Source: Mobula hypostoma
Taxonomy: Eukaryota
Length of the DNA stretch: 64,000 nt
Reading direction: 5' to 3'
NCBI RefSeq assembly: GCF_963921235.1
Contig: NC_086097.1
Span: 52,516,001 to 52,580,000 of the forward strand
Shown: positions 1 through 64,000 of the stretch, piece by piece
How positions within the stretch are numbered: the stretch's first letter is position 1
Layout of the letters: each line of letters begins with the position of its first letter
Notes under the pieces: model-generated
The model's input: the letters and a program-made list of their open reading frames with translations, nothing else
Database searches by the model: none
What the model was told of the DNA's origin: nothing
Program-made: the position numbers and the translations under genes

Positions 1-149
1 ATTCAGATGTTTTGTCTGAACAACATCTGAACCTCTTGACCATGTCTGTATGCTTTCATGCACTGAGTTTTTGCCTCATAATTGGCTGATTGGATATTTG
101 CATTAACGAGCAGGTGTACAGGTGTACCTAATAAGATGGTCACTGTGTA
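1..149 (-). mobile_element. Tc1-like non-autonomous element, partial; same family as 35727-36206
   Basis: Close similarity to 36055-36206; ends ...cactgtg-TA. Confidence 0.7.
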
Positions 150-330
150 CATTTACAAGCAGTCCATGGTTTACAGTACCACACAATTAGTTTTAGCAAT
201 GAATGCTAAAGAGTTCATTAAAAATAAAGAACAGAAATGGTGGAGAAACTCATTCTGTTCCTCAAACAGTTAATGTTTCAGGTCAAAGACACTTTGGCAC
301 AACTGAGCTTGAAAAAAAGCAAGTTGTCTA

Positions 331-540
331 AGACACAGGAGATTCCGCAGATGCTGAAAATCTTGAACAACACACATAAAATTCTGGAGGAACTCAGCAA
401 GTCAGACGCCTTCTAAGAATAAAAACAGTCAATGTTCTGGGTCCTGATGAAGGCTCCCGATCTGAAATATCGTCCGTGTATTCCCCTCCATAGATACTCC
501 TGACTCACTGAGCTCCTCCAGCATTGTGTGTGTTGCTCAA
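331..540. mobile_element. Palindromic Penelope-terminus-derived short element
   Basis: Inverted arms (caacacaca...ctggaggaactcag / ctgagctcctccagcattgtgtgtgttg) around a decayed cctgatgaagg...gaaa core. Confidence 0.7.
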
Positions 541-584
541 ATTTGTCTAAGTAACAGAACGGGTGGGTGTGGCAGTGGGTGGTG

Positions 585-3084
585 TGTTATTATGTGTATA
601 CATAATAAAAAACTTCACTTGCCAGTGGTTCACGGGAAACCAGAAGTGTCATTGGAGTGAAATGGGAGTACGTGCTTCAGTGTGGGGCTTGAAGCTATGA
701 TTGTTAATAAATGTCCTAGCATTTGAAAACCCATTCAAAGTTTGTCTTTTATCAAGAAGAAACATAACAGAAGCTGGCATGAGGTCTGTACACAAAGCAT
801 AAAAATACCGCGAGTGACTAAGAAAAAGGCACTAGGTTCCAACAGAGAGAAGCTGCTGGCAAGACAGCACACTGTTTTGAAGTTCACCAAGAGAGTGAGG
901 TGAGAACCTAAATGTCCCCTCGATGGATAACCTAAGTCCTCGCACAGCTATGCAATTTATGGGTAATCTAGCTGATAACTGGAAATTCTTCAAACAGCGA
1001 TTCAATATATATTTAGCGGCCGAACAGAGCTGGCAGGGTGGAGGAAAAATTTGTAAGTGTCTGTCTTTCTACACATGATTGCTGAAGATGCATTGGACAT
1101 CTTCAACAGCTTTCAAATTGATGAGACAGACTTAAAATTGGACACTGTGATGACAAAATTTGAGGAGTACTTTGTCCCAAATTTGAGGAGTATAAACATC
1201 TTGTTTGAAAAATATAAATTCTTTTCCTGTGAACAGAAACACGGTGTTAGATTTGACCAATATTCAGCTGAGCTTCTCACACTGAGTAAGTCCTGAGAGT
1301 TTGGAGATTTGAGGGACTCACTGGTTAAAGACAGAATAGTCTGCGGAATCCCAGATAATGGGTTAGAAAAAGATTTGATACTGAAACAGGCAGTGGATAT
1401 GTGTAGGGCAGAGGAGACCACACAAGCACAAGCTAAAGAGCTGCACAGGGTGGAAACAACAGTGTATGCTGTGAAAACAGAGGGGCAGATCACAAGGTGT
1501 TTCACAAAGTAACCGCAAACCAAACAGATGGGCTCAAACAGCAAATCTGGAGGTAGGCACATCCAAAGACATGTCCTGCTTATGGAATGTCCTGTAATAA
1601 TTGTGGTAAGAAGAAACATTTTGCAAGGTACTGCAAAGCTAAGGCTACCAAGAGAAAGGTGCACATGGTTGCTGAGGAAACCTTCATAGATTCTCCACAG
1701 ACCGCTGGTGCTGGTAAAACAGAATCAATCATTCCAGTGACTGTGAATAAGATAGAAATTTCATTCAAACTTGACACTGGAGCCCAGGTAAATCTGTTAT
1801 CCATGGATGATTACAAGACTCTCAAAGTAAAGAACAAGATTTACCCAGTGAAGTTGAAAGTGACAGGCTATACTGGGGAGAACATTCCAGTATAGTGAAC
1901 TTCAAGCACAAGCGGCAGCACCCAAAGGCATGGCTACTGTTTGGTGAAAAGTGAGTACAGCCAATGTTAGGTCTGACTGCATGGTGGAAAGAGTTTTCAT
2001 GGTGCCTCACAGACCAAAGATGTCCAGGCAACGCTCAATAAAGAGTACATGGATGTCTCTGAGGGGTTCAGATATTTGCCCAATGTAACTAGAAACTCAT
2101 AACAGCATCCATGAGATCTCCGGAGAGATTATACAAGAGAAGCACAGGAGCTCCACCTTTCACAGACATCTGTACCAGCTACACCCCCATGACAGTCAGG
2201 ATACTAGTGTGGAATAGAGCGATCATGATGAAGAAGTCATCAGTCTTGCTTCCACATCGTGCAGCTGTGGCTCAAAATCTGTCTCATATCAACTTCCTGT
2301 TAAAGACTGGAAATCAAAAACATCTCCACGGTCCTCTCCAAAGTTGAAATGGAAAAATAAAAAGTAAGATGGGAAGAACACACTGTCCCTAAGGTCAGAA
2401 CAACAGCAACAGTTAAACATAAGGCAACATGAGGAGTTGCTGTCTGTGATATGCAGCCAATAGAAAGAGCTCTGAATTGAGACAAACACAGTTGGAACTT
2501 GTACAAAGACTCAGTGATCACATGGATGTAGTCCAGGGCTCCATTATGAGGCACATGGAGCGAATTATGGTCACACAGCAAGAACAGAGATGAACAGATA
2601 AGATCTAGGAAGAAGCATGTGAAAGAAATGAACACATGCCGTAGATCAGAGTTTTCAAAAGGACACTGATATTAATGCACCTAATACAAGCAATACATTT
2701 GTAGAAATACATAGCAGACCAGAAAGGATTATTAAATGGGGGGAGGGCTGTATTTTCTCATTAGAATTGAAGTTAATGTAATTATCTGTGTTGGAAATCC
2801 AAATACAATTGACATTAATGTAAATATCTTTGATGGAACGCATTATTGTTTCTTGCAGGTTTATGGGGACAGGGTATTGAGTTTGTTTGTTATTTTGAGT
2901 GTATGTAATAAAGAACTTCAATTCCAGTGTGCAATGTCGGAAATTCACTAGGAACCGGAGGTGACGTTAGGGTGAACTGGGATCGCACATTAATATGTGG
3001 AGCTTGAAGGTATGATTGTTAATAAATGTGTTAGTGTTTGAAAACCCATGGAAAGTTTGTTTTTTATCAAGAACAAACATAACA
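585..3084 (+). mobile_element. Internally deleted Gypsy/Ty3 LTR retrotransposon
   Basis: LTRs 585-769 and 2888-3084 (TGTTAT...ATAACA); 4-bp TSD GGTG; broken gag with CCHC knuckle CNNCGKKKHFARYC; protease FKLDTGAQVNLL; no RT or integrase core recognised. Confidence 0.85.
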
Positions 3085-6000
3085 GGTGGATCAAAGGGAG
3101 TGTGAGTGACAGGGGAAATGATAGACCACCATTGAAAGGACAGTTATGTTGCTTTGTCTGTGTAACGTGTTGCAGGTTGACTGGAACACATTGAACAGGC
3201 CAGAATATACACCTGACAAAAGGTGGGATGCTGAATGGGAGGGAGGGAGGTACAGGAATAGCAAGCACAAAAGGCCTGTTCAAAGCAAACAGAAAATGCA
3301 AGTTATTCTAAGTTGGAGAATTCAGTATTGTGGCTTGCAGGCCACAATATACCCAGACAGAAAATAAATTGGTATTAATTAAGCTTCCATTGGACCATGC
3401 TGAAACAGTGCAGGAGGCCACAGTTAGAACAGTCAGAGTGGAATAGGATTGTGCATTAAAATGGAAGGCAATAGAGACTCCTGGAAAAGTAAGTACAGGT
3501 GTCCCTTAAAGCAATCGTCCAATCTATATGTGGTTTCTCCATCTCCTGCCTGTTCATGCGCTTGTCAAAATGCCTCTAAAATGCTGCTATCATATCTGCT
3601 GCCGCCAGCTCCCCGATAACTCACTCCAAGCATCTACCACCCCATGTAAAAAAAAACTTGTCTCAAGTTTCCTTTAATCTTTGACCCTCTCACTTTAAAT
3701 CCACACCCTCTAGTGTTTTACATTTCCTCCCTGAGAAAAGAAAAACTATCTATGCTGCTCATAATCTTAAACGTTTCTAATAAAGTCACTCCTCAGCCTC
3801 CGGTGCCTCAGAGAAAACGGTCCAAGTTTGCCCTGCTCTTTCATATAGCTAACACTTTATAAACCTGGCAAGATCCTGATCAATCTCCTCTGTGCACTCG
3901 CCAAAACCCCCTCATTACTGGACATGATAACCAAAGTTTTATACAGCTGCAACATGACTTTCCAACAGTTATGCTCAAACTCTTGATAAAGGCAAAAAAC
4001 ATCATATGACTTCTTTATGACCTTATCTAGTTGTGTTGCAACCTTCAGGGAGCTAGAGAAAGATGGTTCTGTACATCAGTGCTCCAAGGTGCCTTGTGCC
4101 TTGTTATTTAATACATAATTTACTGTATAATTATCTATTACATTTGTCATCCCAAAGTGCCATACTTCACACTTGCCCAGAATAAACTTCACCTGCCATT
4201 TTCCTGCCCAGCTTTATAAGGAGCTGTTTACTTACAAAGAACCCACTTCTCTGGGATCTTAGCAGTAACTTTACATCAGCTTGCCAGACGTAACATGTAC
4301 AAAATTCTTTCCAAAGTAGTAAAATTAAATATTATAAACAAATTCATTGCTCTACTCTTTTACCACATGACCACAATCAGCAAATATCAAATTCTCAAGA
4401 GTCACTCCTGCAGTTAAACAGAACAAATGTTTGTGATTTAGAAGGTCCAATTAATTGTTTCAAGACACAACCCACCAATTTACTTAAAGTCACATATCAA
4501 CTATTGGCAGACTCCAAAGTCAGAAGCAAATCCCTTTCTCAGAATTTTACAACACTAATGCAAATGAAAGTGCAGAAGATAAATCAACACATTGAATGTT
4601 TTCGATTGTTATGAAAAGAGCAGATTAAACAAATCTATTTTGTATATCATCTTTCTAATCTCATCAGAAGTCCAGACACTAGCCAACTGAGAGTTAGTCA
4701 CCACGAGCACAGCCAGTGAGGCAAGGCTGTGTAGGCCAGCTGGAACTCAGAAAGAATGCATTCCAGAATCACAGGATGCTTCGACGAGGAAGTCATGTTG
4801 GCCTTTGACAATAATAATCCACCTAGTTGCATTCCCCCACTCACTTCCCAGAGTTCTAGTATTTTGTTTTCCCTATTTCAGACACTTAGTAACTCTTCCA
4901 GATACTTTTTGAATGCTACAGTTGAGTCTGCTTTTCCAATTATCTCTGGCAGTGTATCCCTAGCATCTTCATTCTGTTTCCCAGTTCTTGACCCCTTCCA
5001 TCATTTTGAGGATTTCTCCATATATGTCCTTTGTAATTTTAAATACCTTTATTACATTCCCTTTCAATTTTCTCTTTGCCAAGGAGTACCACCCCAGTTG
5101 CTCCCATTTATCCAAATACCTATAGTATTTGTCTCCATAATCATTTTAGAAAATGTTTTCTCTCCCTCTCCAGAAACTTTACATCTTTCCTCAAGTTCAG
5201 CATCCAGAAGTGAACATAATATTCAGCAGTGACAAACACTGTTTATTTTCTCTTATGCTCGGTGCCTCTGTTGTTGAATCCAAGGAGGGCCAGACAACAG
5301 CATTGTGAAACAGGTAGCAAGTTAAAAAAAAACAATAAATCTAAAAAGTGCAACGGAACTAACCTTGGGCGTAGTGGCAGCCCTATTTCATGTCCCTGTT
5401 AGGAAATTCTGGTGGAGGGGCAGGTAGCGTTGAGGAAGCAGGGTGTCTGCAGAAGGACTTGGACAGGCTGAGAGAATGGGAAAAGACTACAATGTATACA
5501 GAACAGGATATGTTAGAACAGCTGGGCTACAACATCTTGTCCTGGAGACAAATAAAATCAAGCTTACTCACAAAGCCAACAAATGTTCCCCTGCAGCAAC
5601 TGAGTGATCAGACAGCAGATTTTCTCTCGTCCCTAGTTTGAGACCATGATATTTTGGTTCTTATAAAATCAAATCCATGGAAACATGATCTCTTAATCTA
5701 CCAAGGCTCAAAGCACATTTATTATCAAAGTGTGCATACTATATGCAATCTTGTAATTTGTCTCCCTGTAGGTAAACTCAAAACAAAGAAACCCAATAGA
5801 ACCTATTAAAAGAATGAAGGCAATCATACACCCAATGTGCAGGGAAAAAAAACAAATCAAAAATAAAAAAAACAATACAAGTAAGTACATAACATTCAGA
5901 ACTGAAGTTCACGAAAGTGAGTCCACAGCCAAGAAGCCGGCCACAGCTGATCCCGGAACCTATTAGTTGCAGGTCACAGCCTTAGCTCAGTGCAGAGAAG

Positions 6001-6379
6001 GTAAATATCATGGAACAGCAAGCTGAACACTGGCCCGTCCCTCGCCTCCAGCCCCCACACGCTGACCTTTTCAACCTGGTCCTTCATTTAAATTGGCCAA
6101 ACAGTGAATCGGCTCTTGCTCTTGGACCTGGGCTCTGCCACTTCGATACACTCTTGGGCCTGGGAGCCACTGTCTAGGTTTGACCTGTACCTGATCTTTG
6201 CAATCTGGCACAGAGCTTCAGTTGGTCAGACATTGGCTTGTGCCTCAATCTCCAGCACGAGCCCCTCCATATCAACTCTGCTTTACCCTGGATCTGCTGC
6301 TTTGAATCAGCTCCAAGTCCTCTCCAGCAAAGGCCAAACATTGGCTCTTACCTCATGTGACTATTTATAATGTTGAAAT

Positions 6380-7047
6380 TAACAACAGACAAGCAATATG
6401 GATTGGAAGGGGACACTAGCAGGGATGATGGCATAGCAAAATTTGCTGACGTTTCTGGGAGCAATTCAGGAGGCACAGGATAGTTACATTCCAAATAAAA
6501 GTAGTATTCCAAAGGCAAAATGACACAACTTTGGGTGACAAGAGAAGTCAAAGCCAACAGAAAAACCAAAGAGTGGGCATATAACAGAGCAAAGATTAGT
6601 GTGAAATTAGAGGATTGGGAAGCTTTTAAAAACCAATAGAAGGTAACTTAAAAAAGCCATAAGGATCAAAAAGATGAAATATGAAGGTAAGCTAGCCAAT
6701 AATATCAAAGAAGATACCAAAAGATTTTTTCAGATATATGAAGAGTGAAAGAGGCAAGGAGATACTGGACTGCTGGAAAATGATCCTGCAGAGGTAGTAA
6801 TGGGGGAGAAGAAAGGGCGGAAGAACTGAATAAGTATTTTGCAGTAGCCTTCACTATGGAAGACACTAGTAGAATGCCAGATGTTCAAGAGTGTTAAGGG
6901 GCAGAAGTGTGTGCAGTTACTATTACCAGGGAGAAAGTGCTTGGGAAGCTGAAAGGTCTGAAGTTAGTTAAGTCACCTGGACCAGATGGACTACATCCAA
7001 GGGTTCAGAGAGAGGTAGCTCAAGATATTGTGGAGGTATTAGTAATG
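6380..7047 (+). mobile_element. CR1 LINE ORF2 fragment
   Basis: KVLGKLKGLKLVKSPGPDGLHPRV motif; homologous to about 21100-21750. Confidence 0.8.
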
Positions 7048-7471
7048 AACCTGAGATTGCTTTCAAAGCCACAGGCCTCACCTGCAAAACAGTGATCCCC
7101 CTTTTCAGGAAAGATGTTATCCCACAAGAATAAGAAAGCCTCCACAGCAATTAAATCTTTAGGCGTGAATGGGACAATTTAAATACTGTGGATGATTGTA
7201 TGGTAGTCGCATTATATAGTAAAATGGGTATATAGTTGGGATGCATTCTACATTGAGTTGGAGTTTATAGCTAAGCAAGGATAAGTGTTTTGTGTTTAAC
7301 AGTTCAGTAACATTTTAGTAATCTTGTAAATGTATAGTTTGATTAAACATTCTTTATTGTTTACATAATTCATAATGGTTATATGTAAAAATACATGAAT
7401 TGCATATGTCACGATGCTACCACATGATACATCCGTGCCTCGCTTAAAGTAAAAAGATGAAGTTGGATTCA

Positions 7472-9075
7472 CATAGAACATAGAATAGTACAGCACAGTA
7501 CAGGCCCTTTGGCCCACAATGTTGTGCCGATCCTCAAACTCTGCCTCCCATATAACCCCCCCCCACCTTAAATTCCTCCATATACCTGTCTAGTAGTCTC
7601 TTAAACTTCACTAGTGTATCTGCCTCCAGCACTGACTCAGGCAGTGCATTCCATGCACCAACCACTCTCCGAGTAAAAAACCTTCCTCTAATATCCCCCT
7701 TGAACTTCCCACCCCTTACCTTAAAGCCATGTCCTCTTGTATTGAGCAGTGGTGCCCTGGGGAAGAGGCGCTGGCTATCCACTCTGTCTATTCCTCTTAT
7801 TATCTTGTACACCTCTATCATGTCTCCTCTCACCCTCCTTCTCTCCAAAGAGTAAAGCCCTAGCTCCCTTAATCTCTGATCATAATGCATACTCTCTAAA
7901 CCAGGCAGCATTCTGGTAAATCTCCTCTGTACCCTCTCCAATGCTTCCACATCCTTCCTAGTGAGGCGACCAGAACTAGACACAGTACTCTGTGTGGCCT
8001 AACCAGAGTTTTATAGAGCTGCATCATTACATCATGACTCTTAAACTCTATCCCTCGACTTATGAAAGCTAACACCCCATAAGCTTTCTTAACTACGCTA
8101 TCTACCTGTGAGGCAACTTTCAGGGATCTCTGGACATGTACCCCCAGATCCCTCTGCTCCTCCACACTACCAAGTATCCTGCCATTTACTTTGCACTCTG
8201 CCTTGGAGTTTGTCCTTCCAAAGTGTACCACCTCACACTTCTCCGGGTTGAACTCCATCTGCCACTTCTCAGTCCACTTCTGCATCCTATCAATGTCTCT
8301 CTGCAATCGTTGACAATCCTCTACCTATCTACAACACCACCAACCTTTGTGTCGTCTGAAAACTTGCCAACCCACCCTTTTACCCCCACATCCAGGTTGT
8401 TAATAAAAATCACAAAAAGTAGAGGTGGGACAGCACTAGTCACAACCCTCCAATCTGACTGTACTCCCTCCACCACGACCTTCTGCCTTCCGCAGGCAAG
8501 CCAATTCTGAATCCACCTGGCCAAACTTCCCTGGATCCCATGCCTTCTGACTTTCTGAATAAGCCTACCATGTGGAACCTTGTCAAATGCCTTACTAAAA
8601 TCCATGTAGATCATATCTGCTGCACTACCCTCATCTATATGCCTGGTCACCTCCTCAAAGAACTCTATCAGGCTTGTTAGACACAATCTGCCTTTCACAA
8701 AGCCATGCTGACTGTCCCTGATCAATGTCCCTATTCATTGAGGACCTTGCTCACTTCCACAGCCTCAAGGCACATCTTCCCACCTTTATCTCTAATCGGT
8801 CCTACCTTCACTCCTGTCATCCTTTTGTTCTTCACATAATTGAAGAATGCCTTGGGGTTTTCCTTTACCCTACTCACCAAGGCCTTCTCATGCCCCTTTC
8901 TTTCTCTTCTCAGCCCCTTCTTAAGCTCCTTTCTTGCTACCCTATATTCCTCAATAGACCCATCTGATCCTTGCTTCCTAAACCTTATATATGCTGCCTT
9001 CTTCCACCTGACTAGATTTTCCAACTCACGTCACCCATTTTTTATCTTCCATTCTACCATTCTTTATCTTCCTGA
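7472..9075 (-). mobile_element. CR1 LINE 3' part with RT
   Basis: QHGFVKG..., YMDFSKAFDKVPH, KFSDDTK, LERVQRRFTRMLPG; catagaa-repeat tail at 7472. Confidence 0.9.
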
Positions 9076-10352
9076 CTGGGGCATCTTTTGAAGTTACAAA
9101 ATATATACCATATAGTAACTGCATGTTGTACCAATAAACTTAGTGATTTGCATTGAAAGAACAATCAGAACCATTACTTTCAGTGTCTCAACTTCTCAAA
9201 GCATTCTACATTTGGAATTTTTCTACCAAAGTAGATGATATCACATTTTTCCAGATTATATTACATCTACTCTGTCCTGGTCCATTTACTTACCTTATCT
9301 GTAGCTCTCAGAAGCCTCTCTACATTTTCCTCAAGCCCACACTGCACCTCAACAACAGCTCCAGCAAACCAGTGCTCAGATGTTACCTGTTTGAAGCGCG
9401 TATATTGTTCCTGTGACTGTGTGGCGGTACCAGTTTCCTCCGCATCTTAAATGCAAGTGGCTGGTCGAAGGACTGCTAGGTTATTGAGGGGGGAAGATGG
9501 AGATTTGATGGGAGAATTGGCAACAGGAGTGTAAGTGGGGAAAATAGAGCCGATGGAAATGTTCCAAGATACAACATTGACTTGATGGAGCAAATAGCCT
9601 CCTCCATTGTTATAAGGAAATAAGAAATAATATTCAGTTAGCTGATTTTATTCTGGTACTTTCATTGCTTGAGGTAGTATATGGCATACACCAGAGTACA
9701 GCCTTGTTCCATACTCTAGCAATGCAGACCCCATCCAGTTGGGAATATTTCTGAAAATTCACCACATGATCTTAAAACTCCAAGCTCCCCTTCAGTGAAA
9801 CCATCTTTTCCCACATCCTCACCATCATCAACACCTTTATAACTAATAAACAAATGGTCAAAGAAAACAAGTTTAAGATGCCTTCATTTAGTTACCCTTC
9901 AAACTTGCACACACATCATTGTTCAGACAGTTCATCTATTATCATGGAAAGTTAATAAATCTAGTTTGTCTTTTCAATCGCGGCAGATGTGCTGCTCTCA
10001 AATCCTAAAGTCATCTCAGATCATCATCTAGGTCTGCCCTGGAGTTCAATACTCATTTGTTCATTACTCAGCAAGCCTTATGATGTCCGTTTATAAGCCT
10101 TAAAATTGGTGATAACTGCTTTTTTTTTTCTAAACCATAAATCAAGCAAAGTCTTCAAATGAGACCTCAATAGTACAATCTGCTGGAAGTAGCTAACTAA
10201 GTGGTAATGATCCAGAGGAAAATATGATTCAATTTTGTCAAAATTTCACTGGGATGAGCTTCTAAATTATATTGGATTCACCACATAAATAATTTGATTA
10301 CAAAATTTGTTGTTTATTAATTTTCAGTCAGAAAAATTCTAAGAACACTTAT

Positions 10353-10484
10353 GGGCACATGTGTTTCCACCCTCTGGAATTGCATAGCCTCGCTTGCATT
10401 CACAACCATAGGATCCAGGAACATTGATGCAAACAGTATTTTCACCACAGCCTTGGGAATTACCATCAGCACACTCATCAACAT
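10353..10484 (-). CDS. NID2: NID2 exon 10 (calcium-binding EGF); non-canonical 3' boundary
   Basis: Hand translation, not in the ORF-track frame: [44 protein letters not shown]; acceptor cctcag; expected phase-1 donor reads ataagt. Confidence 0.88.
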
Positions 10485-13400
10485 CTGAGGAGCAAGTGAA
10501 AATCTTATCATAGTTAAAGGGCTAATGGAGAAAATTGGTAAATTGGTTTATTATTGTCATACGTGCAGGGGTATAGTGACAATCATGTCTTGCATACAGT
10601 CTCACAAACAGGAGAAAATCTGCAGATGCTGGAAATTCCAAGCAACAGACACAAAATGCTGGAGGAAATCATCAGGCCAGGCAGCAAAAGTCGACTGTTT
10701 ACTCTTTTCCGTAGCCTGGCCTGCTGAGTTCCCCCAACATTTTGCATACAGTCTATACAAAGCTATTGAAAACTTATAGGATGTAAACATTTTCAGCATG
10801 AAACCACAAAGCAGTCATGGCTCTGGTCCAAGTATTTCAACCGTTTAAAAATTTAGAATACAAACTAGTTGATATAGCTTTTTAACATGAATTTTCCCAT
10901 CAAAATAGAATAAACAACTTACTTTATATCTTTCTATGTGTAGAAAAAGCTAATGTTTCAGGTTAATGACTTTCCATTAGATTAAAAGCACTAACTGTTC
11001 TCCCCCCAGAGATTCTAGCTAATCCTGACAGAAGTTACCATTTCAGACTTGGAACTTTCAATTTACTTTCTCAACTCATATCCATGTCCAAGTATGACTT
11101 GTTCCCAGAATGTATAACGTAGCTGGGATATTGGACAGGACTCTCAGTAAGAAAAAGATGGCATCTAACAATAATTTTCTATCTAGATTCCAGACCTTGT
11201 CTTTGCATCCCATTTCTTTTGGGGGCTTTTTGGGAAGGACACCTGGCCAAAGCAATTGTGACCAATGATGTTCAGACCCATGGAGACAAGGGAAGGGCAA
11301 CAATATGCTCAAAACTTCTTCTCTGCCTTCTTTCCTATTGGATAATGTGAATCATTCAGTAATACTGTTACTCTGATGCCAAGAGCCTCTAATAGGGATT
11401 CAGTGAGAATTCTCAGCAAAATAATTTAGTTAGTTAACAATCCTGGAGTAAAACAGTAACTGTTGATGTGACTGACCGACTAGGTGCTGGTCAGTAACAA
11501 CTATGGGATGCACACATGGACAATAGTTGGTTAACAAGAGATTCAACTCAACAGTGCATCCCACAGGCCATTAACTGATCAAAGTGCATCATTTAAGGCC
11601 ATATATAATGAATGGAAATCTGTATGAATCATTCGGAGAGCCTTGCATTGGTGTAACTGCGTGCTAAACTCCAAGAGTGGACCTGAAGTTCAAGTTCTTC
11701 ATTTGTATTGCATAACACCACCTGCTTAAAGCGCTTTGAGCTTTGCATTTCCTCAGACCAATACACTGGCGACCAGTTTTAAATTTCAAGAAATTAATGA
11801 ACCACTGTGTGCAAACAAACTATAAGCAGCTGCAGAGTGAGCAGTGATTAGGATGCTCAGGTGTTGTCTGTCTAGACATCTTAGTTTATTGAGAATCAGC
11901 TGCTCATCTGAGACTTTAAAGGTTTCCTTCAAGTACAGATACAATCTCAAACGCTTTAGAAATCCACATGAGATGACAGCACCTCAGAATTGGTATGACT
12001 GATTATCAGACAAATCTTCTCTTCCAAGACCACATTGCTTCTAATATTTCAGTAAAAGTTAAGTCCTGTGTTTGTACAATTTTCTTCTCTTGGCTCTTGT
12101 GAAAATAACAATCTTGGCTTAGTTGTAATCCAATGAGACACCCCCAATACAAAGGCCTTACAAAATGTTGGCATGGTATTGGAAAAGAACCCCTCCATTG
12201 CAAATGTGGCCCCAGATTATGGCCAGCTGTATGAGCAGAAACATATGAAAAATGATTGTTTTAGGGAAAGGGACAACTAATGAAAACCAGGCTGATTTTT
12301 GTTTGCTGAGGCTTCATGTTAGAATTCCTCGAGTTGGCAGGGGGTCAGTTACATCGGGAATGCAGCTGTTGGCAAAATACTGGCAGACTCCAGTTTAGGC
12401 TTTCAATCACTGCCTAGGTGCTAGTGATGTACACATTTTTCTGGCAAATTTCCAATACCACAAAGAAAAATGCAAGAGCATCTGAAAGCACTTCGGCTTC
12501 ATTTGTTGAAATATTATATTATGGTATTTCAACAAATAAAGCAACCGCTGTGTGATGCTTCAAATATAGCAACACTACATACATGAAAGGATGATGATTG
12601 AAACAGTTACAGATTGGCCAAACCACAGATCCTACCTTTACACAAGATAAGCAACTCCTTAATGGATCACGTCAGGTGTTAGTAGTAATCTTATCTTCAT
12701 TGTGGATCGGCCTCAGCAAGACAACACAAATGAAAAATAAGGATGATTGATCTCTTGAGAGTAGAGCAATAGCATGTGCGATATGACGAAGCACGATTTG
12801 CTGTCAATCAAGTGGTACTAGAGCTGGGCAGTCAAAGAATCTGCCTGTTTCAATTAGGCATTCTAAGGCAAGCAAACCAACCTTATATACATCTTAGAAC
12901 TCCAACTGTCATAAGACCATAAGACAGAAAAGAATAAGACCATTCAGCCCATTGAGTCTGCTCCATCATTGCCTGATGGCTGATTTATTTTCTCTCACAG
13001 CACCTTACTCTTTATATATCTAAAATAAACTATTAGTATCTTATATTATTGGCCAATTTACCTTCATATTTCACTTTTTCTCTCTTTATTCCCTTTTTTT
13101 TAGCTGTCTTCTGTTCATTTTTTAAAGCTTCCCAATCCTCTATCTTCACACTAATTGTTGTCAAGAAAATAACCTCTCCCTCAACATCGCAAAAACAAAG
13201 GAGCTGGTTGTGGACTACAGGAAGAATGGAGACAGGCTAACCCCTATTGACATCCATGGATCTGGGGTTGAGAGGGTGAACAGCTCTAAGTTCCTCAGCA
13301 TATACATCACTGAAGATCTCATGTGGTCTGCACATATCGGCTGTGTGGTGAAAAAAAGCACAACAGCGCTCTTTACTTGAGACAGTTGAAGAAGTTTGGT

Positions 13401-16400
13401 ATGGCTCCCCAAATCCTAAGAACTTTTTACAGGAGCACAATTGAGAGTATCCTGGCTGGCTGCATCACTGCCTGGTATGGGAACTGTACTTTTCTCAATT
13501 GCAAGATTCTGCAGAGAGTGGTGCGGACAGCCCAGCGCATCTGTAGATGTGAACTTCCCACTATCCAGAACATTTACAGAGGCAGGTGTGTAAAAAGGGC
13601 CCGAAGGATCATTGGGGACCCAAGTCACCCCAACGACAAACTGTTCCATCTGCTACCATCCAGGAAACGGTACTGCAACATAAAAGCCAGAACCAACAGT
13701 CTCTGGGACAGCTTCTTCCACCAGGCCACCAGACTGATTAATTCATTGTGTTACAATTGTATTTCTATGTTATATTGACTGACCTGTTGTACATATTATT
13801 TATTACAAATTACTATAAATTGAACATTGCTCATTTAGATGGAAATGTAATGTAAAGATTTTTACTACTCATGAATATGAAGGATGTAATTAATAAAGTC
13901 AATTCAATTCAATTCAATATATTATACCGTATGCCCACTCTCTTGCTTTCAAGTTGTCTTAGACTTCCTTTGTCAGCATGGTTTCCTTATAACAACACAG
14001 CCTCTGCAGATTTTCTCTTGTTTGTGAATAGTTTCCTCATCCACTCTTTAGAACACTTCTTTGGTATATATCTATCCTGCACTTTCTGAATTGCTCCCAG
14101 CAACTCCAGCCATACCTGTTCTTTGTCATCCCCGCTAGTGTCCACTTCAAATCAACTTTGGCCAGCTCCTCTCCCATGCCTCTGTTTACACAACTGTACT
14201 TACTCAACATAACACTGACACATCCAATTTTAGTCTCTCCTTCTCAAATTGCACCCCACACTTGGATCACTGCCTCCTAAGGGTTCCTTTATCTTAGATC
14301 CCTAAACAAATCTGGTGAAATACACAAGACCCAAATTCAGAATTGCCTTTTCCCTCATGGGCTCAATCACAAGCTGCTCTAAAAAGCCAATTTCTAGGCA
14401 TTCTACAAATTCCTTCTCTTAGGATCCAGCGCCAACCTGATTTTCCCAGTCTACTTGGAAGTTGAAATCACCAAGAGTATCAGAAAATTGCCTTCTTTTA
14501 TCTTCCATTATTATTTTTGCCCCACATTCTGACTACTGTTGGGAAGTTTGCATACAACTCCCAACAGGGTCTTTTTGCCATTGCAATTTCTTAACTCTAC
14601 CCACAACAATTCTACACATGATGATCCTATGTCACTTTTTTTCTAAGGATTTGATTTCATTTTTGTACCTACAGAGCCACACCAGCCCCCACATTCCCAG
14701 CCCACCCGACCTTTCAATACAACGTGTACCCTTGAATATTAAGCTCCCAACTGTGATCTTCTTTCAGCCACAACCTAGATGCTCACAATGTCATACAGTA
14801 CATGCTAATTTCTAACTGCACTACATGATCATCTACCTTATTCTGCATACTACATGCATTCAAATATAATATGTTCAGTCCTGTGTTCATCACCCTTTTC
14901 AATTTTGCCTCCATACTACCAGAAGTGAAATTCCTACCCCTTTCTAAACTTTGTCTTTTCATTTATTCTGGAGACTTCTTGTGTCCTCTCCTGCACTGTC
15001 CTTCCCTTTTAGTTTCTCTTCAATTTTCCAAAGGTCAAAGGTACTATTTCATTTAAAGAAACACTTCATCACATCCCACTGTCTGTTATTTTGCTCATTA
15101 ATTGCCTATCACTGTCTCACTACACACTGCATCTACTTGTATACCAACTGCCCCATCCTCTACTGTCACTCTGGTTTCCATCCTTCTGCCAAATTAGTTT
15201 AAACCCTGCCCTAGAGCTCTAGCAAACCTGTCCACAAGGATATTGGTTCCCCTCAAACGTGTTCAGGTTCAACCCGCCCTATTTTGTACAGGTACGTTCC
15301 TTCTCCAGAAAAGATCCCAATGACCCAGAAATCTGAAGCACTTCTTCAGCCACACATTCAAATCATCCTGTTCTTACCCTCACTGGCACGAAGCTTAGGC
15401 AGCAATCCAGAGGTTACTACCCTTGAGATCCCACTCTTCAGCTTTCACCTCGCTCCCTATATTCTCTTCAAGACCTCATCCTTTTCCTACCTAGAGCATC
15501 TCATTGGTAGCAATATGATGGGGGTACTTTTAACCTATTGTAAGGTCAGTCTAAGCCTCCATTCCATATAGCCCTCTATTCTCTTTCATCCACGTGTCTT
15601 TCTAAGTCTGATACACCCAGAGTTTGGGTAAATCCATGGAGAGGGAAAGGAGCACCAAGTTTCTGGGAGTATACGTAACAGATGATCTCACCATCAACAC
15701 TACTTCTTTGGTCTACAAAGAACAGCAGCATCTCCACTTCCTGAGGAGATTAAAACAAGTGAGGCTCGTCACCACCACCCCGCGTACCCACCCCCCTCCC
15801 ATCTGACCACAGGTCCCTACAAACGATTGCAATAACTGCTGAGAGATCATAGGGGTCTCTCTTCCATCTATCTGAGAGTGTGTGCAGGGCCCTTAGCATT
15901 GGCAATGATCCCTCCCATCCGTTCAATAATTCTTTGACCCCCTCACAATCAGGCTGAAGGTACCATAGAATAGGGACAAAGAGCTTTTAACTGTTAGGAT
16001 GGGAAACAGCATCCTCCCTAGGCCGTAGGATTACTGAACTCCCTGCTACCATATGTTTCAACACGCTTGAAATCCCAGTAGTATTATACTGTTTACTTTT
16101 TAAACTTGTGTCACAAATGCACCATATTATTTGTTACTGTACCAGTGGTAATATTACTTTGTGTTATATGAGAGAGTTATATGTATTGTGTTGTACAGCC
16201 TAGTCCGGAGGAACATTGTTTTCTTTGAATGACAATCAATTTGAACTTTAACTTGAAATCCAGCTGGCTTAGTAATAACAGTTCCATGAACCCAAGTTAC
16301 ACATGGTATCCACTCTGCTCAGAAAATGTCTGATTTTCATCTGTATGCTCCAACAGATCCTTGGCTGGCCTCTGGCAGGTCACACACAGTCATCTGAAAT

Positions 16401-19400
16401 GAGCAAATGGCATACAGGCTGCATATTGAGGTAACATTTGCAGCCACAGATACATCTGGTTGGGAGATGATCTCGGCCTGCTGCAAAAGTTGGCAGGGCT
16501 CTCCTTTAGCCTCTTAAAGAAAACTCTATAAAGCCTATCAATATTTTTAAGGAGCTGTAAATTCTGCAAAGAACCATTAACTTGGACAGTCATGTTTTCT
16601 CAGATCTTTTCTTTCACAACGTATTGCTCCTCTTACCCCAAAAAGGCTTTTAAACAAGGGAATATCCATTAAGCCTCCCATTATGTTGAAATAGAATCTT
16701 ATTCTTGGCAAGGATAAAGCTATTCCAGTAGTCTCAGAGGACCAGAGGCCCACAGCAAGGTCAATACTGCAAGGAGTACTACGAAATAAAACTTGCTCTA
16801 TTCATCATTTGAAATTTCAAGGTTACATGCCACAAATTTTTGCAGATGTTGGAAACAAAAGCATGTCATTTCTTTCATTGACCCATGCATGACACTCATT
16901 AGGATCCATTAAATAAGCATCTATAGCACAAAGCAGCCACAGACAAAAAAGAACATAATCTTGGACATGGAAAAACTTAATTGAAACACGATCCACCCCA
17001 ATTTATAAGACTTAGAGTAGAAATGTTATGTCGCCGTCAAAAAAATCCAAATTGCAATGTGCAATAAGCATTGCAATGTTACTGTAACACAACTTGAGGT
17101 ACCAACACACATAAAAGTTGCTGGTGAACGCAGCAGGCCAGGCAGCATCTCTAGGAAGAGGTGCAGTCGACGTTTCAGGCCGTGACCCTTCGTCAGGACT
17201 AACTGAAGGAAGAGTGAGTAAGGGATTTGAAAGTTGGAGGGGGAGGGGGAGATCCAAAATGATAGGAGAAGACAGGAGGGGGAGGGATGGAGCCAAGGGC
17301 TGGACAGGTGATTGGCAAAAGGGGATACGAGAGGATCATGGGACAGGAGGTCCGGGAAGAAAGACAAAGGGGGGGGGAACCCAGAGGATGGGCAAGGGGT
17401 ATATTCAGAGGGACAGAGGGAGAAAAAGGAGAGTGAGAGAAAGAATGTGTGTATATAAATAAGTAACAGATGCGGTATGAGGGGGAGGTGGGGCATTAGC
17501 GGAAGTTAGAGAAGTCGATGTTCATGCCATCAGGTTGGAGGCTACCCAGACGGAATATAAGGTGTTGTTCCTCCAACCTGAGTGTGGCTTCATCTTTACA
17601 GTAGAGGAGGCCGTGGATAGACATGTCAGAATGGGAATGGGATGTGGAATTAAAATGTGTGGCCACTGGGAGATTGAGGTACCAATCTTGTTTCCTATTC
17701 TTTCTTGGTAGGAGTTAATTTCACAACTAACTTAATTGACATCTGTGGGACCAAATTATTTCAGTGTGCGCCTACACATCACAAGGAACTATTTTATTCG
17801 ATATGGCATTCAAGGACCTAAAATGCAAATGTGCCTTTTTCAACGTTTGTCCAAGAATGGTCAGTTAGAATGAAATAAAACTAAAAGATGCTCAGAAAGG
17901 GTCACAGTACTGTAGAACACCAATATCATATTTATTTCACATATAGCAAAAATCTGAAGGAACTCAACAGGTCAGGTAGCATCAATGGAGGGAAATAGAC
18001 AAAGGATCTCAACTCAAAACACTGATTTTCCATCTCCAACTACAGACGCCACCTTATCTACTGAGCTCCTCCAGATTCCAGCAGTTGTAATTTCTTGCAT
18101 CTCCATCACTTCATGTACCTGTGCAAACTTTGCCATCTCCTTCATAGCCTGGTGCACATGTACAGATGTGATCATGGTCATTCACTGGGTAACACTGTGC
18201 TTTTGGATCACAGCCATGGGTTCCATCCTGACACGGATTAACTCGTACAAGCCTGGAGTTATCTGTGCAGAATATTTGAAAAAGGTAATAAAAAAAATGA
18301 ATATCATGATAAAATATATACAATTCTAAGAGACTAGCTAAATCATATTTAAAAGACATGAAAGCCCCTTCATTGGAGTCAAAACCAAGAAATGCTGGAA
18401 ACACTAATGGTCAAACAACATCTATGGAAAGACAAGCAAGAGAAAACCTGCAGATGCTGGAAATCAAAGTAATACTGTACACACAAAATGCTGGAGGAGC
18501 TCAGCAGAACAGGCAGCATCTATGGAAAAGAGTAAACAATCCTGATGAAGGGTCTCGGCCCAAAATAGTGACTGTTTACTCTTTTCCATAGATGCGCCGT
18601 GGCCTGCAGAGTTCCTCTAGCATTTTGTGTGTGTTGCTATCCAAAGGAAGAGAAACTTAACATTTCAGTGTCACTGGGACACGATGAAAACTGAAATGCG
18701 AAAGTAGCCCACGTAGAAGATGAGACAGGGCAATGGAGGGTACAAAGGTGAATTAATGTGGCAGTAAGAAGCAGTTAAAAGTTTCTGTGTTAATATTTAT
18801 AATCTGTACAATGAGATATGCCCAGCAGGCCAGACTAAACAAATGAAAGAAAGAGAAAAGGACAGAAGCGAAAAGAGACCAATTCTGAAACAAATAGAGG
18901 GTGTGAGGTTACCGAAAGTTGGGCGATTTAGTCAAGTCCTGCGGGCTGCCATGCACCACAAGACAAAATCAATGATGTTTCTAAAGCAAGTATTGGGCCA
19001 TGTTTTAAAAGAGTAGGAGGCCACACTCAGGTCGGCAACTGGATAAGGAATTAAAGTAGTTGGCGACAAACAGCTAGTGCTGACTCCTGAAGAGTGAGAG
19101 CCAGTGCCCCACAGAGTGATTGCCCAACCAGTGTTTGGCTAATCCAGAGAGGAGGAGACCACAGAATATGGTACATTAGACTGGGGGAAATGCATGTCAC
19201 CTGGAAAGACCACTTGGATTCCTAGCTGGTGGGGAGGGCTAAAAGCACGTGAGTTGCTCTTCTGCAGTGGCACGGCAAAGTGTCACATGAAGGGAAGCAA
19301 TGGATAGGGATGAAAGAGCAGACGAGGCAATTGTAAAGCAAACAATCATTTCAAAATGCCGATAGTGGAGTGCAGTGTGTGTGTATTTGGTGGTGGTTGA

Positions 19401-22400
19401 CCATTAGTTTACACAACAGGGAATTCAATACATAGCTGATTAAGTAAAACACTGACAGATGGAACAACTTGTTCTGGCACAAAAAAGGGTAGAATTAGTG
19501 CCAAGATAATTGGCCATGAGCATTTCTATCCAACAAAAGGAGGCTTTTTTTTTTAAGTTGTCAACTGGGATAGCACAGAGATACAACTGAAAGAGCAGCA
19601 GCTGCATAGTTCCAGTTGCCCAACCCCTGTTGCCATCTGTATGAGGTTTCCAACTTCTCTGACTGCATAGGCTTCATCTGGGTGCTCTTACTTCTTCCCA
19701 TTTCCCCAAAAATGTACCAGTTAATGGTGGGGTTGGTCACTGAATTGTCCCTACTGTGTAAGTGAGTGGTAGAATTTAGAGGGGAGAGGAAGAGGGGAAA
19801 CAAAATGGGATTAGTGCAGCTATAAACATAAATAATTGCTTAATGATTGGTACAAATCGATTCTCTCACCAATGTCCTTAGACCTCAACTTCAACAAGTT
19901 AACTGGTAACTGATGAAGCTTGACTGGTTATCCATGCTGAGTTATTTGTTAGAGGATAAGATTTTAATCACAAATCCATGTACTGTTAAATATATCTATC
20001 TCTACCTCTGCAATATTTGCCAAACTCACATCTATATATTTTTTGGTATTATTGGACTACTTCTACCTTTCACTGTCCATACAATTTGAACCCACCAAAA
20101 TCTTGTCACTGATAATCTAATGCACACCAACTGACAAGATAAACAAATCAACAAGTCTTTCAGTCCCTTGTGTACTCTATTATTCCAAAAAAAATCATGG
20201 CTGATCATTGTCCTGCTCTGACCCTATATGCTTTGATTTCCTGAATACCCAAATCTATAGATCCTTTAATATGCTCACTGAATCAACTCCAAGTAGAGTT
20301 CCAAAACTTCACTATCTTCAGGGAGAAAACAATCTCTTCTGCTCTGGAGAGGCCAACCATAGCTAGTGTAATTACTTTATGGAATGCCTCCTCCGTTAAT
20401 TCTGAACACAAATTTGAGGAAGGATAGAGTTGGGAGTTTAACATTCAAGGATGCATGCTGTATCAAAAGGACAGGTAGGCAGATAGGCAGAGGGGGTAGC
20501 GTGGCTCTGTTGGTAAAATATGAAATCAAAACCTTAGACAGAGGTGACATAGGATCAGAAGATATAGAATCCTTGTGGGCAAAGTTAAGAAACTGCAAGG
20601 ATAAAAAGACCCTGCTGGGAGGCCTCCTATCCATAGCCAGGATGTGGAGTACAAATTGCAGGAGGTAGAAGAGGCATGTCAAAAGTGCAACGTTGCAATA
20701 GTCATGGGGGATTTCAATACGCGATAGATTGGGAAAATCAGATTGGTACTGGATCCCAACAGGGGGAGTTTGTAGGATGCCTGCAAGATGACCTTTTAGA
20801 GCAGCTCCTGGTTGAGCCTACTAGGGGAACAGCTATTTTGGACTGGGTATTGTGTAATGAAACAGATTTGATTAGGGAGCTTAAGGTAAGGAACCCTTGG
20901 GAAGTGTTGATCACAATATGATAGAATTCACCCTGCAATCTGAGGGGGAAAGGCTGATGTCAATATATCAGTATTACAGTGGAATAAAAGGAATCATGTC
21001 ACATGCAGTGATAATAAACCTGATTCTAAGTTAACAGATTTCACGTCACATGCTGATGATAATAAACCTGATTCTGAATTACAGAGGGGAGCTGGCCAAA
21101 GCTGATTTGAAGGGGACACTAGCAGGGATGATGACAGAGCAGCAATGGCTGGAGTTTCTGGGAGGAATTTGGAAGTCACTGGATAAATACCTCCCAAAAG
21201 AAAGGAAGTATTCTAAAGGTAGGATGACAACAAGGGAAGCTAAAGATAACATAACAGCCAAAGAGAAGGCATATAATAGAGCAAAACTTTGTGGGAAGTT
21301 TGAGGTTTGGGAAGATTTTAAAAACCAACAGAAGGTAAGTAAAAAGGCATAAAGAGAAAAAAAGATTAAATATGAAGGTAAGCTGGTCAATAACATCAAT
21401 GAGGATACGAGATACGAAAACTTTTTCCAGATATACTGTATAAAGAATAAAAGTGAGACAAGAGTAGATATTCAACTGCCGGAAAATGATGCTGGAGAGT
21501 TAGTAATGGGGGTCAAAGAAATGGCAGGCAAGTTTATGTCTATTGCATCAGTCTTCACTGTGGAGGACACTAGCAGAATGCCTGAAATTCAGGAGTGTCA
21601 GGGGACAGAGGTTGCCATTATTAGGGAGAAGATGCTTTGGAAGCTGAAAAGTTAAAAGGTAGATAAGTCAGGTGGACCAGGTGGACTACACTCCAGGTTT
21701 CTGAAAGAGGTAGCTGAAGATATTGTGGAGGCGTTAGTAATGATCTTGATTCTGGAATGGTTCCTGGGGACTAGAAATTTGCAAATGCCATTCCACTCTT
21801 TAAGAAGTGAAGCAGAAGAAAGGAAATTAAAGGTCAATTAGCCTGACCTCTGTTATAATTCTCTGAGGAAATAACAGACTGGATAGAAGACGGAGGGGAG
21901 TTTACCTGAATTTTCAGAAGGCCTTTCACAAGTGTTACACATGAGGCTGCTAAACAGGATAAGAGTCTGTGATATTACAGGAAAGATACTAGCATGGATA
22001 GAAGATTGGCTGACTGGCAGGAGGCAATGAGTGGGAATAAAGGGAGCCTTTTCTGGTTGGCTGCTGTTAACTAGTGGTGTTCCACAGGGGTCAGTGTTGG
22101 GACTGCTTCTTTTCACATTTTATGTCAATGATTTGGATGATGGAATTGGTGGCTTTGAGGCCAAGTTTGCAGACAATAAAAATATAGGTAGAGGGGAAGA
22201 CAGTATTGAGAAAACAGGGAGTCTGCAGAAGGACAAAGAGATTTGGAGAAGGGTCAAGAAATGGCAATGAGATATAGTATAAGGCAGTGTGTGGTCATGC
22301 ACTTTGGTTAAAGGAATAAAGGTAGTGACTATTTTCTAAACAGGGAGAAAATTCAAAAAAATCAGGGGTGCAAAGGGATTTGGGAGTCCTCATGCAGGAT

Positions 22401-25400
22401 TCCCTAAAGGTTAACTTGCCGGTTGAGTTGGTGGTAAGGAAGGCAAATGCAATGTTAGCATTCAATTTAAGAGGACTAGAGTATAAAAGCAAGGATGTAA
22501 TGCTAAGGGTTTATAAAGCATTGGTCAGACCACACTGGAATATAATGTGCAGTTTTGGGCCCCTTATCTAAGAAAAGTGCTGGCATTGGAAAGGGTCCAG
22601 AGGAGGTGCATGAAAATGATTCCAGGAATGAAAGTGTTAATGGATGAGGAGCTCTAGGCCTGTATTCACTGGTCTTGAGAAGAATGAGGGAGATTTCATT
22701 GGAACCTATCTAATATTGAAAGGCCGAGAAAGAGTGGATGTGGAGAGGATGTTTCCTATTGTGGGGGAGTCTAAGACCAGAGGGCAGAGCCTTAGAATAG
22801 AGGGGCATCCATTTAGCACAGAGATGAGAAAAGTTTTCTTTAGCCAGAGGGTGGTGAATCTGTGGAATTGATTGCCACAGATGGCTGTGGAGGCCAAGCC
22901 ACTGGGTATATTTAAAGCGGTGGTTGATAGGTTCTTGATTTGTCATGGCATCAAAAGTAATGGGGAGAAGGCAGGAGGATGGGGTTGAAAGGGATAATAA
23001 ATCAGCATGGTGGAATAGCAGAGCAGATTCGATGGGCCAAATGACCCAGTTCTGCTCCTATGTCTTATGGTCTTAAATTTTGATATGCCTACACCTTAAC
23101 TTTGAGACAGCTTGTGTATAGGGACACTTTGGTTCCTTTGAAAATCAGCTCTTTTCAAATTCTCACTTTTCAAATGAGGAACTTCTAAAAAAATTTTTTC
23201 CACCACATGACCTCATTTTTAATCCTTTGTTCTATCTGCCATACATTGTGCATTCAATTTACGGATCCATATCTCCCCAAAGCCTCTCAGAGTCTACAAT
23301 TCTATCTAGCTTCATATCAGAAAAATGGATATTACGTATCTCTGCACCAAATCATTGAGAAAAGATTGCAAATGACTAGGGCTCTGACGCCATTCTTCTA
23401 GCACACCATTCATAACAGTTTCATTGCCCGAAAAAGGACACATGCAGTTCTACCTTGTTTGTTCAGAAATCCTAAACTCATACCATTATATTATACTCAA
23501 TACCATCTATATTTTTGGTTTAGAGATACCACACCGTAACAGGCCCTTCCGGGCCAATGACCCCATGCTGCCCAATGACACCCACATAACCAATTGACCT
23601 ACTAGCCCATAATCCATTGCAATATGGGAGGAAAGCAGAGCACCTGGAGGAAACCCACACAGTCATGGGGAGAATGTACAAACTCATTACAGACACCGGC
23701 GGGAATAGATCCCGGGTCACTAACACTGTAATGGTGTTACACTAACTACTACGCTACCATGCTGCCCTGTACTTCAATTGCATTTGAAAATCTTTTGTGC
23801 CACTTCATTGCCATTTAGCTAGCTTCAGCTCCAACTACAACTTCAAAAACTGTCCATTTTCCTTTCAAAAAAGTGCCCTCTCCTCTTACCACTTTCTTCA
23901 AAATGGATTCCAATATTTTTCCTGCTTTTGATGTCAGACTACCTGGTCTACGCTTCTCACATTTTCTTCCACCCTTCTTAATTAGTGGGAGCACCTTCTC
24001 ATCTATTCTGAAATGTATGGAATGTTAGATTAAAATCTTGGATGCACTTTCTCCATAGACACATTTTTCTAAAATCCTGAGGGCAAAGGTTATTGATTCC
24101 CCAGGGAATTAACTTGGAGTCTTCCACCATCTGAGAGTTTTCCTTCATAAAATGTCAAACAACATCTGTTTACCATTTTCTTATCACCAATGCAATTTCT
24201 TCCCCTTTATGCCAAAAGAGAGTAATATTAAAAGCTATTGACCCTTCTACAACCTATCTCCCTGTAATCTGTAATTTGTTCTCACATTCTACTTTTCTTA
24301 AGGAAGCCTTGGTTCTGCTCTGCTGAATTCAGAAGTTTTCCATTCTTCAAGCTGATTAGTTATTTTGGCCAACATATATCTTCTGATCTAATACATTACT
24401 GAAGTTTTATTGATAGCTACAGTTGTGCCCCTTGGTTTTTACCTAAAAAGGATATTTATAAATCTAGTTTCCTCACAGCCTTGCAGTTTGCATTTTCAAA
24501 TTTACAACCCTGGTTTCAGATTGAAAGCTCACTCAGTTCTGCCTTTTACGTCTCTTCCTTGCTAGCTGACCCAGATTTAAAACTCACATTTTCAATTTCT
24601 ACGTTGTGAAATTCTACAGAATTAACTCCTCAACCACCTCCAAGTCTACTTATTTTCAATTTTTTTGAGCAAACACCACCTACCAACAAAAAAAATATTG
24701 TTTCAATTTTTGTTCAGCAAGTCCCATAAATATCTTGTACATATCATTTTAAAAGTACTAGATAAATATTGGGCATTTCTATTAAGATGCCTGATTAGCT
24801 CATTACCACTATGCTTTTTCATAAGTGGATTGATACAGATTTCAAATTTAAACAAGTATTTGTACAATAAACAGCCATCAGAAAAAAATAATAATCCGGG
24901 TGTGTTATAGGAGAAGAATATTCAAGACAGAGGTAAAAATGGCCATACATAGAAGTCATGATAATAAGCAACTATAATACTCATTTAAATCCTATGACCA
25001 TTAAAAAACAATTTGAATTTAGAAGGAAATGTTCATTTGTAGGGTGCATTATATTTAGTGATAACAATTAACACACTTAAATTAGGCAAGATCTGGATTT
25101 TTGGATTATGTTCTGTTTGGGCCTGATCATCAAGACCAGGTGAAAGTGGTTAGGAGGTAGGCACCCACTAGATGTCTTCTAGAAGTTTTATTCTTTAGCA
25201 TCTTCCATACTCCATTCCTGTTTGAGATAGCACAGTTCCTATTGAAACTGATAGGTTCAGGGAAAGTTTGATTAAATAGTATAAATAAGATTGAGCAATG
25301 CTCCCCCCTTGTTCAATCCCTTCCCACTTATGTTCGTGACACTTCTCACGCTCTGAATTTTTTCAATGATTTTAAGTTCCCTGGCCCCCACGGCCTTATT

Positions 25401-28400
25401 TTCACCATGGATGTCCAGTCCCTATATACCTCCATCCCCCACCAGGAAGGTCTCAAATCTCCACTTCTTTTTGGATTCCAGATCTAACCAGTTCCCCTCT
25501 ACCACCACTACTCTCCTCCGTCAAGCGGAATTAGTCCTTACTCTTAATAATTTCTCCTTTGGCTCCTCCCACTTCCTCCAAACTAAAGGTGTAGCCATGG
25601 GCACCCGTATGGGTCCCAGCTATGCCTGCCTTTTTGTTGGCTTTGTGGAACAGTCCATGTTCCAAGCCTATACTGGTATCTGTCCCCCACTTTTCCTTCG
25701 CTACATTGACGACTGAATTGGCGCTGCTTCCTGCACGCATGCTGAGCTCATTGACTTCACTAACTTTGCCTCCAACTTTCACCCTGCCCTCAAATTTACC
25801 TGGTCCACTTCCGAAACTTCCCTTCCCTTTCTTGATCTTTCTGTCTCTATCTCTGGAGACAGCTTATCTACTGATGTCTACTATAAGCCTAAGGACTCTC
25901 ACAGCTACCTGGACTATTCCTCTTCCCACCCTGTCTCTTGCAAAAATGCCATCCCTTCTCACAATTCCTCCGTCTCCGCCGCATCTGCTCTCAGGATGAG
26001 GCTTTTCATTCCAGGACTAAGGAGATGTCATCCTTTTTAAAAGAAAGGGGCTTCCCTTCCTCCACCATCAACTCCGCTCTCAAATGCATCTCTCTCATTT
26101 CACGCACATCTGCTCTCACTCCATCCTCCCACCACCCCACTGGGTATAGAGTTCCCCTTGTCCTCAGCTACCACCCCACCAACCTCCGGGTCCAACATAT
26201 AATTCTCTGTAACTTCCGCCACTTTCAATGGGATCCCACCACCAAGTACATCTTTCCCTCCCCCTCTCTTTCTGCTTTCTGCAGGGATCACTCCCTAAGC
26301 GACTCCCTTGTCCATTCGTCCCCCCCATCCCTTCCCCCCGATCTCCCTCCCGGCACTTCCTTGTAAGCAGAACAAGTGCTACACATGCCCTTACACTTCC
26401 TCCCTCACCACCATTCAGGGCCCCAGACAGTCCTTCCAGGTGAGGCAACACTTCACCTGTGAGTCGGCTAGTGTGATATACTGTGTCCAATGCTCCCGAT
26501 GCAGCCTTCTATATATTGGTGAGACCCAACGCAGACCGTTTCGTTGAACACCTATGCTCTGTTCGCCAGAGAAAGCAGGATCTCCCAGTGGCTACACATT
26601 TTAATTCCACGTCCTATTCCCATTCTGATATGTCAATCCACAGCCTCCTCTACTGTCAAGATGAAGCCACACTCAGGTTTGAGGAACAACACCTTATATT
26701 CCAGCTGGGTAGGCTCCAACCTGATGGCATGAACATTGATTTCTCTAACTTCTGTTAATACCCCTCCTCCCCTTCTTACCCCATCCCTTATTTATTTTTA
26801 TTTCCCCACCTTTTTTTCTCTCTCTTTCCCTCTCACAATCACTCTTTGCCTGCTCTCCATCTTCCTCTGGTGCTCCCCTCCCCCTTTCTTTCTCCCTAGG
26901 CCTCCTGTCCCATGATCCTTCTCCAACTCTGTATCCCTTTTGCCAATCACCTGTCCAGCTCTTGGCTCCATCCCTCCCCCTCCTGTCTTCTCCTCTCATT
27001 TTGGATCTCCCCCTCCCCCTTTCAAATCTCTTACTATCTCTTCTTTCAGTTAGTCCTGACGAAGGGTCTCGGCCCGAAACGTCGACTGTACCTCTTCCTA
27101 GAGATGCTGCCTGGCCTGCTGTGTTCACCAGCATTTTGTGTGTGTTGCTTGAATTTCCAGCATCTGTAGATTTTCTCATGTTTGCATGTTGGAACAACTC
27201 AGTGGGTCAGATATCATCTGTGGTGGGAAATGGACAGTAAATGTTTTGGGCCAGGACCCTTCAGTAAGACTGGGGATATGGTGTGTATCCTCAAGAAGGG
27301 TCTCGGCCTGAAAAGTCAACTGTTTACTCTTTTCCATAGACGCTGCCTGACCTGCTGAATCCCTTCAGCATTGTGTGTGTGTTGCATATATAGTATAATG
27401 TTGGCATTTGCAATGGCTTTTGATCGGTAATATCACCGATCTCAGCTGAAAAAGAAAATCATTCATTGTGATGCACTTGCCTATTAGAAAGAAATCTTAA
27501 TTGGTAGAATTTGCAGCAGCAAAAGGCATAGCAGTTATAAATAACTATTAATAAACTGTTTCAATTACGAATAAACCAAGTTTGTATCAATATTCAAAGT
27601 TTGCTTCCATTCTCAATTCAACACTACAAAAGAAAATGTGAATTTTACGCTATCAAGCTTGTGATCTGCTTCACCCAGCAGACACATCTCATGCATTTAA
27701 TTTGAACTGTTGATTTTCAGCCTGGGGCCATCTCACTTGCTTGTTCAGAGTGAAAAGAGCTTTGTTAAAATTTGACATATTGAGTCACTTTCTCACCCCT
27801 TCCAGAGACCTTGGTGTAAGGTCATTATTCAAATTCTCTCCTTGCCCACTGCCTTTATTGAATGTCTGTTTATTGTTTTTACACATGAACAAGTACTTCC
27901 TTTGCATGCTGAAACAATCAGAAGCTATGGGTCAGACAGCTTGCAATTACTCTTTAGTTTCTGTTACTGCTATGAAAGAAAATGTACATTGGATGATCAA
28001 GTAATCAAAGCTTCTGCCTCAACAAGTGCAAACAAGTGTTGTTTAAGATTCATTTTAACCTTCTGACTTCTTAAAGTGAAGAAAAATGGACTGGAATTAT
28101 TAAAGAATAGCCATTCTGAATCCATGTGAATTGCAATGCATTATTCTTTCTGAGAGACAATAAGAGAACAACACAAAAACAGATTCCAGCCTGCATATCA
28201 CCTACCTCTGACGGGTCCAATCTGGCTGATCATTCCATATCTGACCACCTGCTCACTCTGATTATATAGAACCAATATACGCTCTGCATTAAGTTGCTGG
28301 GCTGCTGGAATGGTTTTTGGTGCATGCTCACAGTCATAATAGGTAATGTTCTGCTTCAATTGGTAACGGAGTCTCTGTGTCTCACCATTCGTAGATTCAA

Positions 28401-31400
28401 CAGAATAATCCCTGTAGGCTGTAGAGGTAATTGCTGTATGGGGGAAGTTTGAGAAATGACACAATATTTGATTTTATTTGAATATTGTAAATGAATGAAA
28501 CAAAGTACCAAGATCTGCAATTCAATTTACATTTGTAAAGTGCAAAGCAAAATCAGAATTGTACTGACCATTTACAAAGCTTCATTTAAGGATAAAACCT
28601 TAAGTGACTTAAAAAGCTATTTGAAACAATTGCCTGCTCAGGTGCAATTCAACAAATAGTGGAGCAGTATGCTTTTTTAAAGGACCCACATAAGTTGAAA
28701 ATCTCACACAAAAATTGGAAATTCAAGGAGTATTACTGCATACAAAACTTAACATTGACATACCAGAACTGGAGCGGTAGTAAACTTCATTATATGGCTG
28801 GATATGGACTGAAGCTCCTACAGCAATATCAGGCAACTCTCCCTCAATCTCAGTAGTGACACTGAGATAATTCTGTGCATCCAAACCTTGAGCTATTTGT
28901 ATTACATTTAACTGTTTATTACCCGGAGAAAAGGTGATATCAATATTGCGAATAAATTTGGCACCTAGAGAAAATTGCAAAAGTTAGGTTACGCAATGAA
29001 ATTGATTAACCATTGAGATATTACATTTGTTACAGTTTATTTTGCCCACTTCAAAAACCAAGAATTCTCACCCAAACTGAGTGACAAATTCTTCCCCATG
29101 TGAAAATAGATGCCATGCATTAATGGAGAATATTACTGTTGTCTGAACTGCAGGGCTGTAGTTGCAAGGAAATGGATAGGCTGGGCTAATTCACACAGAA
29201 ATGTAGGAGGCACAGTGGTGATACTACAGGAGATTTATCAAATTGTAAGGAACAGAGGTAGGACAGATAGTCAGAATCTTTCCCTGGACAGGAGAGTCAG
29301 GAATCTATAACCAGAGGGCACAGGTTTAAGGTGAGTGGAGAAATTTAAAGATCAGAGGTGGGGGTGCAAGACAAAAAAGGCTTTTCACACAGAGGGTGCC
29401 GGTCATCTGGAATGAACTGCCAGAGGAATTGGTAGAGGTAGACATGACTGAAATGATTAAAAAGTATTTCAACAGATCTCAGATTGGTATGATAGGAATG
29501 CAAGCCGAATGTAGGATATATGATTTGCATAAATAGACACAGATGACATTCCTCTACTATACTATTAAAAATGTACCTACAAATAAGAAGGTGAGGTTAC
29601 ATGGTACTTCAAGCCGACTTCTCCATTCAATAAGATCAATACAGATCCAGTAGTGACCTCAACTCTGCAACCCGTCTGCCAGTGGCAGCCTTTCACTAGT
29701 CACTCTTGAAAAATGTATTCTTTTCTAAAAACTATATTCATTCTGCACAGCTGAATAAGCTCATGTGGGTTTTAGCACAGAGCATGGATTAATGTTCAAG
29801 AGCAAAGAATTGCACCCAGCTCATCTTGTCCAGCAATTAGCTCTGGAGACACGGTGCAATAATTTGCACTTCAGCATGGTACATCCTGCATGTGTGTGGC
29901 ACCAGGAGACCGGGAGATGTCCCCACAAGGGCCATGACATTATCCACCACTCCCCAAACCCACTCATATGATCACTGTATAGCAGCATAAACATTTATTT
30001 TGTGGTGTATTCTGAAATTCATGTGCTTTTTAAATGCATGCCCTCAGCTAGCCAATCCCAATATTGCTATATAACATTTCCCCAAGCTCACTACTCCCAA
30101 CCTCTAATTTTGTGGTACCTCATGTGCAGAAATAACTTTGCAGTTATAAAAGCAGTAAGTGACAAGTGCACTATATTCACCTGCATACAGAGAAATAAAT
30201 GGAACAAAAAAGATTAAAACTTAGATAAGTTAAAAAGTTGCCAATAGCAGTTTAGTCAACACCTGGTTGAGAAAGGCAGGTTAACATTCTAAACCGATTA
30301 TTTCGTGTCATTTCCTCAAGGGACAATTGCGCACAGATATTAAAGTATTCTACTTCTAAATGTCATTTGAAATCAGTGCCATACAGCATTCAGCTTATGT
30401 TAGGTTAATCTTCTGCTTAAGTGTCTGAAATATTATGTGTACCAAAGCACTGACCTCCAATACCATGCTTACTAAACAATTTGGGGGTGGGGTTTTGCTC
30501 AATTGCCAGGTGGGCTTTTTGAAGAAGAATTATTAAATGAGTCAGTATCAGGAGCTAACAACTTCACTTACTATTTGTCTCACTTCCCAGGTCTGAAAAT
30601 TTTCACTTGAAATGAACGATGTAGGTTCACTTACCTGCAATGCTAAAGCCATTTTTGAAGCCTGGTTGCTGCAAAGCAAACAGCCATCCAAAAAGATCTC
30701 CAATTATCGACAATGACTGCATGGCCCAGCCTGCTAACCCAGGAATTTGGCTAATTGCTGTAAAGGATCTCCCATCATTTATAACTACATATGCATGCAG
30801 GTCAGCATTCTCAAACTCCACAGGCCTTCGACTGTCTCCTACCATTAATTTTCCATTTACTTTTCCATTCACACGCTGAGTAACACCTAAAAAAAGAAAT
30901 GAAATCAAACATTGCACAAGGTGTGCTGGTCCAATTGCCACAAGTCTTTTAAAAAGATTCAAAATTGACTTAGTTGCTTTTCTATTTTTAAAATTACCTT
31001 CTGGTAGGCATTGCCTTCCGTTGCCATAGTAACCAGACTGGCAATGGCAGCAGAATCCACTAGAGTAATCAGTACAGTAGGCATTCTGGGAACACTGTTC
31101 CTGGTTTCTCTCACAGGTTTCCTTCGAGCCTGTGTTGTAAGTAAAGACTGAAGGACAAGGGGTACTTCCATCAGAATTCATATAAAAATGTTCAAAACTC
31201 TTATCAAAGATAACACTCTATTATAATTCATCTCTGATTGATTTGGAAACCCAGCACTTCACTAAGCCTCTGGAATAACTGTAAAGTTTTCAAGTCCCAT
31301 CCAGCATTTCTACAAATAAATCGTATAGTACTGTTATTACTATTATTTTGCAATTCGGATAATTATCAAAAAGAGTAAAGTTTCAACTAATATTTGATAC

Positions 31401-34400
31401 TACACATTATCACTCAGACTCTTATATTGTGGTTACACTGGAGTAACAAAGTAGGGGTGCAGCTATCTCAATTCCAGTGACCGGGTGATAGATAGAGACC
31501 TTCATGAGGAAGCGTTCACCCTGAGACTGTTAAGGTCTCTTCTGGGAGCTGCAGTTTCCATCAGCACCCCAAGACACGGCAGTTGTTGGGTTAAGTGGTT
31601 GATGTATACTGCCCACTGTATAGAATCAGAGGGATATCAACAAATTGGCCAGATGGAGGCCATTGACAAGGATTGGTCTGAACCCCCGTATAATCCTGAT
31701 GGGCTGAATGGCCTCCTAAGTCACAATAAAGTGAGAAGTACTTGAAAACAACTTTCTAAACCACTTACCACCAGTGCCAAGTTCTTCCTCTTCATCAACG
31801 CTGACAACATGTCTGCCTGATGTAACTGGTAACTGATTTCTAGGCACAATTTCTGAGTATCCATTGGGGTACCTCATCCTGGTGCCAACCTCAGGGCCCC
31901 TTTCTGGGTATGATGGAAAAGCCCCAGATTCAGGATATGATGACATGACGCCCGCCTCGGGATAGCCTTCAGGATAGGATGGAATAATGCCTGCATCCGG
32001 ATACGGTGGATCATCTGGAATACCTGCAACTCTTCCATGAGGTGCCATGGAAATGGAGGGGGTGTACTCAGACTCTTCATTGTCATAATGGTGGTTGTAA
32101 TCTTCATTTTCTGCATAATCAGATTCCTGTGCAACAGGGATAACTGGACCTCTCAGGGAACTATCCAAAGTAACAATATGATCCTCTCCTGAAGTCTCCA
32201 CTCTGGCTTTTGCTTGCATTATATTGTTGAAGGATGAAGTTCCACCAATATGAAAAACCCATTCTCCTCGAGTACCTGAATTGCCCCTCCTAAAGGATTC
32301 ATAAAATAAAGAGCTCAGTTGCTACATACGTTTCTAAAGTTTAGCTATTAGAGTTTAAAGCTGGGAAAGCAATTCCAGGATGTTCCCAAAACCCTCCTGG
32401 GACAAAAGAAAGCAACAGCCTCGTTAACTTAACCAAGGTCCTGGCCCATGACTGCTCAACCCGCAAAAGGAACTCACTCGCTGAGAAAGCCCAGATGCCC
32501 AGTGAGAACAATGAAAGGCTCACACCATCTGCCCGTTCATGTACCCTCCTACCCGTACTCTGAATGTTAACAGACCCCGACACAGAGATTTTCAGCCACC
32601 TGGAAGCCTACAGAAATGGAATGGGGAAATAAAATCTCCCCCCCCCCAAAAAAAATGGAATTCTGGAGGAGGAGCTTCAATTTGAATTCCAGTAGATCTC
32701 AGAATCAGATTTATTTCCAATGACTCATGTCATGAAATTTGGTTCGCAACGGCAGCACAGTGCACGATAAGTCACAATAAGAAATATTTAAAATAAGTTA
32801 GTTGTGCAAAAAGAGAACAATATTTTGGTCAAATAAGCACGCAATAAAAGAGACAAAACAGCGGCGGGATTTTAAATGGTCAGCACTGATAACACCCATG
32901 AATGAAGTGTACTCACTGATAGAGATGTTTAACAGATTGTTCATTGGTGGTAATACTATAATAGGAACTTTCTCGTCTCCATTGTGTGTACCCTGTTTCT
33001 CCTCTGTTGAAGCCTATCCGAGCGGGTAACTCGATCTGAACATTGTAGGATTCTTTTGGACGTGTCCCAAAGAAGTGTAACCCATCCTCCGGGTAGAGAA
33101 AAATTGCATAGGAATTTGATTCATCAAAAGCCAATACTGCTTGAAAGGTGTTGAACTGGAAAAAGAAATGTAAGCGTTCCATGTATTCGCATCGTATTTT
33201 CAAACGAAAACGGAATAAAATGCAATGAATGCCTAAAATCAGTACTGGAAAATTATGCAACACGTTTGAAAACACATTTGGATTTAGAAGACAAATATAC
33301 TTCACATGTCTCAAATACTGCGAGATCTGTAACTGCTGTGTGTAAAGTTTGTTTCTACCCTTCCCCATCACGGCTCTCCTATGAAATGAACATTTTAGCG
33401 AAAAGCACCCTTGGGTCTCTCCAACCAAATGGCTTTAATTCCAAAACAAAATATCGCTTATAGAAATAGTATTAGACGTGGTTCACAGCTGGCAGTTAAA
33501 GCACCAGTAGTTGAGGGGAAAACACTACAGAGCAGCTGTGAATAAAATGCCAACGTTCTCGGACTATCTTACCCTGTTAGAAGAGGGTGTCGAACGCGTC
33601 ACTTCCTCATAAGGCGCCACGTTCTCCCAAGTGGCGATGAAAGTATTGGTTGGAGTGAATGAGCTCTGAGGAAAAGCTCTCCTGATTTCTTGGCCGGCGC
33701 GGTCCAGAGTATCAGAAGAATTGTCTTCTCTGTAGTAAATCCGTCCTCGGCCACGACTTGTGTCGATGTCGGACAGGTAGGGCGCTATCACCGGGAAATC
33801 GAATGGGAATCCATCATCTACATACTGGGTCTCCCTGGGCAAATCTTGCAGGGAGATGATACCATTCGTTCCTACCTGTGGATAAAGAAAATCCAACCGT
33901 TCGTCACTGCGATGCCTTTCCCATAGTAATTGCTCTTAAACTTACCGGCTACATCAGTCCAAACTATTTTGAATCACAGTGCTGTTCTTGGGCAGTTACT
34001 GCTTCGACATACAATATTCCCTGACATTCTGGAAGGAGTAAACTCTAATCCAGGTTAAACAGCATTCCAAGGTTCAATTTCGTTTCAGTGTCCCCAAAGG
34101 AGAGAATAAATATCCATTGATTCCGTTACTGGAATCGTTCGATGAAGGTTGCTTTGTACACCTAAAATAGGTTAAATTTTAATAAGGCAAATGTCCTTGA
34201 AAATCACACCTATAGATAAGACTCCAAAACCACTGATTTGGGGCGAGGTCGTCTCGTAACTTTTGCTTGCAGTCGGGCCTAATATTAAATAGACATGGCA
34301 AACTTACGTAAAGATTGTTGAAGTGTGTATCATAGAAAACAAGTGGCCTTTTGAGTTTTATAACTGCAGAGGTTTCATCGTCGCCTTCTTGAAGGGTAAG

Positions 34401-34508
34401 GTCCCCTGCGTGTGGACCAAATGGAAAAAGATCCTTTCTTTGAATTGCAGAAACCAAGCAAAGAATACAGTGAAGTTTTAAAAGTAAAACGAATCTCTTT
34501 CCTTGCAT
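10353..34508 (-). CDS. NID2: Nidogen-2, spliced 5' part (exons 1-10 visible); 3' end outside the window or truncated at exon 10
   Basis: Ten exons join in frame: 34508-34308, 33875-33573, 33155-32917, 32289-31769, 31147-30998, 30886-30635, 28964-28764, 28433-28206, 18262-18119, 10484-10353. All nine introns between them are GT-AG. Motifs [34 protein letters not shown] and the acidic Tyr-rich link fit nidogen-2 rather than nidogen-1. Confidence 0.93.
10604..10748. mobile_element. Palindromic Penelope-terminus-derived short element lacking the ribozyme core
   Basis: caaaatgctggaggaa...caggccagg / cctggcctgctgagttcc...cattttg arms. Confidence 0.7.
13165..13918 (+). mobile_element. Rex1/Babar-like LINE 3' fragment
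   Basis: [21 protein letters not shown]...[11 protein letters not shown]...LPSRKRY...SFFHQA; (ATTCA)n tail. Confidence 0.8.
13920..15495 (-). mobile_element. Decayed CR1 LINE (endonuclease region and ORF1 end)
   Basis: Reverse-complement similarity to CR1 at 20410-21200 and 43600-44550. Confidence 0.7.
15625..16258 (+). mobile_element. Decayed Rex1/Babar-like LINE fragment
   Basis: [12 protein letters not shown]...[12 protein letters not shown]; ttgaac-like tail. Confidence 0.6.
17106..17673 (-). mobile_element. 5'-truncated Penelope-like element (GIY-YIG end and terminus)
   Basis: Reverse complement of the 52455-53030 type sequence; 12-bp TSD TTGAGGTACCAA at 17094-17105 and 17674-17685. 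Confidence 0.9.
17165..17200 (-). ncRNA. Minimal type I hammerhead ribozyme motif
   Basis: Minus strand AGUC-CUGACGA-A-GGGUCACGGCCU-GAAA-CGUC-GACU. Confidence 0.7.
17945..18105. mobile_element. Old palindromic Penelope-derived short element next to the NID2 exon 9 donor
   Basis: tctgaaggaactcaacaggtcagg...ctgagctcctccaga arms. Confidence 0.6.
18119..18262 (-). CDS. NID2: NID2 exon 9 (EGF-like 2)
   Basis: [47 protein letters not shown]; acceptor gcacag, donor gtacat; 144 nt, phase 1-1. Confidence 0.92.
18370..18640. mobile_element. Palindromic Penelope-derived short element(s)
   Basis: cacacaaaatgctggaggagctcagca...cctgatgaagggtctcggccc...tagcattttgtgtgtg. Confidence 0.7.
19565..19850 (+). 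mobile_element. tRNA-derived V-SINE-type SINE, decayed
   Basis: V-domain-like core tctgtatgaggtttcc...ggcttcatctgggtgctc...cttccca. Confidence 0.6.
20410..23075 (+). mobile_element. CR1 LINE ORF2 (APE endonuclease and RT), many frameshifts
   Basis: [41 protein letters not shown]; tcttatgg-repeat tail. Confidence 0.9.
23512..23768 (-). mobile_element. tRNA-derived V-SINE-type SINE
   Basis: Minus strand: gggcagcatggtagcgtagtagtt head, V core gagtttgtacattctccccatgactgtgtgggtttcctccaggtgctc, CR1-like tail gggccggaagggcctgtt-type. Confidence 0.75.
25301..27184 (+). mobile_element. Penelope-like element (Neptune-like): RT, Cys linker, GIY-YIG endonuclease, terminus
   Basis: [55 protein letters not shown]; frameshifted. 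Confidence 0.92.
27052..27087 (+). ncRNA. Minimal type I hammerhead ribozyme motif (best copy)
   Basis: Stem I AGUC/GACU; core CUGACGA; stem II GGGU-cucg-GCCC; GAAA; palindromic ACGU in place of stem III; predicted GUC cleavage after 27083. Confidence 0.75.
27189..27385. mobile_element. Palindromic Penelope-derived short element
   Basis: Opposed decayed cores (gacccttcagtaagact and gaagggtctcggcctgaaaagtc) with the same arms as other copies. Confidence 0.65.
28206..28433 (-). CDS. NID2: NID2 exon 8 (end of G2)
   Basis: [11 protein letters not shown]...[12 protein letters not shown]...[13 protein letters not shown]...[12 protein letters not shown]; acceptor atacag, donor gtaggt; 228 nt. Confidence 0.93.
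28764..28964 (-). CDS. NID2: NID2 exon 7 (G2 domain)
   Basis: [14 protein letters not shown]...[20 protein letters not shown]...[11 protein letters not shown]; acceptor ctctag, donor gtatgt; 201 nt. Confidence 0.93.
30635..30886 (-). CDS. NID2: NID2 exon 6 (G2 domain)
   Basis: [11 protein letters not shown]...[21 protein letters not shown]...[19 protein letters not shown]; acceptor ttttag, donor gtaagt; 252 nt. Confidence 0.95.
30998..31147 (-). CDS. NID2: NID2 exon 5 (EGF-like 1)
   Basis: [49 protein letters not shown]; acceptor cttcag, donor gtaatt; 150 nt. Confidence 0.95.
31769..32289 (-). CDS. NID2: NID2 exon 4 (end of G1 and acidic/Pro-Tyr link region)
   Basis: [16 protein letters not shown]...[21 protein letters not shown]...; acceptor ctttag, donor gtaagt; 521 nt, phase 2-1. 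Confidence 0.92.
32917..33155 (-). CDS. NID2: NID2 exon 3 (NIDO/G1)
   Basis: [40 protein letters not shown]...; acceptor ttccag, donor gtgagt; 239 nt, phase 0-2. Confidence 0.95.
33573..33875 (-). CDS. NID2: NID2 exon 2 (NIDO/G1)
   Basis: [40 protein letters not shown]...ATWENV; acceptor cag, donor gtaaga; 303 nt. Confidence 0.95.
34308..34508 (-). CDS. NID2: NID2 exon 1 (signal peptide and start of G1)
   Basis: [31 protein letters not shown]...[29 protein letters not shown]; donor gtaagt; 201 nt, phase 0. Confidence 0.93.
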
Positions 34509-34583
34509 TGTGGAAACGAATAGTTCTGTTCCCGGGTGGTTAAGGGAAAAAAAAAGAAGCTGTTTGGGGCGCTGATCTCCCGG

Positions 34584-34696
34584 TTTTATAGCTCGATCTC
34601 TAGTGGAATTTTAACCCCGGAACTGCCGCAGACCCTGCAGCCAATAACCCCAGGAGAGGGGCAGGAATGCCCCATTCTCTGCCCTCTCATTGGCTG
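34584..34696 (-). promoter_or_regulatory. NID2 proximal promoter: TATA box and two opposed CCAAT boxes
   Basis: TATAAAA on minus strand at 34584-34590, about 75 nt upstream of the ATG; CCAAT at 34641-34645 (+) and 34689-34693 (-). Confidence 0.65.
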
Positions 34697-35726
34697 ATGT
34701 GTGAAATGATCGACGTGCTGAACTGCACTCCTGCCTTAGTTAACATCTGGTTCCCATTACTTTGTCTATACTCAACTTTCTCATCGCACTTACTCGTTCA
34801 AATAGTAGCGCACTAAAGAAAACACCGAGAGGAAGGAAAATATGTCGTCGAAAGTGTTAAGCTGTGTGAATGGCACGAAACCATTCGAGAAGAAAATATG
34901 CCCAGAATATTTTATACCAGCACTAATGATGCGGCGACTTATTGAAACGCGAGTATTTTTCGTGTGCAGTGACACGTAGAGAAAGTGAAGGAGACTGATT
35001 TTTTCCGAAGAGATGATGAGCCCAAATTCCAAGATTCCAATATGTTTATGTAAATCAGCCACCAATCGCTTTTGGTCAACTATGCTTACTCAAATTATTG
35101 CTGTGTTTACAAATGTTTCAATAATCCCAGGGTCAGCAATCTGTCAATTGATAGCATTTGCTCAGAAAAAGTCGAGTACAATATGCTTTCAACTGAGAAC
35201 AACAGAGCTTGTCATTTCCAATTAAACAATAATCTGGACATTTTCGCTGTCTGTGTGTGGAGAGCAAGGGGCGGGATAGTTGAACTTCTTTTTTTCAAAT
35301 TCCCAAGCGGCACGTTTCAGTTTTTTTTTAGACTTTTTTTCAAAGAGTTGCTCTGAATGTTTGGTCTGGATCAGGGCAGGCTAAGTCATAGCTTCACCAA
35401 GAGGACATGCCACACACGTTTTCCCTTAATGTGCTTCAGACATTCCTTTATACCACTTCCCTCCTAGGCATTCCCTGCTGATCCTGATGATAAGAACGTC
35501 CTTGCCCACTGTGTGCTGGGAGGATGACCTCTATACCTAGAGTGAAAATGCCCAAAGGAAATCTAGTCAAACAATGAGAACCCCCTTCACTCCACGCATA
35601 TCTTTAGAATATGTTCTAAATACAGTAATGTAATCTGCATGCAACGTACATAAATGGGAGCTGTGTAAACACATGCAGTCTAATCGAAAAGAGTGCAATA
35701 GATAATGCACATACACAGTATAGACA

Positions 35727-36206
35727 CACTGAGTGTATGTTCATGGTCTTCTGCTGCGGTGGCCCGTCCACTTCAAGGTTCGACGTGTTGTGCGTTCACA
35801 GATGCTTTTCTGCTGTACTGCGTGGTTATGTGATTTACTGCCTCTTTCCCGTCAGCTGAATAAGTCCGGTTATTCTCCTCAGAATGTTCTCATTTCACTG
35901 GACTTTTTTTTCACACTATTCTCTGTACATTCTAGAAGAGATTGCTGTGCGTGAAAATCCAAGGTGATCAGTAATTTCTGAGCTACTCAAACCACCCCGT
36001 CCGGCACCAACAATCATTCCACGGTCAACGTCATTTAGATCACATTTCTTCCCAATTTCTGATGTTTGGTCTAAACAACGACTGAACCTCTTGACCACGT
36101 CTGTATGCTTTTATGCATTGCGTTGCGGCTACGTGATTGGTTGATCAGATACTTGCATTAACGAGGAGGTGTACATGTGTATTCAAAAAAGCGGCCACCG
36201 AGTGTA
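35727..36206 (-). mobile_element. Tc1-like deletion derivative
   Basis: Minus-strand GKKCDLNDVDRGMIVGA...LGFSRTAISSRMYRE resembles a Tc1 transposase N-terminal HTH; ends in agtg-TA. Confidence 0.75.
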
Positions 36207-36479
36207 TGGAGTCATAGAGCACAGTTCCACAGAAACAGGCGCTTTGGCCCATCTAGTCTATACCGACCTTTTTTTTGCCTAGGGCCATCTACCTGCACCC
36301 GGACCTTTCCCTTCCATACCTCTCTCATCCATATACTTATCTGGTTATTAACAATCGGGTATCTGAATATAATATCTTTCAAAAATAAACTAGAAACTGA
36401 AAAGATTTCATTCTGATCAGGGAACTGTTGTGCTGTCAGAAAGAATCTCAAATCTCCAACTTTTCATATCAATCTAATA

Positions 36480-37429
36480 CACTGGACAACAATTTTTTTC
36501 AAAAGTGTTGCTTCCTTAGAATTTTTCTTTGTTTATGATAGACTGTTTGAAGAGGAACACAAATATAATTTCAGACTACTCGTATCACATAGGAATTTGG
36601 AGAAACAACAAATTAACTTTTATTGAATATAATGTGTTTAATTGCATAATGGTGCTGATGCTTTGCAATAGTTCAACTAGTGTCTGAGGCTTCTCACTTA
36701 AGCATCCAAAAATAATTTGCCAGCATTGATGGATTCCAGTTGCCCTGGTATCTTTTCTCCATGACCGCAATGTCCTGGTGAAACTGTTCACCACGCTCTT
36801 AACTAACAACACCAAGTTTTGCAAGGAAGAAGTCTAAATGGGAATGCATCTTTAGTGAACATGTTGGAATTTCATGGTTTTATATGCTTGAAGCATGCTT
36901 TCAACTAGCTGCATGTAGTTTGGTGCTCTGTGGATGCCAAGAAAATTTTCAACAATTTCCTTGAATGCTTTCCATGTGATTTTCTCCAGTCCCACTAGAA
37001 ATTCTTCAAATTGCCTGTCATTGATGACCTGCTTGATTTATGGACCAACAAAAATGCTTTGCTTAATCTTGGCATCAGTTATTCTGGGAAGCATCTGTCT
37101 CAAATATCAAAATCCTTCATAGAAATTTTTGTGCTTGATGATAGCAAATTCCATCCTTACTGTCCTGAACCCAATAATTATTACTAAAACCTGTCCTGCC
37201 ATGCAGCAGCCACGCCACCTAAGCATGCCTGGACAAGATAGGAAACTTTCCAGCTTACATTGCAGGTAACATTTTAATTGACTTAAATTATGAATTGAAA
37301 TAATAAACGTAAGTTTATTATAAATGGTGCATTATAGGGAAATTTCATGGTGATTTTCATGATCAGTAGCCCAAAGTTCATAAGATACACCGAAAGGTAT
37401 TCAGGAAGCAAAATCTTTGTTGTCCAGTG
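36480..37429 (-). mobile_element. Chapaev3-type (CMC superfamily) DNA transposon, internally deleted
   Basis: TIRs CACTGGACAACAA / TTGTTGTCCAGTG flanked by ATA on both sides; remnant transposase ...GEQFHQDIAVMEKRYQGNWNPSMLANY and AKIKQSIFVGP. Confidence 0.8.
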
Positions 37430-39653
37430 ATATTAATTAACAAAAAAGCTAAACGTCACAAAATGAAATCTGCCACAGAATACAATGAGACGCATAATTT
37501 TGCTGAAAATTCTATGTCAATCTATTCAGTAACTGGTTATGATGTTTTAGTTCACTTTCCTTTGCTTTTAATTCAGCCTTCAGATTATGAACTGCCTGTT
37601 GATGTTGTTCTTTAATTTGTTCAATGGCCATTTCTGCTTCTAAACTCGTGTTTGGCGGATTACATTCCCCGGGATCGAAAGATTGATCACACTCTCCTAC
37701 TTTAATGGTTCTCTGCTTCTTAGTAATTCGTTACATTCCTAACAAAATGCATTACCCATTGCAATAAGAATGTAAATAACATTATATTGGGAACAAAAGA
37801 AGGAAGGGCACGAATATATATATATATAAAAATTCATGTCAGGCCAGCGGATGCCAACTAGCCGTGTTGGTAGCCTCGGTGCCAGTTTGAGGCAAGGTTG
37901 CCAAGCCTAGTCGTGGTAAACACTAAATGAGAAAATTGAAGAAAATGCTGGCCAAATTCTGCTATGAGAAGGAAGATCCGCCAAATTCGAGGGGCACCTG
38001 GGCGACTATTCCGCGCAAGAACCTGCACAATTCCTGCAGTCGATGGGGAAATGTGGCAAAATGTTGGCAGTTATGTGTGCTGGAATAAGACTGTGTGAAT
38101 CCGACTCAAAAGAGGAATTACTTTTCATTTAATGAGTCCAAAAGTGCAGCCGATAAATTAAACTGGCATTGAAGTGGCGGGAAGCATCGCACGTTCCCTT
38201 CTCAGTTGCGACGAAAACAGCACAAAAAAAGGATAAATTTGCTACCCAGTCTCCAGCTGGTTATATTGCAAGTTTTGGTGTACGTGGCCAGTTGCTTCAT
38301 CTTTTAGCTGATGCGCGGAATGTGTAGACATGTTTTTCAGAGGAAAAGACATAGTGGAAACGGATGGTGGTGATGAGGCCCAGCCTGCACAAACGGATAC
38401 TATATTGGACCAGAAAGAAGTTATTCGATTAATTGAAATGGGTTCAGCGATATACAAAATATGCGCATTTTTTTGTTTATCAATGATTACTTGACTTTTC
38501 ATTCTGTCCTTCCCTGCCGTGGGTTCATTACTCTTTCAGGTCCGCTGGAGTTCCACCCCACCGGGGCCATTTCAGGTCCACACGAGGGCACCCTAGCTGG
38601 TCCGCACCCAGTTTGCCACCGGGGATCAGCCTTCCGCTCTGCCTTCTCAGTCTGCTCGTGCCTCACCCAATCTGCTGCGCTGGCTCGACACCTTGCATCT
38701 ATTCACACTGGCCGGTAAACTTGGCCCCCATTCTCCTTCCTTTGCACTCATGCCCTTTACTATTGCGCCTTCCTAAATTATTTGCCTCTTCCATTGGCAC
38801 ACCCTGCACGGTTAGGTAGGCCACCACGCTTTCAGATCCGCTCCAGCTCTAACCTGACGTATCCATCTCAGCTCTGCTCCGCGTAAAATCAAGTGAATAA
38901 AACTATTCAATGTGATGTTAGATGTCAAAAACTTTGTCCCCCCCCCCTTACACGATCTATAGAGTATTGTTCAGCTAAATGTGGATAAGTTAATACAAGG
39001 TATATCCGAAAAACAGTACACACAAGGTGCGGTAATATTACATCTAAGGGAGTGAAATCATTATCGAAGATGCACAATGTTTAGGTCATCACCTTGGTAA
39101 TTAAGGACTACTGATAGCCATAAAGTCCAAAGAAATATATCTTCATCCTTCAGAGGTGCCCTGGCAGCCACGTGACCACGACATATAGCTCAAACGAAAT
39201 CCACGTGCATCGTACAGAAATAATAATTCCTCTTGGCTTAAAGTAAATGCAAATACGTTGCATGTAGTCAAAGAAAAAGTGGAAGCAGCTCTGAAGTCAA
39301 GAAAAACTAACAGGATTAAAGTTTGCAAAGCAACGCACAAATGCAGGAAGAACTCAGCATGTCAGGCAACGTCTCCGGAGGGAAATGGACAGTGGAAGAT
39401 TTGGGGTTCAAGACCCTTCATTAGGACGGGGTTGCAGAGCCAAGGCAGAGAAGACATCGTCATAGACCTCGAAATAGCCAGTGCAATGCACATTGGTCAA
39501 TGTAAGAAAGTGGTTAACAAAATCTTCATAGTCAAAAATATCTATGTATCAAATAGATACATATCATGTCTTGTAGTACAACAAAGCATACCATCAAGGA
39601 ATTGAAAAAAAGAATATCTTACCAGGACGTTTACCGGAAGTTAGTCTCTGATA

Positions 39654-39789
39654 CTAGTCCTGACGAAGGGTCTCGGCCTGAAACGTCGACTGTACCTCTT
39701 CCTAGAGATGCTGCCTGGCCTGCTGCGTTCACCAGCAACTTTGATATGTGTTGCTTGAATTTCCAGCATCCGCAGAATTCCTGTTGTTT
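39654..39789 (+). mobile_element. 136-bp Penelope terminus insertion carrying an intact hammerhead motif
   Basis: 10-bp TSD GTCTCTGATA at 39644-39653 and 39790-39799. Confidence 0.85.
39656..39691 (+). ncRNA. Minimal type I hammerhead ribozyme motif
   Basis: AGUC-CUGACGA-A-GGGUCUCGGCCU-GAAA-CGUC-GACU. Confidence 0.7.
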
Positions 39790-40197
39790 GTCTCTGATAA
39801 TAATACCCTGTTTCATTCATATATTTTTAATTTCTTTGTGAGACAATATATTATTAACCATTTGCTTATTTTGCCATATTATTCAATGTCAAATTGAGCA
39901 ACAGTGAGTTCAATTAAAATTGTTCAATGAGTGCTGAGGAAAAAAGTATCACATGGTACTGAAGACACAAGTATCACAAGAGCGTTCAACTTTAACAATC
40001 GGCTATCAATTAACAGACGTTTTGCTAAACTGCCAAACAATGCCACATTTCACAACAAATTATGCTCCTGCCGAGTTACTAATTCACAGAACTTGACTTA
40101 ATTCAGCCAAATCTAGAAGTGAAACACAAACACGTCAAAGAAAAAAACAGAATCATTGTATCTGATAGGAATTTGTGATTTAACATCACCCATCACC

Positions 40198-40759
40198 CAG
40201 CCGTCTCTATTTCCTGAGGAGACTGAGGTCCGTTAACATCTGCCGGATGATGCTGAGGATGTTCAATGAGTCTGTGGTGGCCAGTGCTATCATGTTTGCT
40301 GTTGTGTGCTGGGGCAGCAGGCTGAGGGTAGCAGACACCAACAGAATCAACAAACTCATTCGAAGGCCAGTGATGTTTTGGGGATGGAACTGGACTCTCT
40401 GACAGTGGTGTCTGAAAAGAGGTTGCTGTCTAAGTTGCATGCCATCTTGGACAATGTCTCGCATCCACTACATAATGTACTGGGTGGGCACAGGAGTACA
40501 TTCAGCCAGAGACTCATCCCACCGAGATGCAGCACTGAGCGTCATAGGAAGTCATTCCCGCCTGTGGCCATCAAACTTTACAACTCCTCCATTGGAGGGT
40601 CAGACATCCTGAGCCAATAGGCTGGTCCTGGACTTATTTCATAATTTACATATTACTATTTAACTATTTATTGTTCTATTACTATTTATTATTTATGGAG
40701 CAACTGTAACAAAAATCAATTTCCCCCGGGAATAATAAAGTATGACTGACTATGACTAT
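40198..40759 (+). mobile_element. Rex1/Babar-like LINE 3' fragment
   Basis: LYFLRRLRS...SVVASAIMFAVVCWG, then frameshifted ...HPLHN...RHRKSFPPVAIKLYN; (TATGAC)n tail. Confidence 0.75.
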
Positions 40760-43140
40760 CAAATCTGACAATGTAGTGAAGGTAAGAAGTAAAAAAAATC
40801 TCGTGAGGAATGTGAGAGGAAATTATGTAAGCACGTCAATTCCAGCAAAAGTATGCAAGAGTGCATCGAATATATGAGTGTATTCCTGAAATACTATGTG
40901 GGGAAATGGCAGTCTTATTGACTGGTATTAAAAAGGGACACCTTCAAGTCAGCAATCAAGTATGATCAAAATGAAATACTTTTCTTTGAAATAATCAGAA
41001 TCAGGTTTAACATCACTGGCACATGTCGTAAAATGTGCGGTTTCGCGACAGTAAACTGTGATTCAAGAATACTCTAAATTACAATGATATATATACTTAA
41101 TTATGCAGTGCGAATAGACAACAAAGATAGTGAGGAATGTTCTCAAAGGTGGTTTATTGTCCACTCAGAACTCTGATGGCGGAGTGGAAGAAGCTTTTTC
41201 TAAAACGCGCAGTTTTAATGTGTGTTTTAGACTCCTGTACCTCCTCCCTGATGGCAGCAATGAGAAGAGGGCAATGGCGGTTCTTAATTATGGATGCCGC
41301 CTATTTGAGGCATCGCCTTTTGAAGATATCCCGATGCTGGGGGTGATAATGTATATGAAAGAAGTGCAAGGCCCGCAGAGTTCCTCTTGCATTTTGTGTG
41401 CGTTGCTTGGATTTCCGTCATCTGTAGTTTTCCTCGTCTTTACGACAGACCATTTACCGGACACAGCTCTGGAGTTAGCATAATGTAAAAATCTGGATCG
41501 TTTGTTCTCCAAAAGGATGATGTGTGCTGGTATAGGTTGTGTGAACCGCGTCATCGATACGTGAAATGTTTCTTGGTGATCCGTAATATACCTGACATGA
41601 AACGCACTTAGAAATACGAACTCGCGATATGATTATGCTTACTTTCATTACCTAAAGCAAATTAAGTCGTGGTTGAACCATTTGTCAGATGGGAACAATT
41701 ACCAGATTCTCTGTGAGATACTGTGTTTCCGTTTACATTTTTAAAAAGCTGACAATTGAGCAAGGTCGTGAGTAAAACATCTTCTAAATAGGTAAGATTA
41801 GTCAACAGCTGGCTATTCCTCGACATGTAGAAAAACACCCAAAGCAGCACTGATGGCGATGATTGAAGGAGGCCATTCCGTCCATCGTTCCTGTGCGAGC
41901 TCTTTGAAAGTGCTAATTAAACTCAGCTCCGTCCCCAAAGCCCTGCGGGGAGAAACATCACGATTAAGTAGAGCGTGGAAAGATTTAAGGGATGCCCCTC
42001 TTTCGAATTGAGAACGGCGATCGGTGTCGGCATTTTGCTTTGAAATTGCTGCAATTTAGTTTTAAATACTGCCTCGCCCCAGGATGCACTGTAGACGAAC
42101 AGCCTTTTTAGAAGTAAGCGAATATTACAAAGCGCCCTGCGGTGAGCGCTTTTAGTTTTGAGCTTGTCACTAACAGATAAAAATTAGGAACCTTCCCACC
42201 ACCGTGCATATTTTCTTTGCCAATTAGAGTATCCTAATTTGAATACGATCTTCAAAAAGATTTCGCCTTTGCATAGCCAGGGGATTAAAAATAATTGCGG
42301 CAAAGTCTAAATTAACTCTACTAATGGAAGAAATCTAAATTAACAAATGTATTTCAACTTCCTTTTGTAAATGGGAGGAGCAAGTGGGTTCAATAAACCA
42401 CAGCCCTAAGATTGTTTCATAGTATTGCTGCATTTCGTGTGGAGTTACATTTTCCTTTTGGTTATCTAACGCAATATATGTCAGATGAATTGCATCACAC
42501 ATGAACACGGTAGGAAAGAATTTTAGAACGCCTTTGAGATGGCTTTATTAGAACAGCTTGTAGTCGAGCTCACCAGACATAAAGGAACTACAGAAGATGG
42601 GAGGGGAGCTGGCCAAAATTGATTGGAAGGGGACACTAGCAGGGATGACGACAGAGTGCAATGGCTAGAGTTTTTGGGAGCAATTTGGAAGAGCAGTATA
42701 GATTCAGCCCAAAAAAGTGCTCTAAAGTTTTGTGGCGACCAATCAACAAGGAGGCAGTGCATAAAATGAGCTACCTGTTCAAATGGGCCCACAAAAAATA
42801 TTTAAAAGTCAGAGATTCTCTAAGTTTTGCAGCAACCAATCAGCCATGAGGGATTCATTAGAAAGAGAGAATACAAATAACACAACTGCAAGTGGAGCGG
42901 CTATTCCTTTGAATGTGTCAATCTTTAGAGTAGCCTTAGCTCATCAGGCTTAGGGGAGATCAGGCTTGGGGAGGTAAAATATCTACTGACTTTCTCTTTT
43001 TGTTCTTATTGATTCCTCAATCATTAGGGCATAGTAGTGTAGTGACAATGGTTCCAGGGTGCCGTGTTCTGTACTGTGTGTGGGGTCTGAGAAGTCTGGG
43101 AGACCTCCAGTCTCCCAGATAAACACATCTGCACCAGGTG

Positions 43141-43200
43141 CACCTCCTGAGGGAATGTATGAAGGAGCTGCACCTCCTGAGGGAATGTATGAAGGAACTG
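43141..43200. repeat. 30-bp tandem duplication inside CR1 ORF1
   Basis: cacctcctgagggaatgtatgaagga(g/a)ctg twice. Confidence 0.9.
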
Positions 43201-44543
43201 GAGGTGCAGCTTGATGACCTTCAACCCATATAGGAGAAGGAGGAGGTGATAGATAGGAGCTACAGGGAGGTAGTCACCCCAAGGTTGCAGGAGACAGGCA
43301 ACTGGGTGACTTTCAGGAGAAGGAAGGTGCAGTGTACACCTGTGGCCATTCCCTCAAGAAGAAAGTATACTACTTAGGAAACTGTTGAGGGGGAAAACAA
43401 CCTACCAGCAGGGAGCCACAGTGACCAGGTCTCTGGCACTGAGTCTGGTGCTTTGGCTCAGAAGAGCAGAGAGGTGAAGAGGACTGCAGTTTTGATCGGA
43501 CATTCCATTGTCAGCTGAACTGAGACGAAATTCTGTGGGTGTGGTAGAGACACCCAGATGACATGTTGCCTCCCTGCTGCCAGGGAAGGGTTGGCTCAGA
43601 TTGTGTCCAAGGCATTCTAAAGGGTAAGGGTGAGCAGTCAGATATCTTGGTGCATATTGGCACCAATGACAAAGGTAGACATGGTGAGGAAGTAAGTAGG
43701 GAGCTTGGTAGAGAGCTGGAAAACAGGATATCCAGGGTAATAATCTCTGGACTGCTGCCTGTGCCATGAGCCAGTGAGGGTAAGAATAGGGTGACTTGTC
43801 AGGTGAATGCATGGCTGAGGAATTGGATCTTTTTAAGGATCTTTTGGATCTCTTCTGGGGAAGGTATGACCTGTACACCTAAACTCCAAGGGTCCAATAT
43901 CCTTATGGGCAGGTTTGCTAGAGTTGTTTGGAAGGGTTTAACCTTATTCAGCAGGGGAATGGGAACTGAAATAATAGTCCCGAGGCAATCTTTAGTGAGA
44001 CTCCCAGCAAGGAGAGGCTGATGATAGGGCAAAATTGCAGTCAATCAGATAAGTTGCAATGTAAATGTGGACAAAATCAAAAAGGATGAATGCAGGACTG
44101 AAGGTGTTATATTTGAATGTGTGCAGTGTATGGAATAAGGTAGATGAACTTGTAGCACAGTTACAGATTATAGGCATCAATGAATCATGGCTGAATGAAG
44201 ATTATAGGTAGGAGCTTAACGTCCAAGGATATACAGATATACGTTATATCAAAAGGACAGGCAATTTGGCAGAAGGGCCGCATGGTTCTGTTGGTAAAAA
44301 ATAAAATAAAATCATGAGAAAGAGGTGACATAAGGTCAGAAGATGTTGAATTGTTGAGGGTAGAGCCAAGGAAATGCAAGGTTAAAAAGACCCTGATGGG
44401 AGTTAGATACAGATGCCCAAACAGTAGTAAGGATGTGGTCTACAAATTACAATGGGAGATCGAAAATGCTTGCCAAAAGGGTAATGTTTAAAAAAAGTCA
44501 TGAAGGATTTCAATATGCAGGTAGATTGGGAAAATCAGGTTGG

Positions 44544-45467
44544 TGTCATAAGGAGGTGGCTGGGAACGGACCCAAGTGCAAGACACAGACACTGAAGTAC
44601 TAGGGACAGGACTAGGATACAGGGTGAGGGCTAGGACAGGGACACAAAAACCGGGAACCCGGAACAGGACAGGACAAGAGAGCTAGGAGCCCGGGCTTGG
44701 TGTCCGAGCCAGAGACTGGACAAGGACCCAGAACCTGGGTCTTGCCTCTGGCTCGGCCCCTAGAACTAGGCAAGGACGTGACTTGGCTGGCAGGCAGGAC
44801 GAGGCTTGGGGCAAGGCTTGGTGTCTTGAAGCTCCTCCTGGGCAGGGCGCGGATCTCCACCCGATGGAGGCAAGGGACAGGAAGGGACAGAACCCACCAC
44901 AGGGTAACGGCAATCTGGCCTGACTTACCCAACGGAGGCAAGGGACAGGAAGGGACAGAACCTTCCGCAGAGTAAGGGTAATCTGGCCTGACTTACCCGA
45001 CGGAGGCAAGGGACAGGAAGGGACAGAACCAACTGCAGGGTAACGGCAATTTGGCCTGTCTTAACCGGCGGAGGCAAGGGACAGGAAGGGACCTAGATAC
45101 GGGGTGGCTCCAAGACAAGACTTCAGGCGAGGCGAGGGTTATCGGCCAGACAAAACAAGGCTTCAGGCAATGCAAGGCGAGACAAGAACTTTGGGTGGGA
45201 CGAGGCAAGAGTTACCCGCAAGTCAAGACAAGGCTTCAGGCAAGGAAACAGAAGACAGGGGAAGGGATACAAGGAGTAAGGACAAGAACAATCCAGCAGC
45301 CACTCCCTGGTCTCTGGAGGTATTTATGCAGCCAGCCCCAACGAGAATCAGCTGCCTCAATTAGTGCTCAACAGGAACAGAAACAGGGTAGACAGGAAAA
45401 CCCGGAGTAAGGGTCGATGGACCGGACCGTGAACTGGAATGCGGACTTCACGGACCGGACCATGACA
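44544..45467 (-). mobile_element. Solo LTR (Gypsy-like) with about 3.4 copies of a 68-bp repeat
   Basis: TGTCAT...ATGACA ends; 5-bp TSD GTTGG; CATAAATA on minus at 45321-45328; strand inferred. Confidence 0.82.
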
Positions 45468-46039
45468 GTTGGTGCTGAATCCCAAGAGAGGGAAATTCTA
45501 GAATGTCAATGAGATGACTTTTTAGATTAGCTCATGGCTGGGCCCACTAGGGGACCAGCTACTCTGGAATGGGTGATGTGCAATGAACCAGAATTAATTA
45601 GCGAGCTCAAGGTAAAAGAACCCTTAGGGGAAAATGATCATTGTATAATCAAATTCACTCCGAAATTTGAGAGGGAGAAGTTAAAGTCCGATGTATCAGC
45701 AGAATGGGCAAATAAGTATCAGAGCATGACTGCACAAGTATGTGGATGTCAGCCAGTGAGAAGAGTTTAAAAGGAAAAGGTTACTTCTTCAGTGGTTTGA
45801 TCAGGGCATGACTGCGTAAGTGCTTGTACATCAGCCAGTGAGAACAGTGAGAAGAGTTTAAAGGGAGACAGCTCTATAGAGCGGGCAACAGAATAGAGGG
45901 AGACTTAATGGTAAGACTCTTGGCTGTGTGGAGGATCAAAGGGATCTTGGGGTCCGAGTCCATAGGACACTCAAAGCAGCTGCGCAGGTTGACTCTGTAC
46001 TTGAGAGAACATACAGTGCATTGGCCTTCAACAATTGTG

Positions 46040-47444
46040 TGTCATCGGCGGGGGGGCACTGGTAGCGGATCCAAATGCAAGACAGACTCTGAAGTACAAG
46101 GATCTGGGCGGGACTAGAGTTAGGGACAGGAATGGACACAGACTAGAAGTTGGGACAGGAACACAGACTTGGGCTAGGACTTTGCCTAGGAAAGCGGGAC
46201 AAGGACAAGGAAATGGGAACTAGGAGCCTGGGCTTGGACTCCGAGCCAGAGACTGGACAAGGACCCAGAACCTGGGTCTTGACTCAGGCTCGGACCCCAG
46301 AACTAGGTGAGGCTTGGGTTCTTCGAGGCTCTTGGACGTAGCCAGGCTCGGCTCTTGGACTCGACTCGGTTAGGCCCTTGGGTACAGAGCCAGGACTCTT
46401 TCTTAGAGCGCAGGGCCAGGACCCTTCCTAGGACGTAGGGCTGGGTTGCTTTCGCAGGGCCGGGCCCCTTCCTAGGATGCTGGGCCGGGATGCTTAGTAG
46501 GATGCAGGGCCAGTGTGACTGCCAAGGTAAACTGCCGAGGAAACTGTCAGGGATTCATATGGGGAGGGGAAGAGAATAGTCCAGCCTTAGGGTAACGGCA
46601 AGGACAGCCTGACTTACCCAACGGAGGCAAGGACAGGAAAGTACAGATCCCACCGTAGGGTAACAGCAAAGACAGCCTGACTTACCCAATGGAGGCGAGG
46701 ACGGGAAGAGAACAGTCCAGCCTCAGGGTAATGGCAAAGTTGGCCTGACTTACCCAACGGAGGCAAGGACAGGAAAGTACAGATCCCACCGTAGGGTAAC
46801 AGCAAAGACAGCCTGACTTACCCAATGGAGGCGAGGATGGGAAGAGAACAGTCCAGCCTCAGGGTAATGGCAAAGACAGCCTGACTTACCCCATGGAGGC
46901 AAGGACAGGAAAAGACAGATCCCACCGTAGGGTAACAGCAAAGACAGCCTGACTTACCCAATGGAGGTGAGGAGGGGAAGGGACAGATCCAACTGCAGGG
47001 TAACAGCAAGGACAGCCTGACTTACCCCACAGAGGCTAGGGAGCTCAATCCAGGGTGGCTCCAAGTCTCAGGGCAGCCAGCAACCTTTGCTGGCTAGGGA
47101 AACAGCCAAAACCATATCTAGCTTGGAGTGGCAGACAGCCACTCAGCTGGCCCCAGGAATGGCCAAATCCATACCACGATGACTGCTCTAACTAGAGATA
47201 ACAAGGCTCCATGAAGCAGTGGTCCTCCAACCAAGCCTAGAGATCACAAATGGCTGCTCTAGCCTTCCACTGGCAGGTTACTCCAAGGGGACACTGACGA
47301 GACAAACCAGCACCCACGCTTGAACCCAGGGCCACTTATATTCCCAGCCTCAAGACGAGAATCAGGTACCTATGATTAAGCCCAACTGAAACAAGGGACA
47401 GCCAGAAGTCCTGGAGTCCAGAGTCTATGGACCGGACCATGACA
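46040..47444 (-). mobile_element. Related solo LTR with an expanded 68-bp array
   Basis: TGTCAT...ATGACA ends; TSD TTGTG/TCGTG (one mismatch at a CpG); shared segments with 44544-45467. Confidence 0.82.
46560..47035. repeat. 68-bp tandem array with alternating A/B units (136-bp higher-order period)
   Basis: gacttaccc recurs at 46611, 46679, 46747, 46815, 46883, 46951, 47019. Confidence 0.92.
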
Positions 47445-49911
47445 TCGTGAGATTGAGTTTAAGAGCGGAGAGGTAATGTTGCTGCTATATAGGTCCCTGG
47501 TCAGACCCCACTTGGAGTATTGTGCTCAGTTCTGGTTGCTGCACTATCAGAAGGATGTGGAAACCATAGAAAGGGTGTAGAGATTTACAAGGATGTTGCC
47601 TGGATTGGGGAGCATGCCTTATGAGAACAGGTTGAGTGAACTTGGCCTTTTTTTCCTTGGAGCGACGGAGGACAAGAGGTGACCTGATAGAGGTGTGTAA
47701 GATGCTGAGAGGCATTGATTGTGTGGATAGTCAATGGCTTTTTCCCAGGGCTGGAATGGCTAGCACGAGAGGGCACAGTTTTAAAGTGCTTGGAAGCAGG
47801 TACAGAGGAGATGTCAAGGGTAAGTTTTCTACACAGAGAGTGGTGAGTACGTGGACTGGGCTGCTGGCGACGGTGGTAGAGGCGGATACTATAGGGTCTG
47901 TTAAGGGACTCCTGGACAGGTGCATGGAGCTCAGAAAAATAGAGGGCTATGGGTAACCCTCGGTAATTTCTAAGGTAAGGACATGTTCGGCACAGCTTTG
48001 TGGGCCGAAGGGCGTGTATTGTGCTGTAGGTTTTCTATGTTTCTATGTGGCAGATGGATCACAGTGTAGGGAGGTTTATGGTCATGCTCTTTGGTGGAAG
48101 GAACGAAAGTGTAGACTGTTTTCTAAATAGGCAGAAAATTCAAAAATCTGAGATGCGAAGGGACTTGGGATTCGTCATGCAGGATTCCCCGAAAGTAGTT
48201 TGCAGGTTGAATTGGTGGTGAGGAAGGCAAATGCAATGAAGGCAGAACTGGAATATAAAAGCAAGGATGTAATGCCGGTGCTTTAGAAGGCATTGGTCAG
48301 ACTGCGCTTGGAGTATTGTGAGCAGTTTTGGGCTTTTTAAGTAAGAAAGGATGTGCTGGCATTGAAGAGGTTCTCGAGAATGATCCCGGGAATGAAAGAT
48401 TTAACGCACGAGGAGCGTAGATGGCTCTGGGCTCTGGGCTCTGGACGTTTAGAAGAATGATGGGGGGATTTCATTGAAACCTATCGAAAATTGAAAGGTC
48501 TGGAGAGAGTGATCGTGGAGAGGATGTTTCCAATAGTGGGGGAGTCCCGGACCAGAGGAAACAGACTCGGAATATAAGGACGTCCCAATAGAACAGAGAT
48601 GGGGAATTTCTTTAACCAGAGGGGGTGAATCTGTGGAATTCATATCCACAGACGGTTCGGGGGGATATATTTAAAGAGGAGGCTGACAGGTTATTGGTTA
48701 TTCAAAGGTTAGAGGGAGAAGGCAGGAGACTGAGTTGAGAGGGATACCAAATCAGCCATAATGGAATGGCGGAGCTGACTCGACGGAAGGAAGGGCCTGA
48801 TTCTTCTCCTTTGTCTTATTGTCTTTATGTGTGGTTTCAGTACGCTTTTTAATCCTGGTTTACACCTGCACAAGTGTAAATTTCCAATGTCAAATCAATG
48901 ACATTCTGGTCCAGTGTGGTAATGTTCTCTTGTAGTCGAAAATAATATAATTATCTTAGTGCATAATACATGCAAGACTAATGTGATTTCGGGAAATGAA
49001 AATGTCACTCACGGTGAAGTGCTACTCAGGCTTTTGAATTATTGTCTTCCCTTAATTATTCTGCTGGCAAATGAGATCGCACACAGCCACACACACAAAA
49101 AAAAATCCATTTACATTGCATTTCTACCGAGATACAATCTTGTGTTGGCTCAGCTCTCTCACTAAAGCTCATCAAGAATTTATCGGGGGGAGAGAGCAAA
49201 AACATGCCTTTGAGGTTTTTATCTTCAGTTCCATTCATGAATCTAAGATGAAAGGACCATGGGAAGGGACATGAAAAGGATCGTTTGTTCAAAGTGAGAT
49301 TGCAATGGGGTTCCCGTATGTACCCGACCATATTCAAAGGGATTGGTGTGTAATTATGGCTTGTTACAACCAGCATATGTGTGCAGATAGACCTCACTAT
49401 TTAGAAAAGATCTCGCAGAAAGTCAAAGGATTCATCAGTGTTTTGTATATAGAAAATATTTCAGGCAAAACGTCAAACTTCCTGTGTTGTTTAGATCAAA
49501 CGGGACATTCTTGGTCGGTTCCGGAATTGTTTTACATTTTACTGCCTTCGATAAGATGATCATGTCTAACATAGAGTTTATAAGATGTAGGAGCAAAATC
49601 GGACGTTATGCTCTTCTCCCTCCTAATTTGATCAAAAATCTAGATTGTACGAATCGATGATCAACGCAGAAGGAACGCGCGATATGATACCTTGACCTGA
49701 AACCTCAGCTCCAAAGCGCTTCCGTGGATACTTAGCTGCTTCCTTAACGCGCTTATTTGTTGTGTAGTTTGCGCTGTTTGTTATAATCGGCCGTGGGACA
49801 CTGATCTGACATAAATCAAATTTCAGCCTTGCAGCTGCTGAATATATATACATATATTCAATTCATGTGGGTCAATAGAAAGAATTTATCCACTTTCCAA
49901 CTCTATTATTA

Positions 49912-50050
49912 ACACAAGAGATTCTGCAGATGCTGGAAATCCAGAGCATCAGATTCCTGTAGAAGGGTCTTGCCCAAAATGTCCCCTGTTTATTCTTCTC
50001 AGTATGTGCTACCTGACCTACTAAGTTCCTCTAGCATTTTGTGTGTTTTC
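49912..50050. mobile_element. Penelope-terminus-derived short element
   Basis: ctgcagatgctggaaatcc...cctgtagaagggtcttgccc...tagcattttgtgtg. Confidence 0.65.
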
Positions 50051-50066
50051 TCAACGTTATCATTTA

Positions 50067-50542
50067 CGAGGGATGATTGATAAGTTCGTGGCTTAAGGTA
50101 GAAGGCGTCAATTTTAGGAAACCTAGCACATTTATTTTTCAACATTGTCCCCTCCTACATTTACACACTTAGTCCAGCGGTCATGGAGCATATGGATCTT
50201 GGACCTCCAGAAAGTGTCCACAGCAGGGGTGATTGATAAGTTCGTGGCCTAAGGTAGAAGGAGATGAGTTATTAACTTCAAACCTTCTGCATAATCACTC
50301 AAAGAGTTGACCTGCATGTGCATGTAACGAGAGCTGTATAACTCATCTCCTTCTACCCTAGGCCACAAACTTATCAATCACTCATCTGTGGATACTTTCT
50401 GGAGGTCCAAGATCCGTATGCTCCATGACCACTGGACTAGGTGTGTAAATGTAGGAGGGGACTATGTTGAAAAATAAATGTGCTAGGTTTTCTGAAATTG
50501 ACGCCTTCTACCTTAAGCCACGAACTTATCAATCACCCCTCG
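50067..50542. mobile_element. Mariner-type MITE with about 200-bp inverted arms and internally duplicated TIR
   Basis: TA-CGAGGG...CCCTCG-TA; TIR repeated internally at about 50226-50262 and 50347-50381. Confidence 0.88.
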
Positions 50543-50808
50543 TACTTCACGCACAGTGTTTTTGATTTACAGATAACTCATTTACGTTCACCTTCTATCC
50601 ACCATACCCTAAAGCCTAGGACATTGTGTCAGGCAGATGCAGTTTGTTCATGGAACTCTCCTGAGCCCAAACAGCCATTCCACAGCCACAGAGGGGCATA
50701 TCATAAGCTGAACTGGCTGGACAAGAGCACTGACACAGTCCTGGATACCATTGTTCAAGAGAGATTTTAACTTTCTACATAATGATTCGGACTCCCATCC
50801 TGTCACAG

Positions 50809-50870
50809 ACATTTAACAAACTCTATCCCATCCTGTCCTTTAACAGGATGGGATAGAGTTTGTTAAATGT
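50809..50870. repeat. Perfect 28-bp inverted repeat with 6-nt loop
   Basis: acatttaacaaactctatcccatcctgt-ccttta-acaggatgggatagagtttgttaaatgt. Confidence 0.95.
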
Positions 50871-51643
50871 GTCTACAAAAGTTTCCTTAATGAATATTTA
50901 GAGGTCCCAGCTGGAGAGAGAGTAAGGTACTGGATCTCTGTTTAGGGAACAAGACAGGGCAGGTGACAGTGGTATGTGTAAGACAACACTTTTGATCTAG
51001 TGGTCGTAATTCCATTAGTTTCAAGGAAATTATGGAGAAGGATAGGACAGTGGGTTAAGGTTTTACATTTGAGAATGGCCATCAGAAAGAATCTAGCAAA
51101 GCAAAACACACAAAGTGCTGGAGGAACTCAGCAGGCCAGGCAGCATCTGTGCATCTGTATTTCCCTCGGAGTTCTATATAGACACATGGTCTATAGAACT
51201 GAGGCAAAACAGCAGTGAGCTCTTGGGCCATATACTGTTTAGAGGAGAGGAGGTGCTTGCTGTCTTGAAGAAAATTAGGGTGGGTAAGTCCTCAGAGCCT
51301 GACAAGGTGTCCCCTCAGACCTTGTGGAAGGCTAGTGTAGAAAATGAAGGGGCTCTGGCAAGATACTTAAAATGTCCTTAAACACAGTTGAGATGCCAGA
51401 GGACGAGAGGATAACTAATGTTGTTCCTATGTTCAAGAAAGGTCCTAAGAATAAACCAGGAAATTATAGGCTGGCGAGGCTGATGTCAGCAGTGGGTAAA
51501 TTATTGGAAGGTATTCTAAAACCAGAAATCAGAAAAGAACAATGCGGCTTTGTGGAAAACACTGGAACCAGAAATGCAATTTTCATGCTACAGATGATCT
51601 GTGAACAAGCCATCCAGGTACAAAAAGACATCTACCTATGTTT

Positions 51644-53059
51644 TCACCCTGCCCTCAAGTTTACCTGGTCCATTTCTGACACCTCCCTCCCCTTTCTAGA
51701 TCTTTCTGTCTCTATCTCTGGAGACAGCTTATCTACTGATGTCTACTATAAGCCTACTGACTCTCATAGCTATCTGGACTATTCCTCTTCTCACCCCGTC
51801 TCTTGCAAAAATACCATCCCCTTCTCGCAATTCCTCTGTCTCCGCCGCATCTGCTGTCAGGATGAGGCTTTTCATTGCAGGACAAGGGAAATGTCCTCCT
51901 TTTTTAAAGAAAGGTGTTTCCCTTCCTCCACTATCAAATCTGCTCTCAAATGCATCTCCCCCATTTCACGTACATCTGCTCTCACTCCATCCTCCTGCCA
52001 CCCCACTAGGAATAGGGTTTCCCTGGTCCTCACCTACCACCCCACCAGCCTCCGGGTCCAACATATTATTCTCCATAACTTCCGCCACCTCCAACGGGAT
52101 CCCACCACAAAGAACATCTTTCCCTCCCCCATCTCTCTGCTTTCCGCAGAGATCACTCCCTACGCGACTCCCTTGTCCATTCGTCCCCCCCATCCCTCCC
52201 CAATGATCTCCCTCCTGGCACTTATCCTTGTAAGCAGAACAGGTGCTACACACACCCTTACACTTCCTCCCTTACCACCATTCAGGGCCCCAGACAGTCC
52301 TTCCAGGTGAGGCGACACTTCACCTGTGAGTCGGCTGGGGTGACATACTGCGTCCGGTGCTCCCGATGTGGCCTTCTATATATTGGCGAGACCCGACGCA
52401 GACTGGGAGATCATTTTGCTGAACACCTACGCTCTGTCCGCCAGAGAAAGCAGGATCTCCCAGTGGTCACACATTTTAATTCCACATCCCATTCCCATTC
52501 TGACAAGTCTATCCACGGCCTCCTCTACTGTAAAGATGAAGCAACACTCAGGTTGGAGGAACAACACCTTATATTCCGTCTGGGTAGCCTCCAACCTGAT
52601 GGCATGAACATTGACTTCTCAAACTTCCGTTAATACCCCACCTCCCCCTCGTACCCCATCTGTTATTTATATACACACTTTTTTTCTCTTTCTCTCCTTT
52701 TTCTCCCTCTGTCCCTCTGACTATACCCCTTGCCCATCCTCTGGGTTTTCCCCCCCTCCCCCTTTTCCTTCTCCCTGGGCCTCCTGTCCCATGGTCCTCT
52801 CATATCCCTTTTGCCAATCAGCTGTCCAGCTCTTGGCTCCATCCCTCCCCCTCCTGTCTTCTCCTATCATTTTGGATCTCCCCCTCCCCCTCCCACTTTC
52901 AAATCTCTTACTAACTCTTCCTTCAGTTAGTCCTGACGAAGGGTCTCGGCCTGAAATGTCGACTGTACCTCTTCCTAGAGATGCTGCCTGGCCTGCTGCA
53001 TTCACCAGCAACTTTGATGTGTGTTGCTTGAATTTCCAGCATCTGCAGAATTCCTCGTG
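51644..53059 (+). mobile_element. Penelope-like element inserted in the RTE
   Basis: [11 protein letters not shown]...LPFLDL, VTYCVRCSRCGLLYIGETRRRLGDHFAEH; 13-bp TSD TCTACCTATGTTT at 51631-51643 and 53060-53072. Confidence 0.92.
52929..52964 (+). ncRNA. Hammerhead motif, variant GAAAUGUC
   Basis: Same architecture as 27052-27087 with CpG-type substitutions. Confidence 0.6.
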
Positions 53060-54386
53060 TCTACCTATGTTTCATTGACTATACAAAAGCTTTTGACACT
53101 GTCAGACAGCGAGACCTTCTGGAAATGCTTCAAGATCTTGACATAGATGGGGAAGATATATGTTTCTTAAGAAACGTATACTGGGACCAGACAGCATCCA
53201 TCAGAATAGAAGGAGGAGTGAGTGAGTGAGTGAGTATGTGAGTCTCATGAGAGGACTCAGGCAAAGTTGTGTCTTTTCGCCAGACTTATTCAACCTGTAT
53301 AGTGAAAATATCTTGAGAAGTATCAAAGACATCAAAGGATTCACAATTGGAGGCCATAATATAAATAACATCAGATATGCTGATGACATCGTACTAATAG
53401 CTGACAACAAAGTCAACAAATTCAGATATCTTGGCAGCCTAATAACGAGTAATGGCAGGTGTGACACAGATATCAAATACAGAATAGCAATGGCGAAAGA
53501 AGCTTTCCAAAAAATGAAGACCATATTAACAGTCAGAAAGATGAGCACGTACACTAAAAACAGAGTACTGCCGTGCTACATTTATTCTGTCCTGACTTAT
53601 CGAAGTGAATGGTGGACCATTTCTCCAGCAATGGAAAAGAGACTAGAAGCAGCTGATTTATGGTTCTACAGGAGAATGTTAAAAATATCATGGACTACAC
53701 ACACACATCAAATGAAGAAGTTCTCAGAAGAGCCCAAGCAGTTTGATCACTCATACCAACAATAAGAGAAAGACAACTCAGATTCCTAGGACACATCACG
53801 CGGAAAGATGAACCAGAAAAACTCATACTCTCTGGAAAGATTGAGGGGAGCAAACCTAGAGGAAGACCTCGGCTTATGTACATCAAAAGCATAGCCAGGT
53901 GGCTACACATCGAGGAAATGGAAGCCATCCAAAAAACGAAGGATAGATCTATATGGAAAACCATGGTCACCAAAGTCTGCATCGGATATGGTACCTAGAC
54001 AGACAGACATTCTAAGGGATCAGATTTATAAGTACTTGCGTATACAGGACCTGCTTAGGGATAGCCAACATGACTATATGCATGGTAGGTCATATCTAGC
54101 TAATGTTATAGAGTTTTTCGAGCATATTACTAGGAAAGTTGATGCATGAAAGACAGTGGATGTTGTCCATATGGACTTCAGCAAGGCCTTTGACAATGTC
54201 CTGCATGGGAGGCTGGTCAAGCAGGTTCAGTCGCTTCGCGTTCAGGATGAGTAGTAAATTGGATTCAACATTGGTTTAACAGGAGAAGCCAGGAGTGGTA
54301 GTAGATGACTGCTTCCCTGATTGGAAGCCTGTGATTACTGGTGTGCTGGGTCAGTTGTTGTTTGTCATAACAGTATATCAACAATC

Positions 54387-54860
54387 TGAATTGAATTGAC
54401 TTCATTACTTACATCTTTCATATATACATGAGAAGTAAAAATCTTTACGTTACGTCTCCATCTAAATGTGCAATGTGCAATTTATAGTAATTTGTAATAA
54501 ATGATATATACAACAGGACAGTCAATATAACATAGAAATACAATTGTATCAGCATGATGGCCTGGTGGAAGAAACTGTCCAAGAGCCTGTTGGTCCTGGC
54601 TTTTATGCTGCTGTACCCTTTCCTGGATGGTAGCAGCTAGAACAGTTTGTGGTTGGGGTGACTCTGATCCCCAATGATCCTTTGGGCCCTTTTTACACAT
54701 CTGTTTTTGTAAGTGTCCTGAATAGTGGGAGGTTCACATCTACAGATGCGCTGGGCTGTCCACACCACTCTGCAGAGTCCTGCGATTGAGGGAAGTACAG
54801 TTCCCATACCAGGCAGTGATGCAGCCAGTCCGGATGCTCTCAATTGTGCCCCTGTAGAAA
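54387..54860 (-). mobile_element. Rex1/Babar-like fragment inserted in CR1; same family as 13165-13918
   Basis: [19 protein letters not shown]; (TGAAT)n tail on plus strand. Confidence 0.8.
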
Positions 54861-56176
54861 GGTAATATGATAAACTGGATCAGCAAATTTGCAGATGACG
54901 GCAAGAATGGCTATCAAAGCTTGCAGCAGGATCTGGACCAGCCGAAAAAAAGGAAGCTAAAAAATAGCATATGGAACTTTTAGGTGTGAGGTGTTGCACT
55001 TTGGACAAACCAGGGTAGGAACCAGGACAAACCGGGATAAATGTTAGGGCACTGAAAAGTGTGGTAGAACAAGGGGATTTGGGAATTCCTTGAAAATGGC
55101 ATCACAGGTAGATAGGGTAAATAGGGTTGTATAGAGAACTTTTGGCACATCGATCGTCATAAATCAAAAGTGAGTACATGAGTTGGGATGTTATGTTGAA
55201 GATGTATAATAGATGTTAGTGAGGCCAAATTTGGAGTATTGTGTGCAATTCTGGTCATCTACCTACAGGAAAGATATCAATAAGATTGAAAGGGTTCAAA
55301 GAAAATTTATAAGGATGTTGCTGAAACTTGAGGACCTGTATTATAGGGAAAGGCTGACTAGGTTGGGCCTTTTTCAATTCAATTCAAGTTTAATTGTCAT
55401 TTAACCGTACATGAATACCCAGGAATACAACCAAGCGAGACAGCATTACTAGGGGGTCTAGATGCAAAATCACATTACCAACAGTCTCACACAGTAAGCA
55501 CACACACGGTCACAATCACGTCATAAGAGTCCTGAAGCCCACCTCCCCTCCTCCCCCACCCCCCTGTGATGCTGCAGCCTGATGCATGCAAGTCAACAAA
55601 CGCACACAGAATATCAGCAATATGCATGTATATATACAGTCCAGACCCCCCAGCCTGCCAACATCATCTGTTGACTAGTCCCTGACTTCCACTAGGTGAA
55701 TCCGTGGTTTTGAAGCCCAGTCCTCCAATATACAAAAGCACATATGGAATATTAATGAAAACACAACCAGACAAACATATTCGATAGATGTATTCAAAAT
55801 TACGAGGGATATAGAGAGGGTAAATGCAAACAGGCTTTTCCCACTGAGAATGGGTGAGACTAATACTAGGGGGTCATAGGTTAAAGTTGAAAGGTAAAAT
55901 ACTTAAGCAGAACCTGAGGGGGAGCTTCTTCACTCAGAGCGTGATGTGAGCGTGGAATGAGCCGTCATTGCAAGTGGTGGATGTAGGTTCATTTTCAGAT
56001 TTACGAGAATGTTGGGAGCCACATGAAGAGCTGTAGTCTAGGCAGAATAATAGTTTGGCATGGACTAGATGGGCCAAAGGGCCTGTTTCTGTGATGTAGT
56101 AATCTATGACTCTAGGTTGAAATTTTCCTTTTGTGAAAATGCATCAATTCAATTATCAAATGAAATGCTCATGTGA

Positions 56177-57259
56177 ACATAGAAACATAGAAAATAGGTG
56201 CAGGAGTAGGCCATTCGGCCCTTCGAGCCTACACCGCCATTCAGTATGATCATGGCCAATCATCCAACTCAGAACCCTGTACCTGCCTTCTCTACATACC
56301 CCCTGATGCCTTTAGCCAAAAGGGTCATATCTAACTCCCTCTTAAATATAGCCAATGAACTGGCCTCAACTGTTTCCTGTGGCAGAGAATTCCACAGATT
56401 CACCACTCTCTGTGTGAAGAAGTTTTTCCTCATCTCGGTCCTAAAAGGCTTCCCCTTTATCCTTAAACTGTGACCTCTCGTTCTGGACTTCCCCAACATC
56501 GGGAACAATCTTACTGCATCTAGCCTGTCCAATCCCTTTAGGACTTTATACGTTTCAATAAGATCCCCCCTCAATCTTCTAAATTCCAGCAAGTATAAGC
56601 CTAGTCGATCCAGTCTTTCATCATATGAAAGTCCTGCCATCCCAAGAATCAATCTGGTGAACCTTCTTTGTACCCCCTCTATGGCAAGAATGTCTTCCCT
56701 CAGATTAGGGGTCCAAAACTGCACACAATACTCCAGGTATGGTCTCACCACGGCCTTGTACAACTGCTCCTGTACTCGAATCCTCTTGCTATGAATGCCA
56801 GCATACCATTCGCCTTTTTCACCGCCTGCTGTACCTGCATGCCCACTTTCAATGACTGGTGTACAATGACACCCAGGTCTCGTTGCACCTCCCCTTTTCC
56901 TAATCGGCCACCATTCAGATAATAATCTGTTTTCCTGTTCTTGCCACCAAAGTGGATAACCTCACATTTATCCACATTAAATTGCATCTGCCATGAACTT
57001 GCCCACTCACCTAACCTATCCAAGTCACCCTGCATCCTCTTAGCATCCTCCTCACAGTTAACACTGCCACCCAGCTTCATGTCATCCACAAACTTGGAGA
57101 TGCTGCATTTAATTCCCTCGTCTAAGTCATTAATATATATCGTAAACAACTGGGGTCCCAGCACTGAGCCTTGCGGTACCCCACTAGTCACTGCCTGCCA
57201 TTCTGAAAAGGTCCCGTTTACTGCCGCTCTTTGCTTCCTGTGTGCCAACCAATTCTCTA
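56177..57259 (-). mobile_element. Relatively intact CR1 3' RT fragment
   Basis: [39 protein letters not shown]; catagaaa-repeat tail. Confidence 0.92.
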
Positions 57260-57516
57260 CCCGTTACAACCAAACATTAGCATATGCTTTATGTACTGTA
57301 TATTTCTGTTAATAGTTGAAATGAAACGTGCTTTTCTGAAAGAGGTCCTGGAACTTTGACAGAATCTTGCCATATTTATTGTGGACACAAAGTATTTATT
57401 GCATTACTTATTAGTAATAACATTTTGGAGCATCTTTATAAATAATTATCATTGAAGCAATTACCCCAAATGGTAGATTAGAAATATACAAGAAATAATG
57501 GTGGAGAGTCCATGCT

Positions 57517-57656
57517 TTTGTTGTTCAGTCATTAAGTCGAGTCTGACTCTTTGTGGCCTCATGGACCATAGGGTCCATAGGGATTTTTTGGCAAGATACG
57601 GACCATCTCCCTTGAAGTCCAGCGCTGATCCCACTACACCACCAGCCGGCACTTGA
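57517..57656 (-). mobile_element. Short SINE with tRNA-like head and RTE/BovB-like tail
   Basis: Minus strand: gccggctggtggtgtagtgg head; tail gagtcagactcgacttaatgactgaacaacaa; TSD CCATGCT. Confidence 0.7.
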
Positions 57657-59062
57657 CCATGCTAGCCCATAATTAACTTCTGCTCATAAATCTTCACTCA
57701 ACAACTGGAGATTGAGGCATTCTCATCACAGTGCCTGAAGAGGGCACTATTACTTAAACTAAGCTGTTATGTTGAATTTATGACATTATCTTGTATTCAT
57801 CATTGGGTGATAGTAGGTTTGAAAAGGAAACATGAAGTTGATTGGGATTTACAACAAGCAATTGTGTGACAAAAAGATCAACTCCAAGGATGTAATAACA
57901 TTTGGGGGTTAGATCAGAAGCTCTCCTTTTTATGTGATAGAAAATTATTAATATAAGATGACGTTCCCTAGCATGAGAGTATAGTTTTGTTCTCACTGGA
58001 CTGTAATATGTATATATTGTAGATCTAGCAGACCATGTAGCCCCATAAACATATTATTAATGAAGCATCCCAAATTCCTTCACTGGAATGACTGGACTGT
58101 GAAATGACTACTGATGTAATTTTGACATTGAATTACATGAGGCTATTAAGGCAGAAAGGTTCTGAGGAGGATTGGAAGGTGAAGACCTAGGGAGTTAATT
58201 CCAGAGTTAAGACCCTAGCCAATTTATAGCATGACCTCAAAGGTGGAGAAAAAACACCTTGGGATGCACAGGAAGCAGAATTGCCATTGCACAGGAGTGA
58301 CAAATCCTAGTCAAAGTGAGAGCATGGAAACATTTTAAACAACACTTTTGACATTGAGTTTAGAGTGAGCAGATTGTTTAACTCCCCATCACCCAACAAC
58401 TGTATTAATCTGTTATTCTCTTAATCACAGGGCCATGAAAAACTGAATCCATTGCTTGTGTGGCCACTGGAGAGGTATCATGTACCAAAGAGGGAGCATC
58501 TAATCTTCCCTTTTTTGTTGCTTTTGCACTATTTGTCTTCTTCTCCACATATACAATCTATAATTTTCCAGCTGAGCTAATGCATCACAAATTAAGGAAT
58601 TATAAACAGTGTCCAATGAAGTGTTTTAAGGTTCTCCGAGAGGTTTGCCCTCTATTTACTTATTCCTTCTAATTAAGGCACAAGTCCAAGAAAATGCTAA
58701 GGCAAATTCATACCCAAGAGCTAAAGTTTTAAGGATTTCATCCTCTCCTTGGGCTGGGCAGCTCATGTCTTACTAATATTACTGAGGTTTTTGAAGAGGT
58801 GATGAAGATGATTGATGAAGGTAAGAAAGTGATGTTGTCTCCATGGACTTTAGTAAGACATTGGGCAAAGTCCCCCAATGTAGGCTGATTCACAAGCCTA
58901 CTATGTGAGATGGGATCCACAAAGACTGCACAGTTCCGATTCAGAATTGGCTGGGCCAAACAAGACACAGGATAGTGGAGGAAGGGTGTTGTTCTGCATT
59001 GGAGGTGCATGCCCACAGGTGTTCAGAAAGGATTTCTGCTGGTACTTCTGTTGTTTGTGTTT

Positions 59063-59093
59063 TACACACACACACACACACACGCACACACAC
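59063..59093. repeat. (CA)n microsatellite
   Basis: acacacacacacacacacacgcacacacaca. Confidence 0.95.
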
Positions 59094-59422
59094 AATTTTT
59101 GATGAAAAGGTAGATAGGTGGGTTAGTAAGTTTGCAGGTGACACAGTGATTGGTGGAGTTGTGGACAGTGAGGAAGGTTATTATAGGATCAGCAGGATAT
59201 AGGTAAGTTACAGATATGGTCAGAGACATGACAGATGGAGTTTAATCCAGGCAAGTGTGAGCTTTTGGACTTTTGAAGATCAAACATAAGGGGAAAGTAT
59301 ACAGTTGTACCATATACATAATTTTTTATTCCTTAGCCATACTTTAATAACTAACTTTATTTATATATGTCAAAGTTGCTGGTGAACGCAGCAGGCCAGG
59401 CAGCATCTGTAGGAAGAGGCGC

Positions 59423-59458
59423 AGTCGACGTTTCAGGCCGAGACCCTTCGTCAGGACT
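59423..59458 (-). ncRNA. Minimal type I hammerhead ribozyme motif
   Basis: Minus strand AGUC-CUGACGA-A-GGGUCUCGGCCU-GAAA-CGUC-GACU. Confidence 0.7.
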
Positions 59459-60077
59459 AACTGAAGGAAGAGTGAGTAAGGGATTTGAAAGTTGGAGGGG
59501 GAGGGGAAGATCTAAAATGATAGGAGAAGACAGGAGGGGGAGGGATAGAGCCAAGAGATGGACAGGTGATAGGCAAAAGGGGATACGAGAGGATCATGGG
59601 ACAGGAGGTCCGGGAAGAAAGACAAGGTGGGGGGGGGACCCAGAGGATGGGCAAGAGGTATATTCAGAGGGACAGAGGGAGAAAAAGGAGAGTGAGAGAA
59701 AGAATGTGTGCATAAAAATAAGTAACAGATGGGGTATGAGGGTTCAGTTCCCCCTCCCCCTCCAACTTTCAAATCCCCTACTCACTCTTCCTTCAGTTTC
59801 GTACCCGATCTGTTACTTATTTTTATGCACACATTCTTTCTCTCACTCTCCTTTTTCTCCCTCTGTCCCTCTGAATATACCTCTTGCCCATCCTCTGGGT
59901 TCACCCCCCCCTGTCTTTCTTCCCGGACCTCCTGTCCCATGATCCTCTCGTATCCCCTTTTGCCTATCACCTGTCCAGCTCTTGGCTCTGTCCCTCCCCC
60001 TCCTGTCTTCTCCCATCATTTTGGATCTCCCCCTCCCCCTCCAGCTTTCAAATCCCTTACTCACTCTTCCTTCAGTT

Positions 60078-60113
60078 AGTCCTGACGAAGGGTCTTGGCC
60101 TGAAACATCGACT
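60078..60113 (+). ncRNA. Hammerhead motif, variant GAAACAUC
   Basis: AGUC-CUGACGA-A-GGGUCUUGGCCU-GAAA-CAUC-GACU. Confidence 0.6.
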
Positions 60114-62011
60114 GCACCTCTTCCTACAGATGCTGCCTGGCCTGCTGCGTTCACCAGCAACTTTGATGTGTGTTGCTTGAATTTCCAGCATCTGCAGAAT
60201 TCCTGTTGTTTTTATTTATATATAATTCTTTATAATTGTTGAATGTTGTTTTCTTATTGTATGTCATGCCCTAACCAGCACACTGTAGCAAATTGCTATT
60301 ACATGTTCTGTAAATGTATATGGCCAATAAGGTTGACCCTTGATCCTTGATCCTTGATCCTTAATGGCAGGAAAATTAACAGCATTGATGTACAGAGAGA
60401 TATTAGGGTCCAAGACCATTGTTCCCTGTAAGTGGCTGAGCAAGTAGATAGGGTGGTGAAGAAGGTGGACTGCATGCTTTTCTCTATTGGTTGGGGCACT
60501 GAGTGTAGGGATAAGGAAGTCATGGTGCAACTATTGGTTGGAATGCATTTGAGTATTCTGGTCACCCATTATAGGAAGGTTGAGGAGTCATTGGAGAGAG
60601 TAGAGGAGGGCATTAATAAACAAGGGGATCTCGGGCACAAGTCCATCACTCTCTCAAAGTGGCAACACAAATAAATAGGATGGTAAGGAAGGCATACTTG
60701 TCTTCATTGACTGGGCCACTGTCTATAAATGTTGGCAAGTCATGTTGCAATTATGTAAAACTTTGGTTAGGCCACATTTGGAGAACTGTGTGCATTTCTG
60801 GTTGCTGCACTATAAGAAGGACGTAGAGGTTTTGGAGAAGGTACAGGAGGTTCAGCAGAATGGTGCATAGATTGGGATATATTATCTACAAGGAGAGAGA
60901 TTAGACAGCTTGGATTGACTTCTCCAGAGCTTTGGAAGTTGAGAGTTGACTTGACAGAAGCATATAAAATAATGAGAAGCCTGGATAGGATAGATAGTTA
61001 GAATATGTTTCCAGAGTGGAATTGTCAAATATCAGAGGGCATAGGTTTAAGATGAGAAGGATAAAATTTAAAGGAGATGTGCTAAGCATTCTTTTTCAAC
61101 ACAGTGGAGATGATAGAAGTAGATGTAATAGCAATGTCTAAGAGGCTTTTAGACACACAAACATGAACAGGCACGGAACAGAGGGATATAGACTACGTGC
61201 AGGCAGTTGTAATTAGTTTATGGTGGCATCATGGTTGCTTGAGACTTGGTGAGCTGAAGGGCTTATTCCTGTGCTGACCTGTTCTAATAAAGGGAGAGGA
61301 CCAATGAGTGTCTTACCAATGGAAGATTGCACTCCAAAAGTCCAAATTTTGGCATTGGAGCCAGAAAAAGGAGTTGCACAGAAAAATAACATCATTGGTT
61401 GAGTCACGGTAAAAAGAGCAGGGAATTGTCTGGACCAGTATCATAAAGGTCACCATTTGAACACACCAGCCTTCAAATTGGTGAATTAAGCATCTCTCAC
61501 ACAATATGTGTACTTGAAGAACAGTCACTAATTGAACCAATTTTTAGGCTGCTATGTAGAATTCCAAATGAAAATCTGATGACTTGCTTTGTGGAGGAGC
61601 AAACAGCCAATTAGCATTTTCAGATAAGCCTGAAGTAGAAGAGTTCAAAATCGTGGTCTATTTGGTCAATAGCATAACTTGCACACATAAAGATTTGACT
61701 GCAGGGATGAATAGGGTTACTTCAATGCTTCATCATTAAAACAAAGCAGCCTGAGAAAACCCCCAAGAGATCTATGATGCAACATGCTGGCTTGATGAAT
61801 TAGTTCTCTCCTGTCCCCTGCTACGTCAATGCTCCTGCCTCAGAATAAATATGGCAAGAAGTGAGATTCCTATTGGAAAATATAATATGTAATCAGACTT
61901 TATTCCAGTAAATCACTTTGAATAAAATGCCAAGAGTAAAAGCAATAGTAGTGGTAAGCTGCCCAAGTATTCTGTTATGATTAAGTGGGTTTGGCAAAAA
62001 GTTGTTTTTAG

Positions 62012-62214
62012 TTAGACAGCTGCATTGTCAGACTTCAGAAGAAGGCTCCCGAGTTCGAATCCAGCTAGCTCCCTTGAACGCTTTTCATCCGCGTTGGGTT
62101 GAGTGTCAAGCTAGCAATTTGGCCTCTTAAAAATAAGAAAGCCTGCTAAAAAAACACCGTCATGACGGCATCCCAATGACTCCACTCGGAGCTAAGGGCT
62201 TTCTTCTTCTTCTT
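62012..62214 (+). mobile_element. tRNA-derived SINE with (TTC)n tail
   Basis: B-box GAGTTCGAATCC; tail gggctttcttcttcttctt. Confidence 0.65.
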
Positions 62215-62925
62215 AATATGACACACTAAATCATCACTGGAGAGGCCAGTTGGTTTTAGAAGTTACATAATTAATTAAATGGAGATCAGCGTATGCAGTC
62301 AAGGTGTTTCAATTGATTGTAGTAAAAATACACCTGTATCTGTAAAGTCCAACTGCAGGTGAGTCAGTATGCTGGCAAAAACTACACTCTGAAGACAAAG
62401 GAACACTCTAAGCAACTCTGCAAAAAATTTATTGAAAAACACAAGTCAGGAGATGGATACAAGAACATCTCCAAATTACTGAATATCCCTTGGAGTACAG
62501 TTAAATCATTCATCAAAAAATAAAAAGAATATGGCACAGTTGTAAATCTGCCTAGAGCAGGCCATCCTCAAAAACTGAGTGACCGTGCAAGAAAGGGACT
62601 AGTAAGGAAGGCCACCAAGAGACCTATGACAACTCTGGAGGAGTTACAAGCTCTGGTGACTGAAATGGGAGAGACTGAGCATATAACAACTATTGCCTGG
62701 GTGCTTCACCAATCGCAACTTTATGGGAGAGTGGCAATGAGAAAGCCACTGTTGAAAAAATCCCACATGAGATCTTGGTTAGAGTTTGCTAGAAGGCATG
62801 TGGATTCTGATGTCAGATGAAAGATGGTTCTATGGTCTGATTAAACCAAAATTGAGCTTTTTGGCCATCAGAATAAACGCTATTTTTGGCATAAGCCAAA
62901 CACCACACATCATCAAAAATTCACC
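62215..62925 (+). mobile_element. Tc1 transposase pseudogene fragment
   Basis: KTKEHSKQL...KHKSGDGYKNISKLLNIPWSTVKS...LYGRVAMRKPLLKK...LEFARRH; stops and frameshifts. Confidence 0.88.
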
Positions 62926-62930
62926 ATCCG

Positions 62931-64000
62931 AGGAGTCACGTGACGCAATGAAAGAGATGGCCACTTAGAACAGTGCTCCGCACCGGTGGTATATAATTAT
63001 GCTTTAAAAATTTGCTTTCACAGTCTATTTTATCACTGTTGCAGCTCTAAAGTGTTACCCTCCATGTAAGATGCCAAAACAACTTAAAACAAAGGCTTCC
63101 GGAGATATTAGGAGGCATTTGAGGTTGCAGTGCTCTGGGCAGACGGCCTCTGATCAAAATGACGGAGGACCATTGTCTGAGGGAGACCAACATGAGGTGA
63201 GTCATGACTTGGCTGAATATATGTGGCTTTGAAAAAGATCTCGGATGACCTGGTAGGCCTTGAAGATATATGCCAATCTATATCATTAGTGGAGTCAAAG
63301 CTGTCATCACTGATAACCAGGCTTGCAGATGTCGAGAAGCGGGTTGACTATCTAGAAGCGGTGGATAAGGAACGAGGAGTCAACCCATTGGCTACCAAAG
63401 CGCATATTGACCAGCTAACAGATAAACTGGAGGACATGGAGAACCATAATCAGCGCAACAATTTCCGATTCATCGGCGTTCCAGAGGGAAAAGAGGGGCA
63501 GGATATCATCGCGTTCATGGATAAACTAGTTGTGGAGCTTGTCGGCGATCGGGAGAATAAGCTTGAAATAGAACGCGCACACAGAGCACTGGGCCCTAGA
63601 CCCAGTATCAGAGATAGGCCTCGGCCTGTCCTCGCAAGGTTCCTCAGGTCAAAGGATCGAGATTTTGTGCTGCAAGCGGCAAGGGTCAAGGGCAAGTTTT
63701 CCTGGGACAACAATCATGTTATGATCTTCCTGGACTTCTCCAGACCCATGCAAGTAAAATGAGGAAAGTTTAAAGAATGTAAGAAGGTGCTTTGGGGGTG
63801 GAATGTGAGCTTTGCGCTGCTTTACCCAGCCAAGCTAAGAATAGAGGCTAAGGACGGTTTCAAGTTTTTTGAGTGCCCATGTAAAGCAAGAAAATTTATT
63901 GAGGAGATGGGGGGTTTAACTACGCTAGTTAAATTCAGCAAGATGTGGGTCAGGTTGTGTTTGTTATTTTTTAAAATCTGATGGGATGTGGTATTTCTAC
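62931..64000 (+). mobile_element. L1-clade LINE 5' UTR and ORF1, running off the window
   Basis: Coiled coil then LEDMENHNQRNNFRFIGVPEG...LEIERAHR...PRPVLARFL...LLYPAKLRI; premature stop at 63760-63762. Confidence 0.85.

Follow-up and report, generated by a model that had tools for sequence, protein, structure and literature searches.

Six copies of a short hammerhead-like motif lie in the window, that is, in the whole 64-kb stretch of DNA that was analysed, and they raise the question of what this motif is and what part it plays in the spread of the element that carries it. Motifs of this sort are well known from Penelope-like elements, and the finding as first noted is ordinary. What the genome provides is evidence, from large numbers of copies, that uncut RNA was the source of the insertions and that this RNA had a boundary at the front edge of the ribozyme, in agreement with in vitro work on the Anolis element. 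As a whole, we consider it probable that the motif is the pseudo-LTR hammerhead of what is likely a Neptune Penelope element, that it is predicted to cut only as a dimer or with protein, and that its copies are decaying and derive from uncut RNA.

We start with the motif itself. All six 36-nt minimal type I hammerheads of the preliminary description are indeed present, with 0–3 substitutions relative to the copy at 27052; a sequence check places them at 17165–17200 (−), 27052–27087 (+), 39656–39691 (+), 52929–52964 (+), 59423–59458 (−) and 60078–60113 (+), the last two being the arms of an inverted pair. The CUGANGA and GAAA cores, the 4-bp stems I and II, the GUC triplet and C17 at 27083 are as had been claimed, and a type I descriptor asking for the cores, a NUH triplet and type I topology is passed by all six copies, including that at 27052. 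In the latter, stem I (27052–55/27084–87) is followed by CUGACGA, an extra A, stem II (27064–67/27072–75, with a 4-nt loop and a G10.1–C11.1 pair), GAAA, CG and UC, and the cut is predicted from this sequence to fall after C27083. The ACGU palindrome that had been described in place of stem III is intact in four of the six copies, including 27052, but is changed at 52929 and 60078. The extra A between positions 9 and 10.1, found in all six copies, had been regarded as a deviation from the canonical core; it is instead a conserved trait according to PMC4209133, and it is typical of the Penelope class, since 19 of 22 distinct motifs from distant loci (see below) have an extra nucleotide. The real departure from consensus is a G10.1–U11.1 pair, which occurs in five of the six copies, with G10.1–C11.1 at 27052.

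The motif differs from canonical type I Rfam hammerheads in helix III, which has no loop and forms no stable or capped helix. An Rfam scan of the window returned 11 matches at E ≤ 10, none of them to a hammerhead family; matches to MIR408 and snoR125 at 59.7 kb were rejected, as they are the hammerhead inverted pair and lie below gathering scores. With the first base of stem I counted as position 0, here and throughout, the predicted monomer fold of the 27052 motif pairs the core GACG with CGUC to form a 12-bp rod with its base at position 0, a fold that models predict to be the inactive form. The folding energy is ordinary (z −0.96). Cleavage is predicted only for the dimer or in the presence of the element protein. 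In terms of class, the motif is a real, published kind of predicted self-cutting RNA.

The assignment to the terminus (pseudo-LTR) of a Penelope-like element, as first read, is supported by the surrounding sequence, and the motif is almost certainly the minimal hammerhead of this family. In a full unit it stands about 170 nt before the likely ORF start and also about 295 nt after the stop. Eight of 20 long-copy loci hold two direct motifs, 3507–3523 nt apart, around the RT/GIY-YIG frame, and in such tandem loci the likely start ATG lies about 170 nt after the first motif. Between the hammerhead and this likely start (~+170), L136 and other tandem loci have two or three ATGs; ATGs lie at +52 and +88 from the motif, the first opening a short frame. 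The preliminary description had the motif always following the GIY-YIG ORF, and GIY-YIG remnants do precede it at 17165, 27052 and 52929, but three of the six copies lack them. The open frame of a long copy comprises 1092 residues with an RT, a zinc-finger-like CX4CXXC linker and, following the linker, a C-terminal GIY-YIG domain (Pfam RVT_1, E 5e-5; GIY-YIG, E 0.003; both scores below the curated cut-offs). A search among 8000 candidates yielded 409 relatives; the closest named protein is from a bamboo shark (71% identity), which makes a shark or ray the probable host; no solved structure matched the ORF. The element is likely a Neptune-clade Penelope-like retrotransposon, the clade label being taken from one motif, that of the linker.

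The copies in the window range from long and truncated to solo and inverted. The motif at 27052 belongs to a 5′-truncated, frameshifted copy (25302–27185, +; 87.5% identical to a full-length copy), which contains the C-terminal half of the RT, the zinc-finger linker, GIY-YIG, a spacer, the hammerhead and a long 3′ end; the frame stops at 26758, and the spacer from there to the hammerhead is 293 nt long and pyrimidine-rich. This copy is intronic in, and antisense to, a nidogen-like gene, whose exons (10342–33434, −) encode NIDO, EGF, G2F, EGF and calcium-binding EGF domains. Because the intron is on the opposite strand, the copy does not lie in the sense of the nidogen-like pre-mRNA, and cutting of the host transcript by it is ruled out. 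The shorter copy at 17103–17674 (−) is sense to the nidogen-like intron and contains the last GIY-YIG codons, the spacer, a hammerhead with U11.1, a short 3′ end and a target duplication. A solo copy of 136 nt (39655–39790, +), consisting of the hammerhead and a long 3′ end with a 10-nt target duplication, begins one base before stem I. The copy at 51642–53060 (+) is 5′-truncated and comprises the RT thumb, linker, GIY-YIG (stop at 52633), spacer, hammerhead and a target duplication, while 59367–60211 is a head-to-head inverted pair of pseudo-LTR ends without an ORF, one with a short and one with a long 3′ end. An older, decayed fold-back pair of the terminus with broken cores (27189–27385) adjoins the 27052 copy.

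Twelve further, older and more decayed profile matches bring the window to 18 in all. Decayed terminus matches are found at 367–537, 10641–10744, 17939–18075, 18478–18638 and 27189–27385 and also at 39329–39428, 41365–41407 and 49955–50047; several of them are fold-back pairs, two of which flank the EGF exon at 18114–18410. Other repeats in the window include LINE-type RT fragments and an L1-like ORF1 piece (7896–8734, 53226–53765, 56745–57263 and 63217–63762), with the Penelope copy at 51642–53060 apparently inserted into one LINE-type fragment; a MITE-like inverted repeat of 480 nt (50065–50544, arms 87% identical); a 62-nt hairpin (50809–50870); and two tandem arrays with a period of about 68 nt (44859–45092 and 46560–47042).

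How widely has this family spread? It had been suggested to have seeded many ribozyme motifs, and this is borne out, with tens of thousands genome-wide. An exact 34-mer with two degenerate places has 45,139 matches in the 3.48-Gb genome (control 0), and a relaxed core pattern has 79,456 (control 0); one-base insertion variants of the core pattern number 103. In a sample of 804 kb, made up of 16 unselected blocks and the window, the type I descriptor gave 36 matches, 35 of them from the Penelope hammerhead family (Markov controls 0, 1 and 0). A profile search of the same sample gave 163 matches, from which several hundred thousand relics may be extrapolated genome-wide, a rough figure that counts partial matches and the selected window. 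For comparison, about 4,000 motifs in coelacanth and about 9,000 in Xenopus are given in PMC4209133, obtained by another search method.

The distant relatives show what has been maintained in the motif. Among 80 distant Penelope-related loci, the descriptor finds 27 matches in 23 loci, 24 of them on the ORF strand, against 0–1 matches in eight control runs. The 22 distinct motifs are mostly palindromic (20), have the extra nucleotide (19) and carry G10.1–C11.1 (18), traits not demanded by the descriptor, and palindromes of 4, 6 or 8 nt occur in differing sequences across L296–L375. Stem covariation, put forward earlier as a check, is found in an alignment of 14 of these motifs with two window copies: in the 16 rows, the core is invariant and eight of nine pairs change on both sides, a statistic that is partly circular because the descriptor selecting the stems demands pairing. 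Within this genome, on the other hand, the subfamilies are too alike for compensatory pairs, and from one subfamily to another the core shows no better preservation than bases +48 to +99. A lack of excess conservation of the core over the flanks, which the preliminary description would have counted against a ribozyme, is what we see for the inserted copies, but constraint is evident across distant families.

Substitution rates within the inserted copies lead to the same picture. With CpG and subfamily-variable columns masked and, for the old copies, clusters 4, 5 and 7 (25 of 139 old copies) left out, core and flank rates are alike in young copies (34/2324 vs 52/3622, p = 1.0) and in old ones (64/711 vs 138/1499, p = 0.94). 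The young-copy p of 1.0 refers to a flank of +72 to +85; a flank of +72 to +95 gave p = 0.008 because it took in copy ends. Core, stems and palindrome are all kept in 23 of 39 unselected young copies and in one of 84 old copies. The inserted copies are neutrally decaying passengers, mostly fossils. Subfamily clustering was performed on the 423 of 559 profile matches that were long enough. Young and old clusters differ within the motif mainly at N7 and 11.1, and outside it in the spacer (+37 to +47) and the upstream bases; the hammerhead consensus is the majority base at all core positions in clusters 1–3, 5, 6, 8 and 9. In old cluster 6, core A6 is C in 46% of 35 copies, which suggests a core-altered master that still spread.

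Position 11.1 deserves separate attention. Genome-wide, U11.1 occurs in 58,821 of the 79,456 relaxed matches (74%) and C11.1 in the other 20,635. The carriers of C11.1 are more diverged (5.5% vs 2.8%), and all 38 motifs of the 20 long-copy loci have U11.1; the youngest masters thus carry the G–U pair. A G10.1–U11.1 pair would be expected to weaken hammerhead catalysis; our literature search found no paper on its effect on hammerheads. The natural C11.1 and U11.1 variants offer a means to ask whether ribozyme strength trades off against spread.

The ends of the copies bear most directly on the RNA from which they were made. In 243 copies anchored downstream of the motif, the 3′ ends form two groups near +97 and +133, that is, two classes about 35 nt apart. 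The 5′ ends gather at the front of the motif: 65 of the 243 fall at −3 to +9, compared with three at +30 to +34 (p ~1e-23 for the edge), and their density at −3 to +9 is 5.0 per base, compared with 0.6 upstream and 1.1 inside, with a peak at +1 and a spread across 13 nt rather than a single base. In 42 unselected copies, nine 5′ ends lie in the first interval and one in the second. Genome-wide patterns that require foreign bases before an intact stretch find 1,957 starts at 0/+1, 756 at −5 to −2 (four places), and 96 at the cut site against 133 at an internal control (+21/+22), ratios that are approximate because CpG content and the constraints on the flanks are not the same in the four junction patterns. 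Target duplications of at least 8 nt accompany 59 of 71 inverted pairs and stand beside the end of 16 of 27 solo edge copies. Furthermore, after approximate de-duplication, in 70 of the 71 inverted arm pairs one arm has the short and the other the long 3′ end. As the 5′ ends pile up at the front of the motif and not at the cut site, the inserted RNA was probably uncut and probably started at the ribozyme. That the template was uncut is very probable in our estimation; that the RNA begins at a transcription start at or just before stem I has about an even chance of being correct. The sequence at this edge (27030–27053, +) contains, at the front of stem I, a branch-point-like word, a pyrimidine tract and two AG dinucleotides, and also resembles an initiator motif. 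A branch-point-like word, a pyrimidine tract and AG, together similar to a 3′ splice site, also occur directly ahead of stem I at 52905–52930 and equivalent places, in both younger and older subfamilies.

These data can be accommodated in a single scheme. The element RNA would start at or just before stem I, probably at a transcription start, and the element protein would prime at two internal sites (near +97 and near +133), with one priming event per nicked strand. The resulting cDNAs would run off the 5′ end of the RNA and leave solo or fold-back stumps. Priming so near the RNA 5′ end would yield stumps and fold-backs of 90–140 nt, nearly all with the motif, and the motif would owe its abundance to this. 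Long truncated copies such as 25302–27185, on the other hand, would result when a read-through RNA is primed at its downstream repeat. If cleavage takes place at all, it would cost the RNA its first 32 nt, and it seems to lie off the insertion path. A more extended proposal, which we offer tentatively and would not be surprised to see fail, is that the hammerhead forms the first 36 nt of a capped RNA, so that cutting decapitates the mRNA, that the two RT starts produce the stumps, and that the youngest subfamilies spread after the ribozyme had weakened. If this is true, the hammerhead would be a brake on the element, since the youngest and most successful subfamilies carry G10.1–U11.1, and copy ends would by themselves be enough to locate where both the RNA and its reverse transcription start in a Penelope element.

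Other explanations have to be weighed for the pile-up at the front edge. It could reflect a barrier: the RT might be halted by a bound protein, the newly made cDNA of the 36-nt rod might snap back on itself, or the fold-backs might arise by self-priming at junction palindromes. The predicted 12-bp rod with its base at position 0 would be suited to this, a few inverted junctions do fall on internal complementary words of the motif (e.g. +7/+32 and +27/+31), and self-priming of this kind, possibly on an antisense template, is proposed in PMC3846280. An RT moving along sense RNA would, however, run into the structure from the 3′ side (+35), a place without enrichment of ends, and snap-back leaves unexplained both the solo edge copies with target duplications (16 of 27) and the two different 3′ ends in 70 of 71 pairs; we regard a barrier as unlikely. 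Alternatively, the edge could be the 3′ splice site of a pseudo-LTR intron, with splicing remodelling stem I and the ends arising from spliced or splicing-cleaved RNA. Such an intron is favoured by the sequence ahead of stem I, which in young as well as old subfamilies has a branch-like word, a pyrimidine tract and AG, and by the intron of Drosophila virilis Penelope, whose end is mapped to helix I in PMC4209133. The commonest first base (+1), on the other hand, falls within the AG; inspection by eye of 100 listed of the 1,957 and 100 listed of the 756 edge-starting copies revealed no shared word ahead of them that could be a first exon; and no GT..AG joint to the edge is present among the joints listed (15 of 338 and 15 of 36), which come from contigs of uncertain RNA status. 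This explanation seems to us improbable, and a start of the RNA at stem I is preferred.

A different question is whether the motif cuts in the course of transposition or has ceased to cut at all. In the cycle modelled in PMC4209133, the unit is cut out, circularised and copied; here two motifs 3.5 kb apart would release the unit RNA, and many copies would be active and cut host transcripts. Direct tandem pairs do exist, the core is conserved across distant families, and over half of the unselected young copies (23/39) keep core, stems and palindrome. Starts are not in excess at the cut site (96 vs 133 in the control), however, and this weakens the model only, because a circle would leave no end there. 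The copies also decay neutrally, most are solo or inverted and therefore without a same-strand partner, the 38 long-copy motifs all have U11.1 and not the conserved C11.1, and low in vitro activity is reported for the minimal class in PMC4209133; overall, we give such a cycle a small chance. The opposite possibility, that the motif is no longer a ribozyme in this lineage and persists as a promoter or as a binding site for protein, would be in keeping with the similar preservation of the motif and of bases +48 to +99 from one subfamily to another, with the fixation of G10.1–U11.1 in the youngest copies and with the A6-to-C change in 46% of the 35 copies of one old cluster. An ACGT about 28 nt after the putative start also resembles the RGACGTGY element quoted for D. 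virilis. Against this, the hammerhead consensus remains the majority at all core positions in clusters 1–3, 5, 6, 8 and 9, and distant families vary palindrome and stems yet keep the pairing, as would be expected of a structured RNA but not of a DNA motif. Loss of catalysis is thus doubtful, and the preferred reading remains a hammerhead that cuts, if at all, outside the insertion path.

Much of this has been published: the class itself with its extra nucleotide and palindrome, cleavage as a dimer, which the review PMC6765202 covers, and the architecture of the insertions. The copy number, the fixed G10.1–U11.1, the edge pile-up and the shark and ray cases were not found in the literature searched, and the supplements of PMC4209133 and PMC11167929 may contain motifs from cartilaginous fish or data on copy ends. 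According to PMC8557442, it is still unclear what role Penelope hammerheads play.

Among known systems, the closest class is the minimal hammerhead of metazoan Penelope-like pseudo-LTRs, including those of fish Xena, Poseidon and Neptune elements (Cervera and De la Peña 2014, PMC4209133, in its accessible part, to which the following comparison refers). Shared with it are the type I topology, a helix I of 4–5 bp, the lack of helix III, palindromic 15.2–16.2, the nucleotide between 9 and 10.1, the location in both pseudo-LTRs, and an arrangement in mostly solo copies, with inverted pairs and a few tandems spaced by about 3 kb. The present family differs in its number (79,456 relaxed matches vs ~4,000 in coelacanth and 9,000 in Xenopus, by differing search methods), its low sequence diversity, its helix II of only 4 bp and G10.1–U11.1 in 74%, where that text describes G10.1–C11.1 as highly conserved; cartilaginous fish are not named there among the hosts. 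Non-LTR retrozymes (bioRxiv 10.64898/2026.07.22.740005) likewise have type I hammerheads derived from Penelope pseudo-LTRs and are reported in one cartilaginous fish, but the window copies are solo, inverted or ORF-linked and not head-to-tail arrays of short units. In D. virilis Penelope, the pseudo-LTR repeat contains an internal promoter (Schostak et al. 2008, PMC2377424). An internal pseudo-LTR promoter and an acceptor-like site at helix I would be common to both elements; transcription there starts upstream of a 75-nt intron, whereas copy ends here point to an RNA end at stem I.

Concerning the protein, a zinc-finger-like CX2-5CxxC linker marks the Neptune and Nematis elements (Craig et al. 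2021, PMC8557442). Like these EN+ elements, ours has a single ORF with RT, zinc-finger-like linker and C-terminal GIY-YIG, partial tandems, an inverted 5′ copy, a one-sided tail of 30–40 bp and a pseudo-LTR hammerhead; it differs in its clear target duplications of 10–15 nt, and the linker is common to both clades. Finally, the Anolis carolinensis Poseidon element PAc (Frangieh et al. 2024, PMC11167929) has been studied mechanistically. Its reverse transcription begins at two internal sites, which set the tail; nicking and extension take place on both strands, mainly with uncut RNA as the template, and the hammerhead cuts only with protein, RNA-seq showing no ends at the cut site. PAc belongs to another clade (the zinc-finger linker is found here) and its ORF starts inside the hammerhead, in contrast to about 170 nt after it in our element; a pile-up of 5′ ends at the ribozyme edge is not reported in the accessible part of that paper. 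The two elements share two 3′ ends one tail length apart, the lack of ends at the cut site and an uncut template, which here is probable, and the copy-end data presented here fit the PAc scheme.
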